A DNA stretch of 64,000 bases from positions 27,608-91,607 of the forward strand of contig JAUSNP010000003.1 of the NCBI GenBank assembly GCA_030645735.1, in the 5' to 3' direction. Both the position numbers and the translations under genes were made by a program. The notes beneath the pieces were generated by a model that made no database searches, was not told where the DNA came from, and worked only from the letters and a program-made list of their open reading frames with translations. This DNA comes from Candidatus Moraniibacteriota bacterium. GTDB taxonomy: Bacteria > Patescibacteriota > Minisyncoccia > Moranbacterales > UBA2206. Shown here piece after piece: positions 1 to 64,000 of this stretch. Numbering within the stretch: position 1 is the first letter of the stretch; every line of letters begins with the position of its first letter.

Positions 1-243
1 TCTGAGAATGCCAAAGAGACCATGCTCCAAAATTCAGATTGCAGAATTTCTTGGCCAAACGCGAAAACAGCCATTGAAAAAACTGCCATTGATGTGCCTA
101 GACCTAGGCGAGAAATCAACAGCTTTTTCCGAATGACCCTATCTTTTTCCGCTTCAACAGCCTGAAAAATCCTACCACTCAATTTTGAGTCAGGACCCAC
201 TTCCGGCAGATTCGCAAATATTGTATGCAAATTTCGGTTCATA
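1..243 (-). CDS. Partial CDS running off the window start. Possible anti-sigma-factor-like membrane protein; only the N-terminus is present (MNRNLHTIFANLPEVGPDSKLSGRIFQAVEAEKDRVIRKKLLISRLGLGTSMAVF...).
   Basis: ATG at 243-241 on the minus strand, open to position 1. A hydrophobic segment follows a charged N-terminus. It lies downstream of the ECF sigma gene on the same strand. No homology claim. Confidence 0.3.
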
Positions 244-376
244 TTAGATAATACGAGCGACCCAAGCATTCAGGCGCAATCTATTGACATTTACTTATTA
301 TGCCCCTATTCTATTGATAATTGTTCTTCGACTAAAAGAGTCAAAAAAACCATCAACTTAGCTGCGAGGTACGATC

Positions 377-685
377 ATGAAAAACATGCTGGAAGAAGCA
401 CGCATGGCATTGGCAAAACTACTCAGAAATCCTGCCAACAATGTTGACGAGATTAGGGTTATTTGCCTCACCAAAAGTCCCAAACGTTGCAAGGAGGGTC
501 ATTGCGCGGCAGCACTTTCGCTTGAGAATGATGTTTACACCTGCGTGACGGGCATCATTCCCAATGCCGATTTCTTGGGCAATACCAAATTTCGCCTTGA
601 AGATGTGCAGGATGTCAGTGGAGATGCAGTGCAAATCCAAACACGCAATCACGGCATCATGCGACTTGAGCCAAAGCCTGCTTGA
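377..685 (+). CDS. Hypothetical protein (102 aa)
   Basis: ORF with a GAGGT about 8 nt upstream of the ATG. No recognisable motif. It could be spurious, since it sits between two minus-strand genes. Confidence 0.3.
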   Translation: MKNMLEEARMALAKLLRNPANNVDEIRVICLTKSPKRCKEGHCAAALSLENDVYTCVTGIIPNADFLGNTKFRLEDVQDVSGDAVQIQTRNHGIMRLEPKPA

Positions 686-744
686 GGCAAAGATGAGCAA
701 GTATTCAAAAAATGAGGTTCGGGCAAAACTGCCCCAACCTTATT

Positions 745-1317
745 TTATTTTCTGTAGGGGTGAAACCCCTGCAGAATTTTCTTCAAATTGGCCAACGCTC
801 GTGCGTGTTGACTTTTGACGGTGTTATAGGATAAATTCAAGATTTCAGCGATTTCTTGGAGGGAAAAGTCATCTTTGTAGCGCATAAGCAGAATAATGCG
901 ATAATTGTCGGGCAATTCTTGCAGTTTCTGATCGAGTTCTTTTTCTAAATCCTGTCTTTGTAGAATTTCATCTGGCAAAGGATTTTCTTCACTGATATTC
1001 TCCAAGGGACTATCCCCTTCGCTATTTTCAAAGAATGAAAAAGGAATGGTTTTTTTCTTTTTCAAAAAGTCATAGGCGGTGTTTTTGGCGATGGCGAAAA
1101 GCCAGGTGCGGAAGTTTTTTTCCGGATCAAATTTGCGAATGTTTTTCCAGACCTTGATGAAAGTTTCCTGCGTCAAGTCATCCAACGAATCACGGTCTTG
1201 AGTAAATTGGTACAAAAAATTATAGATCGATTGCAAATGTCGATTCACCAATTCCTCGAAAGCCTCATCTGATCCATCTAGAAATTCAGCAATCAATTGT
1301 TTATCTTCTTTTTCCAT
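745..1317 (-). CDS. ECF-type (sigma-70 family) RNA polymerase sigma factor
   Basis: Region 2-like LVNRHLQSIYNFLYQFTQDRDSLDDLTQETFIKVW and region 4 HTH SLQEIAEILNLSYNTVKSQHARAL. I take the start at the internal ATG (MEKEDKQL) rather than the extended track ORF (745..1464). Confidence 0.8.
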   Translation of the reverse strand: MEKEDKQLIAEFLDGSDEAFEELVNRHLQSIYNFLYQFTQDRDSLDDLTQETFIKVWKNIRKFDPEKNFRTWLFAIAKNTAYDFLKKKKTIPFSFFENSEGDSPLENISEENPLPDEILQRQDLEKELDQKLQELPDNYRIILLMRYKDDFSLQEIAEILNLSYNTVKSQHARALANLKKILQGFHPYRK

Positions 1318-1381
1318 TTTTATTATTTTGTGCGTGTTCCTAAAGCTGAGCTTTTTGAGAACGCCACGCCAACTCAAAAAG

Positions 1382-2695
1382 CTAAGCTTTTTGCGCAGCA
1401 TAAGTTCCCGCGGCATAGCCTGTACTCCAGCAGACTTGCAGGTTATAACCGCCCGTTGGACCATCCAAATCCAAAATTTCCCCAGCTAAGTATAGATTTT
1501 TAATAATCCGCGATTGCATCGTCTTGGAATCAACTTCGCGAATATCCACGCCGCCACTAGTGATGATGGCTTGGTTATAACCGGTGGTGCCATCAGTGGT
1601 CAGGCGCAAATCTTTCAACAAATCAACTAGCTTCTTGCGCTCGTCTTTGGTCACAAAATTTATTTTCTTTCTTGGGTCGATACCCGACAAAGTGATGATG
1701 GTTGCAATCATTTTTTGTGGCAACAATTCCGGCAAATAATTGATAAAATCTTTATTAATATTTTCCTTGAAATCTTTTTGCAAACGCGCGTCCAATTGAT
1801 CGTGCGTCAAAGCCGGCTTCAAATCAATAGAAACAATCACTTCACCTTTTTTTTCCAACTCGCCAACTTTCTTGCTTAAATCTAACACGATTGGCCCAGT
1901 CAAACCGAAATGCGTAAACATCATTTCACCAAAACGCGAATCTTGCTTTTTGTTGTTTTGAAAAAGATTGATGGCCACATTTTTCAAGCTCAAGCCTTGC
2001 ACGTCCTTGACCCACACTTCTTTGGTTTTCACTGGCACCAAAGCAGGCGCTGTTTCTACAATTTTGTGACCACAATCCTTGGCCCACTGATAACCATCTC
2101 CGGTTGAACCAGTCACCGGATAGGACTTGCCACCAGTACATAAAATGAATTTATCGGCAAAAATGCGTTGATCAGAAGACATGGCTTTTTTCTCAGGAGA
2201 CATATATCCTTTGGTTGCCAATTTCACACTGGCAATTTTGCGTCCTCCAGCCAACGGTGTCACGTCAAAACCATCTACTGACACATTATAAACTATCTTC
2301 ACCCCATTTATTTCTAAATATTTTTCCAACACGCGCAACACATCTTGCGCCTTGTCAGATTTGGGAAACACCCGCCCACCTCTTTCAATTTTGGTCATCA
2401 CGCGCCGATCTTCAAAAAATTTGATCACTTCTTCCGGACCAAAGGCTGCCAAAGAAGAAAACAAAAACTTGCCGTTCTTGCCAAACTTCTTGATAATCTC
2501 TTTGTCATCAAATTCAGCCTGAGTGATATTGCAACGGCCCTTGCCCGTGATCAAAAGCTTCTTGCCGAGACTGGCATTTTTCTCGAGTAGCACTACGCGC
2601 GCGCCCAATTCAGCTGCCCGTCCTGCTGCCATCATGCCCGTAGGCCCACCGCCAATCACGGCCACATCAAATTTGTCTATATTATTTTTTGCCAT
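1382..2695 (-). CDS. HI0933-family FAD-dependent flavoprotein (aminoacetone-oxidase/BaiN-like)
   Basis: N-terminal Rossmann motif VAVIGGGPTGMMAAGRAAELGARVVLLEK, about 437 aa, C-terminal GGYNLQ.CWSTG region typical of the HI0933 family. Confidence 0.8.
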   Translation of the reverse strand: MAKNNIDKFDVAVIGGGPTGMMAAGRAAELGARVVLLEKNASLGKKLLITGKGRCNITQAEFDDKEIIKKFGKNGKFLFSSLAAFGPEEVIKFFEDRRVMTKIERGGRVFPKSDKAQDVLRVLEKYLEINGVKIVYNVSVDGFDVTPLAGGRKIASVKLATKGYMSPEKKAMSSDQRIFADKFILCTGGKSYPVTGSTGDGYQWAKDCGHKIVETAPALVPVKTKEVWVKDVQGLSLKNVAINLFQNNKKQDSRFGEMMFTHFGLTGPIVLDLSKKVGELEKKGEVIVSIDLKPALTHDQLDARLQKDFKENINKDFINYLPELLPQKMIATIITLSGIDPRKKINFVTKDERKKLVDLLKDLRLTTDGTTGYNQAIITSGGVDIREVDSKTMQSRIIKNLYLAGEILDLDGPTGGYNLQVCWSTGYAAGTYAAQKA

Positions 2696-2784
2696 ATTTT
2701 TTCTATGCTTTAATCCTAGCAGGTTAGCTCAAAAAATTCCAATCAAAAAAGCTCCACACGAGGCGGAGCTTTTCTGCTTGAAAA

Positions 2785-2985
2785 CTAGATTCTTGAAACG
2801 TTGATAGCGTTTGGTCCTTTTGGAGACTCGCTAACTTCGAATTCAACTGCATCGCCTTCCTTCAAGTCATTGAATTGCGCACCTTGCAATTCTTTTGCAT
2901 GAAAGAAAAGATCCTTATCACTACCCTCTTGAGTAATGAAACCAAATCCACGGTCAGTCAATCTTTTGATTGTTCCTTGTGCCAT
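2785..2985 (-). CDS. cspA: Cold-shock protein (CspA family)
   Basis: MAQGTIKRLTDRGFGFITQEGSDKDLFFHAKEL carries the RNP1/RNP2 cold-shock-domain motifs. Start taken at the internal ATG, giving 66 aa. Confidence 0.9.
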   Translation of the reverse strand: MAQGTIKRLTDRGFGFITQEGSDKDLFFHAKELQGAQFNDLKEGDAVEFEVSESPKGPNAINVSRI

Positions 2986-3088
2986 TTTGATATAGTACAA
3001 ATTGATTAAATACACATACCGCAATGCAAAGGAAGTTCGACTACGCTACTTGCTGCACGCTACTGTGATTAAGACTAGTATAGCATGC

Positions 3089-4540
3089 CTAGCGCTCCAA
3101 GTCAAGCGTTTCATCAATGTGGATCTGCTCCACAAATTCCGGTACATGGGAGACTAAAATCATGGCACCTTCAAATTTATCCAAAGCTTTGGCAATGACT
3201 GGCAAATGACGGAAGTTGATATGATTAGTTGGTTCGTCTAAAATCAACAATCCAGGCTCCAACAGCACTAATTGCGCAAAGGCCACCAAGCCTTTCTGCC
3301 CTTCTGACAGTGTGCCGATTTTGGCATTGATGATTTCTTTGGTTAGCAAAAAGCCTGAGGCTACAGCCCTCATTTGCTCCTCATTTTCTGAAGGCATGAC
3401 GGAAAAAAGCGATTCGCGCACAGTGTGATCAAAATTCAAAGTCGAAAAATCTTGTCGATAATATCCTACTTTCACGCCCTCAGCAATTTTGGCACCTTTG
3501 GCTTTGCCTAGAGCCAAAGCTTCAATCAAGGTGCTCTTGCCAATGCCGTTGGGGCCAGAGATCAAAAGATGTTGTCTTTTTTTCAAGGAAATGCGCGCTT
3601 CTTTTTCCACAATCTCATGATTTTGCATAATCGAAAAAGATGAGATCTTCAAAATTTCTCCGCCCAAGCCCTCCTGAACTGGAATGGTGAAATCACGAAT
3701 AGCCTTGTCTTCTCGACGCACAGCCACCTTGGCTTCTTCCATGGCCGCCGCCTTGTCGCGCATCTTCTTGGCTACCAATCTCATGCCACCACCTTTGTTG
3801 GCAAAGAAGTTGGCCTTATCCTTGTTGGCTTGAATTTCTTTTTCATACTGCGCGTTTTTTCTTTCATCCTTTTCAATCTTGTCCGCAATTTCTGCCACCA
3901 CTACATAGTAGTCACCAATATATTGATCAATTTTCTTGGTAAAAATATCTAAGTAAATTACGCCATCGGTAAACATATTCAAAAAGTCAGCATCATGTGA
4001 AATCACGATGCAGGTCTTGTGATAGCTCATCAAAAATTGCGTCAGATGTTCAATTCCTGCTTTGTCTAAGTTGTTAGTTGGCTCATCAAGAATCAACAAA
4101 TCCGGATCTTGAATCAAGGCGGAAGCCAAAAGCAGACGCGCTTGTTGCCCACCGGAAAAATCTTTGATCAGCCGATCATGAGGCGCTTTCAAATTCACCA
4201 CTTCCAACACATCATCAATCAAGCGATCAATGTCATATCTTTTTTCAGAAAAACAATTTTCAAAAAATTCTCGCATAGTGAGGGTCATTTGCTCACGCGG
4301 AATCACCTGTTTGGCATAAGCAATGGTCATGTCTGGATCAACAAAAATTGAACCGTCATTCTGCTTAAGTTCGCCCGTAATCATATTGAGAATCGTACTC
4401 TTGCCAGCGCCATTCTGTCCCATCAAGGTCATTTTGGTGCCATGACGCAACGCAAAAGACGCCTCGTCCAAGATTTGCTTGTCACGGCTATATTCGAAAG
4501 ACACCTTATTAAACCGAATAGCTACATTGTCCTTGCCCAT
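3089..4540 (-). CDS. ABC-F family ATPase (two ABC nucleotide-binding domains, no TM domain)
   Basis: Two Walker A motifs (GQNGAGKSTIL and GPNGIGKSTLI), two LSGGQ signatures and Walker B LLILDEPTN repeated twice. Confidence 0.85.
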   Translation of the reverse strand: MGKDNVAIRFNKVSFEYSRDKQILDEASFALRHGTKMTLMGQNGAGKSTILNMITGELKQNDGSIFVDPDMTIAYAKQVIPREQMTLTMREFFENCFSEKRYDIDRLIDDVLEVVNLKAPHDRLIKDFSGGQQARLLLASALIQDPDLLILDEPTNNLDKAGIEHLTQFLMSYHKTCIVISHDADFLNMFTDGVIYLDIFTKKIDQYIGDYYVVVAEIADKIEKDERKNAQYEKEIQANKDKANFFANKGGGMRLVAKKMRDKAAAMEEAKVAVRREDKAIRDFTIPVQEGLGGEILKISSFSIMQNHEIVEKEARISLKKRQHLLISGPNGIGKSTLIEALALGKAKGAKIAEGVKVGYYRQDFSTLNFDHTVRESLFSVMPSENEEQMRAVASGFLLTKEIINAKIGTLSEGQKGLVAFAQLVLLEPGLLILDEPTNHINFRHLPVIAKALDKFEGAMILVSHVPEFVEQIHIDETLDLER

Positions 4541-4612
4541 AACTAAATTTGCTCAATTATTACTGAGCTTCTATCATATACTATATTCTTGAATTTGGGA
4601 AGAGCAAGATTA

Positions 4613-5422
4613 TTATTTCTGAACCACCACCATCGCCTTTTTTAATTTTCCAGTAGGCACCGCCACAGATGCGGATCCGCTAGGATATGCCCAAATGGCA
4701 TTGAAGAAAACATTCTCATCATAGCGATAGCCATCACCTTTGCGTGTACCTGGGTCATTAGTAATGAATTCGCGAGTGGCTGGATCATAACCGATGACCA
4801 CCAGCATATGTTCAATGGGCCCAGGCGCCGTGTAGTTTGGATTGCCCAAAGCTTGGCCGAAGGCTGGCACCATCACCAGCTGGCCATTTCGCAGTGCTTG
4901 TTTGATGTCATCTACAACGATGCTTTCTTTGACTTCAACTGACTGATATTGGAAATATCTTTGAAAAATTTTTGCCACATCAAACACATCCGTATCGGCA
5001 TTATATCCAAAATTAGCATCTTCAAAATCCACGATATCCAATATCTGCTTCCTAGCTGAAAATTGAGAAACATCGTCAATCCCGCGAATCCAATTCATCG
5101 CCATGGCAATGGAAGCTTCTTCACATCCATTTTGAAAAACCGGATTGCTCCAATTGCCAAATGGCGCCTGCACGATAAACGGCACATCCAATTGAATTGT
5201 GTTTTTTATCTCAACTGCTGAAGCCGTCGTTGCAGATTGACTAGATTGAATTGTTTGAATTGGTTGAGCTGGTTGATTATTTGAAGTATCTGGCAACATA
5301 ACCTTGTCAGATGAAATATTGGCTATTGGCGCCATTGGCTTATCTAAAAACATCACTAATAAATAGCCCGCTCCCAATAAGAGCAACGCGACACTCAAAC
5401 TAATTAGCAATTTCTTTTTCAT
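4613..5422 (-). CDS. Secreted or membrane-anchored papain-fold (peptidase C39-like) domain protein
   Basis: N-terminal signal/TM MKKKLLISLSVALLLLGAGYLLV. Candidate Cys (NGCEEASIAMAMNW) and His (IEHMLVVIGYD) arranged as in C39_2-type domains. Start taken at the ATG that gives the signal peptide. Confidence 0.5.
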   Translation of the reverse strand: MKKKLLISLSVALLLLGAGYLLVMFLDKPMAPIANISSDKVMLPDTSNNQPAQPIQTIQSSQSATTASAVEIKNTIQLDVPFIVQAPFGNWSNPVFQNGCEEASIAMAMNWIRGIDDVSQFSARKQILDIVDFEDANFGYNADTDVFDVAKIFQRYFQYQSVEVKESIVVDDIKQALRNGQLVMVPAFGQALGNPNYTAPGPIEHMLVVIGYDPATREFITNDPGTRKGDGYRYDENVFFNAIWAYPSGSASVAVPTGKLKKAMVVVQK

Positions 5423-5513
5423 ATATTCTAAAATAATTGACGCCTGCATTATAGCAAAAAACACTGGCCTATGCCAATGCTTTTGTTTTATTTCTATTTG
5501 ATAACATTAGATT

Positions 5514-6218
5514 CTAATTTAACACTTTTTTGGCATACATATCCACGTCTTGCACCCATTTGTCAGCGGCCGCTTGTCCGCCAGTCACCGAACAGTCAGA
5601 GCCACACTTCCAAACAACCATATCCTTGGCTGATTGCGCATCATTTCTTTCAATGATTTGGTCTATTCTAGTAGCCACGGCATTCACTGCTTCTTTGGGC
5701 GTGTCAAAACAAGTGTGTCCGCCACTGCCCATACGATCTCGTTTCGCTCGGAAGCCCCAATAGTTATAACAATCTTCACCATTTAACACCGGCTTTCTTT
5801 CTCCCCAAGCGCTTTCCTTTTTGGCGATACCGATGATATAAGCCGCTGTCTTTCTGTCCTTTGAAGAAATAAAAGGAATCATTTCTTCAATTGGATGACC
5901 TTTCACCAAAGCCTGCAAATCTTTTCTCAGAATTTCTTTTTTAATTTCTTGCGGATTTTTTTGCTCAACAATCTTCGCTTGGCACAAAATATTATTAGAA
6001 TAATATTGTTTTACCAAAACTACATAGCCAGCAAATATAATTAGACCCACCAAAACTACAATTCGCACTTGGACTTGATTGAGTTTGCCAGGCACAAGGC
6101 TTTGTCTGAAATCCTCAACTACCTGCTTGGCATTTCCAGAAAAATCGCTAAAATAAGCGCTTATTTGAAGTTTCGCCTTTTTGGACAGATTATTCAATTT
6201 TGTTTGTATTTTGTTCAT
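5514..6218 (-). CDS. Membrane-anchored hypothetical protein (N-in, single TM, Cys-containing extracytoplasmic domain)
   Basis: TM segment VRIVVLVGLIIFAGYVVLV. An AAGGA SD precedes the internal ATG (MNKIQTK). No family recognised. Confidence 0.5.
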   Translation of the reverse strand: MNKIQTKLNNLSKKAKLQISAYFSDFSGNAKQVVEDFRQSLVPGKLNQVQVRIVVLVGLIIFAGYVVLVKQYYSNNILCQAKIVEQKNPQEIKKEILRKDLQALVKGHPIEEMIPFISSKDRKTAAYIIGIAKKESAWGERKPVLNGEDCYNYWGFRAKRDRMGSGGHTCFDTPKEAVNAVATRIDQIIERNDAQSAKDMVVWKCGSDCSVTGGQAAADKWVQDVDMYAKKVLN

Positions 6219-6360
6219 TTTTTCCTTTAATTTTGTGGAAAAGTGGCTAGAAAAAAGCAAAAAACGGGTTCACCCGCTTTTTCAAATCTCTAGACCTAAT
6301 ATCCCACTACTATTCTATTATACACCACTTTTCGACAAAAAGCAAGCATTTTTGAATCTG

Positions 6361-7176
6361 CTACTTGAAATAATAAACTAGTAACACAATCATTCCGAGC
6401 ATCAAGCGATACCAGAAAAAAATTCCGTAGCCGAATTTTTCCAAAAATTTTAATAAATATTTGATAGCTAGATAACCAAAAAATGCTGAGGATAAAATTG
6501 CAATTATGATTGTAGAATTAATTCCTCCCTTGATCAGATCGGGCAATTTCAAAATAGCTGCACCAGCGATGATTGGTGTGGATAATAGAAAAGAAAATCT
6601 AGCCGCATTGATTTTGTTTAGTCCACAGAAAAGTCCAGCCGTGATAGTTGTGCCAGAACGAGAAAAGCCAGGAATAATCGCCAAAGCTTGTGAAAGACCA
6701 ATAATAATCGCATCTTTCCAAGTGATGCCAGTCACATCCTTTTGACCTTTAGATTTTTTGTCAGCCCAATATAAGACTGCGCCAGCTACGATCAGGGTGA
6801 CAGCGATTAGTGGCAATGAGCGAAAGATTGTTTCGGCTTTTTTCTCAAACAACAATCCAAAAATCACCGCTGGAACAGTGGCTACAATCAAAAAATATAA
6901 TGTCTCTTTTTTGAAACTACTGCCTCCCTCTTTTTTGAAACCCGCCCAGGCGGAAGATAAGATTTCCAACCAATCTTTCCAAAAGAAAGCCACCACTGCA
7001 ATCAAAGTTCCCAGATGCAAAGCCACATCGAAGGACAAGCCTGGGTCTTCCCAGCCCGTGAAAGCTGGCAACAAAATCAGATGCGCGGTGGAAGAAATCG
7101 GCAAAAACTCGCCGATGCCCTGCACTAGGCCAAAAACTACGGGCTGTATAAAATGTAACATAAAATTGAAAAACAT
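6361..7176 (-). CDS. uppP: Undecaprenyl-diphosphatase (BacA/UppP)
   Basis: GxGEFLPISSTAHLIL and GFSRSGTTITAGL motifs. Polytopic membrane protein of 271 aa. Confidence 0.85.
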   Translation of the reverse strand: MFFNFMLHFIQPVVFGLVQGIGEFLPISSTAHLILLPAFTGWEDPGLSFDVALHLGTLIAVVAFFWKDWLEILSSAWAGFKKEGGSSFKKETLYFLIVATVPAVIFGLLFEKKAETIFRSLPLIAVTLIVAGAVLYWADKKSKGQKDVTGITWKDAIIIGLSQALAIIPGFSRSGTTITAGLFCGLNKINAARFSFLLSTPIIAGAAILKLPDLIKGGINSTIIIAILSSAFFGYLAIKYLLKFLEKFGYGIFFWYRLMLGMIVLLVYYFK

Positions 7177-7291
7177 ACTTATATGCTTATATTATCACAA
7201 TATCCCTATGCTGTCGTTAGCCTATAGATACCCTCGTGGTGTATAATAAACACAGAAATAAATAATCTACAAAAAGAAAGGTGGTGAAATT

Positions 7292-7618
7292 ATGATCAAA
7301 CACAGAAATATTTTCCTAGTTTATATTTTTTCATTTATAACTTTTGGGATCTATGCTCTTTATTGGATGGTTTCTACAAAAAATGAAATCAACCGACTGG
7401 GCGCCAACATTCCAACGGCTTGGCTTTTGATAATCCCAATTGCCAATCTATATTGGGCTTACAAATATTGCGAAGGTTTTGCAAAATTTGTAAAAAAGGA
7501 TGACAACACGATTCTTTGGTTCATCCTATACATCTTGATTGGAATCATCATGCCAGCTATTGTTCAATCCGAACTCAACACTTTGGCTGACGCCGGGGCA
7601 GTTAACACCACCGCATAG
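7292..7618 (+). CDS. Small two-TM membrane protein (DUF4234-like)
   Basis: AAAGGTGGTGA SD 6 nt upstream of the ATG. Two hydrophobic hairpin segments (FGIYALYWMV..., WFILYILIGIIMPAIV). Confidence 0.6.
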   Translation: MIKHRNIFLVYIFSFITFGIYALYWMVSTKNEINRLGANIPTAWLLIIPIANLYWAYKYCEGFAKFVKKDDNTILWFILYILIGIIMPAIVQSELNTLADAGAVNTTA

Positions 7619-7637
7619 AAAAAATTGAATAAAAAAA

Positions 7638-7665
7638 CACGATCCCACAAAGGTCGTGTTTTGTT
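7638..7665 (+). terminator. Rho-independent terminator-like hairpin followed by a T-run
   Basis: acacgatcccacaaaggtcgtgt followed by tttgttttt, immediately after the 7292..7618 CDS. Confidence 0.5.
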
Positions 7666-7732
7666 TTTAGAAATAAAAAAGCTGAACCCAAAAAGAGCTC
7701 AGCCTATGTGCCACGCGAGTTTCCGCGTAGGG

Positions 7733-8170
7733 TCAATTTGGATGTAAAATGATTCCCCATCCAAAAGCAGTGACTACGAAGCTCACTGCGAACCAAATCT
7801 CCATAAAAGGCAACAGGGGAAATGCAGGTGTTCCATTGGGATTATGCAAAACCAATGTTTTAATTTCTATCAGAGCATCTCTCCGCTCCAACTGAGATAC
7901 TGACACCGGATTTTTTTCAATTTTTTCTATTATACTTCTGGAGTACCTCCTTACTTCATTAATCTGTTCATACAGGACACCCTTCTGGTCGCTTTCCTCC
8001 AGACAAACAAGTGCCAAACCAAGCACCTCGTTGACTTCTTCGATGGTCGTGGCATTCTCCACGCGATTCAAATGCCCACTAAACTCTTCGAATGAAATCC
8101 CATAAGGGATCACTGCTGAGCTCATGATTAACGATATTGTTGCGATTATTGCTACAATGTACTTTTTCAT
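7733..8170 (-). CDS. Hypothetical exported protein (N-terminal signal/TM, C-terminal TM)
   Basis: MKKYIVAIIATISLIMSSAV signal-like N-terminus and a C-terminal hydrophobic stretch WFAVSFVVTAFGWGIIL. Confidence 0.5.
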   Translation of the reverse strand: MKKYIVAIIATISLIMSSAVIPYGISFEEFSGHLNRVENATTIEEVNEVLGLALVCLEESDQKGVLYEQINEVRRYSRSIIEKIEKNPVSVSQLERRDALIEIKTLVLHNPNGTPAFPLLPFMEIWFAVSFVVTAFGWGIILHPN

Positions 8171-8437
8171 CTTAATCCTCCTTTTGCAAATTGTAAAAGA
8201 AAAGTGACAGGATGTTAAAATTTGAATTCTTTAACTTTATATGATAGCATATACACGCAATTTAGTCAAGTGATTTTCTCCATTCCAACAAAAAAGGCCT
8301 GAATAAGCCTTTGATTTGACGATACTCTCCCTGCTTGATATGTTTTATAATATAAGTCTTACCCGGATTGAGTTAGATATGCAATTACTGTCAATTTCTA
8401 CACAAAGTTGCTGACTTACAAAACGGCGACTGTTTCG

Positions 8438-9355
8438 TTAGACAGTTTTTTCAAAGCCATATTGAGTTTGTTTTTGCTTGGCGGTTGTCAAAAGAAACAG
8501 CCCAAAAAGACTTGGGATTATAGCGAAAATTTGGACAGTGCTTGGCGCATTCTTCAAAATCATCCAAGCAAAAATAAAAGTGAAAACTGGCGCCAATGAA
8601 TTAAAAGAAATAGTGTGTGTAACAGAAGTTTTTTTAAAACTGAAAAAATTTACCATCTTCATTAGACCTAGAAAGACTAAGCCGCTATACAAAAGATAAG
8701 GTAAGCTTTTTAGGATGACTTCGAATGGAATTGTTTTTTCAAAAATTAGAGAAGCAATGGAAAAAATAATTACTCCAGCTAAACTCCTAATAAACAACAG
8801 GTAGTGGATAGAGACTTGGTGCAGAGCTCTTTTGGCAAAAATATTTCCAATCGGAGCAATTATTACTGCGCAAAACATAAGTAAATCTCCAATATTTATA
8901 GATGTTTGGTGATTGTTAAAAAGAACTACTCCGGCCGCGAAAAGCATAAGCATTGCACCAAAAAGATGCTTACGAGAAACTGGTTCTTTCTTGGCAATCC
9001 AACCGATTATTAGGAAACTAAAAGCTGCTTCAGTCATACTTATAAGCGCTACATTTTGTGGAGAAGTGAGGCTAAGAGCTATATAGTACAAAAGATAATA
9101 TCCAATGGCAATAAACAATGTTGCCATCACTATATCTTTAATGGCTTGGATATTGGTAATATTTTTCTTCCATTCTTTTTTTACTGTTAAAATAATTGCA
9201 AAAAAAATAGTTGCGACAATATAACTCCAAGTGAGAGTACTTAGGGGTAAGAGATGGTTTGTATAGGCAATGACAGTAAGAACAGGAAATAATCCGGAAA
9301 AAATATTTTTTATAAGTAAGATGCCTTCAGCCTGTCTTTTCTCTGAAATAATCAT
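8438..9355 (-). CDS. DMT-superfamily (EamA-like) transporter
   Basis: About 10 predicted TM helices in two similar halves, 305 aa. Confidence 0.7.
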   Translation of the reverse strand: MIISEKRQAEGILLIKNIFSGLFPVLTVIAYTNHLLPLSTLTWSYIVATIFFAIILTVKKEWKKNITNIQAIKDIVMATLFIAIGYYLLYYIALSLTSPQNVALISMTEAAFSFLIIGWIAKKEPVSRKHLFGAMLMLFAAGVVLFNNHQTSINIGDLLMFCAVIIAPIGNIFAKRALHQVSIHYLLFIRSLAGVIIFSIASLIFEKTIPFEVILKSLPYLLYSGLVFLGLMKMVNFFSFKKTSVTHTISFNSLAPVFTFIFAWMILKNAPSTVQIFAIIPSLFGLFLLTTAKQKQTQYGFEKTV

Positions 9356-9513
9356 AAGAAGAATAATTTAATAATCTTACAATATTCTATCACGAAAAGT
9401 TCTGGCAGCATATTAGAGCATACATAAAATAGGCTCTTTTAAGCCTTTTTATTATGTTGCTCCACGAGTTGAAAATACTCAGCAAGGACCGTCCTCGATT
9501 AGACACTCATTTC

Positions 9514-9543
9514 CCCAAAATAAAAAAGTGCAAGGCTCCGCGA
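9514..9543. repeat. Left copy of a 30-bp direct repeat (cccaaaataaaaaagtgcaaggctccgcga). It duplicates the 3' end of tRNA-Asn plus 20 bp of flank.
   Basis: Exact 30/30 match to 10586..10615, with 2-3 more similar bases upstream. Confidence 0.8.
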
Positions 9544-9742
9544 GTTAGAAATAATGCGAACCTATCGGTAAATAATTATCAACAACTTTTATACCAAATT
9601 AGACAATACTCAATCTTACAGTTGAAATCTCGCGTCCTTGCCATTTATGCATAAACCTATTACCATTTATACAAGCAAAGAAAAGAGTTGAGTATAACAT
9701 CTAATTCTTTAGTCATTGCACAAACAACCAAGGGAGGCACCA

Positions 9743-10465
9743 ATGGACTCAAAAGGAACTATTTGGGCAGCACTGGACACGGAGAAGAGGAAGGCATTGG
9801 AAATCGCCAAAGCCATCGCTTCAAACCCAGCAATTTTCGGATTCAAGCTCAATCGTCTGATTGACCAGGAGGTTTTTCGCAAAGACGGAGAAGTGGCTTT
9901 GTTTGAGGAATTGGCAAAGCTTGGTCTTCCGCTTTGGGTTGACCTAAAGCTTCATGACGTTCCCAGAACCGTTGTCGAAAGGCTTATGCCGTACATTCAG
10001 TCGGGGTACGTCCAGTTCGTTACAGTTATGGCCAAGGGTGAAGTCGATATGATGTCCGATGCCGTCAACGCAATGGGAGCCAATGGAAACATTATCGCCG
10101 TCACCGAGCTAACATCGTTGTCCGAGGAGCAGATTCACCTGGGAAGCGGACACCCGTCGAAAGCTTCAGTAATCAACCTCGCTCGCCTTTCCGTACTGGC
10201 CGGAGTCCGCCACATGGTCTGCTCATCCCAAGAGCTTGGGGCACTTAAGGAGCGGAAGGAACTGAGAGTTCTTCAAAAATTTGTACCCGGCATAACACCC
10301 GACTGGAAAGGTAAAAATCAACCGGATCAGAAACGTGTCGGCAGTCCCGCATTCGCATTAAGCGGAGGTGCAAGCAAGGTTGTCATCGGCGGAGCCATTG
10401 TCAATGATGATGATCCCCTGGGTGCAGTCGAAAGAACAGCCGAGGAAATCGAGGCGATCAGCTGA
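9743..10465 (+). CDS. pyrF: Orotidine-5'-phosphate decarboxylase
   Basis: LWVDLKLHDVPRTV (the DxKxxDIPxT catalytic motif) and IIAVTELTSLSEEQ, PGITPDW, VVIGGAIV blocks align with PyrF. GC is about 50%, clearly above the neighbours. A strong AGGGAGG SD precedes the ATG at 9743; the track ORF starts at an upstream TTG at 9716. Confidence 0.8.
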   Translation: MDSKGTIWAALDTEKRKALEIAKAIASNPAIFGFKLNRLIDQEVFRKDGEVALFEELAKLGLPLWVDLKLHDVPRTVVERLMPYIQSGYVQFVTVMAKGEVDMMSDAVNAMGANGNIIAVTELTSLSEEQIHLGSGHPSKASVINLARLSVLAGVRHMVCSSQELGALKERKELRVLQKFVPGITPDWKGKNQPDQKRVGSPAFALSGGASKVVIGGAIVNDDDPLGAVERTAEEIEAIS

Positions 10466-10585
10466 ACCACACCATTTTCAATCACAACAGAAAGCCGAAA
10501 GTTCGCAGTGCGAACCGTAGGCTTTTTTATTTTCTAAAAATATAAATTGCCTAGCAAGGACAATTCTCAACTTAGTGCTATTTTT

Positions 10586-10615
10586 CCCAAAATAAAAAAG
10601 TGCAAGGCTCCGCGA
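10586..10615. repeat. Right copy of the 30-bp direct repeat; overlaps the 3' end of tRNA-Asn
   Basis: Identical to 9514..9543. Confidence 0.8.
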
Positions 10616-10679
10616 CCAGGACTCGAACCTGGAACCAATTGATTAACAGTCAACTGCTCTACCATTGAGCTATCGCGGA
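10606..10679 (-). tRNA. tRNA-Asn (anticodon GTT)
   Basis: Reverse complement reads TCCGCGATAGCTCAATGGTAGAGCAGTTGACTGTTAATCAATTGGTTCCAGGTTCGAGTCCTGGTCGCGGAGCC. 7-bp acceptor stem, D-loop AGCTCAATGGTAGAGC, anticodon loop CTGTTAA, T-arm GGTTCGAGTCC. Confidence 0.85.
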
Positions 10680-10772
10680 ACTTTGCACTTTTCTAGTGAT
10701 ACAAAGGTTGAATTTTTAAAGCCTAGTCATTATACCAAACCCAGATAAAAAATCAAGTTTTGGCCTCAAATC

Positions 10773-12248
10773 CTAATAATCCTTGAGTTTCTTGATCCCA
10801 TCATGCTCTCTGATCTTTTCCAAGGCTTTGGCCTCAATCTGACGGATACGTTCGCGGGTGACGCCAAATTCTTGACCCACCTCTTCTAAGGTGTGAACTA
10901 CACCGTCTTCCAAACCAAAACGGATTTTCAAGATTTTTTGTTCACGCGGAGTCAGAGAATTCAAAACTTCGGTCACATGATCTCGCAAAAGTTTGCGGGA
11001 AGCTACATGATGTGGCATGACGGTTTCGGTGTCTTCGATGAAATCTCCCAATACACTGTCGTCATCACTGTCGCCCACTGAAGTTTCCAGAGAAACTGTT
11101 TCTTGGGAAATTTTCATAATGTGGCGAATCTTATCTACTTCAATGCCCATTTCCACGGCCACTTCTTCCGGCAATGGTTCACGTCCCAAGTCTTGAACTA
11201 GTCTTCGAGTTATCTGAGTATACTTGTTGATTGTTTCCACCATATGCACTGGAATACGAATGGTTCGAGATTGATCAGCCAACGCTCGCGTGATGGCTTG
11301 GCGAATCCACCAAGTTGCATAAGTTGAGAATTTATAACCTTTAGTATAATCAAATTTTTCTACGGCGCGGAAAAGTCCAATATTGCCTTCTTGAATCAAA
11401 TCCAACAATGACAAATTGTGTGAGCGACCCACATATTTCTTGGCGATACTCACTACCAAGCGCAAATTGGCTTCAGTCAATTTTTGCTTGGCAATTGGAT
11501 CACCTTTTTCAATTCTTTTGGCCAATGAAATTTCTTCTTCTGTTTTCAGCAAATCTACGCGTCCAATTTCTCGCAAATACATTTGGACAAGATCAGAAGA
11601 TGCTTCTTCCGGCACATCAATTTCTTTTTTCTTTCTTTTCTTGCTAACTTTTTCTTCTTCAAAATCAGACACCACTTTGTCAGTTTCCATCTTGATCATC
11701 TCATCTGACCCCAAGACGCGCACGCCCATATCCTCCAGCTTTTCATAAAGATTACCTAGGTCTTCAATGCTTTTTTCGGCATCTGGAAAAGCATGCAAAA
11801 TTTCATCTTCGGTGATGAAACCTCTTTGCTTGCCACGATAGAGCAATTCTTCAGCGATGCTTTTTTTCTTTTCTTCCTTGGCTTTGTAGGGCACTACTTG
11901 TTTGCCTTGGCTGATTTTTTTCTCAGCACGACTTTGACCAACCTTGGCAGGCTTGGTAGCCTTTTTTGGTTCCACAACTTTGATAGCTTTGATAGCTTGT
12001 TTAGCTTTGACTGGCGCTGTCACTTTTTTCACAACTTTTTTTTCTTTTTTGGCCACTTTTTTCACCACCTTGGCAGTTTTTTTCGCCACAACTTTGCTAG
12101 CCTTTTTTGCAGGCTTAGTGGTTTTTTTAATAATCTTTTTGATAATTTTTTTGGTTACTTTTTTAACGGCTTTTTTGATAGTCTTTTTCACGAGAGCTTT
12201 TTTCTTTTTATTATTTAGAGGCTTTTTGCTGATTTTCTTTTTGGCCAT
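10773..12248 (-). CDS. rpoD: Primary sigma-70 factor RpoD with a ~120-aa Lys/Ala/Val-rich N-terminal extension
   Basis: Regions 1.2 to 4 are present ([40 protein letters not shown]; [24 protein letters not shown]). The N-terminus is KKxxKK repeats ([29 protein letters not shown]...). Confidence 0.9.
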
Positions 12249-12377
12249 ATTTTTGCTAATTTACAATTTCCAATTTTCAGTTTACAATGAATTTTCAATT
12301 ATTAAATTTTCAAAAAATAATAATTGAACATTGTAAATTTATTGTAAATTGTGAATTGATAATTGAAGATTTGTATA

Positions 12378-14252
12378 CTAGTTTATTGCTTTGTTTAGCA
12401 CGGCTTGTTCTGCATTGATGTTAGTGTATTCTTCACCTAAGAATTTCACGGCTAGCGCGTCAGATTTTTTTCTGGCAGCATCCAAGTCTTTTGAGATTTT
12501 ATCTAAACGACTTTTGTTAATTTCATATTTAATTTTTTGCAATCTATTTTTTGCTTCTGCCAAAGGTTTTTCGAGAACAATTTCTTCCAGACTATTGTCC
12601 AGACCGATTTTATATCGAGTTTCGAAATATATTTTTTCAGCCGCAGTTCTGTCGGATTGGGATTCAAGATTTTTAGTTAGCTCATCGAAACTAAAATGAA
12701 ACCCTCCGCCGTTTTGAATCATAACACTTAGAAGGCTATCTTTTGGAACAAAGGATAAATCCTCATTGTCCAACATTTCCTTCCAAACGTCGCTATAGAC
12801 TAGCATTAATCCAATTAGGTCTTTTGTGAGAGTTTCAATTTTGCCACTAGGGGCGAAGATCTTGCTTTCTTGCGGCAAGTCTTGTGAAGTTCTAACTACT
12901 CTATCTCTAAGACTAGCCTTTTTCAGCATATCCGTCAATATGTTCTCCTGAATATCAATTTCAGCCGCCAACTTTTTCAACCAATGGCTCTTCTCAATTT
13001 CATTGGCCAAAAAACCAATCATCTCCAAAAGTTCTTCGGAAATTATTTTTTTATCTTCAACTTTTTCCTTGTTATATTTCGAAAGCACTTTGTCAAAAAA
13101 ATATTCCATCGCCGGTCTCGCCTTCTCCACCGACTCACGCAAAATTTCTGGATTGTTCTTGGCCAAGTCAGCTGCGTCTTTGCCAGATGGCAATTGCACC
13201 ACGCGCACATTCACTTCTTTTTCAAAACACAGCTTGATGCTTTTTTTCGTGGCCAATTCACCGGCATTGTCCATATCAAAACACATATCAATTTTGTCAG
13301 CATATCTCTTGATGATGTTCAAATGTTCTTGCGTCAAAGCCGTGCCCGAAACGGCCACCGTGTTTTTGAGTCCGGCTTGATGCGCCGCAATTACATCCAT
13401 GTTGCCTTCCACTAAAAGTGCTGATTTTTGCAAACGAATTTCGTTCTTAGCGCGACTGATTCCATAGAGAATTTTGCTCTTGTGATAGACTTCGGTTTCG
13501 GGTGTGTTCACATATTTGGCTTGCGATTCATCTCCGCCTGGTGCCACACGGGCGCTATAGCCCACAACTTTGTCATTGGAATCAGCAATGGGAAACATTA
13601 TTCTATCTCTGAAACGGTCGTAGAAATTTGAAGCTACGCCAAGGTTCAACCTTGACGATGCCTGTGCGTTCTCCAAAGGTTGAACCTTTGAGTTGTTAGA
13701 ATTGTCTCTTTTCTCAACCAACAATCCTGTCTTTGCGATTTCTTCAACTGTAAAACCTTTCTTCATTAAAAATGACATTGTATTACTCCAACCATTGGGC
13801 GCATAACCCAAACGAAAATCTTTGATTGATTCATCATTGATGCCACGATCTTTCAAATATTCCAAAATTTTCTTGCCAGGCGCAGTTTGCAACAGATGGG
13901 CTTGATAGAATTTTGTGGCCATTTCCAAGATTTCCAAGGTGCGATTTTTTTCGGCCGCTTGCTTGGGATCAGTTTTTTTGAGTTCGACACCGGCCTTGTC
14001 TGCTAACAGAGTCAAAGCCCCTTTGAAATCCAAACCTTCAATATCCATCACAAAGCCAAAAATGTCGCCACCCTTCTGACAACCAAAACAATGCCAAATC
14101 TGTTTGTCTTCGCTGACCATAAAAGACGGGCTTTTTTCGTTGTGAAACGGACAATTGGCGCGCCAATTAGTGCCGGCTTTTTCCAAGCGGATATACCCTC
14201 CCAGAACATCCACGATGTTCAGACGCGATTTTATATCGTCAATATCAGACAT
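12378..14252 (-). CDS. dnaG: DNA primase
   Basis: Zinc-binding CPFHNEKSPSFMVSEDKQIWHCFGCQKGGD, TOPRIM region EGNMDVIAAHQAG, 624 aa. It sits upstream of rpoD in the classic dnaG-rpoD arrangement. Confidence 0.9.
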   Translation of the reverse strand: MSDIDDIKSRLNIVDVLGGYIRLEKAGTNWRANCPFHNEKSPSFMVSEDKQIWHCFGCQKGGDIFGFVMDIEGLDFKGALTLLADKAGVELKKTDPKQAAEKNRTLEILEMATKFYQAHLLQTAPGKKILEYLKDRGINDESIKDFRLGYAPNGWSNTMSFLMKKGFTVEEIAKTGLLVEKRDNSNNSKVQPLENAQASSRLNLGVASNFYDRFRDRIMFPIADSNDKVVGYSARVAPGGDESQAKYVNTPETEVYHKSKILYGISRAKNEIRLQKSALLVEGNMDVIAAHQAGLKNTVAVSGTALTQEHLNIIKRYADKIDMCFDMDNAGELATKKSIKLCFEKEVNVRVVQLPSGKDAADLAKNNPEILRESVEKARPAMEYFFDKVLSKYNKEKVEDKKIISEELLEMIGFLANEIEKSHWLKKLAAEIDIQENILTDMLKKASLRDRVVRTSQDLPQESKIFAPSGKIETLTKDLIGLMLVYSDVWKEMLDNEDLSFVPKDSLLSVMIQNGGGFHFSFDELTKNLESQSDRTAAEKIYFETRYKIGLDNSLEEIVLEKPLAEAKNRLQKIKYEINKSRLDKISKDLDAARKKSDALAVKFLGEEYTNINAEQAVLNKAIN

Positions 14253-14359
14253 TTTAGTATATATTAAGGTATATACACTATATTATACTAAGAGAAATAA
14301 GGCAAAAAAATATTCAGTATCCTAATTATAATTTAAGAAAAAAATTTAATAATACAAAA

Positions 14360-14391
14360 GACCCTGCCAACCGTTTTCGGCTAGCAGGGTC
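14360..14391 (-). terminator. Rho-independent terminator of the leuB-like gene
   Basis: gaccctgc...gcagggtc is an 8-bp GC-rich stem. On the minus strand it is followed by ttttgtatt. Confidence 0.6.
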
Positions 14392-14411
14392 TTACTCCTC
14401 ATTGTTCTAAA

Positions 14412-15506
14412 TTATTTGTTGCGAATGATTTCAACGACCATGTCGCCAAAACCACTCGTGGAAAGAATCTTCTCCGCGGGATAGCCACCAGCGAGTTCAT
14501 TGGTGGTATAACCCCGTTCGAAGACAGCAAAGAGAGTATCCCAAACCTCTTTGCCTTCCACTGGCAGATTGAGACATTTTTCAAACATTAGGGCAACACT
14601 GCCAATCATCGAATAGGGATTGGCGATGTTTCGGCCAGCAATGTCCGGAGCTGAACCGTGAGCCGGCTCCACATAGCCTTTATTAGGCCCAATGCAGGCC
14701 GAAGGCATCAAGCCCAACGAACCAATCACTCCGCCAGCCTGATCAGTGAGAATATCGCCCATCATGTTTTCCAGCAGACAGACGCCGTTGAACATGCTCG
14801 GATTGATTACCAACTGATAGGCAGCGTTATCAACCAGCACCGATTGATACGGCACTTCGGGATAATCCTTGGCCACTTCCTCAACCACTGCGTTCCAGAA
14901 GCGCGAGGTGGCCAAGACATTGGCCTTGTGAATGTTGATCATCTTACATTTCCGTTTTCGCGCCTCATCGAAAGCGACCAGCGCCACCCGACGTACCTGT
15001 TCTTCGGTGTAACAACAGTCATCCACTGCATACTGCATGTGGGTAGTTGGTCCCTCAACTTTTCCCCCAAAATAAATGCCGCCGACTAATTCCCGAATCA
15101 TCAGAATATCGATGCCGTCACCGAGATTCTCCGGCTTGAGCGGTGAAAAATGAGACAACGCCTTTGGCAATCTGACGGGCCGGTAATTGGCAAAAGTGTC
15201 ATAGCGCTGGCGCAGGGGTAGGATGGCACCGACTTCAGGCCGGTACTGCTGAGGAATCTCGTTCATCCGCTCAACCGCCAAACCGACCGGCCCCTTCATA
15301 ATTACATCGGCCCGATCGCAAACCACTTTGGTCTTCTCCGGGAAGGGCGAGCCCTCACTGAAGTAGGCACCGGCTCCGAAAGGCGCGAATTCCAAAGTGA
15401 ACTGATGGCCGTATTTTTCCTCAACTGCCTTCAGTACCTTTAAGGCCTCGCGCATGATTTCCGGACCAATCCCGTCTCCTTCCAGAACTGCTATCATACT
15501 CTTCAC
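14412..15506 (-). CDS. Isopropylmalate/isocitrate dehydrogenase-family enzyme (LeuB-like)
   Basis: IAVLEGDGIGPEIM N-terminus and HGSAPDIAGRNIANP C-terminal motif. GC is about 50% against about 38% for neighbours. An AAAGGAGG SD precedes a GTG start inside the longer track ORF (14412..15566). Confidence 0.75.
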   Translation of the reverse strand: MKSMIAVLEGDGIGPEIMREALKVLKAVEEKYGHQFTLEFAPFGAGAYFSEGSPFPEKTKVVCDRADVIMKGPVGLAVERMNEIPQQYRPEVGAILPLRQRYDTFANYRPVRLPKALSHFSPLKPENLGDGIDILMIRELVGGIYFGGKVEGPTTHMQYAVDDCCYTEEQVRRVALVAFDEARKRKCKMINIHKANVLATSRFWNAVVEEVAKDYPEVPYQSVLVDNAAYQLVINPSMFNGVCLLENMMGDILTDQAGGVIGSLGLMPSACIGPNKGYVEPAHGSAPDIAGRNIANPYSMIGSVALMFEKCLNLPVEGKEVWDTLFAVFERGYTTNELAGGYPAEKILSTSGFGDMVVEIIRNK

Positions 15507-15723
15507 TTGTACACCTCCTTTTGTTAAAGTATCGACTAAACCACAGTTTAAATAACAACTAAGCAATTTGCTTAGTTAAATAATGTATCAAAACGACGCA
15601 TCAGTGTCAATTTATTTTACAATTTAAAAAACACGTTGTTTGCGTGTTTTCCTTGATATAGATACTTAATATTCTCTTGCTTATATTATGCTACCCATAT
15701 ACTAACAGCGTATGGGCAGTAAA

Positions 15724-16599
15724 TCAATTGCCTATCTTTCTAACTTTTCCACCATGCAACATTTTTGCATTTTTATTTGTAATAACTTTCTTACCTGTTT
15801 TAGTTTCAATGTCTTTACGTGCATTGCCCGCTATGCCCCCACCTTCCCGCGCTACAATCTTGTTTTCATCTAAATTCTTTGGTTCACGAGTTTCAGAAAT
15901 TTCAGTGGTGGCTGTTTCGGCCAACATATTCAAAACCAATTCCAGATTAGTCATATTGTCACGCAAATTTTCTTTCTTGAGATTTTTATAGCTTTTGTAT
16001 TCTTTAGTTGTCATGCCCGCCCATGCCTGTGTGATTTCATTGGTCAAAATTGCAAACTCCAAGCCCTCTTTGACGCCTCGTTTTTCCCACTCATCTGTCA
16101 AAGATTTGCGAATTTCAATGCTCTTCAATCGTTGATTCACCCATTCTGGAGAATAGCCTTTTTGCAAATATGTTTTGAGAGCGCGATTGATTGCCAGTTC
16201 AGGATCAGCCATTTCCTCCAATCTTTCATAACCCACGCGTGCCAACCATAATTTGAATGGCTCTGCATTGGGTGAAGGAATAGATTGGATGAGACGCAAT
16301 AATGTTTCTGTATCAGCAACATCAGTGAGGCGCATTTTTCCATCTTGAGCAATCATTTTCAAACCGTTACATTTTGTAACGGTTTCATTTGAACCTTCAT
16401 CAATTAAACGCTTTTTAAGAACGCGCCAATATACTTGAGGATTATCACTATTTGTCAAAATTGAAATTACATCAACCACTGAAAAATACCACAATTCCTT
16501 TTCGCCATCCCACTGTCGACGGATTTCATTGCCTTCAAAAATTGCAACGACTTTTGTTTTTATTTTTTTCATACTATTTTTTTGAAAAATTAGACTCAC
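15724..16599 (-). CDS. DinD-like protein with an N-terminal Bro-N-type domain (paralogue 1 of 3)
   Basis: N-terminus FEGNEIRRQWDGEKELWYFSVVDVISIL is Bro-N-like. The C-terminus shares the ENLRDNM..ELV..ML and KKGGxIAGxAR blocks with the 20937..21779 and 39980..40828 copies, and from memory with E. coli DinD. An alternative start is the ATG at 16572. Confidence 0.65.
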   Translation of the reverse strand: MSLIFQKNSMKKIKTKVVAIFEGNEIRRQWDGEKELWYFSVVDVISILTNSDNPQVYWRVLKKRLIDEGSNETVTKCNGLKMIAQDGKMRLTDVADTETLLRLIQSIPSPNAEPFKLWLARVGYERLEEMADPELAINRALKTYLQKGYSPEWVNQRLKSIEIRKSLTDEWEKRGVKEGLEFAILTNEITQAWAGMTTKEYKSYKNLKKENLRDNMTNLELVLNMLAETATTEISETREPKNLDENKIVAREGGGIAGNARKDIETKTGKKVITNKNAKMLHGGKVRKIGN

Positions 16600-16600
16600 A

Positions 16601-16615
16601 GTGATATTATATCAT
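16601..16615. promoter_or_regulatory. 15-bp palindromic operator-like site GTGATATTATATCAT (consensus GTGnTATnATAnCAC), directly upstream of dinD-like paralogue 1
   Basis: The same motif with the same spacing occurs upstream of the other two paralogues (21807..21821 and 40852..40866). It is embedded in a TATAAT-like -10 sequence. Confidence 0.5.
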
Positions 16616-16677
16616 CTATCCATAGCCTGTCAATACACCTACGAAAAAACAGCCCAAAAGCTGTTTTGTTCATTTAT

Positions 16678-16765
16678 TGGCGGAAGAGGAGAGATTCGAA
16701 CTCTCGGTGAGTTTCCCCACACACGCTTTCCAAGCGTGCGCACTAGGCCACTATGCGACTCTTCC
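16678..16765 (-). tRNA. tRNA-Ser (anticodon GGA)
   Basis: Reverse complement reads GGAAGAGTCGCATAGTGGCCTAGTGCGCACGCTTGGAAAGCGTG...GAGAGTTCGAATCTCTCCTCTTCCGCCA. It has a long variable arm, anticodon loop TTGGAAA and an encoded CCA. Confidence 0.85.
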
Positions 16766-16780
16766 AGATTGTCACTTTAG

Positions 16781-16870
16781 CATATTAACATATTATCACG
16801 CCAGCATGCTAACAAAAAAGCATATTAACAAAAATAGATTTTTGCTAATATGCTAAAATGCTAGCATGTT
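16781..16870. promoter_or_regulatory. Direct and inverted repeat cluster (agcatattaaca x2, gctaa/ttagc, catgctagcatg) in the pyk upstream region
   Basis: agcatattaaca occurs at about 16781 and 16819. tgctaatatgctaaaatgctagcatg follows. Function unknown. Confidence 0.3.
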
Positions 16871-16878
16871 ACTATGTT

Positions 16879-18288
16879 TTATTCAACTATACGAATCCCA
16901 ACTAGCGCAATATCTTTGCCGCCTGGGACTCGTCCCAAGATGACCACTACTTTGTCTCCAGAAACCAAACGACCAGCGGCTTTGTTGAGTTCAATCATGG
17001 TGGTCACCAATTCTTCGCGATCTTGAGTTTCAAACAGATAGGCGCGGGCACCCCAAACGATGGCCATCTGATTGTAGGTCTTGGGATTGTGTGTGCCAAC
17101 CAGCATCATTTGCTCTGGTCGATGGTGCGCCATCATGCGCGCTGAGACCCCTGATTCACTGAAAAGCACGATGGCCTTGGCGCCAGCATTCATAGCCATC
17201 TCATGTGCACTGTGCATGATTGAGGCATAATCACTGTGCACAAAATTATCTTGGAAATGATCATTGATATCATCATAAGGTGATTCTTCCGTGTCAGTGA
17301 TGATTTGGGTCATAGTTTCCACCGCTTCGATTGGATATTTGCCATTGGCGCTTTCCCCCGACAACATCACCGCATCGGTGTGGTCAATGACCGCATTGGT
17401 CACATCTGACACTTCCGCGCGAGTTGGAATGGGATTGGTTATCATCGAATCTAACATTTGCGTGGCCACAATCACTGTCTTGGCTGCCGTCAAACACTTG
17501 GCAATGATTTCTTTTTGATACAAAATCACTTTGCTTTCAGCCAGTTCAATTCCCAAATCACCTCGTGCCACCATCACCACATCCGTGGCGGCAATAATTT
17601 CGTCGATATTATCAATCGCCTCTTTTCGCTCCACTTTCACAATGATTTGTGGCAAACTATCTTTTCTACCAAGAATTTTCTTGATCTGTTCACGGGTTTC
17701 CAAAACTTCTTGCGCATTGCTCACAAAAGACAAAGCAATGAAATCAACTTCTTCTCCCAAAGCAAATTCCAAATCTTTCTGATCTTTGTCTGTCACTGCG
17801 CCAAAAGGAACTTTTGTATCTGGCACATTAATACCTTTCCTTGGCTTGATTGTTCCACCATTTAAAACTTCAGCTCTGACACAATTTTCCAATTTCTCAA
17901 CAACTTTCAAGCGCATCACACCATCTTCAACCATAATCCGTTCACCCACTTGCAAAGCGGCAGCTACTCGATCAGAATCAATAATCATTTCTTTTTCCTC
18001 AGTAGTCTTTTGATCACTCACAAAAATTGTTTCGCCTTTTTCAATTTCAAAAGGCTCAGTGTTGCCCACCCGAATTCTTGGTCCTTGCAAATCAGCAATG
18101 ATACCTAACGGTCGCTTGATTTCTTTACGTAAGTCCTTAGCTAAATCAATAATTTTTTTGTGTGATTCATGCGTACCATGAGAAAAGTTCAAGCGAAAAA
18201 CATTCACACCCGCTTCCACAATTTTTTTCATATTTTCCTTGCTGTCTGAAGCTGGTCCGATAGTGGCAACTATTCTAGTTTTTTTCAT
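16879..18288 (-). CDS. pyk: Pyruvate kinase
   Basis: MKKTRIVATIGPASDSKENMKKIVEAGVNVFRLNFSHGTHESH and MVARGDLGIE motifs, 469 aa. Confidence 0.9.
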   Translation of the reverse strand: MKKTRIVATIGPASDSKENMKKIVEAGVNVFRLNFSHGTHESHKKIIDLAKDLRKEIKRPLGIIADLQGPRIRVGNTEPFEIEKGETIFVSDQKTTEEKEMIIDSDRVAAALQVGERIMVEDGVMRLKVVEKLENCVRAEVLNGGTIKPRKGINVPDTKVPFGAVTDKDQKDLEFALGEEVDFIALSFVSNAQEVLETREQIKKILGRKDSLPQIIVKVERKEAIDNIDEIIAATDVVMVARGDLGIELAESKVILYQKEIIAKCLTAAKTVIVATQMLDSMITNPIPTRAEVSDVTNAVIDHTDAVMLSGESANGKYPIEAVETMTQIITDTEESPYDDINDHFQDNFVHSDYASIMHSAHEMAMNAGAKAIVLFSESGVSARMMAHHRPEQMMLVGTHNPKTYNQMAIVWGARAYLFETQDREELVTTMIELNKAAGRLVSGDKVVVILGRVPGGKDIALVGIRIVE

Positions 18289-18385
18289 AAAATTTTATTT
18301 ACTTCTTTTATCAGTCTATATAATCGCACATAAAATAAAAACAGGCAACATCATAGTCGCCTGTTTTTATTTTATCGAATTGTAA

Positions 18386-18904
18386 CTAGTTTTTATACAT
18401 ATCCTTCACTTGGAATAGAATATACCATCCGATGATTGTGCCAATAATTGTGCCGACGATACCATGTACCGCAAGGATACCTCCGATCAAGCTGACAATA
18501 CTAGCATAGAAAAGCAATTTCCATGCGCCTTTAGTCCGTTTGAACAATCCTGGCACAGCAATGATTTCCATAACCACAGTAATAACTGCCACAGCAAGGG
18601 AAACGATTGTAGCGAAACCCCAGCCATATCCATAACCATAGCCATAGTAGCCATAGCCACCCATCATTGAAAATGGAGTCAGAACAGCGGTCAAACCGAT
18701 TGCAGCCAAAATAACTGGCAAGCCCATAACCGCAAAAATGATAATCAGATAGGGTGAAACTTTGACGATGAATTCCTTCACTTCTTTTGGCAAAGCAAAA
18801 GGAGCTTTTTTCACCATATATTCATCCAGCATAGCCTCCAATTGATTGGTGGCAGCTGCAGCCGTTTTTTCTGTTTCTTTTGTTTCTTCTGTCATATATA
18901 ACAC
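18386..18904 (-). CDS. Polytopic membrane protein with a GYGYYGYGYGYGWGF aromatic-Gly repeat
   Basis: Four predicted TM helices. The GY-repeat is in a loop. No family assigned. Confidence 0.5.
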   Translation of the reverse strand: MLYMTEETKETEKTAAAATNQLEAMLDEYMVKKAPFALPKEVKEFIVKVSPYLIIIFAVMGLPVILAAIGLTAVLTPFSMMGGYGYYGYGYGYGWGFATIVSLAVAVITVVMEIIAVPGLFKRTKGAWKLLFYASIVSLIGGILAVHGIVGTIIGTIIGWYILFQVKDMYKN

Positions 18905-18976
18905 CTGCCTTTCTAGTTTAAATATATAGATTTTCTAATTTCATTATATCACATATCCGGTTTTTGCCGTTATCCA

Positions 18977-19405
18977 CTATTCCCTGTTGCTTTCCACGAT
19001 TTCCCGCAGAATTTCTTCAGGAATTGGATTGTGCTCCGGACTCACCCCTGGATAGCGCCAGGCGCTGATGATTTTGATTTTGGACGGATTCAGAATCTTT
19101 TGCAAATTGTGAAAATGCAAATTTTGAATTTCATTGGCAATTTTGACTTTGGATTTTTTCTCCTTCTTAGTCTGATACATTGCCCAAATCTCCGTCTTCC
19201 AACTCATCTTGCCTTTGGCATCCATCTTCACTGACACGGGCTGCATCACGGCAATGGTGTTTTTCACAATACCCTCTTCTTTTCTCTTGGGCCGTTTCAC
19301 AATGCCCAGAACTTTCTGTTCGCTCAAACCATAAAACTTCATTTTCTCAATTGAATGAAGTGTCCACTGATATCGATCATTATTTTTTGGAAGTTTGAAT
19401 TGCAT
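18977..19405 (-). CDS. Hypothetical protein (possibly DUF4258-like, weak)
   Basis: 142 aa, Lys-rich. YQWTLHSIEKMKFYGLSEQKVLGIV resembles the H..ERM..RGI motif of DUF4258-type proteins. It ends 4 nt before the TrmB-like gene start. Confidence 0.4.
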   Translation of the reverse strand: MQFKLPKNNDRYQWTLHSIEKMKFYGLSEQKVLGIVKRPKRKEEGIVKNTIAVMQPVSVKMDAKGKMSWKTEIWAMYQTKKEKKSKVKIANEIQNLHFHNLQKILNPSKIKIISAWRYPGVSPEHNPIPEEILREIVESNRE

Positions 19406-19409
19406 AAAA

Positions 19410-20156
19410 TTATCTTTTCCAAATCAAATTAAAAATATTTCTTTGCAAATCTGCAATAGCTTTGTCTTCTATAATCACACCGACTAAATTTTTGAAAGAA
19501 ATCATAGCGACTGTATCATCCACAATCAACAAATCTGTTTCAAACTTGAAACCCTCAGGCAATAGCTTGTTTTTCACAAAAGCATTATATTCTTTTTGTT
19601 TCAATCGTTCAACAGCCTTGTCTGATTTTTCAACTAGATTTCGCAAAATTCCTCCATTGTTATACAGCTTCATCAGCAATTCATGATTTTCTTTCATAGA
19701 AAATAATTTGAAAAAACTAGCAGGTGAAAAAATGGAATAAACATCTTTATGAGTGTTTAGCATTTCTTCATAGACTTTTCTGATTCCTTCCTTGCCTTCA
19801 TAAAAACTGACATTTGGCTTGTTGAACGACAATGAATATAAAAATTCCAACTCGGGAATAATTTTTTCTACTTTTAGTTTCTTATTTTCGAGTTCATTTT
19901 TTCTCCTATCAATCAATTTCATGATTTTTTTTGGATCTTCGGCACAATAGGCTATTCTTTTTTTATAAGCCGTCTTGTAGATCAATCCTTTTCCCAAAAG
20001 ACTTTCAATATACTCATACACAGTCGTTCTTTTCATTTTAGCCTTGCGTGCAACATCAGAAATAGTGCTTTTGCCAAGCACCAAAACAGCCAAATATACT
20101 TCAACTTCTCTTTTCGACAAATCTAGGTCAGCTAGTTTTTCTTTTAATCTATCCAT
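19410..20156 (-). CDS. TrmB-family HTH transcriptional regulator
   Basis: N-terminal HTH LSKREVEVYLAVLVLGKSTISDVARKAKMKRTTVYEYIESLLGKGLIY with a C-terminal sensor-like domain. Confidence 0.7.
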   Translation of the reverse strand: MDRLKEKLADLDLSKREVEVYLAVLVLGKSTISDVARKAKMKRTTVYEYIESLLGKGLIYKTAYKKRIAYCAEDPKKIMKLIDRRKNELENKKLKVEKIIPELEFLYSLSFNKPNVSFYEGKEGIRKVYEEMLNTHKDVYSIFSPASFFKLFSMKENHELLMKLYNNGGILRNLVEKSDKAVERLKQKEYNAFVKNKLLPEGFKFETDLLIVDDTVAMISFKNLVGVIIEDKAIADLQRNIFNLIWKR

Positions 20157-20358
20157 AAATACAATCTATACCTAACTCTACAAAGTGTCAACTTTTTTCG
20201 TCATATAAAATAAACCGGTCATAAAATATAGCCATAATAAAGCAATTACATCTAATTTTATTGTGTAATAGTAGCGCATATCTATAGCATTTGTATAATA
20301 AACTATTCTTTAACAACAGCTTATAAAAGATGCCTTTAAAAAAACATTGGGAGAATTT

Positions 20359-20551
20359 TATGCAAAAGATAGAACCGTTTTGGCTCATATTACCATCCCT
20401 TGCAATAGCCGCATTAATAGTAAATGCAATAGATGCCATTTATCCACTCACTAAGGATAATTGGGACTATATTTGTATACCAGTATATGTAGTAGTTCGA
20501 ATAATATTTGCTGCATGGAGAATGCCAAAAACTACAAGGAGACCGCTATGA
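20359..20551 (+). CDS. Small hydrophobic peptide 1 of 3 (about 63 aa, MQKIEPFWLILPSLAIAALIV...)
   Basis: GGGAGA SD before the ATG. The stop overlaps the next start (ATGA). The start coordinate is +/-1 nt, because my reading of a homopolymer here disagrees with the ORF track. Confidence 0.4.
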
Positions 20552-20742
20552 TTGCAAAGCTGATTGCAGGAACCGTAATAGCCATGTTTATCTTTATGTA
20601 TGGATGGTTAGAAACAGGCGTGGCACTGAAAACAGCTACGGGAATATACAGCGGCTGGTCAGCATTATCACTAGGTATTCTCATTGGCACTTGGTGTCCA
20701 TTCTTTTTAAAAAAAATTAAAATGGAAGGGGGTCGTTTATGA
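20548..20742 (+). CDS. Small two-TM peptide 2 of 3 (64 aa, MIAKLIAGTVIAMFIFMYGWLETGV...)
   Basis: AAGGAG SD 6 nt upstream. Start and stop overlap both neighbours. Confidence 0.45.
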   Translation: MIAKLIAGTVIAMFIFMYGWLETGVALKTATGIYSGWSALSLGILIGTWCPFFLKKIKMEGGRL

Positions 20743-20885
20743 TTAAGCTTTCCTTACTAGCAAGCATTCCGACATTCGCAATTGATGTGCTTCTGCTTTC
20801 TCATGACATAAATATTGGCCCTCTTGGTGCAGCTTTACTATTTTTATTGTGTTTATCCATTACAATCAGAACCAAACTGAGATAA
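20739..20885 (+). CDS. Small hydrophobic peptide 3 of 3 (48 aa, MIKLSLLASIPTFAIDVLLLSHDINIGPLGAALLFLLCLSITIRTKLR)
   Basis: GAAGGGGG SD before the ATG. It is below the ORF-track size cutoff. A bidirectional hairpin terminator follows at about 20911-20940. Confidence 0.4.
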   Translation: MIKLSLLASIPTFAIDVLLLSHDINIGPLGAALLFLLCLSITIRTKLR

Positions 20886-20936
20886 TCCTATTGTCTCTTC
20901 TAAAAGAGCCCACTTTAACACAAGATGGCTCTTTTT

Positions 20937-21779
20937 TTATTTTCCATTTTTCAACAATTTTTTATTCTGCGGAACTTGCAAATAATTTTCTTTTTTAATA
21001 ACCATGCTACCAGATTCTAGTTCTAGATTTTTTCGAGCGTCGCCAGCAATTTTTCCACCCTTTTGGGCGGCCACTTTGTTTTCAGAAAATCCGACGGCAT
21101 TTTTGCTAACAGCGATTCTAGTCGTGGAAGCTTCACCTAACATAGAAAAGATCAACTCCAAGTCATCCATATGATCACGCAAGTTTTCTCTCTTCAATCC
21201 CTTGTGTTCTTTGTATTCGCTGGGTGTCATATCAAAAGTTGCCCTGGATATTTCGGCTGTCAAAATTGCAAACTCCCGATCTTCTTTGATGTCTCGATTT
21301 TTCCATTCATCCGTCAATTCTTCACGAATGGCAATACCTCGCATTCTTTTTTCAATCCATGCTTCTGAATATCCTTTTAGCTTATACAATTCCCTAGTCC
21401 GCTTAGTTGCCAACTCAGGATCTTCAATTTCCTTTATTCTGTCATAGCCAACTTTAGCCAACCACCTTTTCAGTGGTTCAGCCTTTGGCGAAGGAATCGA
21501 TTGAACTATACGAAGCATGGTTTCAGTGTTGGCACAATCAGTTTCTCTAAACTTGCCGTCAGTAGCTTCCATTTTCAACTGTCCGATTTTATCGGACACT
21601 TCAATATAACCCTCACTCACTAACTTTGTTTTAAGATCACTCCAATATTTCCTTGCTCTGTCCGTGCCCGTTAAAATTCCTACTACGTCAATAACCGAAA
21701 ACCACCATTCATCCTGATATACAGCTTTTCTAATTTCCATGCCTTGAAAAATAGCTAATCCTTTATTTGTTTTTTCCAT
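20937..21779 (-). CDS. DinD-like protein with Bro-N-type N-terminus (paralogue 2 of 3)
   Basis: FQGMEIRKAVYQDEWWFSVIDVVGIL and ...ENLRDHMDDLELIFSMLGE...KGGKIAGDARK. It shares a conserved 5' region (tttttatttttattg..cttaYAGTG) and the palindromic site with paralogue 3. Confidence 0.65.
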   Translation of the reverse strand: MEKTNKGLAIFQGMEIRKAVYQDEWWFSVIDVVGILTGTDRARKYWSDLKTKLVSEGYIEVSDKIGQLKMEATDGKFRETDCANTETMLRIVQSIPSPKAEPLKRWLAKVGYDRIKEIEDPELATKRTRELYKLKGYSEAWIEKRMRGIAIREELTDEWKNRDIKEDREFAILTAEISRATFDMTPSEYKEHKGLKRENLRDHMDDLELIFSMLGEASTTRIAVSKNAVGFSENKVAAQKGGKIAGDARKNLELESGSMVIKKENYLQVPQNKKLLKNGK

Positions 21780-21806
21780 GATTTTTATTTTTATTGTTGC
21801 TTATAG

Positions 21807-21821
21807 TGATATAATAACACC
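21807..21821. promoter_or_regulatory. Palindromic operator-like site GTGATATAATAACAC upstream of dinD-like paralogue 2
   Basis: Matches GTGnTATnATAnCAC. Confidence 0.5.
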
Positions 21822-21891
21822 TCTGGAGTTTTCTTGTCAATACATGAAAAAAACGAGGAGCAATCCTCGTTTCCATGAAGTTATATTCAAT

Positions 21892-22344
21892 TTATTTTCT
21901 ATCCTTATCAATTCCGAATCTCTCCTTATTTAATTCTTCGTAAAAACTTTTAATTCGAGCTCCTTTTAATGTCTTCTCGCCAATACATGAATCTTTTGGC
22001 ATTTCTACTTTTTCATTATTTTCAGACGAATTTTCTTGATCTGCTTTGGTTATAATATCTCGAATAACACAACGTAAAATATTCAAAGAGTGCTGACTAA
22101 TATCTCTTGGACAATCCTCCAAAATCAAGCCGACAAAATCATCACTAGCAAGATCTATTGTCCGCCCAGCTTCAACAACTTGCCTTCTCTTCTCCAACAC
22201 GCGATTAATAAAACCTCTGTAATCTACAAATTGATTAAATACATAGTCCTCTTTATCCACAACCTTTTCTTTACCATTGGTCACAACACTTGGATTTTCT
22301 ATGCTCATAAATTTACCTGTAAATATTTTAAACTGACATATCAC
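21892..22344 (-). CDS. Hypothetical protein (150 aa)
   Basis: ORF with a hairpin terminator downstream (aacgaggagcaatcctcgtt at about 21849-21870). No family recognised. Overlaps the htpX 3' end by a few codons. Confidence 0.45.
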   Translation of the reverse strand: MICQFKIFTGKFMSIENPSVVTNGKEKVVDKEDYVFNQFVDYRGFINRVLEKRRQVVEAGRTIDLASDDFVGLILEDCPRDISQHSLNILRCVIRDIITKADQENSSENNEKVEMPKDSCIGEKTLKGARIKSFYEELNKERFGIDKDRK

Positions 22345-23221
22345 GCAATAATTTTACGCGCTCCTCAATTGGCGGATGAGTTTGAAAAAGTGAAGATATT
22401 TTTTTACCTTTGAAAGGATTGGCGATGTACAAATGAGCGGTGGCACGGTTGGCCGCTTCCAGCGGTTCTTGATCGGCCGAGATTTTTTCCAAGGCACTCG
22501 CCAAGCCTTCCGGATAACGAGTGAGCAAAGCGCCTGAAGCATCGGCCAAAAATTCTCGTTTGCGTGAAATAGCCATTTGCATAAACACGGCGGCAATGGG
22601 TGCCAAGATTGAAAGAATGACAGCCAGAATAATCAACACCATTTGCAATTGCCCACCACCTTCATTGTTATCCCGACTGCGACCTCCAAAAAATGCCCAA
22701 TGACGAAACCAGTCCGCCAGCAATGTTACAAATCCTACCAAAATCACCACGACTGTGGACAGTAAAATGTCGCGATTGCCAATGTGTGACAATTCGTGTG
22801 CAATCACACCTTCCAATTCTTTTTTTTCTAATTTTGCAATGATGCCCGTGGTCAAACAAATCACCCCGTGTTCTGGATCGCGCCCTGTGGCAAAAGCATT
22901 CGGTGCACTATCATCAATCGTGTATATTTTTGGCACCGGCAGTCCAGCGGTGATGCACAAATTTTCCACTATGTGATAAATTTCTCTACCATTGTCATGC
23001 GTCAATTCCTTGGCACCACTCATCGCCAACACAATCTTGTCACTCCACCAATAGGACACGAAGCTCATGCCCACAGAAAAGGCCACAGCAATATAAAGAA
23101 TCAAGCTGTTGCGCATTGCCCCCGCAAAGACATAGCCCACGCCCATTACGAAAATCAAAAAGCCTGTGATATAAACCCAGGTTAAGCGCGTGTTTTTGTC
23201 GGCTTGTGTATAAAGAGTCAT
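22328..23221 (-). CDS. htpX: M48 family zinc protease HtpX
   Basis: HELSHIGNRD (HExxH), four TM segments and a downstream Glu-containing motif. Confidence 0.85.
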   Translation of the reverse strand: MTLYTQADKNTRLTWVYITGFLIFVMGVGYVFAGAMRNSLILYIAVAFSVGMSFVSYWWSDKIVLAMSGAKELTHDNGREIYHIVENLCITAGLPVPKIYTIDDSAPNAFATGRDPEHGVICLTTGIIAKLEKKELEGVIAHELSHIGNRDILLSTVVVILVGFVTLLADWFRHWAFFGGRSRDNNEGGGQLQMVLIILAVILSILAPIAAVFMQMAISRKREFLADASGALLTRYPEGLASALEKISADQEPLEAANRATAHLYIANPFKGKKISSLFQTHPPIEERVKLLRDMSV

Positions 23222-23263
23222 AAGGATGTTCTAATGATAAAATTGTTCTATTTGTTCTAGCTG

Positions 23264-23653
23264 TTAAGCGTTACTTGTTTTGTTTGTTAGGAATTTATCT
23301 AAAGCAATGAGCTTAAAATATAGCTCCTGAATTAACTTTTGAGATTTTTCATAGTCCTGCATCGTAATATATTTTTGACTAAGAGAAATCTCTAAACAAG
23401 TCATGGTTTCCATCAATGATCCGAGAGCAATTCTTATGAAAGAGGCAAAGTCCTTCTTAGTTCTTTTTATACTGCCTTCCGCGATATTAAGTGGCCCTGA
23501 AACTGCCGATCTTCTTATTTGAGAGACCAAAGAAAACTTTTCCTCACTTGGAAATTTTTTTGTAATTTCATAAATCATATCAACAAGTTGCATTCCAAGC
23601 TTCCAAACTTCTAGACGATAGAATCCATATTCAACTTTTTGCATAATTTTCAA
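23264..23653 (-). CDS. Four-helix-bundle protein (23S rRNA intervening-sequence protein family)
   Basis: YRLEVWKLGMQLVDMIYEITKKFPSEEKFSLVSQIRRSAVSGPLNIAEGS is characteristic of TIGR02436-type proteins. Confidence 0.7.
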   Translation of the reverse strand: MKIMQKVEYGFYRLEVWKLGMQLVDMIYEITKKFPSEEKFSLVSQIRRSAVSGPLNIAEGSIKRTKKDFASFIRIALGSLMETMTCLEISLSQKYITMQDYEKSQKLIQELYFKLIALDKFLTNKTSNA

Positions 23654-23680
23654 CTACAACAAGTAGATCAATTAGAACAA

Positions 23681-24229
23681 CTAGAACTTTACTTCTACAT
23701 TCTCCTTCTCACCTTCTTTGGCTTCGAAGAATTCTCGCTTGGCAAAGTTCAGCATGCCAGCGATGATGTTGTTGGGGAAAAGTTCGATTTTGATGTTGAA
23801 GTCTCGGACATTTCCATTGTAGAATCGGCGAGAAGCTTGAATTTTGTCTTCAGTGTCAGTCAATTCACGTTGCAGTTCCAAGAAATTTTGATTAGCTTTC
23901 AAATCCGGATAGGATTCAGACACCGCAAACAAACTTTTCAAAGCACCACTTAGCATATTTTCAGCACCAGCCTTTTCTTCAGTTGATCCAGCGTTCATTG
24001 CCATGGTTCGCGCTTGGGTCACTTTTTCAAACACATCTTTTTCATGTGCGGCATAGCCTTTCACCGTGTTGATCAAGTTGGGAATCAAATCATAGCGTCT
24101 TTTCAATTGCACATCAATGTCACTCCACGCTTCGTCCACTCGGTTCTTCAGGGTGATAAGTCCATTATAAATCCCAACTGCCCACAAAACTGCCAACACG
24201 ATAATACCTAGAAATATTAGTCCGAACAT
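23681..24229 (-). CDS. lemA: LemA family protein
   Basis: N-terminal TM followed by YNGLITLKNRVDEAWSDIDVQLKRRYDLIPNL. Confidence 0.8.
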   Translation of the reverse strand: MFGLIFLGIIVLAVLWAVGIYNGLITLKNRVDEAWSDIDVQLKRRYDLIPNLINTVKGYAAHEKDVFEKVTQARTMAMNAGSTEEKAGAENMLSGALKSLFAVSESYPDLKANQNFLELQRELTDTEDKIQASRRFYNGNVRDFNIKIELFPNNIIAGMLNFAKREFFEAKEGEKENVEVKF

Positions 24230-24345
24230 ATATTTTTAACTTAAATAATTAACATCCTGATTCTAGCACTTTTTGCAGAAAAATAAAAGCGGTGCCAAGG
24301 GAAGTTTCCCCCAGCACCGTTTCGGACTACGATGTAATCCATGCC

Positions 24346-24567
24346 CTACCAATTGGCAAAACCACCGCTGCCAGGATCTCTTCTGTCCATACAACGTAGA
24401 TCATCACTCGCAGAAAGGCCATTCGACTGACCGCTTGGTCCAGCTGCAGGATCAGGTGGATATTGCACATCACCTACTGCACTATTCTTGACCAAATCCT
24501 CCCTGGTGTCACTTCCCCCAGCAACATTATCTAGTCCAGGTTGAACAAAATAAGTGCCCTTTTCCAT
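24346..24567 (-). CDS. Small GC-rich hypothetical protein (about 73 aa)
   Basis: AAAGGAGAG SD before the ATG (MEKGTYFVQPG...). GC is about 55-58% in an AT-rich context. It could instead be a non-coding region. Confidence 0.3.
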   Translation of the reverse strand: MEKGTYFVQPGLDNVAGGSDTREDLVKNSAVGDVQYPPDPAAGPSGQSNGLSASDDLRCMDRRDPGSGGFANW

Positions 24568-24917
24568 GACTCTCTCCTTTGGCACAATGTGCCGGCTTGA
24601 TTTGAAAAACGAAAGAACTACTCACAAAACAAAAAACGACCATCTTCCGAGGCCGTTTTCTTTTGATTTTTGACTATACTCTAAAAATCACAAAGAAACG
24701 ACCCCTGAATAAAGGCCATAAAATAAAACCAAAAATTTCTTTGTAACATATTTATCATATTCACAATATATACCCAAGTCGTTTTTTCGTCAATAGGTAT
24801 GCGAAAAGCGCACTACGAATGCGCACATGCGAATAAGTTCGTAGATTCGTGTTCGTTTCGTAGTTTCGAATCGGCTATGTTATAATCAAAATACAATAAC
24901 ATCTAAAAACAAATATT

Positions 24918-25370
24918 ATGAAAATGCTCACTCCCTATCTCGTTGTCTTGATTCCCTTGATTGTTTTGGCCTTGGTTCGAGTTTTGAAATTTGTCATTTT
25001 CTATTTCCGCCACAACCGCGATTTCAAATACACTCTCGAGCATGCCATGACCTATGGTCACATGCCCAGCGTTCATTCAGCCCTGATGGCTTCGATGGTG
25101 GTTTCAGTTGGTCACTATGAAGGCATTGGTTCTGGCGCTTTCGCCATTGCACTTATCATGGCTATCTTGACTATTGATGATGCCACTCGTCTACGAGTTT
25201 ACATGGGTGAGCACAGTCGCTACATCAACATGATCGTCGACAAAATCGGTGCCGATGAAACAGACTATCCCCGCCTCAAAGAAAGAATGGGTCACAAACC
25301 CGAAGAAGCACTAGTGGGTGGAATTCTTGGCCTAGCATTAACTATCCTACTTATAACATTTTTGAAATAA
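24918..25370 (+). CDS. Divergent PAP2-family membrane protein (YuiD/DUF212-like)
   Basis: GHMPSVHSALMASMVVSVG and the helical layout typical of divergent PAP2 proteins. Confidence 0.7.
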   Translation: MKMLTPYLVVLIPLIVLALVRVLKFVIFYFRHNRDFKYTLEHAMTYGHMPSVHSALMASMVVSVGHYEGIGSGAFAIALIMAILTIDDATRLRVYMGEHSRYINMIVDKIGADETDYPRLKERMGHKPEEALVGGILGLALTILLITFLK

Positions 25371-25419
25371 GTCTAAATTCTAAAGACTAAAAACTAAACC
25401 AAGACTAAGGAATTTAAGT

Positions 25420-25773
25420 ATGAAGACTAATAATTTAGAAATTCGTACCGTAAAATTTAGTGGTGAAATTATCGTCCTTGTTAAGAAATTAAAAAGAGAC
25501 ATTATTAATATCCCATTGATAAGTCAAATTGTAAGATCAGCCACAAGTATTGGCGCAAATTATTGCGAATCACAGGGCTCCAGTTCTAAAAAAGATTTCA
25601 AGAACAAGCTTTATATTTGTAAAAAAGAATGCAAAGAAACAAAATATTGGCTAGAAATTATAGCGAAATCAAATCCTGAGCACGCAGAAGAATGTCGAGA
25701 ATTATGGAAAGAAGCTCAAGAATTAACTCTTATTTTTTCTAAGTCCATCCTGACTTTAGAAAACAAATCGTGA
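25420..25773 (+). CDS. Four-helix-bundle protein (23S rRNA IVS protein family), second copy
   Basis: IPLISQIVRSATSIGANYCESQGSSSKKDFKNKLYICKKECKETKYWLEII. Confidence 0.7.
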   Translation: MKTNNLEIRTVKFSGEIIVLVKKLKRDIINIPLISQIVRSATSIGANYCESQGSSSKKDFKNKLYICKKECKETKYWLEIIAKSNPEHAEECRELWKEAQELTLIFSKSILTLENKS

Positions 25774-25828
25774 TTGAAAATTTATACTTTATTACTTTAA
25801 ACTTCTTTTAGTCTTTGGTACTTAGTCC

Positions 25829-27124
25829 TTAGACTTTTATTTTAGCTAATTCTTCTTGAATAACCTTTTTATCATTCCACTCAATTCTCTGATCCCCAAC
25901 TGCCATTGTTTCCTCAGCGCCTTTGCCAGTGACAATTACAATATCATTCGCCTTTGCTAATGACAGCGCTTTGGCGATGGCTTCACGGCGATCAAAGATT
26001 TTCCAAAAGTTTTGTCCTTCGGTTTTGTTCTTCACACCACTAGCCACTTCGTTGATGATTTGTTGTGGGTCTTCATGATAGGGGTCTTCATTGGTGACGA
26101 TGACATAATCAGCAGAAGCCGAAACAATCTCACCCATCAAAGGGCGCTTGCCACGATCACGCTCACCACAGGAACCAAAAACCGCAATGATTCGGCTATC
26201 AGTTTTTTTCACTGAGGTCAGATATTGATAGAGCTTTTGCAAAGAGTCAGGCGTCACCGCATAATCAATCATCACGTTCAAATTTTTGTCGTTGGCAATT
26301 GATTCAAGTCGTCCGGCCACACCAGTGATTTTTGCCAAAGCATTTGCTGATTGTTCCAAGGAAATGTTTTGTGAAATTCCCACAGCCACCGCTGCCAGAG
26401 AATTTTCAATATTAAATTCCCCGGGAAGATTAATTTTAAATTCACAACCTGAAACCTGAAATGCAGAATTATAAATGTCCAACTTGATATTATTCGCAAA
26501 AATATTTTGAGATTTGAGATTTGAGATTTGAGATTTTTTTGTATCTTGTATCTTGTGATTTGTATCTTTCAAGCTGTATCCAAACTTAACTGCATTATTG
26601 TATTGTAAAAACTCCTCGGGTTTTTCCATATCCAAATTCACCACCGCCACATCTGCCATCCCAAATAATTTAGCTTTGGCCTGGCGATATTGCTCAATAG
26701 TCTTGTGATAGTCCAAATGTTCACGCGTCACATTGGTGATGACTGCCACAGCATAGTGAATCCCCCACACGCGACACTGGTCCAAAGAATGTGATGAAGT
26801 TTCCAAAATCAGATAATCACATTTAGCCTCCACCGCTTTTTTGATGAACTTCTGAGTGGCAAATGGAGAAAGGGTGGTGTACTTGGTCACATTCACCCAC
26901 TCCTCAGCGCCCAATTTGAAATTTATAGTTGAAGCCATGGCGACAGTGTGTCCTGCTTCTTCCAAAATTTTGGCAATCATCTGACAAGTGGTGGTTTTGC
27001 CGTTAGTTCCAGTCACCCCAATCACCTTGATATTTCTCGACGGAAAACCATACGCAAAATTCGCCACTACCGCTTGCGCCAAGTGGTAGATGTTTTTGAT
27101 GGATTGTGGGATCAGTTTTTTCAT
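25829..27124 (-). CDS. Mur ligase family protein (MurE-like), carrying an in-frame 7-bp-unit tandem-repeat insertion
   Basis: IGVTGTNGKTTTCQMIAKIL P-loop, Mur ligase middle and C-terminal domains. A (gagattt)x4 plus (gtatctt)n block at 26509..26570 encodes ...KIQDTKKSQISNLKSQ... Confidence 0.75.
   Translation of the reverse strand: MKKLIPQSIKNIYHLAQAVVANFAYGFPSRNIKVIGVTGTNGKTTTCQMIAKILEEAGHTVAMASTINFKLGAEEWVNVTKYTTLSPFATQKFIKKAVEAKCDYLILETSSHSLDQCRVWGIHYAVAVITNVTREHLDYHKTIEQYRQAKAKLFGMADVAVVNLDMEKPEEFLQYNNAVKFGYSLKDTNHKIQDTKKSQISNLKSQNIFANNIKLDIYNSAFQVSGCEFKINLPGEFNIENSLAAVAVGISQNISLEQSANALAKITGVAGRLESIANDKNLNVMIDYAVTPDSLQKLYQYLTSVKKTDSRIIAVFGSCGERDRGKRPLMGEIVSASADYVIVTNEDPYHEDPQQIINEVASGVKNKTEGQNFWKIFDRREAIAKALSLAKANDIVIVTGKGAEETMAVGDQRIEWNDKKVIQEELAKIKV
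26509..26570. repeat. 7-bp-unit tandem repeats (gagattt)x4 followed by gtatctt-like units, inside the Mur ligase CDS
   Basis: ttgagatttgagatttgagatttgagatttttttgtatcttgtatcttgtgatttgtatctttc. The reading frame is maintained. Confidence 0.8.
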
Positions 27125-27164
27125 ATATTCATTATACCTTGATTTTCTTATTTAAAAAAATACA

Positions 27165-27188
27165 GGCCGAGTTCATTTGAACTCGGCC
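27165..27188 (-). terminator. Hairpin terminator for the 27224..28186 gene
   Basis: ggccgagttcatttgaactcggcc is a perfect 9-bp stem, with a T-run on the minus strand. Confidence 0.5.
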
Positions 27189-27223
27189 CTTTTAATATGC
27201 GCTCTCCTTATTTCCAAAGAAAA

Positions 27224-28186
27224 TTATTTGGATTCTAACATCTTGCTGTCAAATAAAGGGATTGCTAACTGGATATTATTTCTATGCATCCAAGCTAGCC
27301 GTAGTTTTCTTGCAAGACCTGGCAAAGACCACGCCCGCAAAAGTTCACCTCCTGGACAGAAAGTGCGTTGACAGCAATGCCAGCAAGCCCTCTCTTGCAA
27401 ACTATAACCCATATCAATCCCCGAATGTATGCCATTGAAAACCAGTCCTTTAGGACATCCGCCAAATTCTGCTAACATCTTGTCTATTGGGACTCCGACC
27501 TCGCCGTTTTCAAGCTCAATAATTGGCAGATTCCAACCATTAACAATAATCCTTCCGCCGCCACAACCGCCAATCAAATCCGCGGCTCTCAGTTGCTGAC
27601 CCATGAGATCGTCATCATCTATAATTGGAAGTGCAGGAATCATGATGATATCTGGATCAAGCTGATCTTCGATGGCTATCTCAGAGACTTCACGCGTGCC
27701 TGAATCTTCATTTGGATATTCAGAAAAAATTCTGGCCACACCTTCTTCTGGTGGATTTTCCAAAAAAGACCTAAGCGTTTCTATGAAATACCTGAAGTCA
27801 TTGTCCTGAAAAAATCCCCCTGCTCCCTGCCAAGACCAACTGCTTTTAACCTCCTCTTTAGCTAAATTTATAAGCCCGTCAACTGCATCTAGAATCAAAA
27901 CTGCTTCTTGTCTATCCTGTTCAGACAATTGCCCGTCTCTGATTCTTGACCAAACTTCATTGAGTATGAACTGAATTTTCATTTTCCAATAGCTCGACAA
28001 CCTCTCAGTATACCCTTGCCTTCTTGAAATATCACGCTCCTCCTTTTCCATGATAGCCAGCATCTCCCTAATCTCAGAATCAAGCTCCGGCTTATACTGT
28101 CTGATCAATTCCCACATCCTTGAATAAAAATGCGGGAGGGATACCAAGATGCCACCAAACATAACTCCACAAATTTCCTGTGTCAT
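27224..28186 (-). CDS. Hypothetical protein (320 aa), moderately GC-richer than neighbours
   Basis: Long ORF with a terminator downstream. Acidic N-terminal half, Gly/Cys-containing C-terminal half (GGCGGGRIIVNGW...CWHCCQRTFCPGG). No family recognised. Confidence 0.5.
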   Translation of the reverse strand: MTQEICGVMFGGILVSLPHFYSRMWELIRQYKPELDSEIREMLAIMEKEERDISRRQGYTERLSSYWKMKIQFILNEVWSRIRDGQLSEQDRQEAVLILDAVDGLINLAKEEVKSSWSWQGAGGFFQDNDFRYFIETLRSFLENPPEEGVARIFSEYPNEDSGTREVSEIAIEDQLDPDIIMIPALPIIDDDDLMGQQLRAADLIGGCGGGRIIVNGWNLPIIELENGEVGVPIDKMLAEFGGCPKGLVFNGIHSGIDMGYSLQERACWHCCQRTFCPGGELLRAWSLPGLARKLRLAWMHRNNIQLAIPLFDSKMLESK

Positions 28187-28295
28187 CTCGCTACCCCCAA
28201 AAGTTTAAGTTTAATAGGATGATTATGTTAAAGGACTGATTAAATATTTAATCATTAAATAACATAAAATGCAAGTGTTCTGCTAAAGCTTATTT

Positions 28296-29318
28296 TTAAA
28301 AGAAACTTTTGATTTTCTGAATAATACGATAGGCCAAATATTTTCTTCGGCCAATTATAATGTCATAACAACCGGGGAACTTGATTGAAACAGTTACTGG
28401 AGAAAAACTTTGTTTGAATCTGGTGATGCCCGCCCAATTATTATCCGCTGTTCCTGTTTTCACTCCGCCGAAATCATACCCAATCGCCCCAAATTTTTTA
28501 GCATCTTGAATTTGCTTCCATTGCAACAGATAGGGCGCCATCACATTGCGAAAACGATCATCCGAGGCGCCATGCAAATAAGTTACTGTGTCATCAAAGA
28601 AAATCACAATATTAGCTGCAATTATTTCCCCGCCTCGCGTCGACGAGCGGTCGTCTCCGCAAGTCGAGGCGGGACCTTCAAATTCTGCATAATATAGTTT
28701 TATATTTTCTCCTGGAATTGCCTCAAACATTTTTTGATAATAATCGCGCGGATGCGGAGTGATGCTTTGACGAGCGGAAGTGATTTCCACTAAGTCGCAA
28801 AATTTGTCCACATATTTTTTTTCATTGGAAATTCCCACTCGCACACCTTTCTTTTCAGCTAGTCTGATGTTATAACGGGTTTTCGGTTTCATCTCAGCTA
28901 GCAATGTTTCTTCACTTTTGGTGATATCAATAATAAATAATTCTCTAGGTTGCATATCATGTGGCGCTTTCACGACAAACGCATCAACACTTTTCTTGGT
29001 CAAATCCAAAATTTCTTGTGACGCGGGTTCAATGCGAATCCAGCCAGCATGATGGTCTTCAGCCAAGCCAATTAGATTTTTAAAATAATTAGAAACATTC
29101 TTGTCTCTGATGTTAAAAATATTGCCCCGCGGGATATAAAAATATTTGCCGACGATTGGCAATTTGTGCTCGATGATGTTGGACCAGAATCGTTCGCCCT
29201 TGATGTTCAAAGTTTTTTTGCCAGCCAATTCTTGAAATTCTCGCCACCAGTCCGACTGTAAAAATCCTTCCCCAGGGGCTTGTTGCATCAGGTCATTAAT
29301 TTTCAAATTATCTCGCAT
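28296..29318 (-). CDS. FemAB-family peptidyltransferase (aminoacyl-tRNA-dependent peptidoglycan branch formation), with an in-frame palindromic-element insertion
   Basis: FemAB-like architecture and length. The insertion encodes GPASTCGDDRSSTRGGE. Confidence 0.65.
   Translation of the reverse strand: MRDNLKINDLMQQAPGEGFLQSDWWREFQELAGKKTLNIKGERFWSNIIEHKLPIVGKYFYIPRGNIFNIRDKNVSNYFKNLIGLAEDHHAGWIRIEPASQEILDLTKKSVDAFVVKAPHDMQPRELFIIDITKSEETLLAEMKPKTRYNIRLAEKKGVRVGISNEKKYVDKFCDLVEITSARQSITPHPRDYYQKMFEAIPGENIKLYYAEFEGPASTCGDDRSSTRGGEIIAANIVIFFDDTVTYLHGASDDRFRNVMAPYLLQWKQIQDAKKFGAIGYDFGGVKTGTADNNWAGITRFKQSFSPVTVSIKFPGCYDIIIGRRKYLAYRIIQKIKSFF
28627..28672. repeat. GC-rich ~47-bp palindromic element, copy A (ccccgcctcgcgtcgacgagcggtcgtctccgcaagtcgaggcggga)
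   Basis: 9-bp terminal inverted repeat cccgcctcg/cgaggcggg with internal palindrome cgtcgacg. About 65% GC inside an AT-rich gene. Near-identical to 36275..36321. Confidence 0.85.
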
Positions 29319-29321
29319 AAT

Positions 29322-29894
29322 TTATTTCTTGCCTAAACTCCGTAAAGCCAAACCAATGCGTTGCCCAATATCAGTCACATCCTTGGCCACCAGCTTCAAA
29401 GCATCGCGCGCCTCGGTCACAGAATAGCCCATAGAAACCAAAGCTTCAATCGCATCAGAATCTGAGACAGCATCCTCCTTTTCGCTCTCTGGCATGTCCG
29501 CCACCTTGTTTCTGAGCTCCAAAATGACCCGCTCAGCGGTTTTCTTACCTACCCCTGAGACTTTGGTCAGAATCGATGAATCCTCGTTCAGAATGGCCGT
29601 TTTGATAGTTTGCGGGGTTGCAATCGACAAAATCCCCAAACCAGCTTTAGGGCCGATGCCTGAGATGGAAATCAAGAGCTCAAACATGTCCAATTCTTCC
29701 AGTGTCAGAAAGCCATACAAATCCAAGGCATCTTCACGCACCGAAGTGTGAATGAAAAAATCCACCCTTTCCACGCCCGCAATTTTGCCCAACGCATAAG
29801 TTGTGAGATGCACTTTGTAGCCCACGCCAGCCACATCCACCACGACAAACTTGTCCTTGCGATATTCAATTGTGCCCTTTATCTTCGCAATCAT
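29322..29894 (-). CDS. ruvA: Holliday junction helicase subunit RuvA
   Basis: MIAKIKGTI..., HhH domains ISGIGPKAGLGIL and VSGVGKKTAERV. Confidence 0.9.
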   Translation of the reverse strand: MIAKIKGTIEYRKDKFVVVDVAGVGYKVHLTTYALGKIAGVERVDFFIHTSVREDALDLYGFLTLEELDMFELLISISGIGPKAGLGILSIATPQTIKTAILNEDSSILTKVSGVGKKTAERVILELRNKVADMPESEKEDAVSDSDAIEALVSMGYSVTEARDALKLVAKDVTDIGQRIGLALRSLGKK

Positions 29895-30005
29895 CCTGTG
29901 TGATTTGCCTATTTATTAACTACTAGAATTCTAGCTTTTTTTCACCAAAAAGAAAAGCGCTGTTGCCAGCGCTTTCCCCCTATTCATATTCCACTCGGGC
30001 TAGCT

Positions 30006-30125
30006 TAGGATTTTTGCAAAAGCTAGCGTTACTACCAAGATGCCATAGCTGGCTAATCCAACAGCAACCATTACAACAGTTGCCATCGAAAGATGAAACA
30101 ACATTTCTAATTTATCCATATGATT
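30006..30125 (-). CDS. Possible 39-aa hydrophobic peptide (MDKLEMLFHLSMATVVMVAVGLASYGILVVTLAFAKILS)
   Basis: Small ORF followed by the hairpin aaagcgctgttgccagcgcttt at about 29958-29980. Below the ORF-track cutoff. Speculative. Confidence 0.25.
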
Positions 30126-30316
30126 TAAAATTAAATAAATTACGATAATTTTATCCATTTACCCTTAAATACAGTGAATATAATGGATATGTGAACTTAG
30201 CACCCAGCCAATTTTTTGTCAAATAAATTTAGCGCTTTTTGCCCCAGCTCTTGCCTAAACCAAAATACTATGCTAAAAATAGTAGGTAACTAAAAAGAGA
30301 TAAATTTCAAAAAACT

Positions 30317-30589
30317 ATGCCAATCAAAACATCCGCTAAGAAATACATGCGCGTGACTGAGCGAAAGACTGAGATTAACAAGAAAATCAAAGGTCTTTTC
30401 CGTAGCGCTATCAAGAAAGCCACTGAAGCCATCGCCAAAAACGATGCCAAGACAGCTGGAGAATGGGCCAAAAAAGCCTTCCAAGCCTTGGATAAAGCTG
30501 CCAAAAAAGAAGTGATCAGCAAAAACACCGCTGCTCGCAAGAAATCGAGATTGAACAAGAAAGTTAAGGCTATTACAATCAAGAAATAA
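30317..30589 (+). CDS. rpsT: 30S ribosomal protein S20
   Basis: MPIKTSAKKYMRVTERKTEINKKIKGLFRSAIKKATEAIAKND, 90 aa. Confidence 0.9.
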   Translation: MPIKTSAKKYMRVTERKTEINKKIKGLFRSAIKKATEAIAKNDAKTAGEWAKKAFQALDKAAKKEVISKNTAARKKSRLNKKVKAITIKK

Positions 30590-30606
30590 TCCTCCTCAAT
30601 CAAAAA

Positions 30607-30632
30607 ACACCCCCGAAGGGTGTTTTTTGATT
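30607..30632 (+). terminator. Rho-independent terminator after rpsT
   Basis: acacccccgaagggtgt followed by tttttga. Confidence 0.6.
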
Positions 30633-30762
30633 GCAAGTCTAATTTCTAAAGTTTAAAGTCTAAAAGAAGTATTTAAGTCTAAAGTTTGAAGTATTTTTTA
30701 ACTTTATACTTTTAAACTTTAGTCTTGCTTTAGACTTTAGTATTTAGACCTTAGACTTTCCG

Positions 30763-31728
30763 TTAAAGTTCAACTACAAACTTATCTAGTGCCACCTTCA
30801 CCTCAATCTGCCCGGTTTTGATTTGCGTGTCGAGCTGGCTGAGTTTTTCATAGACGGCTTTCAATTTCGGCAAAGGGAAATTGCGCAATTGGCCGAGACT
30901 TTTTTTGACCACAAAGGGATGCAAACCAGCCGTTTTGGCTATCGCTGATTCATTGCCAAAAAACTGACCTTGCAAATCCGCCACCTTCAAAAGATTGCGG
31001 AATTGATAAACAAACATCGAGAAGATGTAGAAAGGATCCTCGCCTTTTTTCAAATGTTCCTGCAACAAACGCAAAGCCTCTTTTTTGTTGTTATTGGCCA
31101 ACGCGTCAATGGTATTGAAAATGTTGGTATCCAAATTGGCGCGCACTAGCAAATCTACATCTTCTGATTGAATGACTTTTCCGTGGGCAAAATCAACCAA
31201 CTTGCGCAATTCCTTGTCTAATGAATTGGTATCACTCCCGACAAACAAAATCAATTTTTCCAAAGCGCTTCTGGAGATGCCACTCTTATCATCAAGCTCT
31301 TTGATTCTTTGCACAATCCACTGAGTCAATTTGAGACCGCTCAATTTTTCGAAATTCTGAGACTTGGCAATTTTTTCCAACACTTTATACAGCTTGCCGT
31401 TTTTCTTGGGCTGGCCATCTTCCCAAAAAATCAACACTAGATCTAGATCAGTTTGAATATTTTTTTCATACTTTTTCAAATAATCTAGCAATTCGTCTTT
31501 TTCAATGTCTGTCCCCGCCTCAACCATATCCCGCACAATCACCAATCTTTTAGGCGCCAACAGATTGGGCGTGTTCAAAACATCTAACAATTTCTGTTTA
31601 TTGTTTTGCCCATAATCAAAAACTGACAAACCCGAGCCAATCGTGTCGGTTGCCAAAAACTTATTTTTGATTTCTAGAACTTTTTGACTAGATCGAAATG
31701 AGTCTTCGCCGTACAAAAAAAATAACAT
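30763..31728 (-). CDS. holA: DNA polymerase III delta subunit
   Basis: MLFFLYGEDSF N-terminus, 321 aa, delta-subunit-like helical C-terminal domain. Confidence 0.7.
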   Translation of the reverse strand: MLFFLYGEDSFRSSQKVLEIKNKFLATDTIGSGLSVFDYGQNNKQKLLDVLNTPNLLAPKRLVIVRDMVEAGTDIEKDELLDYLKKYEKNIQTDLDLVLIFWEDGQPKKNGKLYKVLEKIAKSQNFEKLSGLKLTQWIVQRIKELDDKSGISRSALEKLILFVGSDTNSLDKELRKLVDFAHGKVIQSEDVDLLVRANLDTNIFNTIDALANNNKKEALRLLQEHLKKGEDPFYIFSMFVYQFRNLLKVADLQGQFFGNESAIAKTAGLHPFVVKKSLGQLRNFPLPKLKAVYEKLSQLDTQIKTGQIEVKVALDKFVVEL

Positions 31729-31832
31729 GCCTAAATTTTTAGTGATTATTCTCTAATGTCTAGTATATAGCATATCAGGCAAACAAAAAAGAAAGCCCTT
31801 TTTCAAGGGCTTTCTAATGAATTCTATTGAGA

Positions 31833-32990
31833 CTAAACTCCCGGTGTCCACTTCAAGGATTGTCCTGGTTCTAGAATTTCCACCCAGATCTGACCTGGCA
31901 CAAATTTCATTTCTTGACCAGCTTGGTCATAAAAGAATAGTTTGCTATCTAGTCTTGCTTTGTCTTTCTTCCAAGTTCCGATATATTCTTTACCGTTCAA
32001 ATAATAATGCGCTTCGCCTGAATCGGATGAATCATACCATGGGTCACCGATTTGAACATTGTTATAGCGACCAGAAATGCTTTCTACTCCAGTCTTTTTG
32101 ATTTCTTCTACATTCTTCCATGGGTCACTCATACCTTTTCCAACATAATCATAGTCCGCCATAATTTGCTCTGAAGCTGCGGTCAAAACCACAACATTTT
32201 TTGGCGCCACTCGTTGGTCATTGTTGCGATCAGTGTCAATGGCCTCACCCCAAGTTCGCAAATATGAGTTGGTAGCTTTGTCATAATCATATTCAGCATC
32301 ATACGGTTTTTTGAAAGCTACACGCAAATGACCGCCTGTTGGTCTCTGATCTTCTGGAGCCTCTCCTTGATGAGCATAGCCAGAAAATTTTCCTTCCGTG
32401 CGATATTTCTTATCAGCAATCATAGCCAAAATATTGTCCTTAGTGATGTGACCAGTGTCCTCCAAGCGCATTTTGCCAGAAACATCCCAGCGGGCGCAAT
32501 AGTTGCCAGTCATACAATCATAATTGTCGATTACCTTTTCTTTCAAAAGATCTAGTGCAAAATGTGATCCGCCCCAGTGAATGAAGACTGCGTCCAATCC
32601 TTTGGCCAAAGCGATGTAGTCATGTCGTGAACTGCGAATTGCGCCAACCTCCTTCGGGATGTCACAAACATACACGCCCATAAGCCTAGTCACTGAGCCT
32701 GTGAAAGCGGGCATTTCAATCACCATATCCGCTTGAGAAAATCCAGCAGCTGGTCGCGCTTGCACATCCGACGGTTGCATCACGGCCACTGGTCGCTTGT
32801 TCCAATTTTCACAAGCAATGCCAGAAATTGGACTGACTGGTCCTTCGTTGGCAATTGGATATTCCTGTGGTTGACCTCCATTGTTAATTTCGATTTTTTT
32901 GACATCTTTTGATGAGGAGAAAAAATACCATCCTCCTGCCACCACTACGATTGCCACTATAGCAATAATCGCTTTCTGCTTCGTACTCAT
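31833..32990 (-). CDS. DUF3048-domain exported protein (YerB-like)
   Basis: N-terminal TM, then ...RPVAVMQPSDVQARPAAGFSQADMVIEMPAFTGSVTRLMGVY, typical of DUF3048 N/C domains. Confidence 0.65.
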   Translation of the reverse strand: MSTKQKAIIAIVAIVVVAGGWYFFSSSKDVKKIEINNGGQPQEYPIANEGPVSPISGIACENWNKRPVAVMQPSDVQARPAAGFSQADMVIEMPAFTGSVTRLMGVYVCDIPKEVGAIRSSRHDYIALAKGLDAVFIHWGGSHFALDLLKEKVIDNYDCMTGNYCARWDVSGKMRLEDTGHITKDNILAMIADKKYRTEGKFSGYAHQGEAPEDQRPTGGHLRVAFKKPYDAEYDYDKATNSYLRTWGEAIDTDRNNDQRVAPKNVVVLTAASEQIMADYDYVGKGMSDPWKNVEEIKKTGVESISGRYNNVQIGDPWYDSSDSGEAHYYLNGKEYIGTWKKDKARLDSKLFFYDQAGQEMKFVPGQIWVEILEPGQSLKWTPGV

Positions 32991-33053
32991 TTATTTTTTA
33001 GACAGGAAAATGAAATTTAGTGTTTCATGTTTCATGTTTTATGTTATATGAAT

Positions 33054-34001
33054 TTATTTTTGACATTTAGGACAAAAGAAAACACTTCTCTGTCCAATTG
33101 TTTCACGCACGATTATTGTATCACATTTTTGACATTTTTCACCAGCCTTGCGATAAACTTTCAAAACTTTCTGAAATCCACCAGGGGCGCCTGAGGTGTC
33201 GCGATAATCTGAATCAGAAGTTCCGCGCAATTTGATGGCATGGCGCAAAATCTTGCCGATCCAGCCAAAAAGCTTTTTTCTTTCAATTGTTGAGATGTTT
33301 CCTGCCAGCCTAGTTGGTAAAATTCCGGCGACAAACAAAATCTCACTCCGATAGATATTGCCAATGCCAGCAATCAAATTTTGATCCATCAATATGATGC
33401 CTATTGGACTCTTGGCTTTTCTATCCAAAATCTCATTGAATTTTTTGAAAGTGAAATCCGGACTCACCGCGTCAATTCCCAAAGCTTTGATTTCTGGCAA
33501 CTCCAAAACCTTGTCTGTGTCCACCAAAACAATTTTGGCAAATTTACGCACATCTGAAAACTCTATTACTTTATTGAATTTAATATTTTTTTTATCTTTG
33601 GTGTTTTGAGTTTCAGTTTTTGATATTGTTTCGGATTTCGATTTTCGGATTTCGGATTTTAAATAAAATTTATGTCGAATATACTGATTCACCCTATCTT
33701 CAAAATAATCCTTTCCATCCACTTTCGACTTTCGACTTTGGACTTTGGACTTGATTAAAAGGTGTCCCGTCATCTTCAGATGCAAATATAGCGTTTTCTC
33801 GCCCGACAAATCCACAAAAATATTTTTACCGATTCGGCGCACGCCCAAAATTTTTCGTCCCACAATTTCTTTTTTGAAAACAGCCAAGGTTTTTCCTTTG
33901 ATGGCTTTGGGCCACTCACTCCAAAAATCGGTGATTGTGTCACCCTTGATTTTTTCATTCAAATCATTCACCACCGTCTGGACCTCTGGCAATTCTGGCA
34001 T
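33054..34001 (-). CDS. mutM: Formamidopyrimidine-DNA glycosylase, with internal tandem-repeat insertions
   Basis: MPELPEVQTVVNDL N-terminus (Pro2, Glu3), H2TH region, and a C-terminal zinc finger CQKCDTIIVRETIGQRSVFFCPKCQ. Repeat blocks at 33601..33670 and 33719..33756 encode KSKxxxx-type low-complexity segments. Confidence 0.85.
   Translation of the reverse strand: MPELPEVQTVVNDLNEKIKGDTITDFWSEWPKAIKGKTLAVFKKEIVGRKILGVRRIGKNIFVDLSGEKTLYLHLKMTGHLLIKSKVQSRKSKVDGKDYFEDRVNQYIRHKFYLKSEIRKSKSETISKTETQNTKDKKNIKFNKVIEFSDVRKFAKIVLVDTDKVLELPEIKALGIDAVSPDFTFKKFNEILDRKAKSPIGIILMDQNLIAGIGNIYRSEILFVAGILPTRLAGNISTIERKKLFGWIGKILRHAIKLRGTSDSDYRDTSGAPGGFQKVLKVYRKAGEKCQKCDTIIVRETIGQRSVFFCPKCQK
33601..33756. 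repeat. Two blocks of short tandem repeats (tttcggatttcgattttcggatttcggatttt; ctttcgactttcgactttggactttggacttg) about 50 bp apart, inside fpg
   Basis: Seen directly. The fpg frame is maintained. Confidence 0.8.
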
Positions 34002-34120
34002 AAAAATTTATTACTTTTTATTAAGCTATTTTAGCATTATTCACGCATTACATCAATTTGACCATTATAAAAGGGCTCGTGCAGAATCACACAAGCCCTT
34101 TGTTTTGAAGTATTCAGCAT

Positions 34121-34537
34121 TTATGCAGCTAGGTCATAATCGTACGGCGTACATTTACAACTTACGCCGACTAGCATCAGAAAATTTTCACTAGTAATCT
34201 CCTTGACTACATACACTCGACTCTTGCCCCTTACGACAACATTGCAGCCTTTGACAATCCCTTTTCTGGTAATGTTTTCCAAACGACCTGCTATTGCCTT
34301 CGTTCTTGCATTTGCAAACTCGCAGTCCGTTGTTGCCTTGTTTGAAAGAGATGCATCGATCGCTGGTAATGCATGATTTCTTCCTTGATAAACCTTGTAA
34401 CTCTTCCAATTCATATCTCCTTCTAACTGCGACATAGAAAAAATCCTTCTAAATAAAATTATTCTTCCCGTCGAATTTTCGACGACCCATTGCCCAAAAG
34501 AACTAAACACTATCAGAAAATTTACAGCAAAAATCAT
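34121..34537 (-). CDS. Hypothetical exported protein (138 aa)
   Basis: N-terminal hydrophobic segment MIFAVNFLIVFSSFGQW. No family recognised. Confidence 0.4.
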   Translation of the reverse strand: MIFAVNFLIVFSSFGQWVVENSTGRIILFRRIFSMSQLEGDMNWKSYKVYQGRNHALPAIDASLSNKATTDCEFANARTKAIAGRLENITRKGIVKGCNVVVRGKSRVYVVKEITSENFLMLVGVSCKCTPYDYDLAA

Positions 34538-34604
34538 TTTGTGTCAATCAAAAAAGTCGGGAAACCCGACTAATTTTTAATTTTGAGATTTCAATTTTAA
34601 ACTT

Positions 34605-37343
34605 TTATATTTCTCCCCAATTATCCCCAATCTGCACATCCACTACCAATGGAACCTTGAGTTTGATGACTTGTTCCATGGCGGTTTTTATTTTTTGCGC
34701 AAAAGTTTCCGCGATTTCTTCTTTGACTTCAAACAAAAGTTCATCATGCACTTGCAAGATTGTGCGGGCCTGGCCGGCAAATTCAGCCACGACTTTTTCA
34801 GCTTCAATCATAGCCAATTTCATGATGTCAGCCGCCATGCCTTGGATTGGCATATTGATGGCCATACGTTCAGCACCAGATTGCACTTGGAAATTGGCCG
34901 AGTTTATTTCTGGAATGTAACGACGGCGACCCAGTTGTGTTTCCACGAATAAATTTTTCTTGGCTTCCTGCTTGGTGTCGTGCATATATTTGGCCACGCC
35001 CGAGAACTTTTCCATATATTCATTGATGAAATTCTTGGCTTCTTCACGATCAATGCCGGCCGAAGCCGCAAAGCCAAACACGCCCATACCATAGATGATG
35101 CCGAAGTTCAACGCCTTGGCCTTGCTGCGCATTTTTTCTGTGACTTGCGACATGGAAACCTTGTTGATGATGGAAGCAGTCGCGCGATGAATGTCTTCGC
35201 CTTTGGTGAAAGCTTCGATCATGTTTTTGTCGCCCGACACATGCGCCACCACTCGCAAATCAATTTGTGAATAATCAGCACTGACCAATTTGAAACCTTT
35301 CTCTGCCTCAAAAGCCGTGCGCAAAAGTTGCCCCACATCAGTTTTGATCGGAATGTTTTGCAAATTTGGATCAGAAGATGACAGTCGTCCAGTGGCTGCC
35401 ACCGCTTGATTGAACGAGGTGTGAATGCGTGAATTATCATCCACCAACTTCGGCAATGAATCTAGATAGGTTGTCTTCAATTTGAAAATTTCACGATATT
35501 CTTCAATCTTTTCAATGATCTTGTGTTCTCCGCGCAATTTTGTGAGCTCAGCTGAAGCAGTAGAAAAACCAGTTTTCAATTTCTTCACATTGTCTGTCGG
35601 AATCTGCAAAGTTTCAAACAAAACATCCGCCACTTGTTTGGGCGAACTGATATTGAAATCTTTGCCCGCCAGCTGGTGAATGCTTTTTTCCAGAATGGCG
35701 ATGCGTTTTTCAATGGTTTCCGAAATGCCAACAAAAATAGTCTTGTTTAAATGGATGCCATGCATTTCAATCTCAGCCAAAATCTTGACCAAGGGCATTT
35801 CAATTTTTTGCAAAACAGTTTCCAGATTATGCTTCTCACCCTGTTGCATGGAAATATCTTGAATTTTTTTCTGATGAATGCTTTCCACTTTGAAAACATA
35901 GTCTGCGCGCTGACAAATCTGTTGTGCCACTTCAGTCGCCGATTCAATTTCCAAGCCCAGTTGGCCTTTTTTGTTAGCTGCTGACAATTCTTCACCCAAT
36001 TCTTCCAAAACGATGTTTTCCAATTCAACTTTGCCACCGGGATTCAAAACATAGGCCGACAACATCACGTCCCAATAAATATTTTTGAGTTCAATTCCAT
36101 ATTTTCGCAAAACTTCAAACGCATGTTTCAAATCATAACCAATTTTTCTGATTTTTTCATTTTCAAAAATGGTTTTCAACCTGGCAAAACTCTCAACTGA
36201 ATATTCCACATAACCGGCGCGTCCGGTCTTGTGACAAATCGCCACGCCCTGGATGGTGCTGGCAAAATATTTTTCCCCGCCTCGCGTCGACGAGTGGTCG
36301 TCTCCACGAGTCGAGGCGGGTCCAACTGTCTTTAGTGTAATCGCAATTTCTTCTTGCTCACTTAATAATTTCACGAAATCATCCATTTTTTCTGGGGTTA
36401 TCAATTCAAATTTGAAATCTTTCACGCCAGCCGCATCAGTACTACTCGCTTTCATATCTCCACTTCCTTGTCCTGGCAATCGCTTAATCAATGAAAAGAA
36501 ATTCAATTCTTGAAAAAGTCTGACAATCGTCGGCCGATCAAACTCGCGCGTCACCGCTTTTTCCAAATCCAATTGCACCGGCGCGTCCAACACAATGGTT
36601 GCCAACCACTTGCTTTTGAAAGCCAAGACTTTGTTTTTTTCCAATTTGTCTTTCACTGCGCCTTTGATTTCCGCAATGTTTTCATAAACCTTTTCCACCG
36701 TGTCATATTTTTGCAAAAGAGTGGTAGCGGTTTTTTCACCGATGCCTTTGACGCCTGGAATATTGTCCGAAGCATCCCCACGCAAACTCTTGTAATCAAT
36801 CATTTGATCCGGTCGCAAACCGAACCTTTCAAAAACTTCTGGTGCGCCATAGAGCACAGTGTCAGTAATGCCACGACGCAACGCAAAAACTTTGGTAGTG
36901 TCATTCACTAATTGCAAAGTGTCCAAATCGCCAGTCACGATGATATTTTCAATGCCTGCATTCAATTTTTTTGATTGTGTCACGATGGTTCCAATCACAT
37001 CATCCGCCTCAAAACCTTCTTTTTCATAAATCGGAATGTTGAAAGCGCGCACCAATTCCTTGACGCGATCAATCTGCGCATACAACTCATCCGGCGCCTT
37101 GGTGCGAGTGGCTTTGTATTCCGCATATTCCTCATGACGAAAAGTCGGCGCCTTCAAATCGAAAGTGGCGATGATATAGTCCGGCTGAAATCTTTCAATC
37201 ACGCTGAGCAGTGTCGAAGCAAAACCATAAACCGCATTCACCAACTCGCCTGACTTGGTCGACAACGGTGGCAAAGCATGAAACGAACGATGAATAATCG
37301 CATTGCCGTCGATAACTACTAGTTTTTTAGTCTTTTTTTCCAT
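34605..37343 (-). CDS. polA: DNA polymerase I (5'-3' exonuclease, 3'-5' exonuclease-like and polymerase domains), with an in-frame palindromic-element insertion
   Basis: 5'-nuclease N-terminus (VIDGNAIIHRSFHALPPL), and polymerase motifs RRxAKxxNFGxxYG (RSKAKALNFGIIYG) and VHDELLFEV. The insertion encodes GPASTRGDDHSSTRGGE between the nuclease and polymerase regions. Confidence 0.9.
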   Translation of the reverse strand: MEKKTKKLVVIDGNAIIHRSFHALPPLSTKSGELVNAVYGFASTLLSVIERFQPDYIIATFDLKAPTFRHEEYAEYKATRTKAPDELYAQIDRVKELVRAFNIPIYEKEGFEADDVIGTIVTQSKKLNAGIENIIVTGDLDTLQLVNDTTKVFALRRGITDTVLYGAPEVFERFGLRPDQMIDYKSLRGDASDNIPGVKGIGEKTATTLLQKYDTVEKVYENIAEIKGAVKDKLEKNKVLAFKSKWLATIVLDAPVQLDLEKAVTREFDRPTIVRLFQELNFFSLIKRLPGQGSGDMKASSTDAAGVKDFKFELITPEKMDDFVKLLSEQEEIAITLKTVGPASTRGDDHSSTRGGEKYFASTIQGVAICHKTGRAGYVEYSVESFARLKTIFENEKIRKIGYDLKHAFEVLRKYGIELKNIYWDVMLSAYVLNPGGKVELENIVLEELGEELSAANKKGQLGLEIESATEVAQQICQRADYVFKVESIHQKKIQDISMQQGEKHNLETVLQKIEMPLVKILAEIEMHGIHLNKTIFVGISETIEKRIAILEKSIHQLAGKDFNISSPKQVADVLFETLQIPTDNVKKLKTGFSTASAELTKLRGEHKIIEKIEEYREIFKLKTTYLDSLPKLVDDNSRIHTSFNQAVAATGRLSSSDPNLQNIPIKTDVGQLLRTAFEAEKGFKLVSADYSQIDLRVVAHVSGDKNMIEAFTKGEDIHRATASIINKVSMSQVTEKMRSKAKALNFGIIYGMGVFGFAASAGIDREEAKNFINEYMEKFSGVAKYMHDTKQEAKKNLFVETQLGRRRYIPEINSANFQVQSGAERMAINMPIQGMAADIMKLAMIEAEKVVAEFAGQARTILQVHDELLFEVKEEIAETFAQKIKTAMEQVIKLKVPLVVDVQIGDNWGEI
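36275..36321. repeat. GC-rich ~47-bp palindromic element, copy B (ccccgcctcgcgtcgacgagtggtcgtctccacgagtcgaggcgggt)
   Basis: About 43/47 identical to copy A and in the same orientation. Similar A/T-then-CCCC left flank. Confidence 0.85.
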
Positions 37344-37389
37344 ATATTAAGTATATACATTCAAAACACTTATTACAAACAATTTCAAA

Positions 37390-38172
37390 TTAACTTTCTT
37401 TAGCATTTTCCCACAGCTTATCCACGATGCTTTCCATCATCTCAACTAAATATTTATCTTCAATCACAATGGCCAAGGGAGCCAATGGTTGCCAGAAGAT
37501 AACTTTGTTGCCAAAAAGTTGAAAAGACGTCTGAAATGGGAAGAAGCCCTTGAGCAATCTTGTCTCTCGCAATTCCTTCTCATCTGTTTCTTTTAGAGTT
37601 TCGGCATCCTTACTTGGCAAAAGCAAGGCATTGATGAAAAGTTTCTTTTCTAAACGTTCTTTTATCCATTTCTTTTCATCCGCCCAAGAAATAAACCCAA
37701 TAAAATCCTGTACCGATCCACAAAACCAGATTTTTCCATTGGCCTCTTCCAGAATGTTAAAAAATATTTTTCTAAAATCATCATTGCCATGAAATATTTT
37801 TATTTTCGTTGGCATTTCACCTTGTTGATAATTAGCCAACAGACTTGGCATAGCTGACACCAATGCATTTTCTTTTTGAGAATATTCTTGTTTTTTCTCT
37901 CTAAATTTTTCCAAAACTAGAGATGGTGGCTCAACAAAAAAGTTTCTGGAATATTTCTTCTTATCAGAAAATTTTGCCAGGCCTTTTTCTTCCAACCTTT
38001 TAATAATCTTATATACATTTGGTCTAGCAATATTCAAATGCTTGGCAATTCCAGATATCGAAGAAGCGCCCATCTTTAGGGAAATTATGTATGTTTCTAT
38101 TTCCAAATCAGACAAACCAAGCTCCTTTAGAGGATTGTATAGAACATTATAAATGTTATTGTTTTCTTCCAT
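37390..38172 (-). CDS. TrmB-family HTH transcriptional regulator
   Basis: LSDLEIETYIISLKMGASSISGIAKHLNIARPNVYKIIKRLEEKGLAKF. Confidence 0.7.
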   Translation of the reverse strand: MEENNNIYNVLYNPLKELGLSDLEIETYIISLKMGASSISGIAKHLNIARPNVYKIIKRLEEKGLAKFSDKKKYSRNFFVEPPSLVLEKFREKKQEYSQKENALVSAMPSLLANYQQGEMPTKIKIFHGNDDFRKIFFNILEEANGKIWFCGSVQDFIGFISWADEKKWIKERLEKKLFINALLLPSKDAETLKETDEKELRETRLLKGFFPFQTSFQLFGNKVIFWQPLAPLAIVIEDKYLVEMMESIVDKLWENAKES

Positions 38173-38257
38173 GGCTTAAAATCAAGTAAAAATCACTATT
38201 TTTATGTTGTAAGTGTATACTCATGATATACATATCAAAGAAATATGTCAATATTCC

Positions 38258-38286
38258 TTGACTTTTACCAATTTATAGTGTATACT
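38258..38286 (+). promoter_or_regulatory. Sigma-70-like promoter (TTGACT, 17 nt, TATACT) upstream of the 38388..38693 CDS
   Basis: Consensus-like -35/-10 with 17-nt spacing. Direct repeats agtgtatact at about 38211 and 38276 flank it. Confidence 0.4.
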
Positions 38287-38387
38287 ACATAGTCAAGCTA
38301 AGAACAGGAAACGAACCCAAAGCTTGAAGAACCTTAAAAACTCAATAGTCCAATATCGGATAAAACCAATTTTCCAAGGAGAAAACA

Positions 38388-38693
38388 ATGAGAAACAGTA
38401 TCTGCAAAAAGAGTGGGGTTATTACGAGGATAAAAATAACCTTCACTAAGAAGGGTAGCACTTCCGTATCAGAGGCATTCTTTGATACACGAGAAGTGAC
38501 AACGGCGACTAGAGCAGAATCTCCACAATACAGTGATTTGACTAGTTGTGGCTCGTCAATGCCCTTTGTTACAAAAATAAAGGGTACACAAGAGGTCAAG
38601 GCACTGATAAAACAGCGCTACGGGACAGAAATTGAAGTTCAAAAAATACAGACCGAATGTTGGTATTCACCAACATATTCATACGGTCCGTAG
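38388..38693 (+). CDS. Hypothetical protein (101 aa)
   Basis: AAGGAG SD before the ATG and a strong terminator after it. Confidence 0.5.
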   Translation: MRNSICKKSGVITRIKITFTKKGSTSVSEAFFDTREVTTATRAESPQYSDLTSCGSSMPFVTKIKGTQEVKALIKQRYGTEIEVQKIQTECWYSPTYSYGP

Positions 38694-38764
38694 TGTAGTA
38701 ATGCCTTATCCAAACTCCGATTACCACAGGCTTCGAGGCAACCTGACAGCAAGCCTCTCAATCA

Positions 38765-38800
38765 CCCCGAACAATTATCACATTGTTCGGGGCTTTTTAT
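38765..38800 (+). terminator. Rho-independent terminator
   Basis: ccccgaacaattatcacattgttcgggg followed by ctttttatt. Confidence 0.6.
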
Positions 38801-39053
38801 TGTTGAAAAATTTAAAAGCCGCTGGGAAGTTATTCCACAGCGGCTTTGTCATACTAAATAAACAGAATTGCCATAATTTATGGCGACGGGGTCAAGTTTT
38901 GAAGATTTGAAGTCTGACCCTCGAGAATTGGCATGGTTGGGATTTGAATTAGCTAAAACAAATCATTCCACCAATTCAAAGTTAGATTGTCACTACTCGT
39001 GCATCACGCAATGCACATCACAACAGAATTACTAAACAGCGAGTATTGGATGC

Positions 39054-39491
39054 CTAGCACTCCTCATCCTTGTCATCAATTTCCATATCCCATGATTCAA
39101 GCTCGGGATATTCATCCTGATCTAAACCAGGGAATCCATCATCATCAACATCCTCTTCCGAAAAATTGGAATCGTCGTCGTCAGCACCGTCAACAGCGGC
39201 GGCATCTGCAGCATCTTCACGTCGTTGTTCCTCTGCTGCATCATCAATCTTATCTAAGCACTTGTCGCAGTGAAAAAACGGCTGGGATAAAAGCTCCTTT
39301 TTAGCTTCTTCCTGCATTTCTTCATTAGAAACGTTGTATGGATTGTTCTCACTATCCTTAGCGAAGACACCCAATACAAGAACATCTACCGTTTCAGGAC
39401 ACAAGCAACACCTAATTTCCTTGCCTCCCTCTCTGGTTTCACGCTCAATAAAAGCCGTGAAATTACCCATTGGAAAGATATCCATGTGCAT
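39054..39491 (-). CDS. Hypothetical protein with an N-terminal Cys cluster (CCLCPE...HCDKC) and a highly acidic Asp/Glu-rich C-terminal tail
   Basis: 145 aa. GC-richer than its surroundings. Possible zinc-ribbon followed by a disordered acidic tail. Confidence 0.45.
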   Translation of the reverse strand: MHMDIFPMGNFTAFIERETREGGKEIRCCLCPETVDVLVLGVFAKDSENNPYNVSNEEMQEEAKKELLSQPFFHCDKCLDKIDDAAEEQRREDAADAAAVDGADDDDSNFSEEDVDDDGFPGLDQDEYPELESWDMEIDDKDEEC

Positions 39492-39807
39492 GACATACTC
39501 CTTTGTAACTTTACTACGTTATTGCTCAAATGAGCCTAACAAGATCCTACAACTTTAAAAATATCCTCCTTAATTTATTTGTTAAACAACAATTCCTCCA
39601 GTGAACACTATTGTCCACCACAAGCTAGTTTATTTGAAAAGCGTGTCTTTGTCAACGTAAAACTAGCCTGCTGGAAATTCCAGCATACTGAAATTTTACA
39701 ACACACATATCATTATCACGAATTATAACTTCGAGTTTTTGAACTATAAAGAAACTCTTAATAGTTCGAATGGATTTATTTTTTAAATTGCGCTGGCTTA
39801 GCTAAGC

Positions 39808-39834
39808 CAATTCCGGAAATTCCGGAATTGGCTC
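39808..39834. repeat. 27-bp near-perfect palindrome gccaattccggaaattccggaattggc
   Basis: Shares the core TTCCGGAA(A)TTCCGGAA with 39939..39965. Another palindrome, ggcttagctaagcc, sits immediately upstream. Confidence 0.7.
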
Positions 39835-39866
39835 TAATAGTGAATCGCTTATCTTACGAAATATAC

Positions 39867-39889
39867 AAAAAACCCGCCTTTCAGAGGGT
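39867..39889. repeat. Direct repeat aaaaaacccgcctttcagagggt, a degenerate copy of the hairpin at 40904..40926
   Basis: 20/22 identical to 40904..40926. The two copies bracket dinD-like paralogue 3 and its promoter. Confidence 0.6.
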
Positions 39890-39938
39890 AAAAAATTTTC
39901 ATCAGTTTATATTATTTTTTATTTTTAATCCATTTGAG

Positions 39939-39965
39939 TTATCCGGAATTTCCGGATAACTCAGG
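39939..39965. repeat. 27-bp near-perfect palindrome gagttatccggaatttccggataactc
   Basis: TCCGGAAxTTCCGGA core. Lies just 3' of dinD-like paralogue 3. Confidence 0.7.
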
Positions 39966-39979
39966 CAACACTCAAATAA

Positions 39980-40828
39980 CTAATTTTTCAATTTTTTTAC
40001 AGTTTTATTTTTTAGCAAAAAATTCCTGCCAGTCACCACACTTTTGCCAGTTTTTTCTTCCAAGGCTAGTCTCGCGTCTTTGGCGATTTTGCCACCTTTT
40101 TTCGCTGGGATTTTATTTTCTTCCAAACCTCTCGCCTCATCTGTTTCCGCAATTCTTCTGGTAGAAATTTCAGCCAGTGCCGTGAAAATCAATTCTTCTT
40201 CACTCATGTGATCACGCAAATTTTGTGTTTTCAGGCCTTTCAAATTTTTGTGATCTTTGACTGATAAATCTGTCCATTCTTCATGAATGATGTTGGTCAG
40301 GATCGCAAACTCTTCGCCTCTTTTCACTTCATTGCCACTCCAATAATCCGTCAGCTTATTTCTCACTTCCTGCCCCATCATTCTTTGTTGAATCCATGCC
40401 GCACTGCGTCCTTGTTTTTGCCAATATTCTCTGGAACGATTGAGGGCTATTTCCGGATCAGTCATTTCCTGCATTCTTTCATAACCAACTTTCGCTAACC
40501 ACAATTTTACTGGTTCGGCTTTTGGACTTGGTACCGATTGAATCAATCGCAATAAAGTTTCTACATTAGCTGCATCAGTCTCATAATATTTACCATCAGT
40601 AGCCATAAATTTCAGTTGGTGACAATTTGTCACCGACTCATTTCCCTCTTTCCCCAATCTCTCCTTAAGTTTATTCCAGTATTTTCTAGCTGTTTTATAA
40701 TCATTCTGTTGAATTAAGGCTTGCATAATATCAACCACCGAAAAATACCAAACCTCAGTTTTCTCGTCATAATGCCGACGAATCTTAAAGTTTTCAAAAA
40801 TAGCCAGTGAGTTTTGATTTTTTTCCAT
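39980..40828 (-). CDS. DinD-like protein with Bro-N-type N-terminus (paralogue 3 of 3)
   Basis: FENFKIRRHYDEKTEVWYFSVVDIMQAL and ...QNLRDHMSEEELIFTALAE...KKGGKIAKDAR. Confidence 0.65.
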   Translation of the reverse strand: MEKNQNSLAIFENFKIRRHYDEKTEVWYFSVVDIMQALIQQNDYKTARKYWNKLKERLGKEGNESVTNCHQLKFMATDGKYYETDAANVETLLRLIQSVPSPKAEPVKLWLAKVGYERMQEMTDPEIALNRSREYWQKQGRSAAWIQQRMMGQEVRNKLTDYWSGNEVKRGEEFAILTNIIHEEWTDLSVKDHKNLKGLKTQNLRDHMSEEELIFTALAEISTRRIAETDEARGLEENKIPAKKGGKIAKDARLALEEKTGKSVVTGRNFLLKNKTVKKLKN

Positions 40829-40851
40829 AGTTTTTATTTTTATTGCTTACA

Positions 40852-40866
40852 GTGTTATTATATCAC
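40852..40866. promoter_or_regulatory. Palindromic operator-like site GTGTTATTATATCAC upstream of dinD-like paralogue 3
   Basis: Perfect GTGnTATnATAnCAC palindrome. Confidence 0.5.
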
Positions 40867-40903
40867 TAGGCATCTTTCCGTCAAGTCACCTATCCACACA
40901 AGC

Positions 40904-40926
40904 AAAAACCCGCCTTTCAGCGGGTT
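40904..40926. terminator. Hairpin aaaaacccgcctttcagcgggtt. It terminates the cyclophilin gene and is the right copy of the direct repeat.
   Basis: 7-bp stem aacccgc/gcgggtt. On the minus strand it is followed by cttgtgtgga, so the T-run is weak. Confidence 0.5.
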
Positions 40927-40945
40927 TTCAAGTTCAACTAGATTT

Positions 40946-41698
40946 CTATTTTTCCAAAAGTTCCACACCAGTGATCACTACATTCTCCACTGGTCGATCC
41001 CCAGGGACGGTTTTCACGTTTTCAATTTTGAGGGCCACGTCCATGCCAGAGACCACACTACCAAACACGGTGTAGCTGGGTGGCAATGGCGCTTCGGGGC
41101 TGGCAGTCACAATGAAAAATTGTGAACCATTAGTATTTGGTCCTGCATTGGCCATCGCCAGTGTGCCTTGTGGATATTTTTCTGTGCCTTTCAATTCATC
41201 CTTGAAACGATAGTCTGGGCCACCCATGCCCCAATTGCTCGTGTTGGCATTTCTTGAGTTCGGGTCACCACCTTGAATCATGAAGCCCTTGATCACACGA
41301 TGAAATTTCAAATTGTCATAGAAACCAGCACTGGCTAGTTTCAAAAAGTTGCCCACTGTCACTGGAGTTTCAGCGTTGTTGAATTTGAATTGGATGTCCC
41401 CCATACTGGTTTTCAAAACGGCTCCGGTATATTTTTTGACCAAGGCTGAATTATCGCCCAATGTTTTTGCTACGTCTCCCATAGAATTGTTTTCGTTTAA
41501 TGTATTATTTAGTCTTTCGTTTTCTTTGTTGGTCGCATCCTGGACATTTTGTTGCGCTGTGTTTTTCAAAGCAATCATGTCCTTGGTGTTGCCCACCGGA
41601 TCGGTAATCGGATTGGCAATCCCCGTCTTGTCACCACCCGAGCACCCCGCCAGCACCAAGATCGCCAGCATCGGCAAAACAATTCTCATTTTTCGCAT
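40946..41698 (-). CDS. Cyclophilin-type peptidyl-prolyl cis-trans isomerase, lipoprotein
   Basis: Lipobox LAGCSG. Cyclophilin core FHRVIKGFMIQGGDP...GTLAMANAGPNTNGSQFFI. Confidence 0.85.
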   Translation of the reverse strand: MRKMRIVLPMLAILVLAGCSGGDKTGIANPITDPVGNTKDMIALKNTAQQNVQDATNKENERLNNTLNENNSMGDVAKTLGDNSALVKKYTGAVLKTSMGDIQFKFNNAETPVTVGNFLKLASAGFYDNLKFHRVIKGFMIQGGDPNSRNANTSNWGMGGPDYRFKDELKGTEKYPQGTLAMANAGPNTNGSQFFIVTASPEAPLPPSYTVFGSVVSGMDVALKIENVKTVPGDRPVENVVITGVELLEK

Positions 41699-41853
41699 AC
41701 TTTTTTTTATTTTTAATTATTTGGGTTAAGAACTCTTTAACCCGTTAATTCTTTAACTCGTTAATCATCATTATACAGTAAAATAGGAATATGATAAATT
41801 CCCATTTTTTCTCTTTCAAGCTATAATCACATCATAATTATTATTCAATATCA

Positions 41854-42855
41854 ATGACTCATTCCAAGACTTCTGGATTTTGGCCGGTAGCTTCAGCGTT
41901 GGGTGGCAATCTTTTGGTCACTATTTTCAAATTTGTTGGTTTTTTCCTATCCGGCTCGGGGGCGCTTTTTTCCGAGGGCATTCACAGTTTTGCTGACACA
42001 GCTAATCAAGCCTTTCTGATGATTGGTATTCAGAGGTCATCCAAAAAAGCAGACGCTGAATTTTCCTATGGCTATGGCCATGAAAGATTTTTCTGGGCGC
42101 TCATTTCCGCTTGTGGAATTTTCTTTTTGGGCGCTGGCGTGACAATCTACAAGGGCATCACCGATTTGCAACATTCTGTTGCGGTCCACATTTCACCAAT
42201 TATTTTTATCTTGCTTTTTGTTTCTTTTTTGATTGAAGGCGCCACCTTCATCATTGCTTTTCGCGCTATCAAAATCAAAGATCGTAGCATTGCCTATTCC
42301 TTGCGCGTTGGCGACCCATCTTCTATTGCCGTGCTCTATGAAGATGGCGTGGCCGTGTTGGGCATCCTCATTGCTTTTCTCAGTATTGCTCTGACCTATC
42401 TAACTGGCAAACATTATTGGGATGCGCTGGGTTCAATTTTGATTGGAGTTCTCTTGGCCATTGTAGCTGTCATCTTGATTGCCAAAAATCGTGAATATCT
42501 AATGGAAAAATCCATGCCCGAAGAAATGCGCGATCGCATCATCAAAATTTTGGAAAGTGAAATTGCCATTGAAAAAGTCATCGACTTCAAATCCTCAACT
42601 TTGGATTTTGGCAAATATCGCATCAAATGTGAAGTTGAATTTCATGGCCCAGCCTTGATCAAATCGATGTATCGCGATGGCGATCTCAAGGAAGAATTTG
42701 AATATATCAACAATGACTATGATGAATTTGTGCGCTTCTGCGTAGACTACATTGATCGCGTCCCCCGCCTCATTGGTAGCAAAATCGACAAGATTGAAAA
42801 GAAAATTCAACAAGAATTTCCCGAAGTGATCCATGTGGATATTGAAATAAACTAA
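41854..42855 (+). CDS. Cation diffusion facilitator family transporter
   Basis: Six TM helices, then a C-terminal cytoplasmic domain. HSFADTANQAFLMIG in TM2 is typical of CDF proteins. Confidence 0.85.
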   Translation: MTHSKTSGFWPVASALGGNLLVTIFKFVGFFLSGSGALFSEGIHSFADTANQAFLMIGIQRSSKKADAEFSYGYGHERFFWALISACGIFFLGAGVTIYKGITDLQHSVAVHISPIIFILLFVSFLIEGATFIIAFRAIKIKDRSIAYSLRVGDPSSIAVLYEDGVAVLGILIAFLSIALTYLTGKHYWDALGSILIGVLLAIVAVILIAKNREYLMEKSMPEEMRDRIIKILESEIAIEKVIDFKSSTLDFGKYRIKCEVEFHGPALIKSMYRDGDLKEEFEYINNDYDEFVRFCVDYIDRVPRLIGSKIDKIEKKIQQEFPEVIHVDIEIN

Positions 42856-42906
42856 AACAAAGAAAAAAGCCGTCATTCCTGACCGGCTTTGATGTCATGC
42901 CAAACC

Positions 42907-43107
42907 TCATTGCAGAATAATTTCTGCTTCTTCGGGGTATAGCCTGATGAGGCATTTTCTGCAAAGACCATGGCTTACCCAAAACATAGACAAACAACCG
43001 CCCTCACAATCGTGGCAGAGTTTGCCAAAAGAACATTTCAAAACACTGTCGGGACGCCGCTTCTTGCTTTTCTCGCATGCGACACACACAACAACATGTT
43101 CTGGCAT
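42907..43107 (-). CDS. Small Cys-rich protein (66 aa, eight or more Cys; CVACE...CSFGKLCHDCEGGC...CRKC)
   Basis: Strong AGGGAGG SD 6 nt before the ATG. GC-richer than neighbours. A hairpin terminator (aagccg...cggctt) lies downstream. Confidence 0.5.
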   Translation of the reverse strand: MPEHVVVCVACEKSKKRRPDSVLKCSFGKLCHDCEGGCLSMFWVSHGLCRKCLIRLYPEEAEIILQ

Positions 43108-43248
43108 AGTGGCCTCCCTTGGTAAAATTGTTGATAAAAAAATAATATTTTTTTATTTCAATTGCATATTGCAATTCATTCTTTTTAAAGAGCCTGTAAT
43201 AATTGTAGCACTTTTCGACTATATCAAAAAAACGACTGATCGTCGTTT

Positions 43249-43776
43249 TTATTTAAAGCATATTTTTCTTTGATTCTTATCCAGCCATTCAAATTTTATT
43301 TTGAGTGCATCTTTCGGTAATATTTTCTTGACTCGTTCTGACCATTCAACAATGACGATGTTTTTATCATCTGCCACAATTTCCTCCCAACCCAAATTCA
43401 ACAAGTCCTTTTCATCAATCCGGTACGCGTCAATGTGATAAATGCCGTGGATCGTGGATCGTGGATCGTGGATCGCATCGCTTTTTAATTTGCGTTTTGC
43501 GTTCCACGTTTTGCGTTCCACGTTTTGCGTTATGCGATATTCTTTCATTATCAAAAAAGTCGGACTTGTATATGGTCCTTTGACTTTCAATCCCTTCAAC
43601 AATCCTTGCGTGAATGTCGTTTTGCCAGCGCCCAAATCACCTTCCATACACAAAACTTCTCCGCCTTGTAATTCCAAAGCCAATAACTCTCCAAGTTTTT
43701 GGGTTTCTTTGAAATTGTTAGTTATAAATTCTTTACTCATTATTCCCATTACAACGCACAAATCCTCTAAAGTCAA
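43249..43776 (-). CDS. tsaE: tRNA threonylcarbamoyladenosine biosynthesis protein TsaE, with an in-frame repeat insertion
   Basis: P-loop GDLGAGKTTFTQGL and ...YHIDAYRIDE. The 43441..43545 block of gtggatc and cacgttttgcgtt units encodes extra residues. Confidence 0.8.
   Translation of the reverse strand: MTLEDLCVVMGIMSKEFITNNFKETQKLGELLALELQGGEVLCMEGDLGAGKTTFTQGLLKGLKVKGPYTSPTFLIMKEYRITQNVERKTWNAKRKLKSDAIHDPRSTIHGIYHIDAYRIDEKDLLNLGWEEIVADDKNIVIVEWSERVKKILPKDALKIKFEWLDKNQRKICFK
43441..43545. repeat. (gtggatc)x4 plus a cacgttttgcgtt-unit repeat block inside tsaE, related to the block at 57975..58080
   Basis: cgtggatcgtggatcgtggatcgtggatcgcatcgc...ttgcgttttgcgttccacgttttgcgttccacgttttgcgttatgcgatattc. 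Confidence 0.8.
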
Positions 43777-43782
43777 GGATTT

Positions 43783-43945
43783 AAGGCTCTGTTATGAGAT
43801 AAGTTGTGCAAGTCCGTGCTCAGGTTTGCGTCAGATTTGTTTTAAAAAATTTGAAGATGTATCGAGATACTTCGAGAATTTTTTAAAACAAAGATGTCGT
43901 GAAGATGAGTGCGAAATTGTATGAATTATCTCATAACAGAGCCTT
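43783..43945. repeat. Nested inverted repeat. A 20-bp perfect outer stem (aaggctctgttatgagataa / ttatctcataacagagcctt) encloses a 16-bp perfect inner stem (tttgttttaaaaaatt / aattttttaaaacaaa).
   Basis: Outer arms at 43783..43802 and 43926..43945. Inner arms at 43836..43851 and 43877..43892. Located in the tsaE / nrnA-like intergenic region. Confidence 0.8.
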
Positions 43946-44009
43946 AGCCAGATATTTGACACAAACAATTTCAATTGCTATTCTATGAAACTAACTTAAA
44001 CATACCTAT

Positions 44010-45140
44010 ATGAGCCTTGAACCGCAGGAACAATTCAAGAATTTCGTGGAAAAATCTAAGGAGGTTTTGATTTTGATTCCCGAAAATCCCAGTGGCGATG
44101 CAGTCGGCAGTGCTTGGGCGCTCTATTTTTTCCTGCAGAAAAAAGAAATCAATGCCACCATTGCCTTCTCCAATCATTTGTCTGATAAATATTCTTTTCT
44201 GCCCAAACCTGAGCAAATTCTGACAGAAATTTCTGGGGCGCGCGATTTTGTGCTTTCCTTCAACACGACTTATAATAAAATTTCTAATGTCCGCACGGAA
44301 GAATCTGAAGGTAAATTGGAGATTCACCTGACTCCGGAAAAGGGAACCCTCAATCCCAAGGACTTCTCCTTTATCCTAGCCAAGTTCAAATATGACTTGA
44401 TGGTGATTATCGACAGTCCAGACTTGGAAGGTTTGGGCAAGATTTATGAAAAAAATCCGGATCTTTTTTTCGAAGTGCCCATCATCAACATTGATCATCG
44501 CAGTACTAATGATAATTTTGGCCAAATCAATCTAGTAGATATCACCGCTTCATCTTGCAGTGAAATCTTGAGCATTGCCTTGGAACATATTGATTATAAT
44601 TTGATGGACAAAACGATTGCTGATTGTTTGTTGACTGGCATCATCAGTGCTACGGAAAGTTTCCAAAAGAAAAACACCACTCCCAAGGCCTTGTTGGCTG
44701 CCGCCACTCTGATGGACAAAGGCGCAGACCAGCAAACTATCATTCGCTGGCTATATAAAACTCAACCATTGCATGTTTTGAAATTGTGGGGCCGCGCCAT
44801 GGCCAACTTGAATTGGGATGAGCAATCTAAACTTGTTTGGACCAATCTCGGTGTGGAGGATTTTGTGCAAAGCCGTTCCAACCCGACGGATGTTTTGATA
44901 ATTCTCGAGAAATTGCAAGAAAATTATAGCGAAGGCAAGATATTCATGGCACTTTACAATGACACACCAGCAACAACGATAGCCCTACTTAAATCAGTTG
45001 ACCAAGCGCTGTTGAAAAAAATCCAACCCTTTTTCAATGGCACCCTCAAACGCGATGTCCTAGAAATTAAATTGGAAGCTTCAATGTTGTTCGAAGCTGG
45101 AACGGATATTGCCAAAAAGATAAAAGAGATGGGCGCTTAA
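44010..45140 (+). CDS. DHH-DHHA1 family phosphoesterase (NrnA-like)
   Basis: N-terminal DHH-type metal site (PSGDAVGSAW) and the INIDHRSTND motif. C-terminal DHHA1-like region GIISATESFQKKNTTPKAL. Confidence 0.65.
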   Translation: MSLEPQEQFKNFVEKSKEVLILIPENPSGDAVGSAWALYFFLQKKEINATIAFSNHLSDKYSFLPKPEQILTEISGARDFVLSFNTTYNKISNVRTEESEGKLEIHLTPEKGTLNPKDFSFILAKFKYDLMVIIDSPDLEGLGKIYEKNPDLFFEVPIINIDHRSTNDNFGQINLVDITASSCSEILSIALEHIDYNLMDKTIADCLLTGIISATESFQKKNTTPKALLAAATLMDKGADQQTIIRWLYKTQPLHVLKLWGRAMANLNWDEQSKLVWTNLGVEDFVQSRSNPTDVLIILEKLQENYSEGKIFMALYNDTPATTIALLKSVDQALLKKIQPFFNGTLKRDVLEIKLEASMLFEAGTDIAKKIKEMGA

Positions 45141-45259
45141 AAATCCGCTTTCTTTCAGACACACAGTGATCTTTGGACACTGCGTGTCTTTTTTATTTTA
45201 TAAAAGTAGCAAAATTACCTAAAATACAGTAGAATAGAGTTATAAAATAAAAAAATACT

Positions 45260-48200
45260 ATGCCAAAAATACTTCACAAAAAATCATCCGCGGAACCCTC
45301 CAAGGCTGATATGCAAAAACAAGAAGATACCCAAAAAGTTTTGTCCAAAATGCGTCATCAATCTGAAGAAGAACGCGCTTCAGCTTTTGCGGCGGTCATT
45401 GGCATGACTTACATTGATACCAATTTAATTCCCATCGAAACTGACGCTATCAAAACCCTCTCTGAAGAAGAAGCTCACCAATTCAATGTAGCCGTCATCG
45501 CTAAGACTGGTAAAAAAATAACTGTCATCTCGACTGATCCAACCGTGCCAGCAACCTTGGAGTTTTTGAAAAACTTGCGCGAATCCAATGGCTGGGAACT
45601 GAATGTTTTTGTGGTTTCTCAATATAACCTGGAGAAGGTTTTGGACCGCTACAAAAAAATTGTTTTCACTGACATTCTTTCACAACTCAGTGTCAGCCTA
45701 ACAGGCGAAGATTTGCAGAAATTTGATGAGTATTTGAAAGATCTGACCACCCTCAAACAAAGAATCAATGAATTGCCTACTACCCAAATTTTGAATGTAA
45801 TGATGGGTGGGGCCTACAAACTAGGCGCCAGTGACATCCACATCGAACCACAAGAAAAAGAATTTCGTTTGCGCTATCGTATCGATGGAATTTTGCACGA
45901 TGTCGCTTTTTTACCATTGAATGTTTTCAAAACAGTGGTAAATCGTGTGAAAATGATGTCCGATATGAAACTCAATTTGAGAGACATTGCGCAAGATGGA
46001 ACTTTTGAAGTAAATATTGAAGACAAAAAAATTGCCATTCGTGTTTCAATTATTCCTGGTAGCTATGGCGAAAGCATCGTAATGAGAATTCTTGACCCAG
46101 CGTCTATCCAAGTAGCGGTAGAAAATTTGGGTTTACGCGGATTGGCTTATGAAATTATTCAGAAACAAATCAATGCTCCTAGCGGCATGATTCTAACTAC
46201 TGGCCCGACTGGTTCCGGGAAAACCACCACCCTCTATGCTATTGTCAACAAACTCAATGATCCCGAAACAAAAATCATCACTATTGAAGACCCAATTGAA
46301 TATGAAGTGACTGGCATCTCCCAAACTCAAGTTGAAAAATCCCGCGGTTATGATTTTGCCTCAGGCCTTCGAGCTATCGTCCGTCAAGATCCAGATGTAA
46401 TTCTCGTGGGAGAAATTCGCGATGAAGAGACCGTGGACATTGCCATTAACTCGGCATTAACTGGTCACCTAGTGTTATCTACGATTCACACCAACAGTGC
46501 CATCGCCACCATTGCGCGAATGATTGAAATGGGCGTCAAGCCAACTTTGATTGCGCCAGCTACCAATGCCTTCATTGGACAACGTTTGGTGCGCAAATTG
46601 TGTGATTGCAAAGAAGAATACACCCCTGCCAAAGAATCACTAGAATCTTTGAAAAAAATTATTTCTATTATTTCACCAAAATCAAAATTGGAAGTGCCCA
46701 AGGAAATCAAAACGCTCTTCCGACCCAAGGGTTGTCCAAAATGCAACAACCTTGGCTACAAAGGACGCATGGGAATTTTTGAAGTTTTCACCATCAATGA
46801 AGAAATTGAAAAATTGATTGTCAATTTTGCTTCCGAAGCGGAAATCACTATGGCCGCCTTGGAAGCTGGTATGATCACGATGTTGCAAGACGGAATTTTG
46901 AAATCTCTAGAAGGCATCACTTCGATTGAAGAGGTGAAACGCGCTACAGGTGAAGGCGATTTTTTGCAAAATATTTATGAAAAATTGATGGCTTCCACTT
47001 TGGGTCACGGTGTTTTGATTGAACCAATTCATTATTCAACCGCTCTAGAAAATATCAAAGACTTTCAAAAATTGCAGACAGTCATCAGCACTTCTGCCAC
47101 CAAAGATATCAATAAAATAGTTTTTGCAGCTGCTTCAATTTTGCGCACGGGTGACATTCACATTGAACCAGGACCTGATAATGTCAAAGTTCGCTTCCGT
47201 ATTGATGGAATTTTGCAAACTGTTGTCACCTATCCGCTCAATGAATATCCAAATATCTTGGGTGAAATAAAAATCCTGTCTGGTGTCAAAACCGAAGTGC
47301 GAGAAGGTGTGATTGATAGTCGTTTCAGCATCAAGTTTGACGAGGAAATTCCTGATATCAAAGAAAGGTCAGTTGATGTGCGTGTTTCCATCATTCTGGG
47401 TGGCTATGGTGAGACTGTGGTAATGCGTCTTTTGAGCAAAGCTTCGCAAGAATTGGATATCAACAAATTAGGCATCAGTGAACAAAACAAGAAAAAAATC
47501 ATGCATGAAATTTCCAAACCCAATGGCGTGTTTTTGAACACTGGCCCAACTGGCTCTGGAAAAACTACTACATTATATTCAATTGTAAATATCCTCAATA
47601 AACCGGAAGTCAAAATCATCACTGTTGAAGATCCAATTGAATATCAAATAGAAGGTATCTTGCAAACTCCAACCAATGACAAAGAAGGCTACACTTTTGC
47701 CACCGCTTTGCGCGCACTTCTGCGTCAAAACCCTGACATTATGATGATTGGTGAAATCCGTGATGATGAGACCGCTCAAGTGGCCGTACAAGCCGCTTTG
47801 ACTGGTCATATGGTGCTTTCCACCATTCACACCAACAATGCCGCTGGCGCGGTCCAGAGAATGCTCAACATGGGTGTTTCACCATCCGACATCGCCTCAG
47901 CCGTCAACGCTTTTATGGCACAACGCTTAGTGCGCAAATTGTGTGACTGCAAAGAAAAAATTTCTTTGACTACTGAAGACAAAGAAAAGATTGAGCGAGT
48001 CTTGAAAACTATTTCTCCCAAAGCTGGTGTAGAAATTCCCGCCATTGGTGAAATTTATACTCACAAAGGTTGCGAAAAATGCAACAACATCGGCTACAAA
48101 GGCCGAACCACTATCAGCGAAATCTTTGTCATCGATCGCGACATCCAAGAACTCATCAATCGTGGCGCTATCACTTCCGAACTGGCCGACAAAGCCACTG

Positions 48201-48295
48201 AAAATGGCATGATCACCATGGCACAAGATGGAGTTTTGAAAGTGTTGAATGGTGAGACGACGTTGGAAGAAGTGGAGAGAGTTACCGAGATCTAG
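45260..48295 (+). CDS. Tandem-duplicated GspE/PilB-type secretion ATPase. Two complete ATPase cores are fused in one 1011-aa polypeptide.
   Basis: Walker A appears twice (TGPTGSGKTTTLYAIVNKL and TGPTGSGKTTTLYSIVNIL). Asp box / Walker B appears twice (DPDVILVGEIRDEET and NPDIMMIGEIRDDET). His box appears twice (HLVLSTIHTN and HMVLSTIHTN). The tetracysteine motif appears twice (CDCKE...GCPKCNNLGYKGR and CDCKE...GCEKCNNIGYKGR). There is an N-terminal T2SSE_N-like domain. Confidence 0.85.
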   Translation: MPKILHKKSSAEPSKADMQKQEDTQKVLSKMRHQSEEERASAFAAVIGMTYIDTNLIPIETDAIKTLSEEEAHQFNVAVIAKTGKKITVISTDPTVPATLEFLKNLRESNGWELNVFVVSQYNLEKVLDRYKKIVFTDILSQLSVSLTGEDLQKFDEYLKDLTTLKQRINELPTTQILNVMMGGAYKLGASDIHIEPQEKEFRLRYRIDGILHDVAFLPLNVFKTVVNRVKMMSDMKLNLRDIAQDGTFEVNIEDKKIAIRVSIIPGSYGESIVMRILDPASIQVAVENLGLRGLAYEIIQKQINAPSGMILTTGPTGSGKTTTLYAIVNKLNDPETKIITIEDPIEYEVTGISQTQVEKSRGYDFASGLRAIVRQDPDVILVGEIRDEETVDIAINSALTGHLVLSTIHTNSAIATIARMIEMGVKPTLIAPATNAFIGQRLVRKLCDCKEEYTPAKESLESLKKIISIISPKSKLEVPKEIKTLFRPKGCPKCNNLGYKGRMGIFEVFTINEEIEKLIVNFASEAEITMAALEAGMITMLQDGILKSLEGITSIEEVKRATGEGDFLQNIYEKLMASTLGHGVLIEPIHYSTALENIKDFQKLQTVISTSATKDINKIVFAAASILRTGDIHIEPGPDNVKVRFRIDGILQTVVTYPLNEYPNILGEIKILSGVKTEVREGVIDSRFSIKFDEEIPDIKERSVDVRVSIILGGYGETVVMRLLSKASQELDINKLGISEQNKKKIMHEISKPNGVFLNTGPTGSGKTTTLYSIVNILNKPEVKIITVEDPIEYQIEGILQTPTNDKEGYTFATALRALLRQNPDIMMIGEIRDDETAQVAVQAALTGHMVLSTIHTNNAAGAVQRMLNMGVSPSDIASAVNAFMAQRLVRKLCDCKEKISLTTEDKEKIERVLKTISPKAGVEIPAIGEIYTHKGCEKCNNIGYKGRTTISEIFVIDRDIQELINRGAITSELADKATENGMITMAQDGVLKVLNGETTLEEVERVTEI

Positions 48296-48315
48296 CAACT
48301 TCACCCTCACCTCAG

Positions 48316-48433
48316 CCCTCTCCCTTAGGGAGAGGAGGTTCGCTTTTTCTCCTTCTCCCTCAAGGGAGAAGGTGCCCGAAGGGCGGATTCTGAACTTATT
48401 AACATTGTCATCCCGGGCTTGACCCGGGATCTA
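48316..48433. repeat. Cluster of four GC-rich hairpins (cctctccc-tta-gggagagg; ccttctccc-tcaa-gggagaagg; gccc-gaa-gggc; atcccggg-cttga-cccgggat)
   Basis: About 60% GC over about 120 bp, between the gspE fusion stop and the GIY-YIG start. The first two hairpins are variants of each other. Confidence 0.75.
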
Positions 48434-48439
48434 CTTTTT

Positions 48440-48751
48440 ATGCAACACCAATATTGTGTTTACATATTAACTAGCCAAACAAACCGAGTTTTGTATGTTG
48501 GTGTGACAAGTAACTTACCCAAAAGAATCTTCGAACACAAAAATAAATTGGCAGATGGTTTTACGAAAAAATACAATGTCGATAAATTGGTTTATTTTGA
48601 GCAAGGCGAGGATGTGAGTTCTGCCCTGCATAGAGAAAAACAATTGAAAAAATGGAAAAGGGAGTGGAAACTTGAATTGATCGAGAAGTCTAATCCTGAA
48701 TGGAAAGATTTGAGCGATACCTTAGTAGATTCCGGCTCAAGGCCGGAATGA
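48440..48751 (+). CDS. GIY-YIG nuclease-domain protein (small, UPF0213-like)
   Basis: YCVYILTSQTNRVLYVGVTSNLPKRIFEH with Y..Y..G and a downstream R/E (REKQLKKWKREWKLELIE). Start taken at ATG 48440; the track ORF starts at 48419. Confidence 0.7.
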   Translation: MQHQYCVYILTSQTNRVLYVGVTSNLPKRIFEHKNKLADGFTKKYNVDKLVYFEQGEDVSSALHREKQLKKWKREWKLELIEKSNPEWKDLSDTLVDSGSRPE

Positions 48752-48821
48752 CAAATCTTAGACAATTAAAAAACAGCGGCCCCTCCTAGGTCGCTGCTTT
48801 GCTTTCGCCGGCATTACCGAT

Positions 48822-49310
48822 TTAATTTTGAAAATTCACTGCCATCCCAAACATGGCATTTAGAGCCGCCTCCACATTCTTTTTGGGAACAACGATTAGG
48901 CTACCCGATTCATCTTCACCGAGCACCCTAACAAATGCATTGACATGAACCTTGTGAGATTCACTTCCAACTATGGGTTGGTAGCCATAAAAGAATGTGC
49001 CATCAAACCCGCTGGAAGCTATCACCATAAGGCCTTGCATCCTGTTGCTTGCTACGACCATATCGCCTGGCTGGACAGGATCAAGAACCTTCTCAACTTT
49101 TTTCAGAGTCTTCTCGATTCTGTTGGTCGTTGAGATTTTTTCTGGAGACCGCTGAGAAATGTTCATCAAAAGTACTACCACGCAACTGGCCAAAAGCGCA
49201 GCGACAATCAATAAATTTCTCTTAACTTTTCGTTCGTTCATGTCCCGCTCCTCTAAATTTGTAAAGAAGTTGTCTTTAATTTCACCACTCAGTGAAATCA
49301 GTGGTTTCAT
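48822..49310 (-). CDS. Hypothetical membrane-anchored protein
   Basis: TM LLIVAALLASCVVVLLM followed by a soluble domain. No family assigned. Somewhat GC-richer. Confidence 0.45.
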   Translation of the reverse strand: MKPLISLSGEIKDNFFTNLEERDMNERKVKRNLLIVAALLASCVVVLLMNISQRSPEKISTTNRIEKTLKKVEKVLDPVQPGDMVVASNRMQGLMVIASSGFDGTFFYGYQPIVGSESHKVHVNAFVRVLGEDESGSLIVVPKKNVEAALNAMFGMAVNFQN

Positions 49311-49720
49311 GTGCTAATCTGTGATTCTGACAATAATCTGCAGGCAAGTCCCAAGAGTTAGACCCTCGGGGAAGGAACAGTATCGAGGCACGACCCAGCC
49401 GAAACCAGAACGCCCATATCTTGATAAAAAGTTCCCAAAATTGATGACAAAAGATAGAAGTCACCAATTGCCTACAGCTTACTGCTAGCCATATAAAAAG
49501 GCATTGTTTCAGCCGAACTCATATGACTAAGTAGCTTAGCATAGCTTGGGTTTTTTGTCAAGTAATGCTAAGATGAGCCTAGAGCTCAAAAAGGCTAAGG
49601 CCTAAAGACCAAAGACTAAACAAAGCATTAAGACCAAAATAATAACCACTTAAACCTTTCTACTTTTTAAGCTTTAGACTTGTTTTAGTCTTTAGTAATT
49701 AGACTTTAGACTTAAAATTT

Positions 49721-50770
49721 ATGCTAATAGATTCCTCCGAACAATTCAATACTCTTGATTCAGTCGTTGCTCCCAAAGAAAATCCAGATGATAGAAATCT
49801 GGACAATACTTTACGTCCACAAACTTTTGCTGAATACATTGGCCAAGACAAAGTCAAAAAGAATTTGGATTTTTTGATTCGCGCGGCCAAGAAACGTGAA
49901 GAACCGATTGAACATATTTTGCTCTATGGTCCAGCCGGTCTAGGCAAAACTACTTTGGCCAACATCATCGCCAAAGAAATGGGTGTCAACATCAAAACCA
50001 CTTCTGGCCCAGCCATTGAACGCGTCGGCGATTTTGGATCGATCCTCACCAACTTGCAGGATGGCGACATTCTGTTCATTGATGAAATTCATCGTCTAAA
50101 CAAATCCATTGAAGAAATTCTCTATCCAGCCATGGAAGATTTCAAATTGGACATCATCATCGGCAAAGGTCCGTCAGCTCGAACTATTCAATTGGATTTG
50201 CCAAGATTCACTTTGATTGGCGCCACCACCAAACTTGGCTCACTCACCAATCCCCTCAGAAATCGTTTCGGTGCCACCTATCGCTTGGAATTTTATAACC
50301 AGCAACATATTCAGGACATTGTGAAACGCTCCGGTAACATTTTGGGTGTGGACATTCATGAAACTGGTCTAGAAAAAATTGCCAGTTGCGCCAGACAAAC
50401 TCCGCGGGTTGCCAATCGTCTTTTGAAACGCGTGCGTGATTATGCGCAAATCAAAAATCACACACTCGTAGATGGTGTCGTGGCGCAAGAAGCCTTGGAG
50501 ATGATTGATATTGATCCAATTGGCTTGGAACCATCAGACCGCCACATTTTGCGCACCATCATTGAGAAATTCAATGGCGGACCAGTCGGGCTTGGCACCA
50601 TTGCGGCCGCCACCAGCGAAGAAATCAAAACCATTGAAGATGTTTATGAGCCCTATCTTTTGCAAATCGGTTTTATGACCCGCACACCGCGCGGTCGCGT
50701 CATCACCGAACACGCCTACAAACATTTGGGCATTCCCTATTCCAATAAAACTCAAAATGCTTTATTATAA
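49721..50770 (+). CDS. ruvB: Holliday junction helicase RuvB
   Basis: [12 protein letters not shown], Walker [28 protein letters not shown]. Confidence 0.9.
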
Positions 50771-50796
50771 AATTACAATCTCTTAAAAAATAAAAA

Positions 50797-51021
50797 ATGA
50801 TTAATCTAGTTTTGTTGGCCTTGTATGGAATTATTATTTTAACCTTCTTAATTGTTTCTTTTTTTATCGTCTACCACTTAGTTACCTATTCCATAAATTC
50901 AGAGCTGAATTTCATCATGCTCTTTTTGTTTGTAGCCGTAACGGCTGGACTGCTTATTTCGAATTTAGCGCTTTTCTTTTCCATTGACTGGAATATGCTA
51001 ATTACAGACCTGCTACCCTAA
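50797..51021 (+). CDS. Small two-TM membrane protein
   Basis: 74 aa, two hydrophobic helices. Precedes the bPH_2 protein. Confidence 0.4.
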   Translation: MINLVLLALYGIIILTFLIVSFFIVYHLVTYSINSELNFIMLFLFVAVTAGLLISNLALFFSIDWNMLITDLLP

Positions 51022-51040
51022 TTGTTACTAAAATAAATTT

Positions 51041-51643
51041 ATGAGCCTAGGTTCAAATATCCATTTCAAAGGTCAGCGCGATGATGAGACAATCATCAGC
51101 GTCGTTCGTCGCCATTGGTTCAATATCTTGCAACAACTTTTTCTAGTTTTCATCATGGTGGCTTTTGTTTTCGGCAGTCTGACCTACCTGCCTCTGCTTT
51201 TCCCCATCCTCAACACATCCTCAGCGCATGATTTGTTTATATTCCTAACCAACTCCTTTGCGCTAGTAACTTGGATAATGTTTTTCTTGATTTGGATTGA
51301 TTATTATTTTGATGTTTGGATTATCACGACACGCCGGATTGTGAATATCGAACAGAAAGGGCTTTTCATCCGCACTGTCAGTGAATTGGAATTTGATAAA
51401 ATCCAAGATATAACCACAGAAGTTAAAGGTATTATTCCAACCTTTCTCAATTTTGGTGATGTATTCGTACAAACCGCCGCCGAAAAAGACCGCTTCACTT
51501 TCAGACAAATTCCCAATCCTTATGCTGTCAAAGACCTCTTGATGAATCTTGAAGAAAAGGGCGAGAAATCCGAAGCCACACAAAGAGCTCAGGAAGGAGC
51601 TCAAGCACTGGGCAATGTTTTGAAAGATGAAAACTTGCACTAA
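51041..51643 (+). CDS. Bacterial PH-domain (bPH_2, YdbS/YdbT-like) membrane protein
   Basis: Two TM helices, then ...WIITTRRIVNIEQKGLFIRTVSELEFDKIQDITTEVKGIIPTFLNFGDVFVQTAAEKDRFTFRQIPNP. Confidence 0.6.
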   Translation: MSLGSNIHFKGQRDDETIISVVRRHWFNILQQLFLVFIMVAFVFGSLTYLPLLFPILNTSSAHDLFIFLTNSFALVTWIMFFLIWIDYYFDVWIITTRRIVNIEQKGLFIRTVSELEFDKIQDITTEVKGIIPTFLNFGDVFVQTAAEKDRFTFRQIPNPYAVKDLLMNLEEKGEKSEATQRAQEGAQALGNVLKDENLH

Positions 51644-51688
51644 AAACATTTCTCACAATTTAGCTATCCAAGCAAATTTTATTTTAGG

Positions 51689-53671
51689 GTGAAAAATAAA
51701 AACAAAATCAGCTCACTGAAAAAATCGGTTGTAATACTTTTATTTTTCTCCTGCCTCCTGGCAGGTTTTTTTGTACTTGAAAACGATGCCATTGCCGAAG
51801 ACAAAACGATTATTATTAGCGCTGTGCAAACATCAGGACAAACTGCCAATGATGATTTCATAGAGCTATACAACAATACTTGTGCTGATATTGAACTGAC
51901 AAATTGGAAAATCAAACGCAGAACTGCCAGTGGTTCTGAATCAATCATTGGCTCACTAAAAAATACTATTCCTGGCAAAGGCTACTTTCTCTGGAAAAAT
52001 ATCAGCGCCAACTCAGTTGGCAATCCAGATTATGCTACAACTTCTTATTCACTTTCTGATAATTATAGCATTGCTCTTTTTGATTCAACCAACGCGCAAG
52101 TTGATGCATTGACTTGGGGCAACAATCTTTTGCCTTTTGCTGATACCCCATATTATCCTTTGAATTTGAAAGCCTTCGAAACTATTTTACGCAATCTTTC
52201 TGATGAAACCTCTATCCAACTAAATTATGCTCCCAAAAATTCCTCTGTACTCAAAACGGAAGAATTGTCATCTTGCACAATTGAAGATCCAGCACCAGAC
52301 CCAATCGACCCGTCTCCGGCAGAAATTTATTCTGACCAATTGCGCCTCAACGAAATCTTGCCCAATCCAAAAGATGATGAAACCACTGGTGAATTTATCG
52401 AGCTCTACAATGCGGAAGATTTTCCTATTGATTTGGAAAACTGGGGTCTGCAAGATTCTTCCGACACCCAATTTATTTTCCCGGCCGGCTATATTATTGG
52501 TGCTAATGATTATCTAACAATCTACCGTGACATATTTAGATTTGCGCTCAACAATTCTGGACAAGAAGATATTTATCTACTCAATCCCAATGGGGACACG
52601 GTGTCTGAAATAACTTATGAAAACGCCAAAGAAAATGTTTCCTTTAGTTTTGATGAAGCGGATTGGAAATGGACCAAATATTTGACCCCTGACAAAGCCA
52701 ATGAATTTGATGCTGTTTCTCAAATCAAAGCTGAGCATATCAAGGAAGGTTTTGTGGTTTTTCCAATCGAATTTTCACTCGATCCAGATTTTGCTGATTT
52801 TTCTAAAGTAGTTTGGAATTTTGGAGACACCAAAAAAAGTTATCTGAAAAATCCCAAACACACCTATCTCAAAAAGGGCAATTATACTGTAACTGTTTCC
52901 ACTTCTGGAGAAGCTGAAGACACCTCCGATTCATTTGTTTTGAAAATCAAAGATTATCCGCGAGAAAAAGTGGAGATAGTTGGACTCATCCCCAATCCAC
53001 TGGGGACAGACGCGGAGCAAGAATGGATTGAAATCAAAAACAATGAAAAAAATGTGGTGAATCTGAAAGGCTGGAAGCTGGCCACTGGCAAAAAAGTTCT
53101 CGTCAATCACCCAATCAAAGATGATTTTGAAATACAACCAGGCGAAACTGCCCAACTCACACGAGAGCAGGCCTTTTTCACCCTACACAACAAAGCTATG
53201 ATTTTGGAACTGCGCTATCCGGATGGCAAAACTGCTGACCGTGTTTCTTACTCCAAAGAAACTATTGGCGATGATGAGCTATATTCCAAAGAATCTGGTC
53301 GCTGGACTTGGATTTCAGCCGAGGGTGACGAGAGAGCTGCTGAAGATATTTCTGAACCAATCGAAGCCCCTGTGCAAACTGAACCTGAGTCTGAGCCAGT
53401 TCCAGAAGAAGCACTCATAGAAATCGTAGAAGCTGTTCTAGAAGAATCCCCAGAAAACATGGGCAAATTCTCAGTCTCCAATGAGTGGCAAGCCAAGAGA
53501 AAAAATTGGCTAAACTATTTGGCCTATGGGTTGCCAACAAATACTTCGCCGAAATTAGCCTCTGAAAACATCGCTCTGCAAGAAAAATCACAACCCGCAA
53601 CCTCAAATCAAAAAGTTTCCACCAAAAACATTTTCTTGCAAATAAACTCCTTTCTGAATAGTGTTTTGTAA
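51689..53671 (+). CDS. Exported protein with three lamin-tail domains (LTD) and one PKD-like domain
   Basis: Signal/TM anchor, then LTD-like blocks IIISAVQTSGQTANDDFIELYNNTCADIELTNWKIKRR, LNEILPNPKDDETTGEFIELYNAEDFPIDLENWGLQD and IVGLIPNPLGTDAEQEWIEIKNNEKNVVNLKGWKLATGKK. PKD-like WNFGDTKKSYLKNPKHTYLKKGNYTVTVS. Acidic Pro/Glu-rich C-terminal region. Confidence 0.7.
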   Translation: MKNKNKISSLKKSVVILLFFSCLLAGFFVLENDAIAEDKTIIISAVQTSGQTANDDFIELYNNTCADIELTNWKIKRRTASGSESIIGSLKNTIPGKGYFLWKNISANSVGNPDYATTSYSLSDNYSIALFDSTNAQVDALTWGNNLLPFADTPYYPLNLKAFETILRNLSDETSIQLNYAPKNSSVLKTEELSSCTIEDPAPDPIDPSPAEIYSDQLRLNEILPNPKDDETTGEFIELYNAEDFPIDLENWGLQDSSDTQFIFPAGYIIGANDYLTIYRDIFRFALNNSGQEDIYLLNPNGDTVSEITYENAKENVSFSFDEADWKWTKYLTPDKANEFDAVSQIKAEHIKEGFVVFPIEFSLDPDFADFSKVVWNFGDTKKSYLKNPKHTYLKKGNYTVTVSTSGEAEDTSDSFVLKIKDYPREKVEIVGLIPNPLGTDAEQEWIEIKNNEKNVVNLKGWKLATGKKVLVNHPIKDDFEIQPGETAQLTREQAFFTLHNKAMILELRYPDGKTADRVSYSKETIGDDELYSKESGRWTWISAEGDERAAEDISEPIEAPVQTEPESEPVPEEALIEIVEAVLEESPENMGKFSVSNEWQAKRKNWLNYLAYGLPTNTSPKLASENIALQEKSQPATSNQKVSTKNIFLQINSFLNSVL

Positions 53672-53687
53672 AAATAAAAAAAGCCGA

Positions 53688-54032
53688 TCAACCTGACCGG
53701 CTTGCGCTTCTTTTCACAGCGCAGGATATTCCCATACCAAGCACGCCTACTATGAACCACAATGTGACTAAGATTTTTATTGGGTGTATATCCAATAAAT
53801 AGGCCAGCTCCAATAGTGGCGCTGTTTTATACTTAGCCATTTCTTTCAAACCCGAACTAGCGACTGGCAAATATAAAATTTTCAAGCCATCACTCCAAAT
53901 AGAAGCAATGTAAAGCAGAATGCAAAACAAAACCATTGAGCTCATAAAAATCATTGTCCTTATCTTCCGCATACACCACTCCTTGCTATTGGGGTTTCTG
54001 CCTGCAAATAGTCTCCAAAGAACATTCATCAT
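53688..54032 (-). CDS. Hypothetical membrane protein (114 aa)
   Basis: Two or three hydrophobic helices. The 3' end overlaps the aagccgatcaacctgaccggctt hairpin. Confidence 0.4.
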   Translation of the reverse strand: MMNVLWRLFAGRNPNSKEWCMRKIRTMIFMSSMVLFCILLYIASIWSDGLKILYLPVASSGLKEMAKYKTAPLLELAYLLDIHPIKILVTLWFIVGVLGMGISCAVKRSASRSG

Positions 54033-54132
54033 AGCTTATTGTTTTTTCTGTTAAAAGTCAACTGCCACTAAAATTTAAAAGCCCCGCACCTGTTTCAGGT
54101 TTGGGGCTTCTTATTCAAATTAACTCGCCTTG

Positions 54133-54462
54133 TTATTTTTGATTTGGTGGTTTTGATCCACGAACGAATGTATTCACCCATCTTGCCTCTTCTGCTTTTT
54201 TCTCCTCCGTCTTCTTAGGAATTTGCTTGCCAAGTTTCTTCTCTATAGTATTTTTTCTTTCTTCATACTTGCTAAGCAAATTCCTATTTTCTCTGTGATA
54301 ATACCTTGCAGAATCAGGCAATTGCATTGCAATGTCCAGCTCTTCCTTAATTGTTTTGATTTGCCGATCTACCCAAGCAAGCTCCTTTTCCATTTTCTTC
54401 CTGCGATATTCGCTACTAAAAATGGATTTGAAAAGATTTATAATTATTGGTATAAATTTCAT
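54133..54462 (-). CDS. Hypothetical protein (109 aa; N-terminal hydrophobic helix, Lys/Glu-rich)
   Basis: ORF that overlaps the next gene's stop. Confidence 0.35.
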   Translation of the reverse strand: MKFIPIIINLFKSIFSSEYRRKKMEKELAWVDRQIKTIKEELDIAMQLPDSARYYHRENRNLLSKYEERKNTIEKKLGKQIPKKTEEKKAEEARWVNTFVRGSKPPNQK

Positions 54463-54746
54463 TTTTCCTCCTCCGCTTGTTTGAGAATTTCCGCGTACTC
54501 CGGATTTTGTTTGAGAAAATTATGTCTCCAAATCTCCCTATTTCTCTTTTCCAACCTAAATTGGAAAAAATAAAAACCAATTACACAAATAATTACAATC
54601 AACATTCCTAGAGGAAAGATATCACTGGAGGGCTTCTTTTTCATGATGAAATACCAGAAACAAAACCATCCGATCCAGCTTAGACTAGCCAATATTATAT
54701 TAGCAGAAAACATTAATGCTCTAAATTGGTCAACCTTGGCGTTCAC
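54459..54746 (-). CDS. Hypothetical two-TM membrane protein (95 aa)
   Basis: ORF, translationally coupled to 54133..54462. Confidence 0.35.
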   Translation of the reverse strand: MNAKVDQFRALMFSANIILASLSWIGWFCFWYFIMKKKPSSDIFPLGMLIVIICVIGFYFFQFRLEKRNREIWRHNFLKQNPEYAEILKQAEEEK

Positions 54747-54801
54747 AAAGTCATTTTTGGCATCCGTAGCTGATTTTTTTATGTCAGCCGTTTCTCTTGA
54801 G

Positions 54802-55011
54802 TCATTTATAACTACCCCCTAAGCAATAAAACCAGCCTACACAACAACATCCAACAATAAATAATGCCATCACATCAAATCCGCTTTGTACGGCACCTGT
54901 TTCCCCTAGCCAAATACTCTTGCAAACAACTGCAACTACAATTAACATTGCTGCGATTGGAAGTATATTTGTATACTTTCGATATTTTTCGAGTTTCGCC
55001 ATGACTATCAC
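54802..55011 (-). CDS. Hypothetical small membrane protein (69 aa)
   Basis: Two hydrophobic helices. Confidence 0.3.
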   Translation of the reverse strand: MIVMAKLEKYRKYTNILPIAAMLIVVAVVCKSIWLGETGAVQSGFDVMALFIVGCCCVGWFYCLGGSYK

Positions 55012-55185
55012 CTTTTTATGTTTTTAAACAACTTTCCGTTGAAACAACGATTGATGTTGACATATTATTAACAATTTATCAACATAATTGTATTTATATG
55101 TGGCTATTTTTGGCTTAAATTTGATATTTTATTATTTTTTTATCAAAAATATTGACAAATTCTGTCAGTGTGCTACGCTTTTTAT

Positions 55186-55929
55186 ATGGACAAAGATCTC
55201 ATAAAACTCTTAGAACAAACTGGCTTCACCCAAAAAGAAGCTGCAGTGTATTTGGCGCTTTTGGAGTTGAGCCAAGGCACGGTGACGGAAATCGCCAAGA
55301 TAACCAAATTGAAGCGTTCGATTATATATGTACTTCTGGAAGGATTAATCAAAAGAGGCTATGCCAGTGAATTGCCAGACAAAAAAATCAGCGTCTTTCA
55401 AGCCACTGATCCATCATTGATTTTGTTCCAACTCAAAGCCACGACCAAAAATTTTTCTGAAATGTTACCAATGTTTCGCACTTTGCACAACAAGGGCAAA
55501 CGACGACCTAAAATCACCTATCATGAAACTAAAGAGGGCATTTGGAAAGCTTATGAGTCTTTCAATCTAGCCCCGGAAGCTTTTTTCATTTCCTCCTATG
55601 AAAAAATTGAAAAACATTTTCCTGGCGCTATTGATGGATGGGTGCGTGATTATCACAAAAATCTCATTCCAGTCAAAGGCAAACATCTTGTTCCAAACAA
55701 TCCTTTTGAAATTGCGGTCGCCAAAAAACTTTCTGCCAATGGACAACAAGCGCGCTATCTCTCAGAAATACCAACTTTCAATATGGACTTTTCTCTATGT
55801 GAAAATAAACTAGCTATCACCTCTCTCGAAGATGAGCCATTTATTGTCGTTATCGAATCAGAAGAGTTGGTCAAGTCCATCCGCCCAATTTTTGAAATGG
55901 CGTGGAATAATGGCAAAGAAATCAAATAA
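55186..55929 (+). CDS. TrmB-family HTH transcriptional regulator
   Basis: MDKDLIKLLEQTGFTQKEAAVYLALLELSQGTVTEIAKITKLKRSIIYVLLEGLIKRGY. The ATG at 55186 lies inside the longer GTG-started track ORF. Confidence 0.7.
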   Translation: MDKDLIKLLEQTGFTQKEAAVYLALLELSQGTVTEIAKITKLKRSIIYVLLEGLIKRGYASELPDKKISVFQATDPSLILFQLKATTKNFSEMLPMFRTLHNKGKRRPKITYHETKEGIWKAYESFNLAPEAFFISSYEKIEKHFPGAIDGWVRDYHKNLIPVKGKHLVPNNPFEIAVAKKLSANGQQARYLSEIPTFNMDFSLCENKLAITSLEDEPFIVVIESEELVKSIRPIFEMAWNNGKEIK

Positions 55930-56053
55930 TCTTGAACATAAGCTTTTCAAGTGTTATCATAAATTCACAGATAATGAACTAATTCAAACGAATTTAAGTG
56001 AACATATTAGCTTTAATTAGCTAAAAATTCGCGCTCTATTCGTGAGTATCTAT

Positions 56054-56776
56054 ATGTCAGGACATAATAAATGGTCGGGAATCAAGCACAGAAAGGCTGC
56101 TGTGGACTCAAAACGCGCTCAGAGCTTCACTAAGCATGCCAAATTGATCACGATCGCGGCGCGTGATGGAGGTGGGGATCCGATCACCAATTTTCAGTTG
56201 CGCCTAGCCATCGATCGGGCACGCTTGGACAATATGCCCAAGGACAACATTGATCGCGCAGTTAAGCGTGGGACAGGTGAACTCAAGGATGGCGCTGAGA
56301 TTGTGGAAATCATCTATGAAGGCGTGGGGCCAGGCAATGTCATGATGCTCATCAAAACCACTACTGACAATCGCAATCGAACTGTCAGTGAAGTCAAAAG
56401 CATCTTCACTAAAAATGGTGGCAAACTGGGTGAAATGGGCAGCGCAATGTGGAACTTCAAAAAAGTCGGCAGCATCGGTGTGTCCATAACTGAAGGTGCT
56501 GACCGAGATGCCTTGGAAGAACAAGCCATCGATGCTGGAGCAGATGACCTGCTTTTTGTGGATGACATTTTGGTGGTCTACACTGCGCCAGAAAATTTGA
56601 AAACTGTGCAAGAAAACTTGGAAAAAGCCGGCCTCAAAATCGAAGCGGCTGAAATGGCTTATCTCCCGCAGCAAACAGTCACCCTTTCCCCTGACCAACA
56701 AATCGACTACGAAAAACTTCTCGAAGTCTTGGATGAGCATGATGATGTTCAAGAAATTTTCGATAACATCGCATAA
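56054..56776 (+). CDS. yebC: YebC/PmpR family DNA-binding regulator
   Basis: MSGHNKWSGIKHRKAAVDSKRAQSFTKHAKLITIAARDGGGDP; start at the internal ATG. Confidence 0.9.
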   Translation: MSGHNKWSGIKHRKAAVDSKRAQSFTKHAKLITIAARDGGGDPITNFQLRLAIDRARLDNMPKDNIDRAVKRGTGELKDGAEIVEIIYEGVGPGNVMMLIKTTTDNRNRTVSEVKSIFTKNGGKLGEMGSAMWNFKKVGSIGVSITEGADRDALEEQAIDAGADDLLFVDDILVVYTAPENLKTVQENLEKAGLKIEAAEMAYLPQQTVTLSPDQQIDYEKLLEVLDEHDDVQEIFDNIA

Positions 56777-56782
56777 TATAAA

Positions 56783-57292
56783 ATGACACAAACTAAACCT
56801 CAAACAATTCGTGTTCTCGGAATAGACCCAGGCACTGCAACTGTGGGCTGGGCAGTTATTGAGGAAAACAACGGGATTTTGCTTCCGGTGGCTTTTGGGC
56901 ATATTTCAACAGAGAAACATAATACCGAAGAACATCGATTGGCGGAGATTTCCAAGGATTTAATTAGCATCATAGAAAAGTTTCAACCCCAAGAAGCGGC
57001 TGTGGAGCAACTTTTCTTTTTCAAAAACCAAAAAACGATCATTTCGGTGGGGCAATCTAGAGGCGGAATTCTCTTGACACTCGAGCAAAAAGGTGTTAGG
57101 ATAGCTAACTATACGCCATTGCAAGTGAAGCAGTCTGTGACGGGCTATGGCAAGGCTGAGAAGAAACAAGTGCAACTTATGGTCAAAAATATTTTGAAGC
57201 TCCAAGCCGTGCCCAAACCGGACGACACGGCCGATGCTATTGCTTTGGCAATTTGTCACATCAATAGTCGCAAAATTTCCAGTCTCATCTAA
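56783..57292 (+). CDS. ruvC: Holliday junction resolvase RuvC
   Basis: IRVLGIDPGTATVGWAVIE and ...DTADAIALAICH catalytic residues, 169 aa. Confidence 0.9.
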   Translation: MTQTKPQTIRVLGIDPGTATVGWAVIEENNGILLPVAFGHISTEKHNTEEHRLAEISKDLISIIEKFQPQEAAVEQLFFFKNQKTIISVGQSRGGILLTLEQKGVRIANYTPLQVKQSVTGYGKAEKKQVQLMVKNILKLQAVPKPDDTADAIALAICHINSRKISSLI

Positions 57293-57318
57293 TTTGTAAA
57301 TAATAAGTAGAAAACATT

Positions 57319-57975
57319 ATGGAATTAAACATTAGCCCAATAATTCATTTTTTTACTAACGAGGGCGTGCCAATCGAAACAATTATTTTACTTTTGATGT
57401 TACCAATCATCGCCACTTTCATCGCTTTCTTGCGACAAGTGGTTGGAATCAAGGCTTTCGGCATCTACACACCGCTTATTATAACCTTCGCTTTTTTGGC
57501 CACCAATGGCTTGCGCTATGGCGTAGCAATTTTTTTGGCGGTTATTTTTATCGGCATGCTTATGCGTTTTGTGATGAAGCCTTTTCGTTTGCTCTATCTG
57601 CCACGCGTAGCTATTATGCTCACCATTGTTTCCCTAACAATCTTAGTGATGCTAGTTTTAGGTGGCAATCAAAGACGCACGGGACTGGCATCAGTTTCTA
57701 TTTTTCCAATCTTGATTATGATTACACTCGTAGAAAAATTTGTAGCTGTGCAAATCGAGAAGGGCAACAAGACAGCTCTGATTTTGGCTTTTGAAACTTT
57801 GATCATTTCTATCTTCGGTTTCTACATCGCGAGTTGGAAACCACTTATTGAAATCCTGATTGGTTACCCATGGCTTATTCTATTGACTATTCCAATGAAT
57901 ATTGTAATCGGCAAATGGACAGGACTCCGCATCAGTGAATATTTCCGCTTCAGACACATAATCAAACAACTCTAA
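57319..57975 (+). CDS. Seven-TM membrane protein (resembles the 7TM module of 7TM-transglutaminase partners of ATP-grasp systems but lacks the soluble domain)
   Basis: Seven hydrophobic helices in 218 aa. First gene of the ATP-grasp operon. Confidence 0.55.
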   Translation: MELNISPIIHFFTNEGVPIETIILLLMLPIIATFIAFLRQVVGIKAFGIYTPLIITFAFLATNGLRYGVAIFLAVIFIGMLMRFVMKPFRLLYLPRVAIMLTIVSLTILVMLVLGGNQRRTGLASVSIFPILIMITLVEKFVAVQIEKGNKTALILAFETLIISIFGFYIASWKPLIEILIGYPWLILLTIPMNIVIGKWTGLRISEYFRFRHIIKQL

Positions 57976-58080
57976 TCGTGTAACGCAAAACGTGGATCGC
58001 AAAACGCACATCTCCATGACGCAAAGCAAAAAACTGCGTTATGCGATATGCGTTCTACGATTTGCGAATATTCTATGTTT
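57975..58080. repeat. Repeat block related to 43441..43545 (inverted copy aacgcaaaacgtggatcgcaaaacgc plus direct tgcgttatgcgatat), at the boundary between the 7TM gene and the ATP-grasp fusion gene
   Basis: gcgttttgcgatccacgttttgcgtt (the reverse complement here) matches gcgttttgcgttccacgttttgcgtt in tsaE. tgcgttatgcgatat is shared in direct orientation. Confidence 0.7.
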
Positions 58081-59478
58081 GAATTTTTCAAAAACAGTCG
58101 CAAGCTTTTAGGCATGAACTCAAGAAATCTTGAGTTCATTCGGCCGTTCAATCGCGCCAAGGCCAAACGATTGGCGGACAACAAAATGCGCAGTAAGCGT
58201 GTGCTGAAAAAGAATGGCATTTCTGTTTCCAAACTGATTGCCACCATCAAAACAATTGAGGACTTGGAAAATTTTGATTGGCAAAAGTTGCCCAATAGCT
58301 TTGCCTTGAAACCTAATCGCGGTTTTGGTGGTGAAGGAATTGTTGTCGTCTATGGCAAGAAAAAGGGCCGCGATGATGCCTGGGTCAAAGCTGATCGCTC
58401 CCTCATCACCATTGAAGATTTAGTTAGTCACATTCGCAACATTTTGGACGGTTCTTTTTCACTTTCCAACACGCCTGACTTTGCTTTTTTTGAAGAACGC
58501 TTACAACTTTTGAAGTTATTCAAGCCCTATTCATATAAAGGTATTCCTGATATTCGCGTGATTGTTTTCAACAAAATTCCTGTGATGGCCATGTTGCGCT
58601 TGCCTACTAAAGAATCCGGTGGCAAGGCCAACTTGCATCAAGGCGCTATCGGGGTGGGTATCGACTTAGCTACTGGCGTAACAACCACCGCTATTCAAAA
58701 CAATCGCCTGATTGAAAAAATTCCTGGTACGCAACTTTCTACCAGTGGTTTGCGTATTCCCTATTGGAAGGATATTTTATTTTTAGCCACCAAGGCGCAA
58801 GAAATTTCTGGGCTAGGTTATCTGGGGGCTGACATCGCCATCGACAAAGAAAACGGTCCAACCATTTTGGAACTCAATGCCCGCCCAGGACTCGCCATTC
58901 AAGTGGCTAATTTGGCAGGTCTTGCGGAAAGACTCAAAAGAGTTTCTGGGATCAAGATAAAAACCGTCGAAAAAGGCGTACGCGTGGGCATGGATCTTTT
59001 TGGTGGAGAAATTGAAGAAGAACTAGAGGAAATTTCTGGTCGGAAAGTCATTGGCACAGTGGAAAAAGTGAAAATTACTGGTAAAAATGGCAAGGAAGTT
59101 GAGGTTGAAGCTAGAATAGATACTGGCGCCGGCATATCCGCCATCAGCAAAGAATTGGCCATCGAACTAGGCTTTGACGAAGCAGTTCGTTATTGGGAGG
59201 AATTTAATCTGGACAAGGTTCTCTCTGAAGAAGAAATACAAAAACTTAGCGCCAACAAAACTTGGAAGGAATTAGAAAAACATCCTGATATTGTGGGCGT
59301 CGCAAAAACATATTCCGCTCATGGCGCAACTTATCGAATAGAAATCAAAGTTTCATTATTAATAGATAATCTGGCTGTCCTATCAAAACTGTCCATTTCC
59401 AACAGAAGTGGTCTTGCCTATCCAATTCTTATCGGCCGCAGAGATCTGAATAAGTTTTTAATAGATGTAAAAAAATGA
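58048..59478 (+). CDS. ATP-grasp ligase (alpha-L-glutamate-ligase-like / ATPgrasp_ST type) fused to a C-terminal retropepsin-like aspartyl-protease (DUF785 / 'ATP-dependent zinc protease'-type) domain
   Basis: N-terminal GMNSRNLEFIRPFNRAKAKRLADNKMRSKRVLKKNGISVSKL, then an ATP-grasp core (GGEGIVVVYGKK..., ...LGYLGADIAIDKENGPTILELNARPGL). C-terminal EVEARIDTGAGISAISKELAIELGF carries the D-T-G-A signature. The true start is probably downstream (58078 or 58114), because the annotated start lies inside a repeat element. Confidence 0.6.
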   Translation: MRSTICEYSMFEFFKNSRKLLGMNSRNLEFIRPFNRAKAKRLADNKMRSKRVLKKNGISVSKLIATIKTIEDLENFDWQKLPNSFALKPNRGFGGEGIVVVYGKKKGRDDAWVKADRSLITIEDLVSHIRNILDGSFSLSNTPDFAFFEERLQLLKLFKPYSYKGIPDIRVIVFNKIPVMAMLRLPTKESGGKANLHQGAIGVGIDLATGVTTTAIQNNRLIEKIPGTQLSTSGLRIPYWKDILFLATKAQEISGLGYLGADIAIDKENGPTILELNARPGLAIQVANLAGLAERLKRVSGIKIKTVEKGVRVGMDLFGGEIEEELEEISGRKVIGTVEKVKITGKNGKEVEVEARIDTGAGISAISKELAIELGFDEAVRYWEEFNLDKVLSEEEIQKLSANKTWKELEKHPDIVGVAKTYSAHGATYRIEIKVSLLIDNLAVLSKLSISNRSGLAYPILIGRRDLNKFLIDVKK

Positions 59479-60452
59479 TAAAAAATCCGCCACTAATTAA
59501 AAAGATTGTCGAAGAAATGGGTGGGACTTTTGAAGAGGTCGTTCCCGAACGCGGTTGCTATTATATTCATGTGAAAGGCAAGGTTTTTATGATTACCCGA
59601 AAATTTAGAATTGCTAAAAATTTCATTAGTGTTGCTGGAGCAACTGCTTACAAAGATTTAACCTATACTTTGCTCAAGCGGCAGTCCCTTCCTACGCCTA
59701 CTACAGTTTTTTTCTTTAGAAAAAATTTCAAACCAGCAGACATTAAAAACAAATTGTTGGATATGCAATTTCCAATAATTATTAAGGATTCCGCTGGTTC
59801 AAATAGCCAGGGTATTTTTCCATATATAAAAAATTTAAAGGAAGCTCAATCTATTATAAACAAAGAGATTTTGAATTTCAGATCACTCATCGCCCAAGAA
59901 ATGATTTTTGGCAAAGAATATCGCATTTTAATTTTGGACGACAAAGTTATCGGGGCATTAGAAATGATCCCGCCACGAGTTTTTGGTGATGGAAAATCTA
60001 CAATTGCGCAACTAATCGCAGAAAAGCAAAAACATACTCATCGCAAGACGCCTATCGATCCGGCTCTAAAAATAATCCTGCAAGAACAAGGCTTTTCCCT
60101 TGATTCTGTTCTAGCTGCTAATGAGATTGTCTCAATCAAAAAAAGTTCTTCTCTGGCAGAGGGCGGGGAAACTCGCGATGTCACCGAACTAGTTAATAAA
60201 AAAATTGTTGCTATTTGCGCGCAAGCGTCTGACGCTATTGGCGATTATCTAGCTGGTATTGATATAATCTGCGAAGACATTTCAAAAAATCCAACCACGC
60301 AAACATTCGGCATTTTAGAAATAAACGGCAAGCCTGATATTTATATTCACTACAACCCAACTTTTGGAAAATCTAGAAATGTCATAAAGGACATCATAAA
60401 TTTTATTCTGAAATTGAGCACCACACAAAAAAGTGCCCTATCAAAAAAATAA
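59475..60452 (+). CDS. ATP-grasp ligase, cyanophycin-synthetase-N-terminal-like
   Basis: EYRILILDDKVIGALEMIPPRVFGDGKSTIAQLIAEKQ resembles the CphA/Mur-associated ATP-grasp core. C-terminal GIDIICEDI...GILEINGKPDI. The start overlaps the upstream stop (ATGA). Confidence 0.55.
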   Translation: MIKNPPLIKKIVEEMGGTFEEVVPERGCYYIHVKGKVFMITRKFRIAKNFISVAGATAYKDLTYTLLKRQSLPTPTTVFFFRKNFKPADIKNKLLDMQFPIIIKDSAGSNSQGIFPYIKNLKEAQSIINKEILNFRSLIAQEMIFGKEYRILILDDKVIGALEMIPPRVFGDGKSTIAQLIAEKQKHTHRKTPIDPALKIILQEQGFSLDSVLAANEIVSIKKSSSLAEGGETRDVTELVNKKIVAICAQASDAIGDYLAGIDIICEDISKNPTTQTFGILEINGKPDIYIHYNPTFGKSRNVIKDIINFILKLSTTQKSALSKK

Positions 60453-60455
60453 CCT

Positions 60456-61379
60456 ATGAAAAAGATTCTGCTAATTGGCATTGGGGAAGAAAATAGCCCC
60501 AAACAATATCTTCCGCCTGCCTTTAAAAAAAATGCAATGCCTTTTATCTATGCAAAGTGGTCAGACTTATCTTTTCAAGGAAAAGATGTTTTCGTTGGAC
60601 AAATCAAGCTTGACTTCAAAAATATAAAGACTGTTATTTTTGATATTTTTCGCTTTCCTATTATAAAAAAGGTGAGCAAGCAAGCCTTTAACTATAATTT
60701 GGAGAACGAGTTTAATATTTTGCTTAATATTCTAAAAGAAAAAGGAATTTACACGCCTAACCATACATTCTTTTTGCAATACCCTTTTTATAATAAATTC
60801 TCACAGATGCACATATTTGCTAGCAAAAAAATCCCCACTATTTCAACCTTGCACCTGTGCGATAACAAAAAAAACAAAGTCCTTAGTTTGCTCAAAAAAC
60901 AATCCATACCCTTTCCCTTAGTCGCCAAAGAAAGTTATGGAGGTGGCGGAAATAATGTTTGGAAAATATCCAATAAAAAAGCGTTGGAAAGTTTTATTGA
61001 AAATCGCAGGAATATCAATACTGTATTCCAGCCTTATATAAAAAATGATGCTGATTATAGAGCTATTGTGATAAATGGGGAATGTATTGGGCTAATGAAA
61101 AGAAGCGCCCAGAAGGGTCAGTGGAAAAACAATTTTTCGCTCGGTGGAAAAGTACAAAAATATATCGATCCCAAGATGAGTCGTTTTGCCGTCAATGTTT
61201 GCAAGAAAATGGGGCTTGAAATGGTGGGGTTAGATATTCTCGCCACCAAAAATGGGTTTGTGATAATTGAGGCTAATTTATTTTTTGGCCTTGATGGATT
61301 TCAATCAGTCCATCCAGAAATAAATATAGCCGAAAAAATAATAAAATTAATTTCAACTAAAAACATATGCAAAAAGTGA
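60456..61379 (+). CDS. RimK-like ATP-grasp ligase
   Basis: FPLVAKESYGGGGNNVWKI, DYRAIVINGECIGLMKRSAQKGQWKNNFSLGGK, MVGLDILATKNGFVIIEANLFFGLDG. Confidence 0.6.
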   Translation: MKKILLIGIGEENSPKQYLPPAFKKNAMPFIYAKWSDLSFQGKDVFVGQIKLDFKNIKTVIFDIFRFPIIKKVSKQAFNYNLENEFNILLNILKEKGIYTPNHTFFLQYPFYNKFSQMHIFASKKIPTISTLHLCDNKKNKVLSLLKKQSIPFPLVAKESYGGGGNNVWKISNKKALESFIENRRNINTVFQPYIKNDADYRAIVINGECIGLMKRSAQKGQWKNNFSLGGKVQKYIDPKMSRFAVNVCKKMGLEMVGLDILATKNGFVIIEANLFFGLDGFQSVHPEINIAEKIIKLISTKNICKK

Positions 61380-62323
61380 TGATTCTCTTCGGCAAAAGCG
61401 ACTGGCGCAAGGCCAAGCCGTTTGCTAATAAGGACTACCAGTATTCTTATGAATACTTCTATTCTTTGTGTAAAAAAAACAACATTCAGATGTATCGAGC
61501 CTCCTACCAATGGTACGACCACACAAACAATCTTTTCAAATATGCTTGGCTCTATGAAGGAGAGGGTGGCAAGTGGAAGAAAGTTAAAAATATAAAACCC
61601 GCCTTAGTTTATGACAAAACCAAGGCTCGCATGGAAGTCTACCACATCAAGGAATTGATAGGCCAAAATTATCCATTCATAAATGATCAGATTTTTACAA
61701 GATTAATTGATGATAAATTCACTACTAGTTTAATTTTTGAAAAATGGAGTAAAAAAAATTGGCTGATACAAAATCATGCTGACTTGAAAAAAACTCTCCC
61801 AAAAATAACAACTAGTAAAGTCGTGCTAAAGCCACTGATGGAAAGCGGCGGCAAAGGCGTTCAGGTTTTGAACAAAAAAGACGCTGCGAGCAAGGCTCAG
61901 ATTGAGGGGGTGAGTTTGATTCAGGATTTCATCGATTCATCCAACGGCGTTCCGGGCGTAAGCACGGCCATGCATGATTTGCGCGTTGTTATGATCAATG
62001 AAAAAATTATCTATGCCTACATCAGAGAGCCTCAGGCGGGCAGTTACCTGGCTAATTTGGCTCAAGGCGGATCCCTGAAAATTGTACCTAAAGAAAAATT
62101 GCCAAAAGCCCTTTTGCCTATTATAAATTTCGCTAACAACGCTCTCGCCTCGTTTAACCCTAGAATTTTTTCCATCGATTTTATGTTTGATGAAAATAAA
62201 AAACCTTGGGTAGTAGAATTGAATTCTATGCCAGGCCTGTTTTTTACTCCAGAAGAAAAGCCCTATATGCTAGAAATGTATGCTGAGCTACTCCAGGTTT
62301 TTAAAACTGCTTTAAAAAAATAA
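61367..62323 (+). CDS. RimK-like ATP-grasp ligase
   Basis: VVLKPLMESGGKGVQVL, HDLRVVMINEKIIYAYIREPQAGSYLANLAQGGS, IFSIDFMFDENKKPWVVELNSMPGLFF. Overlaps the upstream gene by 13 nt. Confidence 0.55.
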   Translation: MQKVMILFGKSDWRKAKPFANKDYQYSYEYFYSLCKKNNIQMYRASYQWYDHTNNLFKYAWLYEGEGGKWKKVKNIKPALVYDKTKARMEVYHIKELIGQNYPFINDQIFTRLIDDKFTTSLIFEKWSKKNWLIQNHADLKKTLPKITTSKVVLKPLMESGGKGVQVLNKKDAASKAQIEGVSLIQDFIDSSNGVPGVSTAMHDLRVVMINEKIIYAYIREPQAGSYLANLAQGGSLKIVPKEKLPKALLPIINFANNALASFNPRIFSIDFMFDENKKPWVVELNSMPGLFFTPEEKPYMLEMYAELLQVFKTALKK

Positions 62324-62334
62324 TTTGATCCTTT

Positions 62335-63219
62335 ATGCGTATCTGCGTGATTACCGACTCTGCCTCGTCTTATGCCTCAAAAAGATTTCTAGCCGAATCC
62401 CTTCTGTTAAATATTGATCTGACTTTTGTTTCTTGGAAAGACATCTTCTTCAATGGAGAAAGCGGAGATGTTTTTTTTGATACGGATTCGCAAATTTCCA
62501 TAAAAAAATTTGATGCCGTAGTGTTGCGCAGTTCACTCGCTTCCATAACCCCGCAATCGCTGCTTGTTGAATATTGCCAGAGCCAAAAGATTCCACTTCT
62601 CAACGACATTTTTTATTCAAGATACCAGAGCACCAACAAATTGCGCCAGCAAATGCTGTTCTCATCTAAAAATATCCCTTGTCTAAAAACAATTTATAGC
62701 GAAACTGCTCCGTTTAGTTATCTAAAAAAATCTCTTGGCCTGCCTTTTGTCGCAAAAATGGCCAGTGGCAGCCTAGGAAAACAAGTATTTAAAATATGCT
62801 CAGAATCTGAATTTGAATTATTCATAAAAAACCGGAAAAGAGACCGCAAATTATATATTTTTCAAAAATTTTATAAGAACACTGGGGATTATAGGATGTT
62901 TATTATCGGCAAAGAAATTTTTGGCCCCGTTAAACGAATTGCCAAAAAAGGTGAATGGATAACAAACCTAGCTGGCTCGACACATGCACGAGCGCCGAAA
63001 AATAAAAAAACAACTACTTTGGTTGAGGATCTCGCTAAGAAAATAGGCTTAGAATTTGGAGGTATTGACGTTCTTATTGATTCAAAGGGCGTAGCGCGCA
63101 TTATTGAGATAAACACCATGGCCCAATTTAAAGTTTTTGAATCGGTTTTTCCTGAAATAAATATTGCCCAAAAAACCTTATTATTGTTAAAATCTAGGTT
63201 GCGCGCTTCTGGCAAATAA
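62335..63219 (+). CDS. RimK-like ATP-grasp ligase
   Basis: LPFVAKMASGSLGKQVFKI, DYRMFIIGKEIFGPVKRIAKKGEWITNLAGSTHA, GGIDVLIDSKGVARIIEINTMAQF. Confidence 0.6.
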   Translation: MRICVITDSASSYASKRFLAESLLLNIDLTFVSWKDIFFNGESGDVFFDTDSQISIKKFDAVVLRSSLASITPQSLLVEYCQSQKIPLLNDIFYSRYQSTNKLRQQMLFSSKNIPCLKTIYSETAPFSYLKKSLGLPFVAKMASGSLGKQVFKICSESEFELFIKNRKRDRKLYIFQKFYKNTGDYRMFIIGKEIFGPVKRIAKKGEWITNLAGSTHARAPKNKKTTTLVEDLAKKIGLEFGGIDVLIDSKGVARIIEINTMAQFKVFESVFPEINIAQKTLLLLKSRLRASGK

Positions 63220-63340
63220 ACTCTCTCTTAACACTTGATAAATAACCCAAAATATTATAAAATAGTAACTATCTTTGCAAGAAATCTTGCAAAATTTAAA
63301 AAGGCTTTGATCAGCCCTATTAAGCAATAATATCTATTTT

Positions 63341-64000
63341 ATGAAACATGTTTTTATCGCCTTCAAGGACTTCAAAAGTGCTTCTACGCAAGACCGCTGG
63401 AAGATGATTCGCCAATGGTCACTCTACGTGGCCGGTGTTTTTGTCATTCTTACGATTGGAGTTTTTGCCTATTTTGCCAAAGATTTGCCGGATGCCAGCG
63501 GTGTCAGCAAGCGAGCGATGGTGGAGTCAACCAAGATTTATGACCGCACTGGTGATCATTTGCTCTATGATATTCATGGCGAAGAAAAGCGCACCCAGAT
63601 CCAGTTCAAGGATATGCCCGATACCATCAAATTTGCCACCATCTCACTGGAAGACCAAAATTTCTATTCTCACCCTGGCTTTGATGTGAAGGGCTTACTC
63701 AATGCCGTTATCTCAAATGTTTTGCAAAGTGGTGGTGGCCGAGGAGGATCTACTATAACTCAACAATTTGTTAAAAATTCCATCCTGACTGGTGAGCGAT
63801 CAATGTCACGTAAAATCAAAGAATTAATCCTAGCTATTGAGTTGGAATTTAAATTCTCTAAAGATGAGATTTTGGGCATGTACCTCAATGAAATCCCGTA
63901 TGGCTCCAATGCCTATGGGATTGAGGCGGCGGCGCAAACTTTTTTCGGCAAACATGCTTCGCAACTAACGCTAGATGAATCAGCTCTTTTGGCGTCCCTG
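63341..64000 (+). CDS. Class A penicillin-binding protein, N-terminal transglycosylase domain (partial; runs off the window end)
   Basis: N-terminal TM, then GT51 motifs ISLEDQNFYSHPGFD, RGGSTITQQFVKN, KIKELILAIELE, ILGMYLNEIPYG. Confidence 0.8.
   Translation, partial: MKHVFIAFKDFKSASTQDRWKMIRQWSLYVAGVFVILTIGVFAYFAKDLPDASGVSKRAMVESTKIYDRTGDHLLYDIHGEEKRTQIQFKDMPDTIKFATISLEDQNFYSHPGFDVKGLLNAVISNVLQSGGGRGGSTITQQFVKNSILTGERSMSRKIKELILAIELEFKFSKDEILGMYLNEIPYGSNAYGIEAAAQTFFGKHASQLTLDESALLASL

Follow-up and report, generated by a model that had tools for sequence, protein, structure and literature searches.

A putative recombinase-less islet with an OMP-decarboxylase-family gene at the 3' end of tRNA-Asn in a Moranbacterium

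Introduction

How does a single gene for a metabolic enzyme come to lie between two copies of the end of a tRNA gene, and what could have put it there? The question is raised by a locus in a 64-kb stretch of Moranbacterial DNA (hereafter the window, meaning this whole stretch). The CPR/Patescibacteria are bacteria with very small genomes that rely on hosts for their nucleotides, and the usual description is that they contain few mobile elements. Classical islands and prophages at tRNA genes carry tyrosine integrases, the P4-like islands and the Yersinia HPI at asn tRNA genes being examples. A preliminary description of the locus had proposed that the gene came in by horizontal transfer, as the only cargo of a minimal element without integrase at the tRNA-Asn 3' end, and that it was possibly delivered in trans. 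Here we weigh this proposal against the corresponding loci of relatives and against copies of the gene in other genomes.

Results

The Direct Repeat and Its tRNA-Asn Origin

The sequence CCCAAAATAAAAAAGTGCAAGGCTCCGCGA forms an exact direct repeat of 30 nt, with no third match in the window at up to three mismatches and 0.00 such repeats expected by chance from shuffled sequences; it was thus found just as first described, and it is not a common intergenic motif. ARAGORN called a tRNA-Asn(GTT) at 10606-10679 on the minus strand, and the Rfam tRNA model gives a score of 74.1 bits. The proximal repeat copy therefore consists of 10 nt of the tRNA 3' end and 20 nt of its trailer, as had first been read. 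The features of the locus are, in window coordinates:

9431..9468, minus strand: putative older remnant, with a second acceptor-end-like motif CTCGTGGAGCA (9458-9468) and a bidirectional terminator hairpin (9431-9446)
9472..9513: native tRNA-Asn trailer, probably moved about 1.07 kb off the tRNA by the insertion (32/37 against the L013 trailer)
9514..9543: distal copy of the 30-nt repeat, attR-like core
9544..9618, minus strand: psi-tRNA, a degenerate end module of the islet resembling tRNA-Asn, weak here but clear in other copies
9638..9666, plus strand: promoter-like site TTGCCA-17-TACCAT of the cassette (consensus scan)
9683..9709, plus strand: conserved hairpin in the 5' leader of the cargo gene (RNAalifold)
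9731..9737, plus strand: Shine-Dalgarno AGGGAGG, 5 nt ahead of the ATG (read from the sequence)
9743..10465, plus strand: cargo gene ('pyrF-like') for an OMP-decarboxylase-family protein of 240 aa (PF00215 OMPdecase, 93.6 bits)
about 10489..10527, plus strand: nested hairpin terminator of the cargo gene, then a T run (RNAfold, dG -17.2 kcal/mol)
10544..10585: trailer-like arm adjoining the intact tRNA, presumably islet-borne; it differs from the distal flank
10586..10615: proximal copy of the 30-nt repeat, attL-like core (tRNA positions 65-74 and 20 nt of trailer)
10606..10679, minus strand: intact tRNA-Asn(GTT), putative attachment target, downstream of dnaG-rpoD

Around the 30-nt core we find a wider repeat of 72 nt with 76% identity (9472-9543 and 10544-10615), in which all 17 of 17 mismatches fall outside the core (chance P = 1.9e-5). 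Judged by this distribution, the core is a crossover-type identity block rather than part of a uniformly decayed duplication. The arm at 10544-10585 and the distal flank share only about 60% identity without gaps, or 29/40 with gaps. As in tRNA-targeted integrative islands, the insert starts in or just after the last 10 nt of a tRNA that has stayed intact, and a direct repeat of the tRNA 3' end marks its far boundary in the manner of attL/attR. The islet unit measures 1,072 bp and can be drawn as 9544-10615 or equally as 9514-10585. Beyond its distal end, the stretch at 9431-9468 resembles a junction in L011, 'GAGCTCGCGGAGCAAATCTC + hairpin', and has weak similarity to positions 444-490 of L092; the count of the CTCGTGGAGCA motif by itself is not significant, two matches being reached in 21 of 100 shuffles.

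The tRNA-Asn Site in Related Genomes

No pyrF gene was found near rpoD/tRNA-Asn in any of 78 dnaG-rpoD loci of related Moranbacteria and Parcubacteria, which goes against the possibility, raised in the preliminary description, that all relatives carry the gene here. The order rpoD-tRNA-Asn is common to L012, L013 and 22 further related loci. In L013 the trailer that directly follows tRNA-Asn matches the distal flank of the window at 32/37 positions and the proximal flank at only 25/39, so that the empty site that had been predicted, with tRNA-Asn running straight into the distal-side sequence, is to judge from this alignment the arrangement of L013. This is the one clear empty-site match, L012 being occupied and the trailer of L025 unrelated. 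L012, the closest relative (DnaG 78%, RpoD 92%), carries at its tRNA-Asn a different islet of 3.2 kb with two Fic genes, bounded by a 46-nt repeat (95.7%) that begins, as in the window, at tRNA position 65. The 20 trailer nucleotides of the 30-nt core are lineage-specific and are found also in L012 and L013. As expected of a tRNA-targeted integrative island, the site is thus occupied, empty or differently occupied among relatives, and the assignment of the flanks fits, at the level of sequence, a Campbell-type insertion. Loss of the islet from relatives by precise recombination between the repeats would leave the same picture as its gain. To the left of the islet lie genes for EamA, a 145-aa ORF, DUF4234 and UppP, none of which was matched downstream of rpoD at any related locus; synteny is therefore usable on one side only.

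A Gene That Travels With Its Expression Signals

The 1042 nt between the repeat copies hold one real ORF, with a PF00215 match, so the single gene noted earlier in about 1040 bp stands. Its expression signals also proved to be as first reported: the duplex of the AGGGAGG Shine-Dalgarno with the anti-Shine-Dalgarno is the second-strongest among 43 window ORFs, a 5-mer Shine-Dalgarno core being present in 2 of the 43 where most native genes have a weak one or none, and the gene has its own nested hairpin terminator.

These non-coding parts are kept along with the gene, as gene, leader and terminator form a unit of about 0.9-1.0 kb in unrelated neighborhoods of other Patescibacteria. Homology at the DNA level to the cassettes of L008, L092 and L001 begins at the promoter-like site (9638/9644), where the TTG...TACCAT columns are conserved among the copies; AGGAGG/GGGAGG is kept across them, and the terminator is conserved together with the gene in L008, L092, L001 and L011. 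In the leader, RNAalifold of five cassette copies, too few to judge, kept an 11-bp stem with one compensatory and several one-sided changes. A riboswitch or other known RNA was considered for this leader, and Rfam at permissive E-values matched the tRNA alone. The closest protein homologue (88%, L010) has only the coding region in common with the window.

Repeats also flank the gene elsewhere. The unit of L011 lies between repeats of 62-65 nt, that of L008 is a repeat-flanked unit of 1.58 kb, and L096 has the gene alone between repeats of about 80 nt, with no non-coding homology to the window cassette; the flanking repeats in other genomes vary in sequence and in length (37-80 nt). The motif 'TGCTCC', tried as the right cassette boundary in L008 and L011, was discarded because a further repeat of 37-100 nt shows larger, tandem units there. 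A phage origin was likewise dropped: the protein has no relative in IMG/VR, and no exact match to the boundary-module pattern was found there.

One might read the locus without any insertion: the gene would be ancestral at this place, a tandem duplication on the spot would have copied the tRNA-Asn 3' end with its trailer, and the relatives would have lost the gene. Homologues are indeed widespread in Patescibacteria, and a more distant subgroup keeps the gene in a stable position beside phosphoribosyltransferase genes, downstream of a cluster of tRNA-Met and tRNA-Asp; the family is therefore not purely mobile. For the window, however, this reading would need loss in all 78 sampled loci and is very unlikely. 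A local duplication should decay evenly, whereas every mismatch here avoids the 30-nt block; it is the tRNA-proximal copy that differs from the relatives' trailers; and leader, Shine-Dalgarno and terminator are common to copies in unrelated contexts.

Base Composition

The preliminary description had set a GC content of about 50% against about 38% for the neighbors. The first figure holds, as the cargo CDS has 51.3%, but the background is 40.0% for the window and 40.8% as gene mean. Although the CDS has the highest GC of 42 ORFs, the gene at 14412-15566 has 50.8%, and the z-score for the GC3 of the cargo CDS is only 1.96. The GC anomaly is modest. Cargo homologues lie about 3-17, typically 8-13, GC points over their flanks in every host examined, so that a high GC, taken by itself, argues only weakly for transfer and need not mean a recent one. 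After this comparison with other genes and other hosts, we downgraded GC as proof of foreign origin.

Identity of the Cargo Protein

All PDB matches of the cargo protein are OMP decarboxylases (best E = 7.8e-20). As expected of a PyrF, it has the OMPdecase fold with the DxKxxD motif (D67-x-K69-x-x-D72) and upstream Asp and Lys, and these residues, K35 and D12 included, are invariant in 36 homologues. It stays, however, below the cut-offs of the NCBIfam PyrF equivalogs (NF001273, 126.4 < 193; TIGR01740, 81.6 < 92.3; NF010386, 67.3 < 208). The six homologues tested behave similarly, all six falling below NF001273 and NF010386 and five of six below TIGR01740, which P0029 passes (105.3 > 92.3). 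In alignments to 27hh_A and 3tfx_A both phosphate-binding arginines are absent, with PGIT in place of PGIR and VIGG in place of VVGR; the consensus of the homologue family at these motifs is PGITP and VIGSAIV, and a conserved W-K that follows PGIT might take the place of a missing arginine. We take the PGIR and VGR arginines to be the phosphate-binding ones from the enzymes of B. subtilis, yeast and M. thermautotrophicus. No PRTase or pyr gene occurs among the ORFs of the 64-kb window, and a PRTase-like gene adjoins the homologue in at least 15 more distant loci, that of L004 matching pyrE models best, at scores below cut-off. The label 'pyrF' given at first thus holds for membership in the OMPdecase family, and not for the equivalog assignment or the two arginines; it is best treated as a family-level call.

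Boundary Modules Derived From tRNA-Asn

The cassettes of L008, L011 and L092 have no intact tRNA alongside, and therefore the element does not always sit at a live tRNA-Asn. Their far ends bear a degenerate 3' half of a tRNA-Asn (psi-tRNA). In L092 the alignment with authentic tRNA-Asn (z = 12.5) spans the anticodon loop through the 3' end, and the final 23 nt of the module are the same as those of tRNA-Asn in L087 and L044. In the window the resemblance is fainter: z = 5.2 with the core included, whereas without it 26 of 1000 shuffles reach the score (p ~0.03), and a leave-one-out profile matched only the 32 nt at 9534-9565 (E = 0.04-0.13). Since the Rfam tRNA model does not recognize the modules of L092 and L009, their derivation from tRNA-Asn is based on alignment and shuffling.

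The same module is found with other cargo, as the Fic islet of L012 ends in the psi-tRNA module of the L008/L011/L092 pyrF cassettes (leave-one-out nhmmer E = 9e-11; about 78% identity to that of L008, counted by hand on a mafft alignment). A second type of boundary module occurs downstream of tRNA-Asn, in the orientation of the tRNA, in L069, L087, L016 and L042 and as a second copy in L065, none of which was used for training. The window islet is apparently one of a set: behind tRNA-Asn, Moranbacteria and Patescibacteria related to them seem to gather small islets in tandem, with tRNA-Asn-derived boundary modules as their limits.

These comparisons also speak to the integrity of the assembly. 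The window comes from a MAG, as a single contig, and the exact protein was found on no other assembled contig, as might be the case if two populations had been mis-joined at a short repeat. Such an artefact is, however, hardly credible: the 30-nt repeat is shorter than the k-mers and reads normally needed for a mis-join, and two faulty junctions would have to coincide. The same architecture of tRNA-Asn, repeat, cargo, psi-module and repeat is seen independently in L012, and a repeat-flanked pyrF cassette in L011 and pyrF genes in L008 and L096 come from different studies.

More weight is due to a route by which the same insertion topology arises with no dedicated recombinase. A circularised fragment of a related Moranbacterium (tRNA-Asn, trailer, pyrF, psi-tRNA), taken up for example by competence, might have been integrated by a RecA-mediated single crossover in the short identity and might be lost again through the repeats. 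An identity of 30 nt is near the lower limit for a RecA crossover; being near and not under that limit, it leaves room for host homologous recombination. The arm at 10544-10585, which matches the native trailer at 29/40 positions with gaps, is a tRNA-Asn trailer that has diverged, just as would be seen in a fragment from a related tRNA-Asn locus, and the lineage-specific trailer nucleotides shared with L012 and L013 agree with this, as does a window free of recombinases. The differences in sequence and length (37-80 nt) between the repeats of different genomes would be expected if homology, and not one fixed site, sets them. Yet 30 nt is marginal for RecA, the repeat starts at tRNA position 65 in two distinct islets (window and L012), and conserved boundary modules beside the repeat, across genomes and cargos, point to a recognised site. 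On balance we regard the RecA route as unlikely, and favor site-specific insertion of the islet.

Candidates for the Recombinase

We searched the 64-kb window for recombinase domains by Pfam, scanning 43 ORFs that include all distinct ones of 150 aa or more, and found none; neither a tyrosine nor a serine integrase is encoded by the element beside the att-like site, the sole ORF of the insert being the OMPdecase gene. Movement of the islet would therefore have to depend on an enzyme supplied in trans. In three relatives (L072, L073 and L081) genes for large serine recombinases of 496-534 aa end 0-12 nt from the 3' end of tRNA-Asn, and by this position a recombinase of the tRNA-Asn-abutting kind is the best candidate for such an enzyme. 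Within the DNA available around these three loci, no boundary module was shared with the islets. With two identical 30-nt cores and no genes for integration or transfer, the islet has, at the level of sequence, the makeup of a CIME, in which attL and attR are kept after such genes are gone.

Two further classes of small elements were considered and set aside. IS elements, MITEs and transposons, including the IS200 type, do not fit a duplication of 30-72 nt with no transposase and only a trivial 12-nt AT-rich inverted pair near the ends. An integron cassette does not fit either: the hairpin arms GTTCGCA/TGCGAAC do not, by eye, follow the attC pattern GTTRRRY/RYYYAAC, a promoter-like site of its own is conserved with the gene, the 64-kb window has no IntI, other tyrosine recombinase or attI, and the boundary sites derive from tRNA-Asn.

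Discussion

The 1,072-bp unit is probably a CIME-like islet without a recombinase that was inserted at the 3' end of tRNA-Asn(GTT) by one crossover and mobilised in trans. The original proposal of a minimal, integrase-less element carrying one acquired gene is supported by the absence of the gene from all 78 related loci, the empty site of L013, the co-travelling of gene, leader and terminator, and the lack of a recombinase in the window. We infer a circular intermediate whose attachment site would comprise a degenerate tRNA-Asn 3' part, the 30 nt shared exactly with the target and a trailer-like arm. A single reciprocal crossover within the 30-nt block would join this circle to the chromosome, leaving at the attL-like side the intact tRNA followed by the trailer-like arm of the islet, and at the attR-like far end the psi-tRNA of the islet followed by the native trailer. 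The islet would thereby deliver a self-contained expression unit of promoter, leader of about 75 nt, strong Shine-Dalgarno, OMP-decarboxylase-family gene and terminator, and it might move through a trans-supplied enzyme such as a large serine recombinase of the kind abutting tRNA-Asn.

With classical tRNA islands the locus shares insertion at a tRNA 3' end, the duplicated 3' end as attL/attR, atypical composition and translation signals, and variable presence, but it has no integrase, is one to two orders of magnitude smaller and carries a single gene for a housekeeping-type enzyme. A closer parallel may be seen in the ssrA islands of Dehalococcoides, which lie in tandem downstream of one small stable-RNA gene, each with a 20-bp repeat of the 3' end of that gene and, just upstream of the repeat, a conserved motif with no match to the RNA gene; their integrase is a large serine recombinase of about 540 aa, encoded on the reverse strand beside attL, and 15 islands that lack the module for integration were suggested to be cis-mobilizable (McMurdie et al., 2011; PMC3146451). 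The islet may be regarded as analogous to these islands in its tRNA-Asn-anchored repeats, psi-tRNA modules, recombinase-less units and the 496-534-aa serine recombinases at tRNA-Asn in three relatives. Here, however, the target is tRNA-Asn and not tmRNA, the host belongs to the CPR/Patescibacteria, the unit has one gene in only about 1.07 kb, the repeat reaches 20-36 nt into the trailer, and the serine recombinases are candidates only.

CIMEs are defined as elements that have lost integration and transfer genes but kept attL and attR, and that are moved by a cognate element via tandem accretion (ICEberg 2.0, PMC6323972). The definition, drawn from Streptococcus and other Firmicutes, fits the window islet at the level of sequence, its copies being att-like only, but a CIME in that sense is defined by reference to a parental ICE or IME that has been identified and whose att sites it shares, and no such parent is known here. 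The islet also resembles integron cassettes in that units of about 1 kb with a single gene are bounded by recombination sites, arrayed, and reliant on a recombinase encoded elsewhere. Conjugative elements of the ICE/IME kind are not known from Patescibacteria.

It is tempting to go one step further and to see in these loci a tRNA-Asn-anchored cassette system, in which small, often one-gene islets (pyrF-like, Fic and others) with portable tRNA-Asn-derived attachment modules line up behind the tRNA in arrays, while a serine recombinase whose gene lies elsewhere moves them from genome to genome. We offer this only as a speculation with doubtful prospects; if true, it would amount to an integron-like gene-capture platform on a tRNA gene, in organisms thought to be poor in mobile elements. 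As a further part of this speculation, the pyrF-like cargo, with both phosphate-binding arginines missing, could be an OMPdecase-family enzyme that acts on a changed substrate. The class of mechanism, islands anchored at tRNA or tmRNA genes and in part without an integrase, is already known, so that the finding extends a principle and overturns nothing. In Moranbacteria, gene exchange recurs in the DNA downstream of tRNA-Asn, where the window, L012, L013, L042 and L065 differ in cargo, and the defined att-like sequences of the locus might, together with the candidate serine recombinases, serve as genetic tools in a group that has almost none. For the biology of these organisms, the locus shows that a tRNA gene can be the place where a lone metabolic gene is acquired ready for expression, and this offers a concrete and testable route by which reduced symbionts may patch their metabolism.

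The tRNA-Asn locus and its repeat

The window derives from an uncultured Candidatus Moranbacteria, the 240-aa product of the gene between the repeats being 100% identical to a protein under that name. On the minus strand the gene order is dnaG, rpoD and then tRNA-Asn, whose 3' end is repeated beyond the cassette:

12378–14252, minus strand: dnaG, upstream of tRNA-Asn
10773–12248, minus strand: rpoD, upstream of tRNA-Asn
10606–10679, minus strand: tRNA-Asn(GTT) (ARAGORN; Rfam, 74.1 bits)
10586–10615 and 9514–9543: 30-nt repeat, exact, two copies only

The preliminary description had read this repeat as the tRNA 3' end plus 20 nt of flank, which holds: both copies are exact, and that at 10586–10615 comprises 10 nt of tRNA and 20 nt of trailer. 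Nor is it a common intergenic motif, a possibility then considered, since no third copy with up to three mismatches occurs in the window; shuffles gave none. On the side away from the tRNA, similarity continues to a total of 72 nt (76% identity) with all 17 mismatches outside the 30-nt block (P = 1.9e-5), the pattern of an identity block with diverged flanks rather than of an evenly decayed duplication.

The tRNA-Asn leader and trailer are complementary (10593–10615/10673–10695; 23 nt, 87%), lengthening the acceptor stem by ~7 pairs, with a T run behind it; transcription of dnaG-rpoD may end at this structure, the entire tRNA serving as terminator, or the complementarity may be a processing signal.

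The site in related genomes

We compared 80 loci encoding relatives of the window DnaG, one genome per species (L-numbers denote loci of other genomes). An intact tRNA-Asn follows rpoD in 24, and no OMPdecase gene was found near rpoD in any of the 78 carrying an rpoD relative; vertical inheritance of the cassette with repeated loss elsewhere seems an unlikely account of this distribution. In L013 (DnaG 73%, RpoD 92%) the trailer directly behind tRNA-Asn agrees with the distal flank of the window cassette (9472–9513) at 32/37 positions and with the proximal flank (10544–10585) at 25/39. Such a relative, lacking the gene, had been anticipated in the preliminary description, and the comparison points to exactly what single-crossover (Campbell-type) insertion predicts, namely that the native trailer is moved to the far end and the arm beside the tRNA is contributed by the incoming DNA.

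The site is occupied in the closest relative, L012 (DnaG 78%), where a 46-nt repeat (95.7%) lies 3.2 kb downstream and encloses two Fic-domain genes; it comprises the tRNA 3' end, beginning at position 65 just as the window repeat does, and 36 nt of trailer. Because L065 (45-nt repeat, 3.1 kb downstream), L042 (two further copies) and L071, L072 and L082 (short copies) also carry additional tRNA-Asn 3' ends, the region downstream of tRNA-Asn is a recurrent site of exchange within this clade.

Several duplicated tRNA-Asn copies contain a short palindrome (CCGCCAGCTGGCGG, or CCTGCCTGCCGGCAGGCAGG) resembling a REP-like element (L042 13517–13537 and 16672–16690; L065 about 13390–13405; L071 about 10150–10170), and an IS200-like Y1 transposase ORF lies beside tRNA-Asn in L013 (11587–12222). 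The tRNA-Asn(GTT) behind rpoD is interrupted after position 34 by a 200–245-nt insert in L025 (3025–3271), L016, L029 and L040, that of L025 being a group I intron (RF00028, 74.5 bits, above gathering score); the window tRNA-Asn has no intron.

The cargo gene and its product

A single gene with its own expression signals lies between the repeat copies:

9743–10465: OMPdecase-family gene
9638–9666: promoter-like site TTGCCA-17-TACCAT
5 bases before the ATG: Shine-Dalgarno AGGGAGG
Cargo gene terminator: nested hairpin, -17.2 kcal/mol

The Shine-Dalgarno and the terminator were described correctly before, as was the weak or missing Shine-Dalgarno of most native genes: only 2/43 window ORFs have the core, so that the host genome appears largely independent of it. 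The compositional claim stands in part: the GC content of the cargo CDS is 51.3% where genes average 40.8%, but the contrast counts for less than was supposed, as another window gene reaches 50.8%, the cargo GC3 is only ~2 SD above the mean, and homologues exceed their flanks by ~3–17 points (typically 8–13) in every host examined.

A strong Shine-Dalgarno (AAGGAGG) precedes just one further gene, a 145-aa ORF of unknown function (7733–8170), which may also be foreign. The cassette leader (~75 nt) contains an 11-bp hairpin (9683–9709), kept in five cassette copies with one compensatory change and without an Rfam match, which may be a regulatory element.

The name pyrF proved only partly apt. 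The protein clearly matches PF00215, its PDB matches are all OMP decarboxylases (10/10), and the catalytic DxKxxD with the upstream Asp and Lys is invariant in the family, but it falls below the cut-offs of all three NCBIfam PyrF models, as do five of six homologues tested (the exception being P0029, which exceeds the cut-off of the TIGR01740 domain model). The PDB alignments show PGIT in place of PGIR and VIGG at the VGR motif (family consensus at the latter VIGSAIV), so that both arginines, which in OMP decarboxylases hold the substrate phosphate, are replaced. Judged from these residues, the family may have an altered phosphate-binding site or a different substrate. Its members (the window protein and P0002–P0064) share a P-x-W-K insertion after PGIT, and VIG[G/S].

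In distant members (51–74% identity) the gene adjoins phosphoribosyltransferase-like genes, of which the one tested, in L004, best matches pyrE models, below cut-off. Given these neighbours and the OMPdecase-family evidence, a role from orotate to UMP is plausible; no partner gene was found in the window, and Pfam detected no other pyrimidine-pathway gene among 43 window ORFs, a set that takes in all distinct ORFs of 150 aa or more. At six of the distant-member loci the gene lies downstream of a tRNA-Met/tRNA-Asp cluster. In this subgroup one or two repeats (13–21 nt) of the tRNA-Asp 3' acceptor end precede the gene (L101 1220–1278; L102 about 1935–1950; L105 1745–1765), in some cases just upstream of a TTGACA box.

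Related cassettes and their boundaries

The protein search showed homologues at 50–88% identity exclusively in Patescibacteria, in wholly different neighbourhoods. DNA homology extends beyond the CDS in L008/L009, L092, L001–L003/L093 and L011, from ~9598–9644 to ~10532–10545 and thus including promoter, leader and terminator. In L010, with the closest protein (88%), homology is restricted to the coding region. Repeat-flanked units occur in L011 (62–65-nt repeats), L008 (1.58 kb) and L096 (~80-nt repeats; only the coding region homologous to the window cassette). The gene of L011 (5929–6591, Parcubacteria Athens0714_25; called as a 196-aa product) is disrupted by an in-frame stop or deletion after ~25 codons, which suggests cargo decay in that host.

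In L092, L008 and L011 the upstream unit end bears a degenerate 3' part of tRNA-Asn on the opposite strand, from anticodon loop to acceptor end. The L092 module resembles authentic tRNA-Asn at z = 12.5 and, over its final 23 nt, matches the tRNA-Asn 3' ends of L087 and L044 exactly. The Fic islet of L012 terminates in the same module, including a distinctive 5-nt insertion (GTTCGAATCRATTTGARC|TCGCGGAGC); a profile that excluded the L012 module recovered it at E = 9e-11. The far more decayed segment at 9534–9618 of the window is probably the equivalent (leave-one-out E only 0.04–0.13 over 32 nt; p ~0.03 without the core). A second module type (AAGTTCTAAGTTyATyCA...GGGAGCA) borders units in both L008 and L065, and its profile found untrained copies downstream of tRNA-Asn, in tRNA orientation, in L069, L087, L016 and L042, as well as a second copy in L065.

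Probable origin of the islet

No recombinase or transposase was detected by Pfam among the 43 window ORFs. Three of 44 ORFs downstream of tRNA-Asn in related loci are large serine recombinases (496–534 aa; Resolvase, Recombinase and Zn_ribbon_recom):

L072, 11643–13247, reverse strand: large serine recombinase
L073, 11950–13524, reverse strand: large serine recombinase
L081, 12423–13913, reverse strand: large serine recombinase

Their 3' ends abut or overlap a tRNA-Asn 3' end (within 0–12 nt), making them candidate tRNA-Asn-specific integrases of this clade; no link between these three and the boundary modules was found.

The window also encodes three paralogous Bro-N domain proteins (280–291 aa; 15724–16599, 20937–21779, 39980–40828), one directly downstream of tRNA-Ser(GGA) (16678–16765), and, at 57319–63219, a 7TM_transglut membrane protein ahead of an unbroken series of five RimK-like/ATP-grasp genes, of which one is fused to a Zn_protease domain.

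We think it fairly probable that the cargo region is a small recombinase-less islet belonging to a region of tandem islets, with the mobilizing enzyme supplied in trans. A single reciprocal crossover inside the 30-nt block would have linked the 3' end of tRNA-Asn, with its trailer, to an attachment site resembling tRNA-Asn that the islet carried. The same topology would result if a fragment of a related genome had recombined through RecA. In favour of this route, the arm belonging to the islet is itself a diverged tRNA-Asn trailer; against it, the repeat begins at an identical point in two different islets and the boundary modules are conserved. We consider it rather improbable, and regard an assembly error as unlikely. 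The integrase-less acquired islet at tRNA-Asn proposed earlier is supported, with the reservations on GC content and gene name.

The nearest documented system is the ssrA islands of Dehalococcoides, which are tandem, have at their borders a 20-bp repeat taken from the 3' end of tmRNA, carry a conserved non-ssrA motif beside each repeat and use a ~540-aa serine recombinase next to attL, and of which 15 lack an integration module and were proposed to be cis-mobilizable elements (PMC3146451). At the sequence level the window islet fits the definition of a CIME, an element still carrying att sites after loss of its genes for integration and transfer (PMC6323972). The kind of element is already known; here it occurs in a lineage in which such elements have been little described.

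Follow-up and report, generated by a model that had tools for sequence, protein, structure and literature searches.

The STRR units of heterocystous cyanobacteria are CCCCAGT, TTGGTCA, and CAACAGT. Work of Elhai et al. from 2008 on cyanobacterial STRR/SDR reportedly describes heptamer arrays together with dispersed repeats of less than 30 nt, seemingly mobile, associated with no known enzyme, and in some cases preserving the reading frame. The tandem repeats of Borgs are said, in the paper devoted to them, to consist within ORFs of units that are multiples of three nucleotides. Borg repeats produce disordered protein regions (PMC9879509). Repeats with a 7-bp unit are present in the hmw1A promoter of Haemophilus influenzae, a phase-variable locus (PMC8262952). 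Over-represented bacterial heptanucleotide SSRs, such as GGGAATC in Xanthomonas and GGGGA(T/C)T in Nostoc, were reported by Mrazek et al. in 2007 (summarized in PMC4692102). Rickettsia palindromic elements (RPEs) are selfish DNA that has entered protein-coding genes without disrupting the frame (Ogata et al. 2000, reviewed in PMC10969869). Literature searches found no description of heptamer arrays in a CPR lineage. CPR bacteria have tiny genomes, and nearly no experimental genetics exists for them. Here, we describe such arrays in a 64,000-nt stretch, hereafter the window, of a Candidatus Moraniibacteriota genome with a GC content of about 40%.

Heptamer arrays in genes and spacers

An earlier note, made from the sequence alone, had listed 7-bp arrays in murE-like, fpg, and tsaE genes and in an intergenic region at about 33020-33050. 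Every one was recovered by TRF and in the sequence, along with about 11 additional period-7 spacer arrays of the window absent from that list. The ORFs are open through the repeats as it had stated, the translations agree with the peptides it quoted, and Pfam confirms all three hosts. Its description of the hosts as essential is too strong for fpg, which is a repair gene.

The Mur ligase gene (MurE type; 25829..27124, minus strand; identified by translation and Pfam Mur_ligase_M/C) encodes a protein with 100% identity to MDO8240516.1 from Candidatus Moranbacteria. It hosts a composite heptamer module at 26500..26563 (minus strand). The module consists of A-type units (GATACAA / ATCACAA), an A7 junction, a B block of 4.4 AAATCTC units, and then AAAATATTTT, and is translated as TNHKIQDTKKSQISNLKSQNIF. 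The B block, (TTTGAGA) x4.4 on the plus strand or (AAATCTC)n in sense, was located by TRF at 26506..26536 (minus strand) with a score of 62 and 100% matches, and the A block, (TTGTATC) x4.3 on the plus strand or (GATACAA)n in sense, at 26539..26568 (minus strand).

Two insertion hot spots are present in the fpg (mutM) CDS (33054..34001, minus strand; Pfam Fapy_DNA_glyco, H2TH, and zf-FPG). Site 1 (33721..33752, minus strand) reads (AAGTCCA)2(AAGTCGA)2 AAGTGGA in sense, was detected by TRF as (ACTTTCG) x4.6 with 96% matches, and is translated as KSKVQSRKSKVDG. Site 2 (33573..33650, minus strand) is a 78-nt insertion absent from relatives, with a lag-7 identity of 0.54, which encodes amino acids 118-143, IRKSKSETISKTETQNTKDKKNIKFN. 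It comprises four AAATCCG-type units and then a degenerate tail that is rich in A and keeps a 7-nt period; the TRF array at this site (33629-33660, minus strand) has TTTCGGA-type units.

The tsaE CDS (43249..43776, minus strand; identified by translation and Pfam TsaE) contains two blocks. Block 1, (AACGCAAAACGTGG) x2.8 in sense, occupies 43489..43536 on the minus strand (TRF: 43493-43531, a 14-mer with 100% matches and a score of 78) and is translated as NVERKTWNAKRK. Block 2 (43446..43475, minus strand; TRF score 60, 100%) is a perfect (GATCCAC) x4.3 array in sense, CGTGGAT on the plus strand, translated as HDPRSTIH.

Blocks are abundant in the spacers, often as inverted pairs that form hairpins. 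An element between the convergent genes rpsT and holA (30625..30770), with (AAGTCTA)n facing (TAGACTT)n, forms a long hairpin with a fold z-score of -4.8 (0 of 200 shuffles folded equally well). An intergenic hairpin element at 57965..58075 on the plus strand (z = -4.2), found by repeat search, combines inverted arrays of heptamers and 14-mers that belong to the tsaE-insert family, and the dnaG-rpoD spacer carries inverted (AATTTAC)/(AATTGTA) arrays also forming a hairpin (12240..12370; z = -3.9). Other TRF arrays include (TGTTTCA) x3.6 downstream of fpg (33021..33045, 94% matches), (TTTAGAC) x4.3 upstream of ruvB (49684..49713), an intergenic AAGACTA/AAGTCTA array (25369..25398) that is 92% complementary to 49683-49706, and, supported also by repeat searches, an array in a spacer of convergent genes (25781..25838), with the murE stop codon falling within one of its AAGTCTA-type units, and a degenerate array of heptamers and 21-mers that includes TTTGAGA, next to the stop codon of polA (34571..34613). 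Besides the perfect arrays at 26506 and 43446, TRF detected others with 84-96% matches. In general, a module is made of one or two blocks, each of about 30 nt and about four 7-bp units, mostly AAANNNN on the A-rich strand.

Among the in-gene modules, only that of tsaE folds: its two blocks pair to form a hairpin with z = -3.2. No structure was seen in the MurE module (z = +0.45) or at fpg site 2 (+0.29), so that hairpin formation is not a trait shared by all inserts. A role of the arrays as intrinsic terminators was also ruled out, since canonical GC-rich terminators lie beside the arrays and not within them.

The same genome contains a second class of in-frame element, 45-nt GC-rich palindromes cleanly inserted in polA and in a FemAB-like gene. 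Their presence in conserved genes indicates that the lineage tolerates small dispersed DNA there.

Excess of seven-nucleotide periodicity

A scan of the window against Markov-2 simulated sequence revealed eight period-7 arrays versus 0.65 expected. Periods 4-6 occurred as expected, and periods 8 and 9 were raised on just 1 and 3 arrays, respectively, so that period 7 is the sole strongly enriched repeat period in the window. The lag-autocorrelation scan likewise found five regions at lag 7 and 0, 0, 1, 3, 0, and 0 regions at lags 5, 6, 8, 9, 10, and 11. Perfect period-7 runs of 30-31 nt occur, whereas the background ends at 19 nt.

Per 100 kb, period-7 arrays numbered 15.6 in the window and 29.6 in the other loci from Moranbacteria, against 5.4 in the remaining CPR and 2.7 in non-CPR bacteria, in whose loci periods 6 and 9 dominate. 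The 79 negative-control loci used for density came from a genome-contig scan with the MurE alignment, with one Moranbacteria locus among the matches listed. The Moranbacteria density is 6-11 times that of non-CPR bacteria, which supports the earlier proposal of a genome-wide process, in the form of a lineage-wide one.

Insertions in loops of conserved proteins

Comparison with relatives showed that the in-gene segments are insertions, as had been suspected. Exactly 48 nt of the MurE gene are missing in locus L082 (84% DNA identity) and in L083; this event was not clean, with about 60 nt standing in place of about 12 nt. The 78 nt of fpg site 2 are missing in L085 (92.5% DNA identity), L086, and L087, and the TsaE relative P0243 (71% identity) has no insert.

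The inserts lie at permissive positions of the folds. The AF2 model of MurE has a mean pLDDT of 87. In it, strands 179-184 and 204-209 flank residues 185-203, an unstructured loop whose pLDDT drops below 50 at residues 193-203; the MurE insert is predicted to sit in a disordered β-hairpin loop. Fpg has about 41 residues more than solved Fpg structures, and TsaE has 30 residues (81-110) in place of the 4 (72-75) of solved TsaE, about 26 extra. Alignments to solved structures have gaps where the inserts lie.

The same loops have different contents in other lineages. At the position of fpg site 1, L086 contains (AAATCTC) x4.4 and L087 degenerate heptamers. The MurE gene of L095 has a homologous A block, together with a single B-type unit where the window has four. 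The difference of 21 nt equals seven codons and agrees with the expectation that copy numbers preserve the frame. The number of A units is two versus three between the MurE copy and a copy in a HypF-like gene described below. These differences come from diverged genes, the near-identical contig L097 being 100% identical to the window.

Among 70-118 distinct orthologue segments, loop lengths at the hot spots span from 5-12 to 41-50 residues. The self-identity of the loop peptides peaks at a distance of 7 residues (0.12-0.18); it does not exceed 0.135 at any other distance within the loops and is 0.05-0.10 in the remainder of the proteins. The presence of equivalent linkers in orthologues had been named in advance as the observation that would speak against insertions. 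This was seen in part: low-complexity loops do occur at the same positions, but they are mutually different, absent in the closest relatives, and 7-residue-periodic. The orthologue loops therefore represent the same phenomenon and not ordinary linkers.

Sharing of modules between unrelated loci

The MurE module is identical over 64 nt (100%) in the MurE gene of L081, although the gene as a whole is only 72% identical; by our own arithmetic, the chance of 64 consecutive matches at this identity is about 7e-10. Its distribution on the gene tree is patchy: the window and L081 carry it, while L082 and L083, respectively, lack it. An unrelated gene of L084, HypF-like, also carries the module, again in frame (59 nt, 98%), and this copy together with the identical composite in the diverged MurE gene favors a selfish or dispersed process, the former of which the earlier note had raised. 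In total, the full composite was found at three loci only. A metagenome scan for the module junction, performed with one pattern, returned a single match, which was informative. Alternatively, the identity between the window and L081 could stem from homologous exchange, in patches, of the MurE segment among lineages, with no need for element-like mobility.

Parts of modules are shared as well. The 31-mer of the MurE B block is also located at fpg site 1 of L086. Block 1 of tsaE matches positions 57977-58008 of the intergenic element 14 kb away (94% over 32 nt, 96% over 26), and the element of the dnaG-rpoD spacer matches an unrelated spacer of L084 (53 nt, 91%).

Hallmarks of MITEs, namely, terminal inverted repeats and target-site duplications, were absent from the MurE, fpg, and HypF junctions, whose sole common edge is the microhomology ATATTTT. 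Neither a transposase nor a RAYT or other candidate enzyme was identified with Pfam among the 57 proteins of the 64-kb window (the contig is 233 kb). In L084, an RVT_1 fragment adjoins the HypF-like gene; nothing ties this fragment to the module. No source copy of the fpg site-2 insert was detected in the window or the fetched loci, and a protein database search with a 60-aa concatenate of the insert peptides yielded no candidates.

A scan of viral sequences for (AAATCTC)x4 found seven stretches on five distinct contigs, some of them from giant-virus MAGs and some from phages. These matches carry no information on CPR, and one of them is unusual. Blocks are tightly confined to 30-33 nt, and this length recurs in a spacer (L005) and in a phage contig with 69% GC. 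This length is explained by neither frame selection nor simple slippage.

Origin of the arrays

Modules of this kind form a population across Moranbacteria and related Parcubacteria. Several explanations of their origin may be considered. The repeats could have arisen purely locally, by slipped-strand mispairing in place, if a replication or repair quirk of the lineage favored 7-nt slips and in-frame outcomes in loops were kept; nothing would then move. Such an origin would be consistent with the over-representation of heptamer SSRs in many bacteria, which has been ascribed to the polymerase footprint (PMC4692102), with the different homogenized units found in one loop in different lineages, and with the differences between copies in the numbers of B units (1 vs 4) and A units (2 vs 3). 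We consider it unlikely. Local slippage alone is probably insufficient to explain the arrays because the composite of 64 nt is identical, down to its irregular ATCACAA unit and its A7 junction, in genes with 72% overall identity, missing from each carrier's closest relative, and found also in the unrelated HypF-like gene. Moreover, the non-repetitive tail of the young 78-nt fpg insert is not derivable by slippage on the ancestral 14 nt. Still less probable is that the arrays are functional elements, such as protein-binding sites, internal regulatory signals, phase-variable switches, or selected disordered linkers or short linear motifs. The closest relatives lack the inserts while their enzymes are otherwise conserved, the content and length of the hot spots vary widely across lineages, canonical terminators are separate from the arrays, the MurE and fpg modules are unstructured (z of about +0.3 to +0.45), and, unlike contingency loci, the hosts are housekeeping genes with only about four units in the middle of the CDS. 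A function could nevertheless account for the fact that diverged genes have kept the MurE module perfectly conserved and for the stable hairpins of the spacer arrays (z from -3.9 to -4.8). Borg tandem repeats have been argued to yield useful disordered regions (PMC9879509), and 7-bp repeats drive HMW1A phase variation in Haemophilus influenzae (PMC8262952).

The segments might also be taken for ordinary disordered loops, that is, AT-biased low-complexity linkers of a small AT-rich genome with repeats produced by composition alone. The GC content of about 40% and the low-complexity segments at the same loop positions in orthologues across the class agree with this, yet the results already contradict it and make it highly improbable: perfect period-7 runs of 30-31 nt exceed the 19-nt limit of the background, the excess over composition-matched simulations is confined to period 7, the loops have 7-residue periodicity, and unrelated genes share nucleotide-identical modules. 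An assembly or sequencing artifact is hardly conceivable. Every source is a metagenome assembly, and the Logan contig L097 ends exactly at an array, but the arrays are in frame, an independent assembly reproduces them with 100% identity up to the k-mer limit, and they occur in independent samples and assemblers with both flanks representing the host's own diverged sequence.

We therefore regard the repeats as, probably, tiny modules of heptamer arrays that are dispersed, originate by slippage or template switching, and pass through a filter of selection. Replication slippage would create and homogenize the blocks, and a putative copy-and-paste route would carry them to new sites, most likely by template switching at short microhomologies or by another non-homologous insertion route. 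The density of arrays is 1.0 per kb in spacers and 0.11 per kb in CDS, a 9-fold difference. In perfect in-gene arrays, every unit is free of stop codons in the sense strand, whereas in the window spacers five of the seven units contain a stop on the tabulated strand and a sixth does so on the opposite strand. The in-gene copies that survive are those that are stop-free in the sense strand, have a net length divisible by three, and fall in permissive surface loops, presumably because of selection. Since 7 equals 1 modulo 3, three units make seven codons and the units of a block pass through each of the three phases, so that one and the same peptide always results, which has a period of 7 residues and abounds in Lys, Ser, Gln, Asn, and Ile. 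Viable changes of copy number would proceed in three-unit steps. The end product would be a disordered loop tolerated by the enzyme, its peptide being a neutral passenger.

A bolder proposal, which we put forward tentatively, is that Parcubacteria such as Moranbacteria carry undescribed ultra-small (about 30-60 nt) mobile modules of 7-bp arrays that, without a transposase, spread their copies among unrelated genes and spacers and, time and again, into one particular loop of orthologues. Synthesis templated by a polymerase or a reverse transcriptase, with a preference for products of about four units, is a conceivable route. If this is true, mobile modules keep seeding new disordered loops in the core enzymes of minimal genomes, and the dispersal route of such very small DNA elements may be a new one.

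Lineage-wide writing of 7-bp arrays would explain much of the length variation of CPR proteins and their low-complexity peptides of the KFQISNF, KSQISNL, and LQTTNYK types. The arrays should be allowed for in CPR alignments, phylogenies, and structure predictions, and they concern metagenomics because they break k-mer assemblies. They also allow the entry of non-triplet repeats into coding DNA to be studied in nature, on a 7-nt unit that is read in all three phases and yields a heptapeptide independent of the frame.

Comparison with known systems

The window arrays share with the cyanobacterial STRR/SDR the heptamer tandem arrays and the very small dispersed repeats that seem to be mobile in the absence of any known enzyme. 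They belong to another phylum, their units include AAATCTC, AAGATAC, AAGTCCA, and GATCCAC, and they do not qualify as STRR. Borg repeats are similar in being perfect, recent, located within ORFs, and missing from close homologues, with a disordered low-complexity product; the disordered segments of the window are likewise absent from homologues. The difference lies in the unit, which in Borgs is reportedly divisible by three, while in the window it is 7 or 14 nt, so that the frame is kept by total length only and the peptide period of 7 residues is dictated by the DNA period.

With phase-variable contingency loci the arrays have in common the 7-bp tandem unit and the expected slippage. In contingency loci, long arrays occupy the promoter or the 5' end of a surface or virulence gene and serve to generate variation. 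By contrast, the window arrays have about four units located mid-CDS in loops of housekeeping enzymes (Mur ligase, Fpg, and TsaE), where a step of plus or minus one unit would be deleterious.

Heptanucleotide SSRs of the Mrazek type resemble the window arrays in several respects (PMC4692102). Both consist of head-to-tail 7-bp copies with a period-7 excess over composition, are mainly intergenic, include inverted pairs able to form hairpins, and vary in length and sequence between related genomes. The units of the window are A/T-rich (AAANNNN) and diverse, whereas those SSRs are G-rich quadruplex formers; the window arrays are also found in frame in conserved enzymes, their composites are shared by unrelated genes, and the host is a CPR bacterium.

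Like RPEs (PMC10969869), the window modules are short, dispersed, and in frame in unrelated housekeeping genes of a small-genome lineage, are compatible with the protein fold, and have no transposase of their own. One element occurs in frame in unrelated genes (the MurE module in the HypF-like gene, the B block in fpg of L086), and the inserts occupy fold-compatible surface positions, as judged from the AF2 loop and the structure-alignment gaps. RPEs are about 100-150 bp long, palindromic, and grouped in families with a conserved peptide, whereas the window modules are 30-78 nt, are built of 7-bp tandem units, and in MurE and fpg contain no palindrome or hairpin. The closer analogue of RPEs in the window is the 45-nt GC palindromes of polA and the FemAB-like gene.

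Heptamer arrays in the window

The window is bacterial, with a GC content of about 40% and densely packed genes located mainly on the minus strand. Its MurE-type ligase matches MDO8240516.1 and its Fpg matches MDO8240523.1, each at 100% identity; both proteins are encoded on a 233-kb contig of a Candidatus Moranbacteria MAG (Parcubacteria, CPR). The neighboring genes perform housekeeping functions (rpoD, dnaG, polA, holA, ruvA, ruvB, pyruvate kinase, and a FemAB-like gene).

All arrays listed in an earlier note, which had claimed in-frame 7-bp tandem repeats inside a Mur ligase gene, fpg, and tsaE, were recovered with TRF and in the sequence; translation yielded open ORFs and the quoted peptides, and Pfam agreed with the identities of the three hosts. 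The MurE-type ligase gene (25829..27124, minus strand) carries a perfect (TTTGAGA)x4.4 array at 26506-26536 and (TTGTATC)x4.3 at 26539-26568. Arrays were located in fpg (33054..34001, minus strand) at 33629-33660 and, as (ACTTTCG)x4.6, at 33721-33752, while tsaE (43249..43776, minus strand) contains a perfect (CGTGGAT)x4.3 at 43446-43475 and a perfect 14-mer repeated 2.8 times at 43493-43531. An intergenic (TGTTTCA)x3.6 array occupies 33021-33045. The MurE stop codon (AAA GTC TAA, 25829-25838) falls within an AAGTCTA-type heptamer array that fills the spacer up to the convergent gene, so that the repeat furnishes the end of the MurE gene.

A simple scan of the window found 8 period-7 arrays against 0.65 expected from composition-matched simulations, and periods 4–6 matched expectation. 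Lag autocorrelation gave five regions at lag 7 and zero to three at other lags within 5–11. By TRF, the window has 15.6 period-7 arrays of at least 2.5 copies per 100 kb. Other Moranbacteria loci reach 29.6 and other CPR loci 5.4, compared with 2.7 in 1.27 Mb from unrelated bacteria, in which the prevailing periods, 6 and 9, are codon-compatible. The lengths of perfect period-7 runs were bimodal, with a background tail to 19 nt and a distinct cluster at 30–33 nt, corresponding to four units plus a few bases.

Blocks of about four units were also seen in an L005 spacer and on a phage contig with 69% GC. L005, a 7.8-kb locus labelled Saccharibacteria (35% GC), contains very many intergenic AAATTTC-type arrays (TRF reports 15 rows with periods of 7, 14, or 21, overlapping calls included), with one perfect x4.3 block in a spacer; this richness indicates that the phenomenon reaches beyond Moranbacteria. 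The phage contig (L091, IMG/VR) carries an exact (AAATCTC)x4 at minus-strand position 712 within very GC-rich sequence, which looks like a foreign four-unit block far outside the CPR.

Insertions at variable loops

The orthologue alignments proposed in the earlier note showed the in-gene segments to be insertions. In MurE, exactly 48 nt are missing in the closest orthologue (L082, 84% DNA identity) and in L083; among 120 orthologues this site ranges from zero insert to more than 40 residues of heterogeneous low-complexity content. Both fpg sites are hot spots. Site 2 (33573-33650) is a 78-nt insertion missing in three relatives (L085, with 92.5% DNA identity, L086, and L087), while site 1 (33721-33752) holds about four heptamer units in each lineage compared, the unit sequence varying by lineage. 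The TsaE loop between the SPTF and YHID.YR motifs varies from ~5 to ~50 residues among orthologues, and a relative with 71% identity (P0243) has no insert. Relative to solved structures, Fpg has ~41 and TsaE ~26 extra residues. AlphaFold2 modelled the ligase with a mean pLDDT of 87 and gave no structure to residues 185-203, which β-strands 179-184 and 204-209 flank; pLDDT falls below 50 at residues 193-203.

Across 70–118 distinct orthologue segments per site, self-identity of the loop peptides peaks at a distance of seven residues (0.12–0.18), other distances giving at most 0.135 and the remainder of the proteins 0.05–0.10. This peak is the protein footprint of a 7-nt DNA periodicity, and the variable loops of the orthologues therefore share their origin with the inserts. 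The in-gene segments are derived insertions, and the hot spots that hold them are recurrent.

A composite module shared between genes

The MurE insert consists, on the sense strand, of GATACAA, ATCACAA, and two GATACAA units, an A7 junction, and (AAATCTC)x4.4, followed by AAAATATTTT. The MurE gene of another relative, L081, is 72% identical to that of the window overall (56–81% in 48-nt windows) and 100% identical over 64 nt across the composite, irregular units included. In the MurE tree the window pairs with the insert-free L082 (84%), and L081 with the insert-free L083 (79%); given this patchy presence, the module is younger than its host genes. A junction scan of metagenomes revealed one further copy, on contig L084, where an unrelated gene for a HypF-like carbamoyltransferase contains it in frame (59 nt at 98% identity), and only these three loci carry the full module. 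The motif ATATTTT borders the module in MurE, whose empty site natively has this motif, and again in the HypF-like gene. The latter also holds (CTACAAA)x4.3 twice, where solved HypF aligns as gaps. Directly downstream lies an ORF with a partial reverse-transcriptase domain (RVT_1; L084 1714-2358), and nothing was found tying this domain to the shared module.

In L086, fpg site 1 is occupied by the (AAATCTC)n block alone. The first tsaE block (43489-43536) matches an arm of the hairpin element in the spacer at 57965-58075 (94% identity over 32 nt, 96% over 26), and the dnaG-rpoD spacer element has a 91% match over 53 nt in an unrelated L084 spacer. On the evidence of these matches, slippage alone is insufficient, and the modules appear dispersed.

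Reading frame and selection

A selection filter on the arrays is visible. Their density is 1.0 per kb in spacers versus 0.11 per kb in CDS (9-fold). In the perfect in-gene arrays, no unit contains a stop codon (cyclic reading, sense strand); of the seven spacer units in the window, five do so on the tabulated strand and one more on the opposite strand. Since 7 = 1 mod 3, seven codons span three units, and any phase yields one cyclic heptapeptide (KSQISNL, KIQDTRY, DPRSTIH, and LQTTNYK for the blocks found). The suggestion of frame-preserving copy numbers fits the homologous MurE module of L095, which has one (AAATCTC)-type unit versus four in the window and L081, a difference of 21 nt.

A GC-rich palindrome and other features

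Window genes were surveyed in an unbiased way for indels of five or more residues relative to syntenic orthologues, which recovered both heptamer inserts and a 45-nt GC-rich palindrome, CCCGCCTCG...CGAGGCGGG, encoding GPAST(C/R)GDD(R/H)SSTRG. It occurs in the FemAB-like gene (28629-28673) and polA (36276-36320) as clean insertions in one common reading frame, missing in the L087 and L083 orthologues; the copies are 92% identical across a 52-nt repeat (D7) containing the element. Together with the heptamer inserts, the palindromes make small dispersed DNA within conserved genes a general trait of this genome.

Other features of the window were also observed. Three Bro-N domain paralogues within 25 kb (15724-16599, 20937-21779, and 39980-40828) have DNA repeats of 143 nt (D1) and 53 nt (D8) in common. 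Two closely spaced genes (23264-23653 and 25420-25773) encode "23S rRNA intervening sequence proteins" (PF05635), a family that also adjoins MurE in relatives. A 1011-aa protein (45260-48295) with a tandem pair of T2SSE/PilB-type ATPase modules is encoded by a gene with internal repeats D2 and D12, ~1340 nt apart. The OMP decarboxylase gene is flanked by a 72-nt direct repeat (9472-9543 and 10544-10615; 76% identical, the final 30 nt identical), whose second copy overlaps the tRNA-Asn 3' end by ~8–10 nt (end at 10606 or 10608, depending on the caller); this could be an att-like duplication. An inverted repeat at 43782-43946 (70-nt arms, 79% complementary, 25-nt loop), putatively MITE-like or regulatory, lies at a switch in gene orientation, with tsaE and the DHH-family gene diverging from it. 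The sigma-70 N-terminus (rpoD, 11950-12248) has a Lys-rich low-complexity extension of ~100 residues, a repeat kind other than the heptamers because 12- and 21-nt repeats encode it.

Origin of the arrays

We consider it probable that the arrays are very small dispersed heptamer-array modules shaped by slippage, copy-and-paste, and selection. Slippage would generate and homogenize the arrays, and a copy-and-paste route would distribute them, template switching at microhomology being most plausible; the shared ATATTTT border may hint at such microhomology. Selection would retain only stop-free copies of 3n length in permissive loops. Purely local slippage could account for the period-7 excess and the lineage-specific units of fpg site 1; set against the module shared by MurE and HypF-like genes, it is unlikely. 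Ordinary linkers agree with the low-complexity content of orthologues at these loops; set against the excess specific to period 7 and the seven-residue periodicity of the loop peptides, they are very improbable.

Numerous spacer arrays form inverted pairs, giving long AT-rich hairpins (fold z = -4.8 at 30625-30770, -3.9 at 12240-12370, and -4.2 at 57965-58075). The tsaE insert folds too (z = -3.2), and the fold z-score test detected no folding for the MurE or fpg site 2 inserts; that the arrays are functional elements seems improbable. As terminators they were rejected, since canonical GC-rich terminators adjoin arrays and none lies inside them. All DNA came from metagenome assemblies, with 64 kb of this genome covered. 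An independent Logan assembly (k=31) of the same organism, L097, is 100% identical to window positions 26508-36305, and an artefact is scarcely credible. The two ends of L097 lie exactly inside the (TTTGAGA) array and the polA GC palindrome, which suggests that both are multi-copy in the sample; a break inside the array is expected if the 31-mer has multiple contexts there.

Comparison with known systems

To our knowledge, no enzyme is known for the movement of the mobile small dispersed repeats of cyanobacteria, and the tandem repeat units of Borgs reportedly have lengths divisible by three. The cyanobacterial repeats are cited in PMC3116915, and Borg tandem repeats give rise to disordered regions (PMC9879509). 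In bacteria, heptamer simple repeats are over-represented, inverted intergenic pairs included, an excess that has been associated, tentatively, with the footprint of the polymerase (PMC4692102). Rickettsia palindromic elements are typified by in-frame selfish insertion in housekeeping genes (PMC10969869), and the 45-nt palindrome of polA and the FemAB-like gene resembles a miniature element of this kind. No description of such heptamer modules in CPR bacteria was found in the literature searched. Heptamer repeat excess, in-frame selfish insertion, creation of disordered regions, and dispersal by no known enzyme are combined here in a new way.

Follow-up and report, generated by a model that had tools for sequence, protein, structure and literature searches.

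A 45-bp GC-rich palindrome in the femAB and polA genes of a Moranbacterium, probably a mobile repeat read in frame and related in behavior to Rickettsia palindromic elements

The window, a stretch of 64,000 nucleotides from Candidatus Moraniibacteriota bacterium (GCA_030645735.1, contig JAUSNP010000003.1), harbors two copies of a 45-bp GC-rich imperfect palindrome, one within a femAB-like gene and the other within polA. This sequence is probably a mobile repeat, translated in frame together with the genes it enters. The two copies would represent a short selfish repeat that spreads within and between the genomes of Moranbacteria and other Patescibacteria, and its behavior supports the likeness to Rickettsia palindromic elements (RPEs) proposed in the initial annotation, although by its length and hosts it falls outside the RPE family. 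The novelty would lie in the family itself and in its association with a nuclease gene and tRNA genes, while its mode of movement is one that we infer. Literature searches directed at palindromic or in-frame repeats of CPR bacteria, and at the strings of the element and its peptide, retrieved no description of the family.

Copy 1 is positioned at 28629..28673 and copy 2 at 36276..36320, both on the plus strand, 45 nt in length and in the same orientation and reading frame; the plus strand of copy 1 reads CCCGCCTCGCGTCGAC...GTCGAGGCGGG. The initial annotation had located both sites correctly, with the ends displaced by 1-2 nt. It had also recognized them as near-identical, and the 45-nt cores were found to share 42 of 45 positions, with two of the three differing positions forming a compensatory pair (GCGG/CCGC in one copy, GTGG/CCAC in the other). 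The 9-bp terminal inverted repeat (CCCGCCTCG / CGAGGCGGG) and the internal CGTCGACG described earlier were present in both copies. The pattern CCCGCCTCG-N27-CGAGGCGGG matched exactly twice in the window against an expectation of 0 (100 shuffles), and a repeat search of the window retrieved a 52-nt pair with 92% identity spanning both copies. The GC content of the copies was 73-76% and not about 65% as claimed, the whole window having 40%. Folding of either strand yielded -27 to -29.5 kcal/mol (z about -3.2 to -3.6), and the two copies ranked as the most stable GC-rich hairpins within the window.

The host gene of copy 1 (28296..29318, minus strand) codes for a 340-aa FemAB-family peptidoglycan bridge-formation transferase (Pfam PF02388 and PF13480), identical to a protein of an NCBI MAG assigned to 'Candidatus Moranbacteria', in which the insert forms residues 216-230. 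Copy 2 lies within the gene for DNA polymerase I (PolA; 34605..37343, minus strand; 912 aa) and forms residues 342-356; an exact-sequence look-up of this protein returned no record. Both ORFs were uninterrupted, as had been stated, and conceptual translation of the inserts gave nearly equal peptides, GPASTCGDDRSSTRGGE / PASTCGDDRSSTRGG in FemAB and GPASTRGDDHSSTRGGE / PASTRGDDHSSTRGG in PolA. The Pfam domains of PolA comprised the 5'-3' exonuclease (7-270), an exo1-like domain (356-456) and pol A (540-911). The insert follows the 5'-nuclease domains, as noted initially, but its placement could be refined from the interval before the polymerase region to the N-terminal edge of the degenerate 3'-5' exonuclease-like domain. 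In the AF2 model of FemAB (overall pLDDT 88.9), the insert was modelled as coil with a pLDDT of about 50-70 between the strands 206-213 and 231-241, i.e., as a low-confidence loop at the tip of a β-hairpin, with the fold left intact as for the surface-loop inserts of RPEs.

Further copies had been predicted from the window pair, and a family scan of species-representative genomes (GTDB) retrieved at least 118 stretches besides it, with up to 14 per assembly, these counts being lower bounds. Almost all of them belonged to Candidatus Moranbacteria and other Patescibacteria, and a scan of viral contigs gave no match. An assembly artefact was rejected as the element was found in dozens of independent assemblies; an intein was dropped owing to the far too short length and the lack of splicing motifs, and a CRISPR repeat owing to the absence of an array. 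A search of Rfam at the gathering threshold returned two tRNAs as the sole matches and no family matching the element. The suggested folding analysis bore out the hairpin: its outer stem of 9 bp is followed, past a 5-nt bulge, by 2 bp and a tandem G.A, and an inner stem of 4 bp closes the loop of 6 nt. The inner stem was found to covary, with 32 double-change cells against 10.8 +/- 2.5 in shuffled data and none of 500 shuffles reaching the observed value. The invariance of the outer arms is partly by construction, since these were fixed by the search pattern. Hairpin subfamilies of the CCCGCCTCG, CCTGCCCGACT and CCCGCCCGAAC types were distinguished. Since compensatory changes preserve the stem in the different subfamilies, the spread of the repeat probably relies on the hairpin.

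The boundaries of the element were sharp at 45 nt, and the flanks showed no conservation over 104 unique copies, at variance with the extent of about 60 bp suggested earlier. Neither palindrome extension nor a flank logo rose above chance in these copies. Flank matches of 1-5 nt, as expected of a target-site duplication, occurred at or near chance in the same 104 copies. The 47 unique coding sites had almost no sequence in common, and a search for a target motif among the same-frame sites showed only a weak GG.|GA tendency with ≤0.7 bit per position; the proposed preference for an A/T run followed by CCCC was not borne out, the information content of the flanks being below 0.7 bit. Bacterial MITEs such as the Correia elements are small and non-autonomous, carry terminal inverted repeats and are sometimes present inside genes (PMC10969869). 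The 9-bp arms of the element are comparable to these repeats, but MITEs duplicate the target site and derive from DDE-transposase insertion sequences, whereas the element showed no duplication and no transposase gene was seen near it in neighborhood clustering. A classical MITE was rejected on the lack of target-site duplication.

Comparison with orthologues revealed that the inserted segments are lineage-specific and not an ancestral motif, as the initial annotation had anticipated. The insert was absent from the given site in 118 of 120 PolA orthologues, including one of 90% identity, and in 107 of 120 FemAB orthologues, including the closest. The 90%-identical PolA orthologue carries the empty site GGA|GAA in place of GGA|45 nt|GAA in the window, and the insertion therefore added exactly 45 bp and duplicated none of the target. 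A precise insertion of 45 bp (15 codons), without target-site duplication and without a strict target sequence, is accordingly the step we would propose for the spread of the repeat. The PolA site was also filled in one orthologue of 64% identity, and the PolA proteins P0100 and P0112 contained independent insertions at another site. Other short inserts of a like kind were also seen in PolA orthologues. The FemAB site was filled in other Moranbacteria (L006 and L115), and its occupancy in 13 of 120 orthologues needs at least eight gains or losses. Both sites were found to be filled repeatedly by different subfamilies of the element. With so weak a target motif, such recurrent occupancy is not readily explained unless the sites are hot spots or undergo homing-like conversion or precise loss.

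The suggested count of copies inside and outside genes placed 61 of 121 within long ORFs that remain open across the element. The host genes were core genes, coding for ATP synthase, UvrA, UvrB, SecA, TopA, MnmA, RecG, LepA, GlmS, the CCA-adding enzyme, ArgRS, RecJ and GyrB, in agreement with the tolerance within essential proteins claimed initially. After collapsing orthologous sites, the tally over the six frames was 1, 2, 11, 26, 4 and 0 (chi-square p = 3e-13), with the peptide PASTRGDDRSSTRGG as the product at 26 of the 44 unique sites. Insertion in a strand-specific manner was rejected as the cause of this bias, as intergenic copies were oriented 15 one way and 10 the other. The element is free of stop codons in all six frames, a property that is uninformative because 37% of composition-matched shuffles share it. 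The lengths read through were all divisible by three, and variants of 46 and 47 nt occurred outside ORFs only. Decayed in-gene copies had lost whole codons, as in the 39-nt copy of P0035 and the 14-aa forms of FemAB. The frame bias together with this whole-codon decay suggests that the element is translated and not spliced, contributing a loop of 15 amino acids to the host protein without apparent harm. In-gene copies would persist only when read through as a tolerable peptide; the commonest, PASTRGDDRSSTRGG, is predicted to be hydrophilic, nearly uncharged overall and loop-forming, and would be accommodated at a surface turn. The window copies would likewise be transcribed and translated as parts of FemAB and PolA.

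Removal of the insert at the RNA level was considered as an alternative, in which an endonuclease and a ligase would excise the hairpin from mRNA and tRNA precursors as a mini-intron, leaving proteins without the 15 residues. Such excision could explain the conserved stem as well as locus L032, where the element interrupts a full-length tRNA-Glu(CUC) gene at the D-loop and an insert of 45 nt is expected to harm the tRNA. It would also suit the Patescibacteria, which are unusually intron-rich (PMC13011429), although that account of tRNA introns does not mention palindromes, hairpins or GIY-YIG proteins. However, L032 contains a second, intact tRNA-Glu(CUC) 2.3 kb away, so that the interrupted copy need not function. 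The strong frame bias, the restriction of read-through lengths to multiples of three and the persistence in frame of decayed copies no longer able to fold also contradict excision. The unconserved flanks offer no exon-intron pairing such as a bulge-helix-bulge, a length of 45 nt is too short for the ribozyme core of a group I or II intron, and the lack of an Rfam match points the same way. The mini-intron is hence very improbable. Programmed ribosomal bypassing of the insert, as in T4 gene 60 or the GC-rich 'byp' inserts of Magnusiomyces mitochondria, would also yield proteins lacking the peptide. The inserts are similar in size (45-50 nt), form a hairpin and, in polA, follow a GGA codon, and the T4 insert is likewise linked to a homing endonuclease. 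Nevertheless, no stop codon or frameshift was found in or after the element, the codons GGA...GGG GAA (polA) and GGT...GGG GAA (femAB) provide no matching take-off and landing sites, and the frame bias indicates that the encoded peptide is under selection; bypassing is thus extremely improbable.

A module beneficial to the host, recruited repeatedly as a protein motif or as a cis-acting RNA or DNA signal (a pause site, stability element or binding site), was also weighed. The nucleotide sequence of the element is highly conserved across phyla while the host proteins are only 50-70% identical, the stem covaries, and the regular presence upstream of the GIY-YIG ORF described below could indicate a 5' stabilizer or operator. 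This explanation is quite improbable, as the insert is missing at a given site from most orthologues, the closest included, the sites, in both orientations, are spread among spacers, tRNA genes and proteins that have no relation to one another, the model of the insert shows a disordered loop and the in-gene copies decay. The selfish repeat read in frame remains the preferred reading.

The neighborhood of the element was evaluated by unbiased clustering of ORFs within 1.5 kb, and the sole recurrent non-host gene encoded a GIY-YIG nuclease of roughly 85 aa (PF01541, E 1e-12 to 1e-18) with UPF0213, SLX1 and I-TevI as the nearest solved relatives. In 913 kb of loci around elements, 15 of 20 such ORFs adjoined an element. 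In many Patescibacteria the genes were arranged as a cassette, in which the hairpin interrupts a partial tRNA copy and the GIY-YIG ORF comes next, followed by an intact tRNA gene without hairpin. When loci were sampled from the nuclease side, a tRNA gene was located directly downstream in 70 of 80 metagenome loci, and the regular expression CCGCCTCG...CGAGGCGG matched upstream in 35 of 77 nuclease loci. Eighteen of the regex-negative loci with a downstream tRNA were read by eye, and in 17 of them the partial tRNA copy was interrupted by a GC-rich hairpin of related type. Automatic detection of the split points was noisy owing to spurious short matches, and clean cases and direct reading were therefore used. 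The hairpin was present at tRNA positions 7-23 in the cassette loci examined, with variable position and both orientations, a pattern that simple tolerance, or selection acting within a dead tRNA fragment, could produce as well. The family was found to occupy tRNA D-loops as well, as in L109 (CAGTTGG|TTAGAG); following in silico deletion of the element, ARAGORN recovered one full tRNA (L032), the other 'tRNA' contexts being partial 5' copies. A GIY-YIG domain gene beside its putative target gene, as in a homing cassette, was found at tRNA cassettes of related loci and not at the window copies. The window contains no tRNA-linked cassette, and the GIY-YIG gene at 48.4 kb belongs to a different subfamily. 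No description of the cassette layout was found in the literature searched, including that on GIY-YIG with tRNA in Patescibacteria.

The link between element and nuclease is an association. As the driver of the spread we would tentatively propose a trans-acting, structure-specific nuclease, for which the stand-alone GIY-YIG (UPF0213/Slx1-like) protein of roughly 85 aa is the foremost candidate. The window copies would then be 'solo' non-autonomous derivatives, related to the nuclease as REP sequences are to the RAYT transposase. It is a doubtful, though conceivable, extension that the tRNA-cassette proteins themselves move the hairpins, constituting a hitherto unrecognised nuclease-driven mini-element that does not duplicate its target, is autonomous at tRNA genes and, through its solo hairpins, writes 15-residue loops into essential proteins across CPR. 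If true, this would assign a function to the widespread stand-alone UPF0213 GIY-YIG family and provide a GIY-YIG counterpart of the REP/RAYT system.

The same cassette could be viewed as the source of scars conferring immunity to a nuclease. A tRNA-linked GIY-YIG homing endonuclease would cut the D-arm DNA of tRNA genes and look-alike sequences, and the hairpin, copied in during repair, would be retained because it destroys the cleavage site; the window copies would then lie at off-target sites of femAB and polA that have become protected. This would account for the hairpin inside the partial tRNA copy beside the nuclease gene and for the refilling of the same FemAB and PolA sites by different subfamilies, and the empty PolA site CAGTTGGAGAA resembles the filled D-loop site of L109, though a likeness over a 7-mer could be due to chance. 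Precedents are known from phage T4, in which a 50-nt insert in the essential gene 60 travels with the homing endonuclease MobA and blocks its cleavage (10.1101/2022.08.31.505936) and the GIY-YIG homing endonuclease SegB cuts in a tRNA gene cluster (PMC2330249). However, the T4 insert is out of frame, bypassed by the ribosome and confined to one fixed site, whereas the element appears to be translated at dozens of unrelated sites; MobA is an HNH protein with DNA-binding domains, whereas the nuclease here is a bare catalytic domain. Downstream of the ORF, the intact tRNA copy is free of the hairpin and would stay cleavable, and the unique coding sites have almost no sequence in common. Neither the identical 45-mer found everywhere nor the about 34 intergenic copies are explained. 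Scar formation is therefore considered unlikely.

RPEs are repeated palindromic DNA present in frame in essential genes and also in RNA genes and spacers, where they add hydrophilic surface loops that are absent from orthologues. These properties were reportedly described by Ogata et al. in 2000 and 2002. The element resembles RPEs in being a palindromic repeat in frame in protein-coding genes and missing from orthologues. To our knowledge, no nuclease-gene partner has been reported for RPEs, whereas such a recurrent partner is present for this family. RPEs are 100-150 bp long, AT-rich like their host and found in Alphaproteobacteria, in contrast to an element of 45 bp with about 75% GC in a genome of 40% GC and in another phylum; the likeness is one of behavior only, and length and host set the element apart from RPE-1 to RPE-8. 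RPEs are mentioned in PMC1779305 and PMC10969869.

Short GC-rich dispersed hairpins that leave the target unduplicated and the empty site seamless are also known from REP/REPIN-RAYT (HUH Y1) and IS200/IS605 systems (PMC3733652, PMC3184786). The 45-bp element shares with these the absence of target duplication, the seamless empty site, the maintained stem and the single-domain enzyme gene flanked by a hairpin. However, REPs are extragenic with a GTAG/CGTC tag at one end, whereas the present element is intragenic in half of its copies, begins with CCCGCC and bears no such tag. The partner here is a GIY-YIG gene and not a RAYT, as clustering of 8-kb neighborhoods showed no Y1 transposase. IS200/IS605 elements use a fixed target of 4-5 nt, in contrast to the lack of a fixed target described above.

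Yeast mitochondrial GC clusters are GC-rich palindromes of about 30-50 bp in an AT-rich genome, optional between strains, and a 46-bp cluster of var1 is read in frame. We know of no dedicated nuclease for them. They resemble the element as short GC-rich palindromes scattered in an AT-rich genome with in-frame read-through, but differ from it in being organellar, mostly intergenic and unrelated in sequence. These clusters have been reviewed (PMC4464245, PMC8811140). Through its cassettes, the present family offers a way to test what stand-alone UPF0213-type GIY-YIG proteins do.

The genomes of Patescibacteria are among the smallest and most streamlined of bacteria. The tolerance of a proliferating repeat in core replication, repair, secretion and cell-wall genes bears on selfish DNA under genome reduction, and the element would provide one concrete origin for lineage-specific protein insertions. 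For annotation, it inflates the apparent divergence of proteins and can interrupt tRNA genes, which are then missed by standard tRNA finders. Assembly is affected as well: in an independent Logan assembly, the contig breaks at the repeat, with its end falling 30 nt inside the PolA copy.

The window harbors two near-identical palindromic elements, as the initial annotation had claimed, at 28629-28673 (copy 1) and 36276-36320 (copy 2). The pattern CCCGCCTCG-N27-CGAGGCGGG matched exactly twice in the window and in 0 of 100 dinucleotide-preserving shuffles, and no diverged third copy was found in the window with up to three mismatches allowed. There are three differences between the 45-nt cores, and two of them form both sides of one base pair (GCGG/CCGC versus GTGG/CCAC). 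RNA folding predicted a hairpin on either strand (-27 to -29.5 kcal/mol, z of about -3.2 to -3.6), and the two copies are the most stable GC-rich hairpins of the window, which has 40% GC overall; the GC content of the element was measured as 73-76%, the previously noted 65% being too low. Copy 1 is present within the uninterrupted minus-strand ORF of a FemAB-family transferase (28296-29318, PF02388) and copy 2 within that of DNA polymerase I (34605-37343, also minus strand and uninterrupted). The annotated in-frame location was thus confirmed, and the frame is the same in both ORFs, encoding PASTCGDDRSSTRGG in FemAB and PASTRGDDHSSTRGG in PolA. A contig of an independent Logan assembly (run SRR13727526; locus L001) showed 100% identity to window positions 26508-36305, with one end 30 nt inside the polA copy and the other in a simple repeat at 26504-26536. 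As the contig stops inside the polA element, the element breaks short-read assemblies, which is the expected assembly-graph behaviour at a repeat.

A scan of one genome per GTDB species with the pattern CCGCCTCGCGTCGAC-N18-30-GTCGAGGCGG revealed at least 118 stretches, amounting to at least 119 copies besides the two in the window, in keeping with the expectation of further copies elsewhere. Among the matches listed, nearly all came from assemblies with Moranbacteria/Moraniibacteriota, Parcubacteria group or Patescibacteria group in the title, variants were also present in Doudnabacteria and Gottesmanbacteria, and a few were listed under Bdellovibrionales or Gammaproteobacteria, these labels being record titles only. 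At least 14 copies were counted in one assembly and at least 10 in another. The viral contig scan found no element on viral contigs, and no Rfam family matched it. The length was exactly 45 nt in 106 copies among the matches listed (consensus CCCGCCTCGCGTCGACGAGCGGTCGTCTCCGCGAGTCGAGGCGGG), and variants of 46-57 nt retained the arms with different centres. The flanks of 104 unique 45-nt copies showed no conserved sequence, direct duplication or palindrome extension, the sole signal being the rarity of T at -1 and of G at +1. Hence, the element is 45 bp long, and the extent of ~60 bp suggested earlier was refuted. Intergenic copies in other Moranbacteria (L004, L007, L017, L028, L059, L068) were flanked by a second short repeat, TAGATTCGCAT / ATGCGAATCTA, which occurs in either orientation and sometimes lengthens the palindrome.

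The insertion is precise, comprising 45 bp without target duplication, and there are many independent insertion sites. The 15 residues at PolA position 342, where the degenerate exonuclease-like domain begins, were found only in the window protein among 120 orthologues (62-100% identity). The 90% identical PolA P0002 is empty at this site (...KTA-GEKYF...); its DNA reads AAG ACT GCG GGA|GAA AAA TAT as against ACA GTT GGA|45 nt|GAA AAA TAT in the window, a clean 45-bp insertion. A 39-nt remnant, exactly two codons shorter, was present at the window's site in a 64% identical PolA (P0035), and two others (P0100, P0112) carried the full peptide at another site, within the polymerase domain. The closest FemAB orthologue (77% identical) is without the insert, which occurs at the identical site in 13 of 120 orthologues dispersed over the tree; at least eight gains or losses are required on a neighbour-joining tree. 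Different subfamilies (RGDD, REDD, RGND) are represented among the copies at this site, several of which lack exactly one codon. The peptide segments are thus lineage-specific insertions, as had been supposed, and an ancestral protein motif was refuted by the alignments of 120 PolA and 120 FemAB sequences. Other short lineage-specific in-frame inserts were observed in PolA, namely, NPPAGG (P0015, P0029, P0030), TTSLDQNDQKRSDL / STSFDQNDREK (P0018, P0120, P0002) and GLGLAHG (P0005), which may represent further coding-insert families in these genomes.

Long ORFs read straight through the element in 61 of 121 copies (among the matches listed together with the window). The host genes are housekeeping genes, encoding ATP synthase alpha/beta, UvrA, UvrB, SecA, topoisomerase I, MnmA, RecG, LepA, GlmS, CCA-adding enzyme, ArgRS, RecJ, GyrB and radical-SAM enzymes. 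When the 45-nt copies were collapsed to 47 unique sites, the counts over the six frames were 1, 2, 11, 26, 4 and 0 (p = 3e-13), and the window copies are in the most frequent one (26 sites). The peptides of the two common frames have a near-neutral net charge, and those of the rare frames are strongly basic. Strand-specific insertion as the cause of this bias was rejected, since intergenic copies between co-directional genes showed no comparable bias in orientation (15 versus 10); the intragenic frame bias instead reflects selection acting on the encoded peptide. Decayed copies remain in frame, and the 46- and 47-nt variants were non-coding in every case. Two copies in LepA (L030, L060) measured 50 nt by the boundary rule, yet are read through; their true length is therefore a multiple of three, the boundary there being uncertain by 1 nt. 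An AlphaFold2 model of FemAB (pLDDT 88.9, pTM 0.87) was confident outside the insert, which was modelled as coil (pLDDT ~50-70) between strands 206-213 and 231-241. Judged from the reading frames, the in-gene element is probably translated and not removed.

Since the search pattern prescribed the outer arms, part of their invariance follows from the search itself; the centre was unconstrained. Four inner-stem pairs were found to covary (G-C versus A-T), double-change cells numbering 32 as compared with 10.8 ± 2.5 after shuffling (0 of 500 shuffles as high), and slid stem registers all scored far below the true register. The tandem G.A beside the inner stem was conserved. As identical stem variants were found again at many loci, the covariation probably represents subfamilies of a propagating sequence and not in-place evolution; this pattern suggests that the propagating element requires its hairpin.

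Some non-coding copies are present in apparent tRNA D-loops. At locus L032, a 45-nt element (6138-6182) lies in the D-loop of a full-length tRNA-Glu(CUC) gene, 2.3 kb from an intact copy. The other tRNA contexts are partial 5' copies, split by a GC-rich hairpin and followed directly by an ~85-aa ORF and then by a complete, uninterrupted tRNA gene, an arrangement termed here the cassette (L024, L042, L043, L048, L067, L072, L073, L084, L085, L090, L093, L100, L112, L029 and L122-L201; recurrent in Patescibacteria). The ORF starts at or near the anticodon-loop position and encodes a GIY-YIG nuclease domain (PF01541, E 1e-12 to 1e-18); among solved structures, this domain is closest to the UPF0213 proteins BH0048 and EF2693, followed by SLX1 and then by the catalytic domain of I-TevI. 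Within 913 kb of fetched loci, the element adjoins 15 of 20 GIY-YIG ORFs. When all ORFs located up to 1.5 kb from an element were clustered without bias, GIY-YIG was the sole recurrent non-host family, and no transposase family was found. Sampling from the nuclease side (metagenome scan, 399 relatives, 80 loci kept) showed a tRNA gene immediately downstream in 70 of 80 loci (for Glu, Gln, Arg, Leu, Val, Phe, Ser or Ala) and a CCGCCTCG...CGAGGCGG hairpin ~10-70 nt upstream in 35 of 77. Among regex-negative loci with a downstream tRNA, 17 of 18 inspected by eye had a related GC-rich hairpin splitting a partial tRNA copy (CCCGCCTAGAC..., CCTGCCCGACT...GTCAGGCGGG, CCCGCCCGAAC...GTTCGGGCGGG). The physical linkage of cassette and element is thus strongly supported from both sampling sides, and several genomes contain the cassette together with solo in-gene copies. 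The hairpin occupies tRNA positions 7-23 in either orientation, and some cassettes contain a second hairpin or nested hairpins. Four loci (L161, L173, L190, L194) have the reverse order, the hairpin-bearing fragment being downstream, and L029 has two cassettes in tandem. L032 also contains, at ~3400-3830, a cassette whose partial tRNA copy carries a ~150-nt nested composite element; an intact tRNA-Glu(CUC) comes next.

A structure-specific nuclease may move the hairpin in trans, for which the GIY-YIG protein would be the most plausible candidate; in that case, the solo copies would represent non-autonomous derivatives, a relationship like that of REP sequences to RAYT. Alternatively, the nuclease could be a homing endonuclease of tRNA genes, the hairpin being copied into cut sites and kept since it blocks re-cutting, comparable to the protection of T4 gene 60 from MobA by its 50-nt insert (10.1101/2022.08.31.505936). 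Same-site recurrence, e.g., in FemAB, and the hairpin position in the partial tRNA copy would be accounted for by such homing and immunity, which, however, account neither for the lack of protection of the intact tRNA copy nor for the dozens of unrelated sites. Movement driven by the nuclease, if confirmed, would be the part new in kind. Among known systems, the Rickettsia palindromic elements named in the initial annotation are indeed the closest in behaviour; the element differs from them in length, composition and lineage and does not belong to their family. It lacks the target duplication that defines MITEs and the fixed target of IS200/IS605-type elements, and it departs from REP/RAYT in not being extragenic and in the absence of an end tag and of a neighbouring RAYT gene. 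Yeast mitochondrial GC clusters are similar in size and in compositional contrast with the host genome. In the open-access literature searched, no description was found of the element, its peptide or Patescibacteria GIY-YIG/tRNA cassettes.

Other repeats were also observed in the window. A 103-aa GIY-YIG ORF (48440-48748, plus strand; PF01541) of a subfamily other than the cassette ORFs is flanked by a pair of inverted hairpin repeats, TTGTCATCCCGGGCTTGACCCGGGATCTAC (48405-48434) and GTAGATTCCGGCTCAAGGCCGGAATGACAA (48725-48754). Loci L107 and L069 are arranged likewise, having TGTCATTCCCGC...GCGGGAATC on either side, and window 48405-48754 looks like a second type of GIY-YIG-plus-hairpin unit. 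A 72-nt direct repeat, 76% identical, is located at 9472-9543 and 10544-10615; its second copy overlaps the 3' end of tRNA-Asn (10606-10679, minus strand), which suggests a ~1-kb insertion adjoining that tRNA gene. A 60-nt AT-rich intergenic repeat with TTTAGACTTTAG-like units is present at 25778-25837, 30700-30759 and 49655-49714, and inverted at 49589-49645. The longest inverted repeat of the window (43782-43946) has 70-nt arms, 79% complementary, and a 25-nt spacer.
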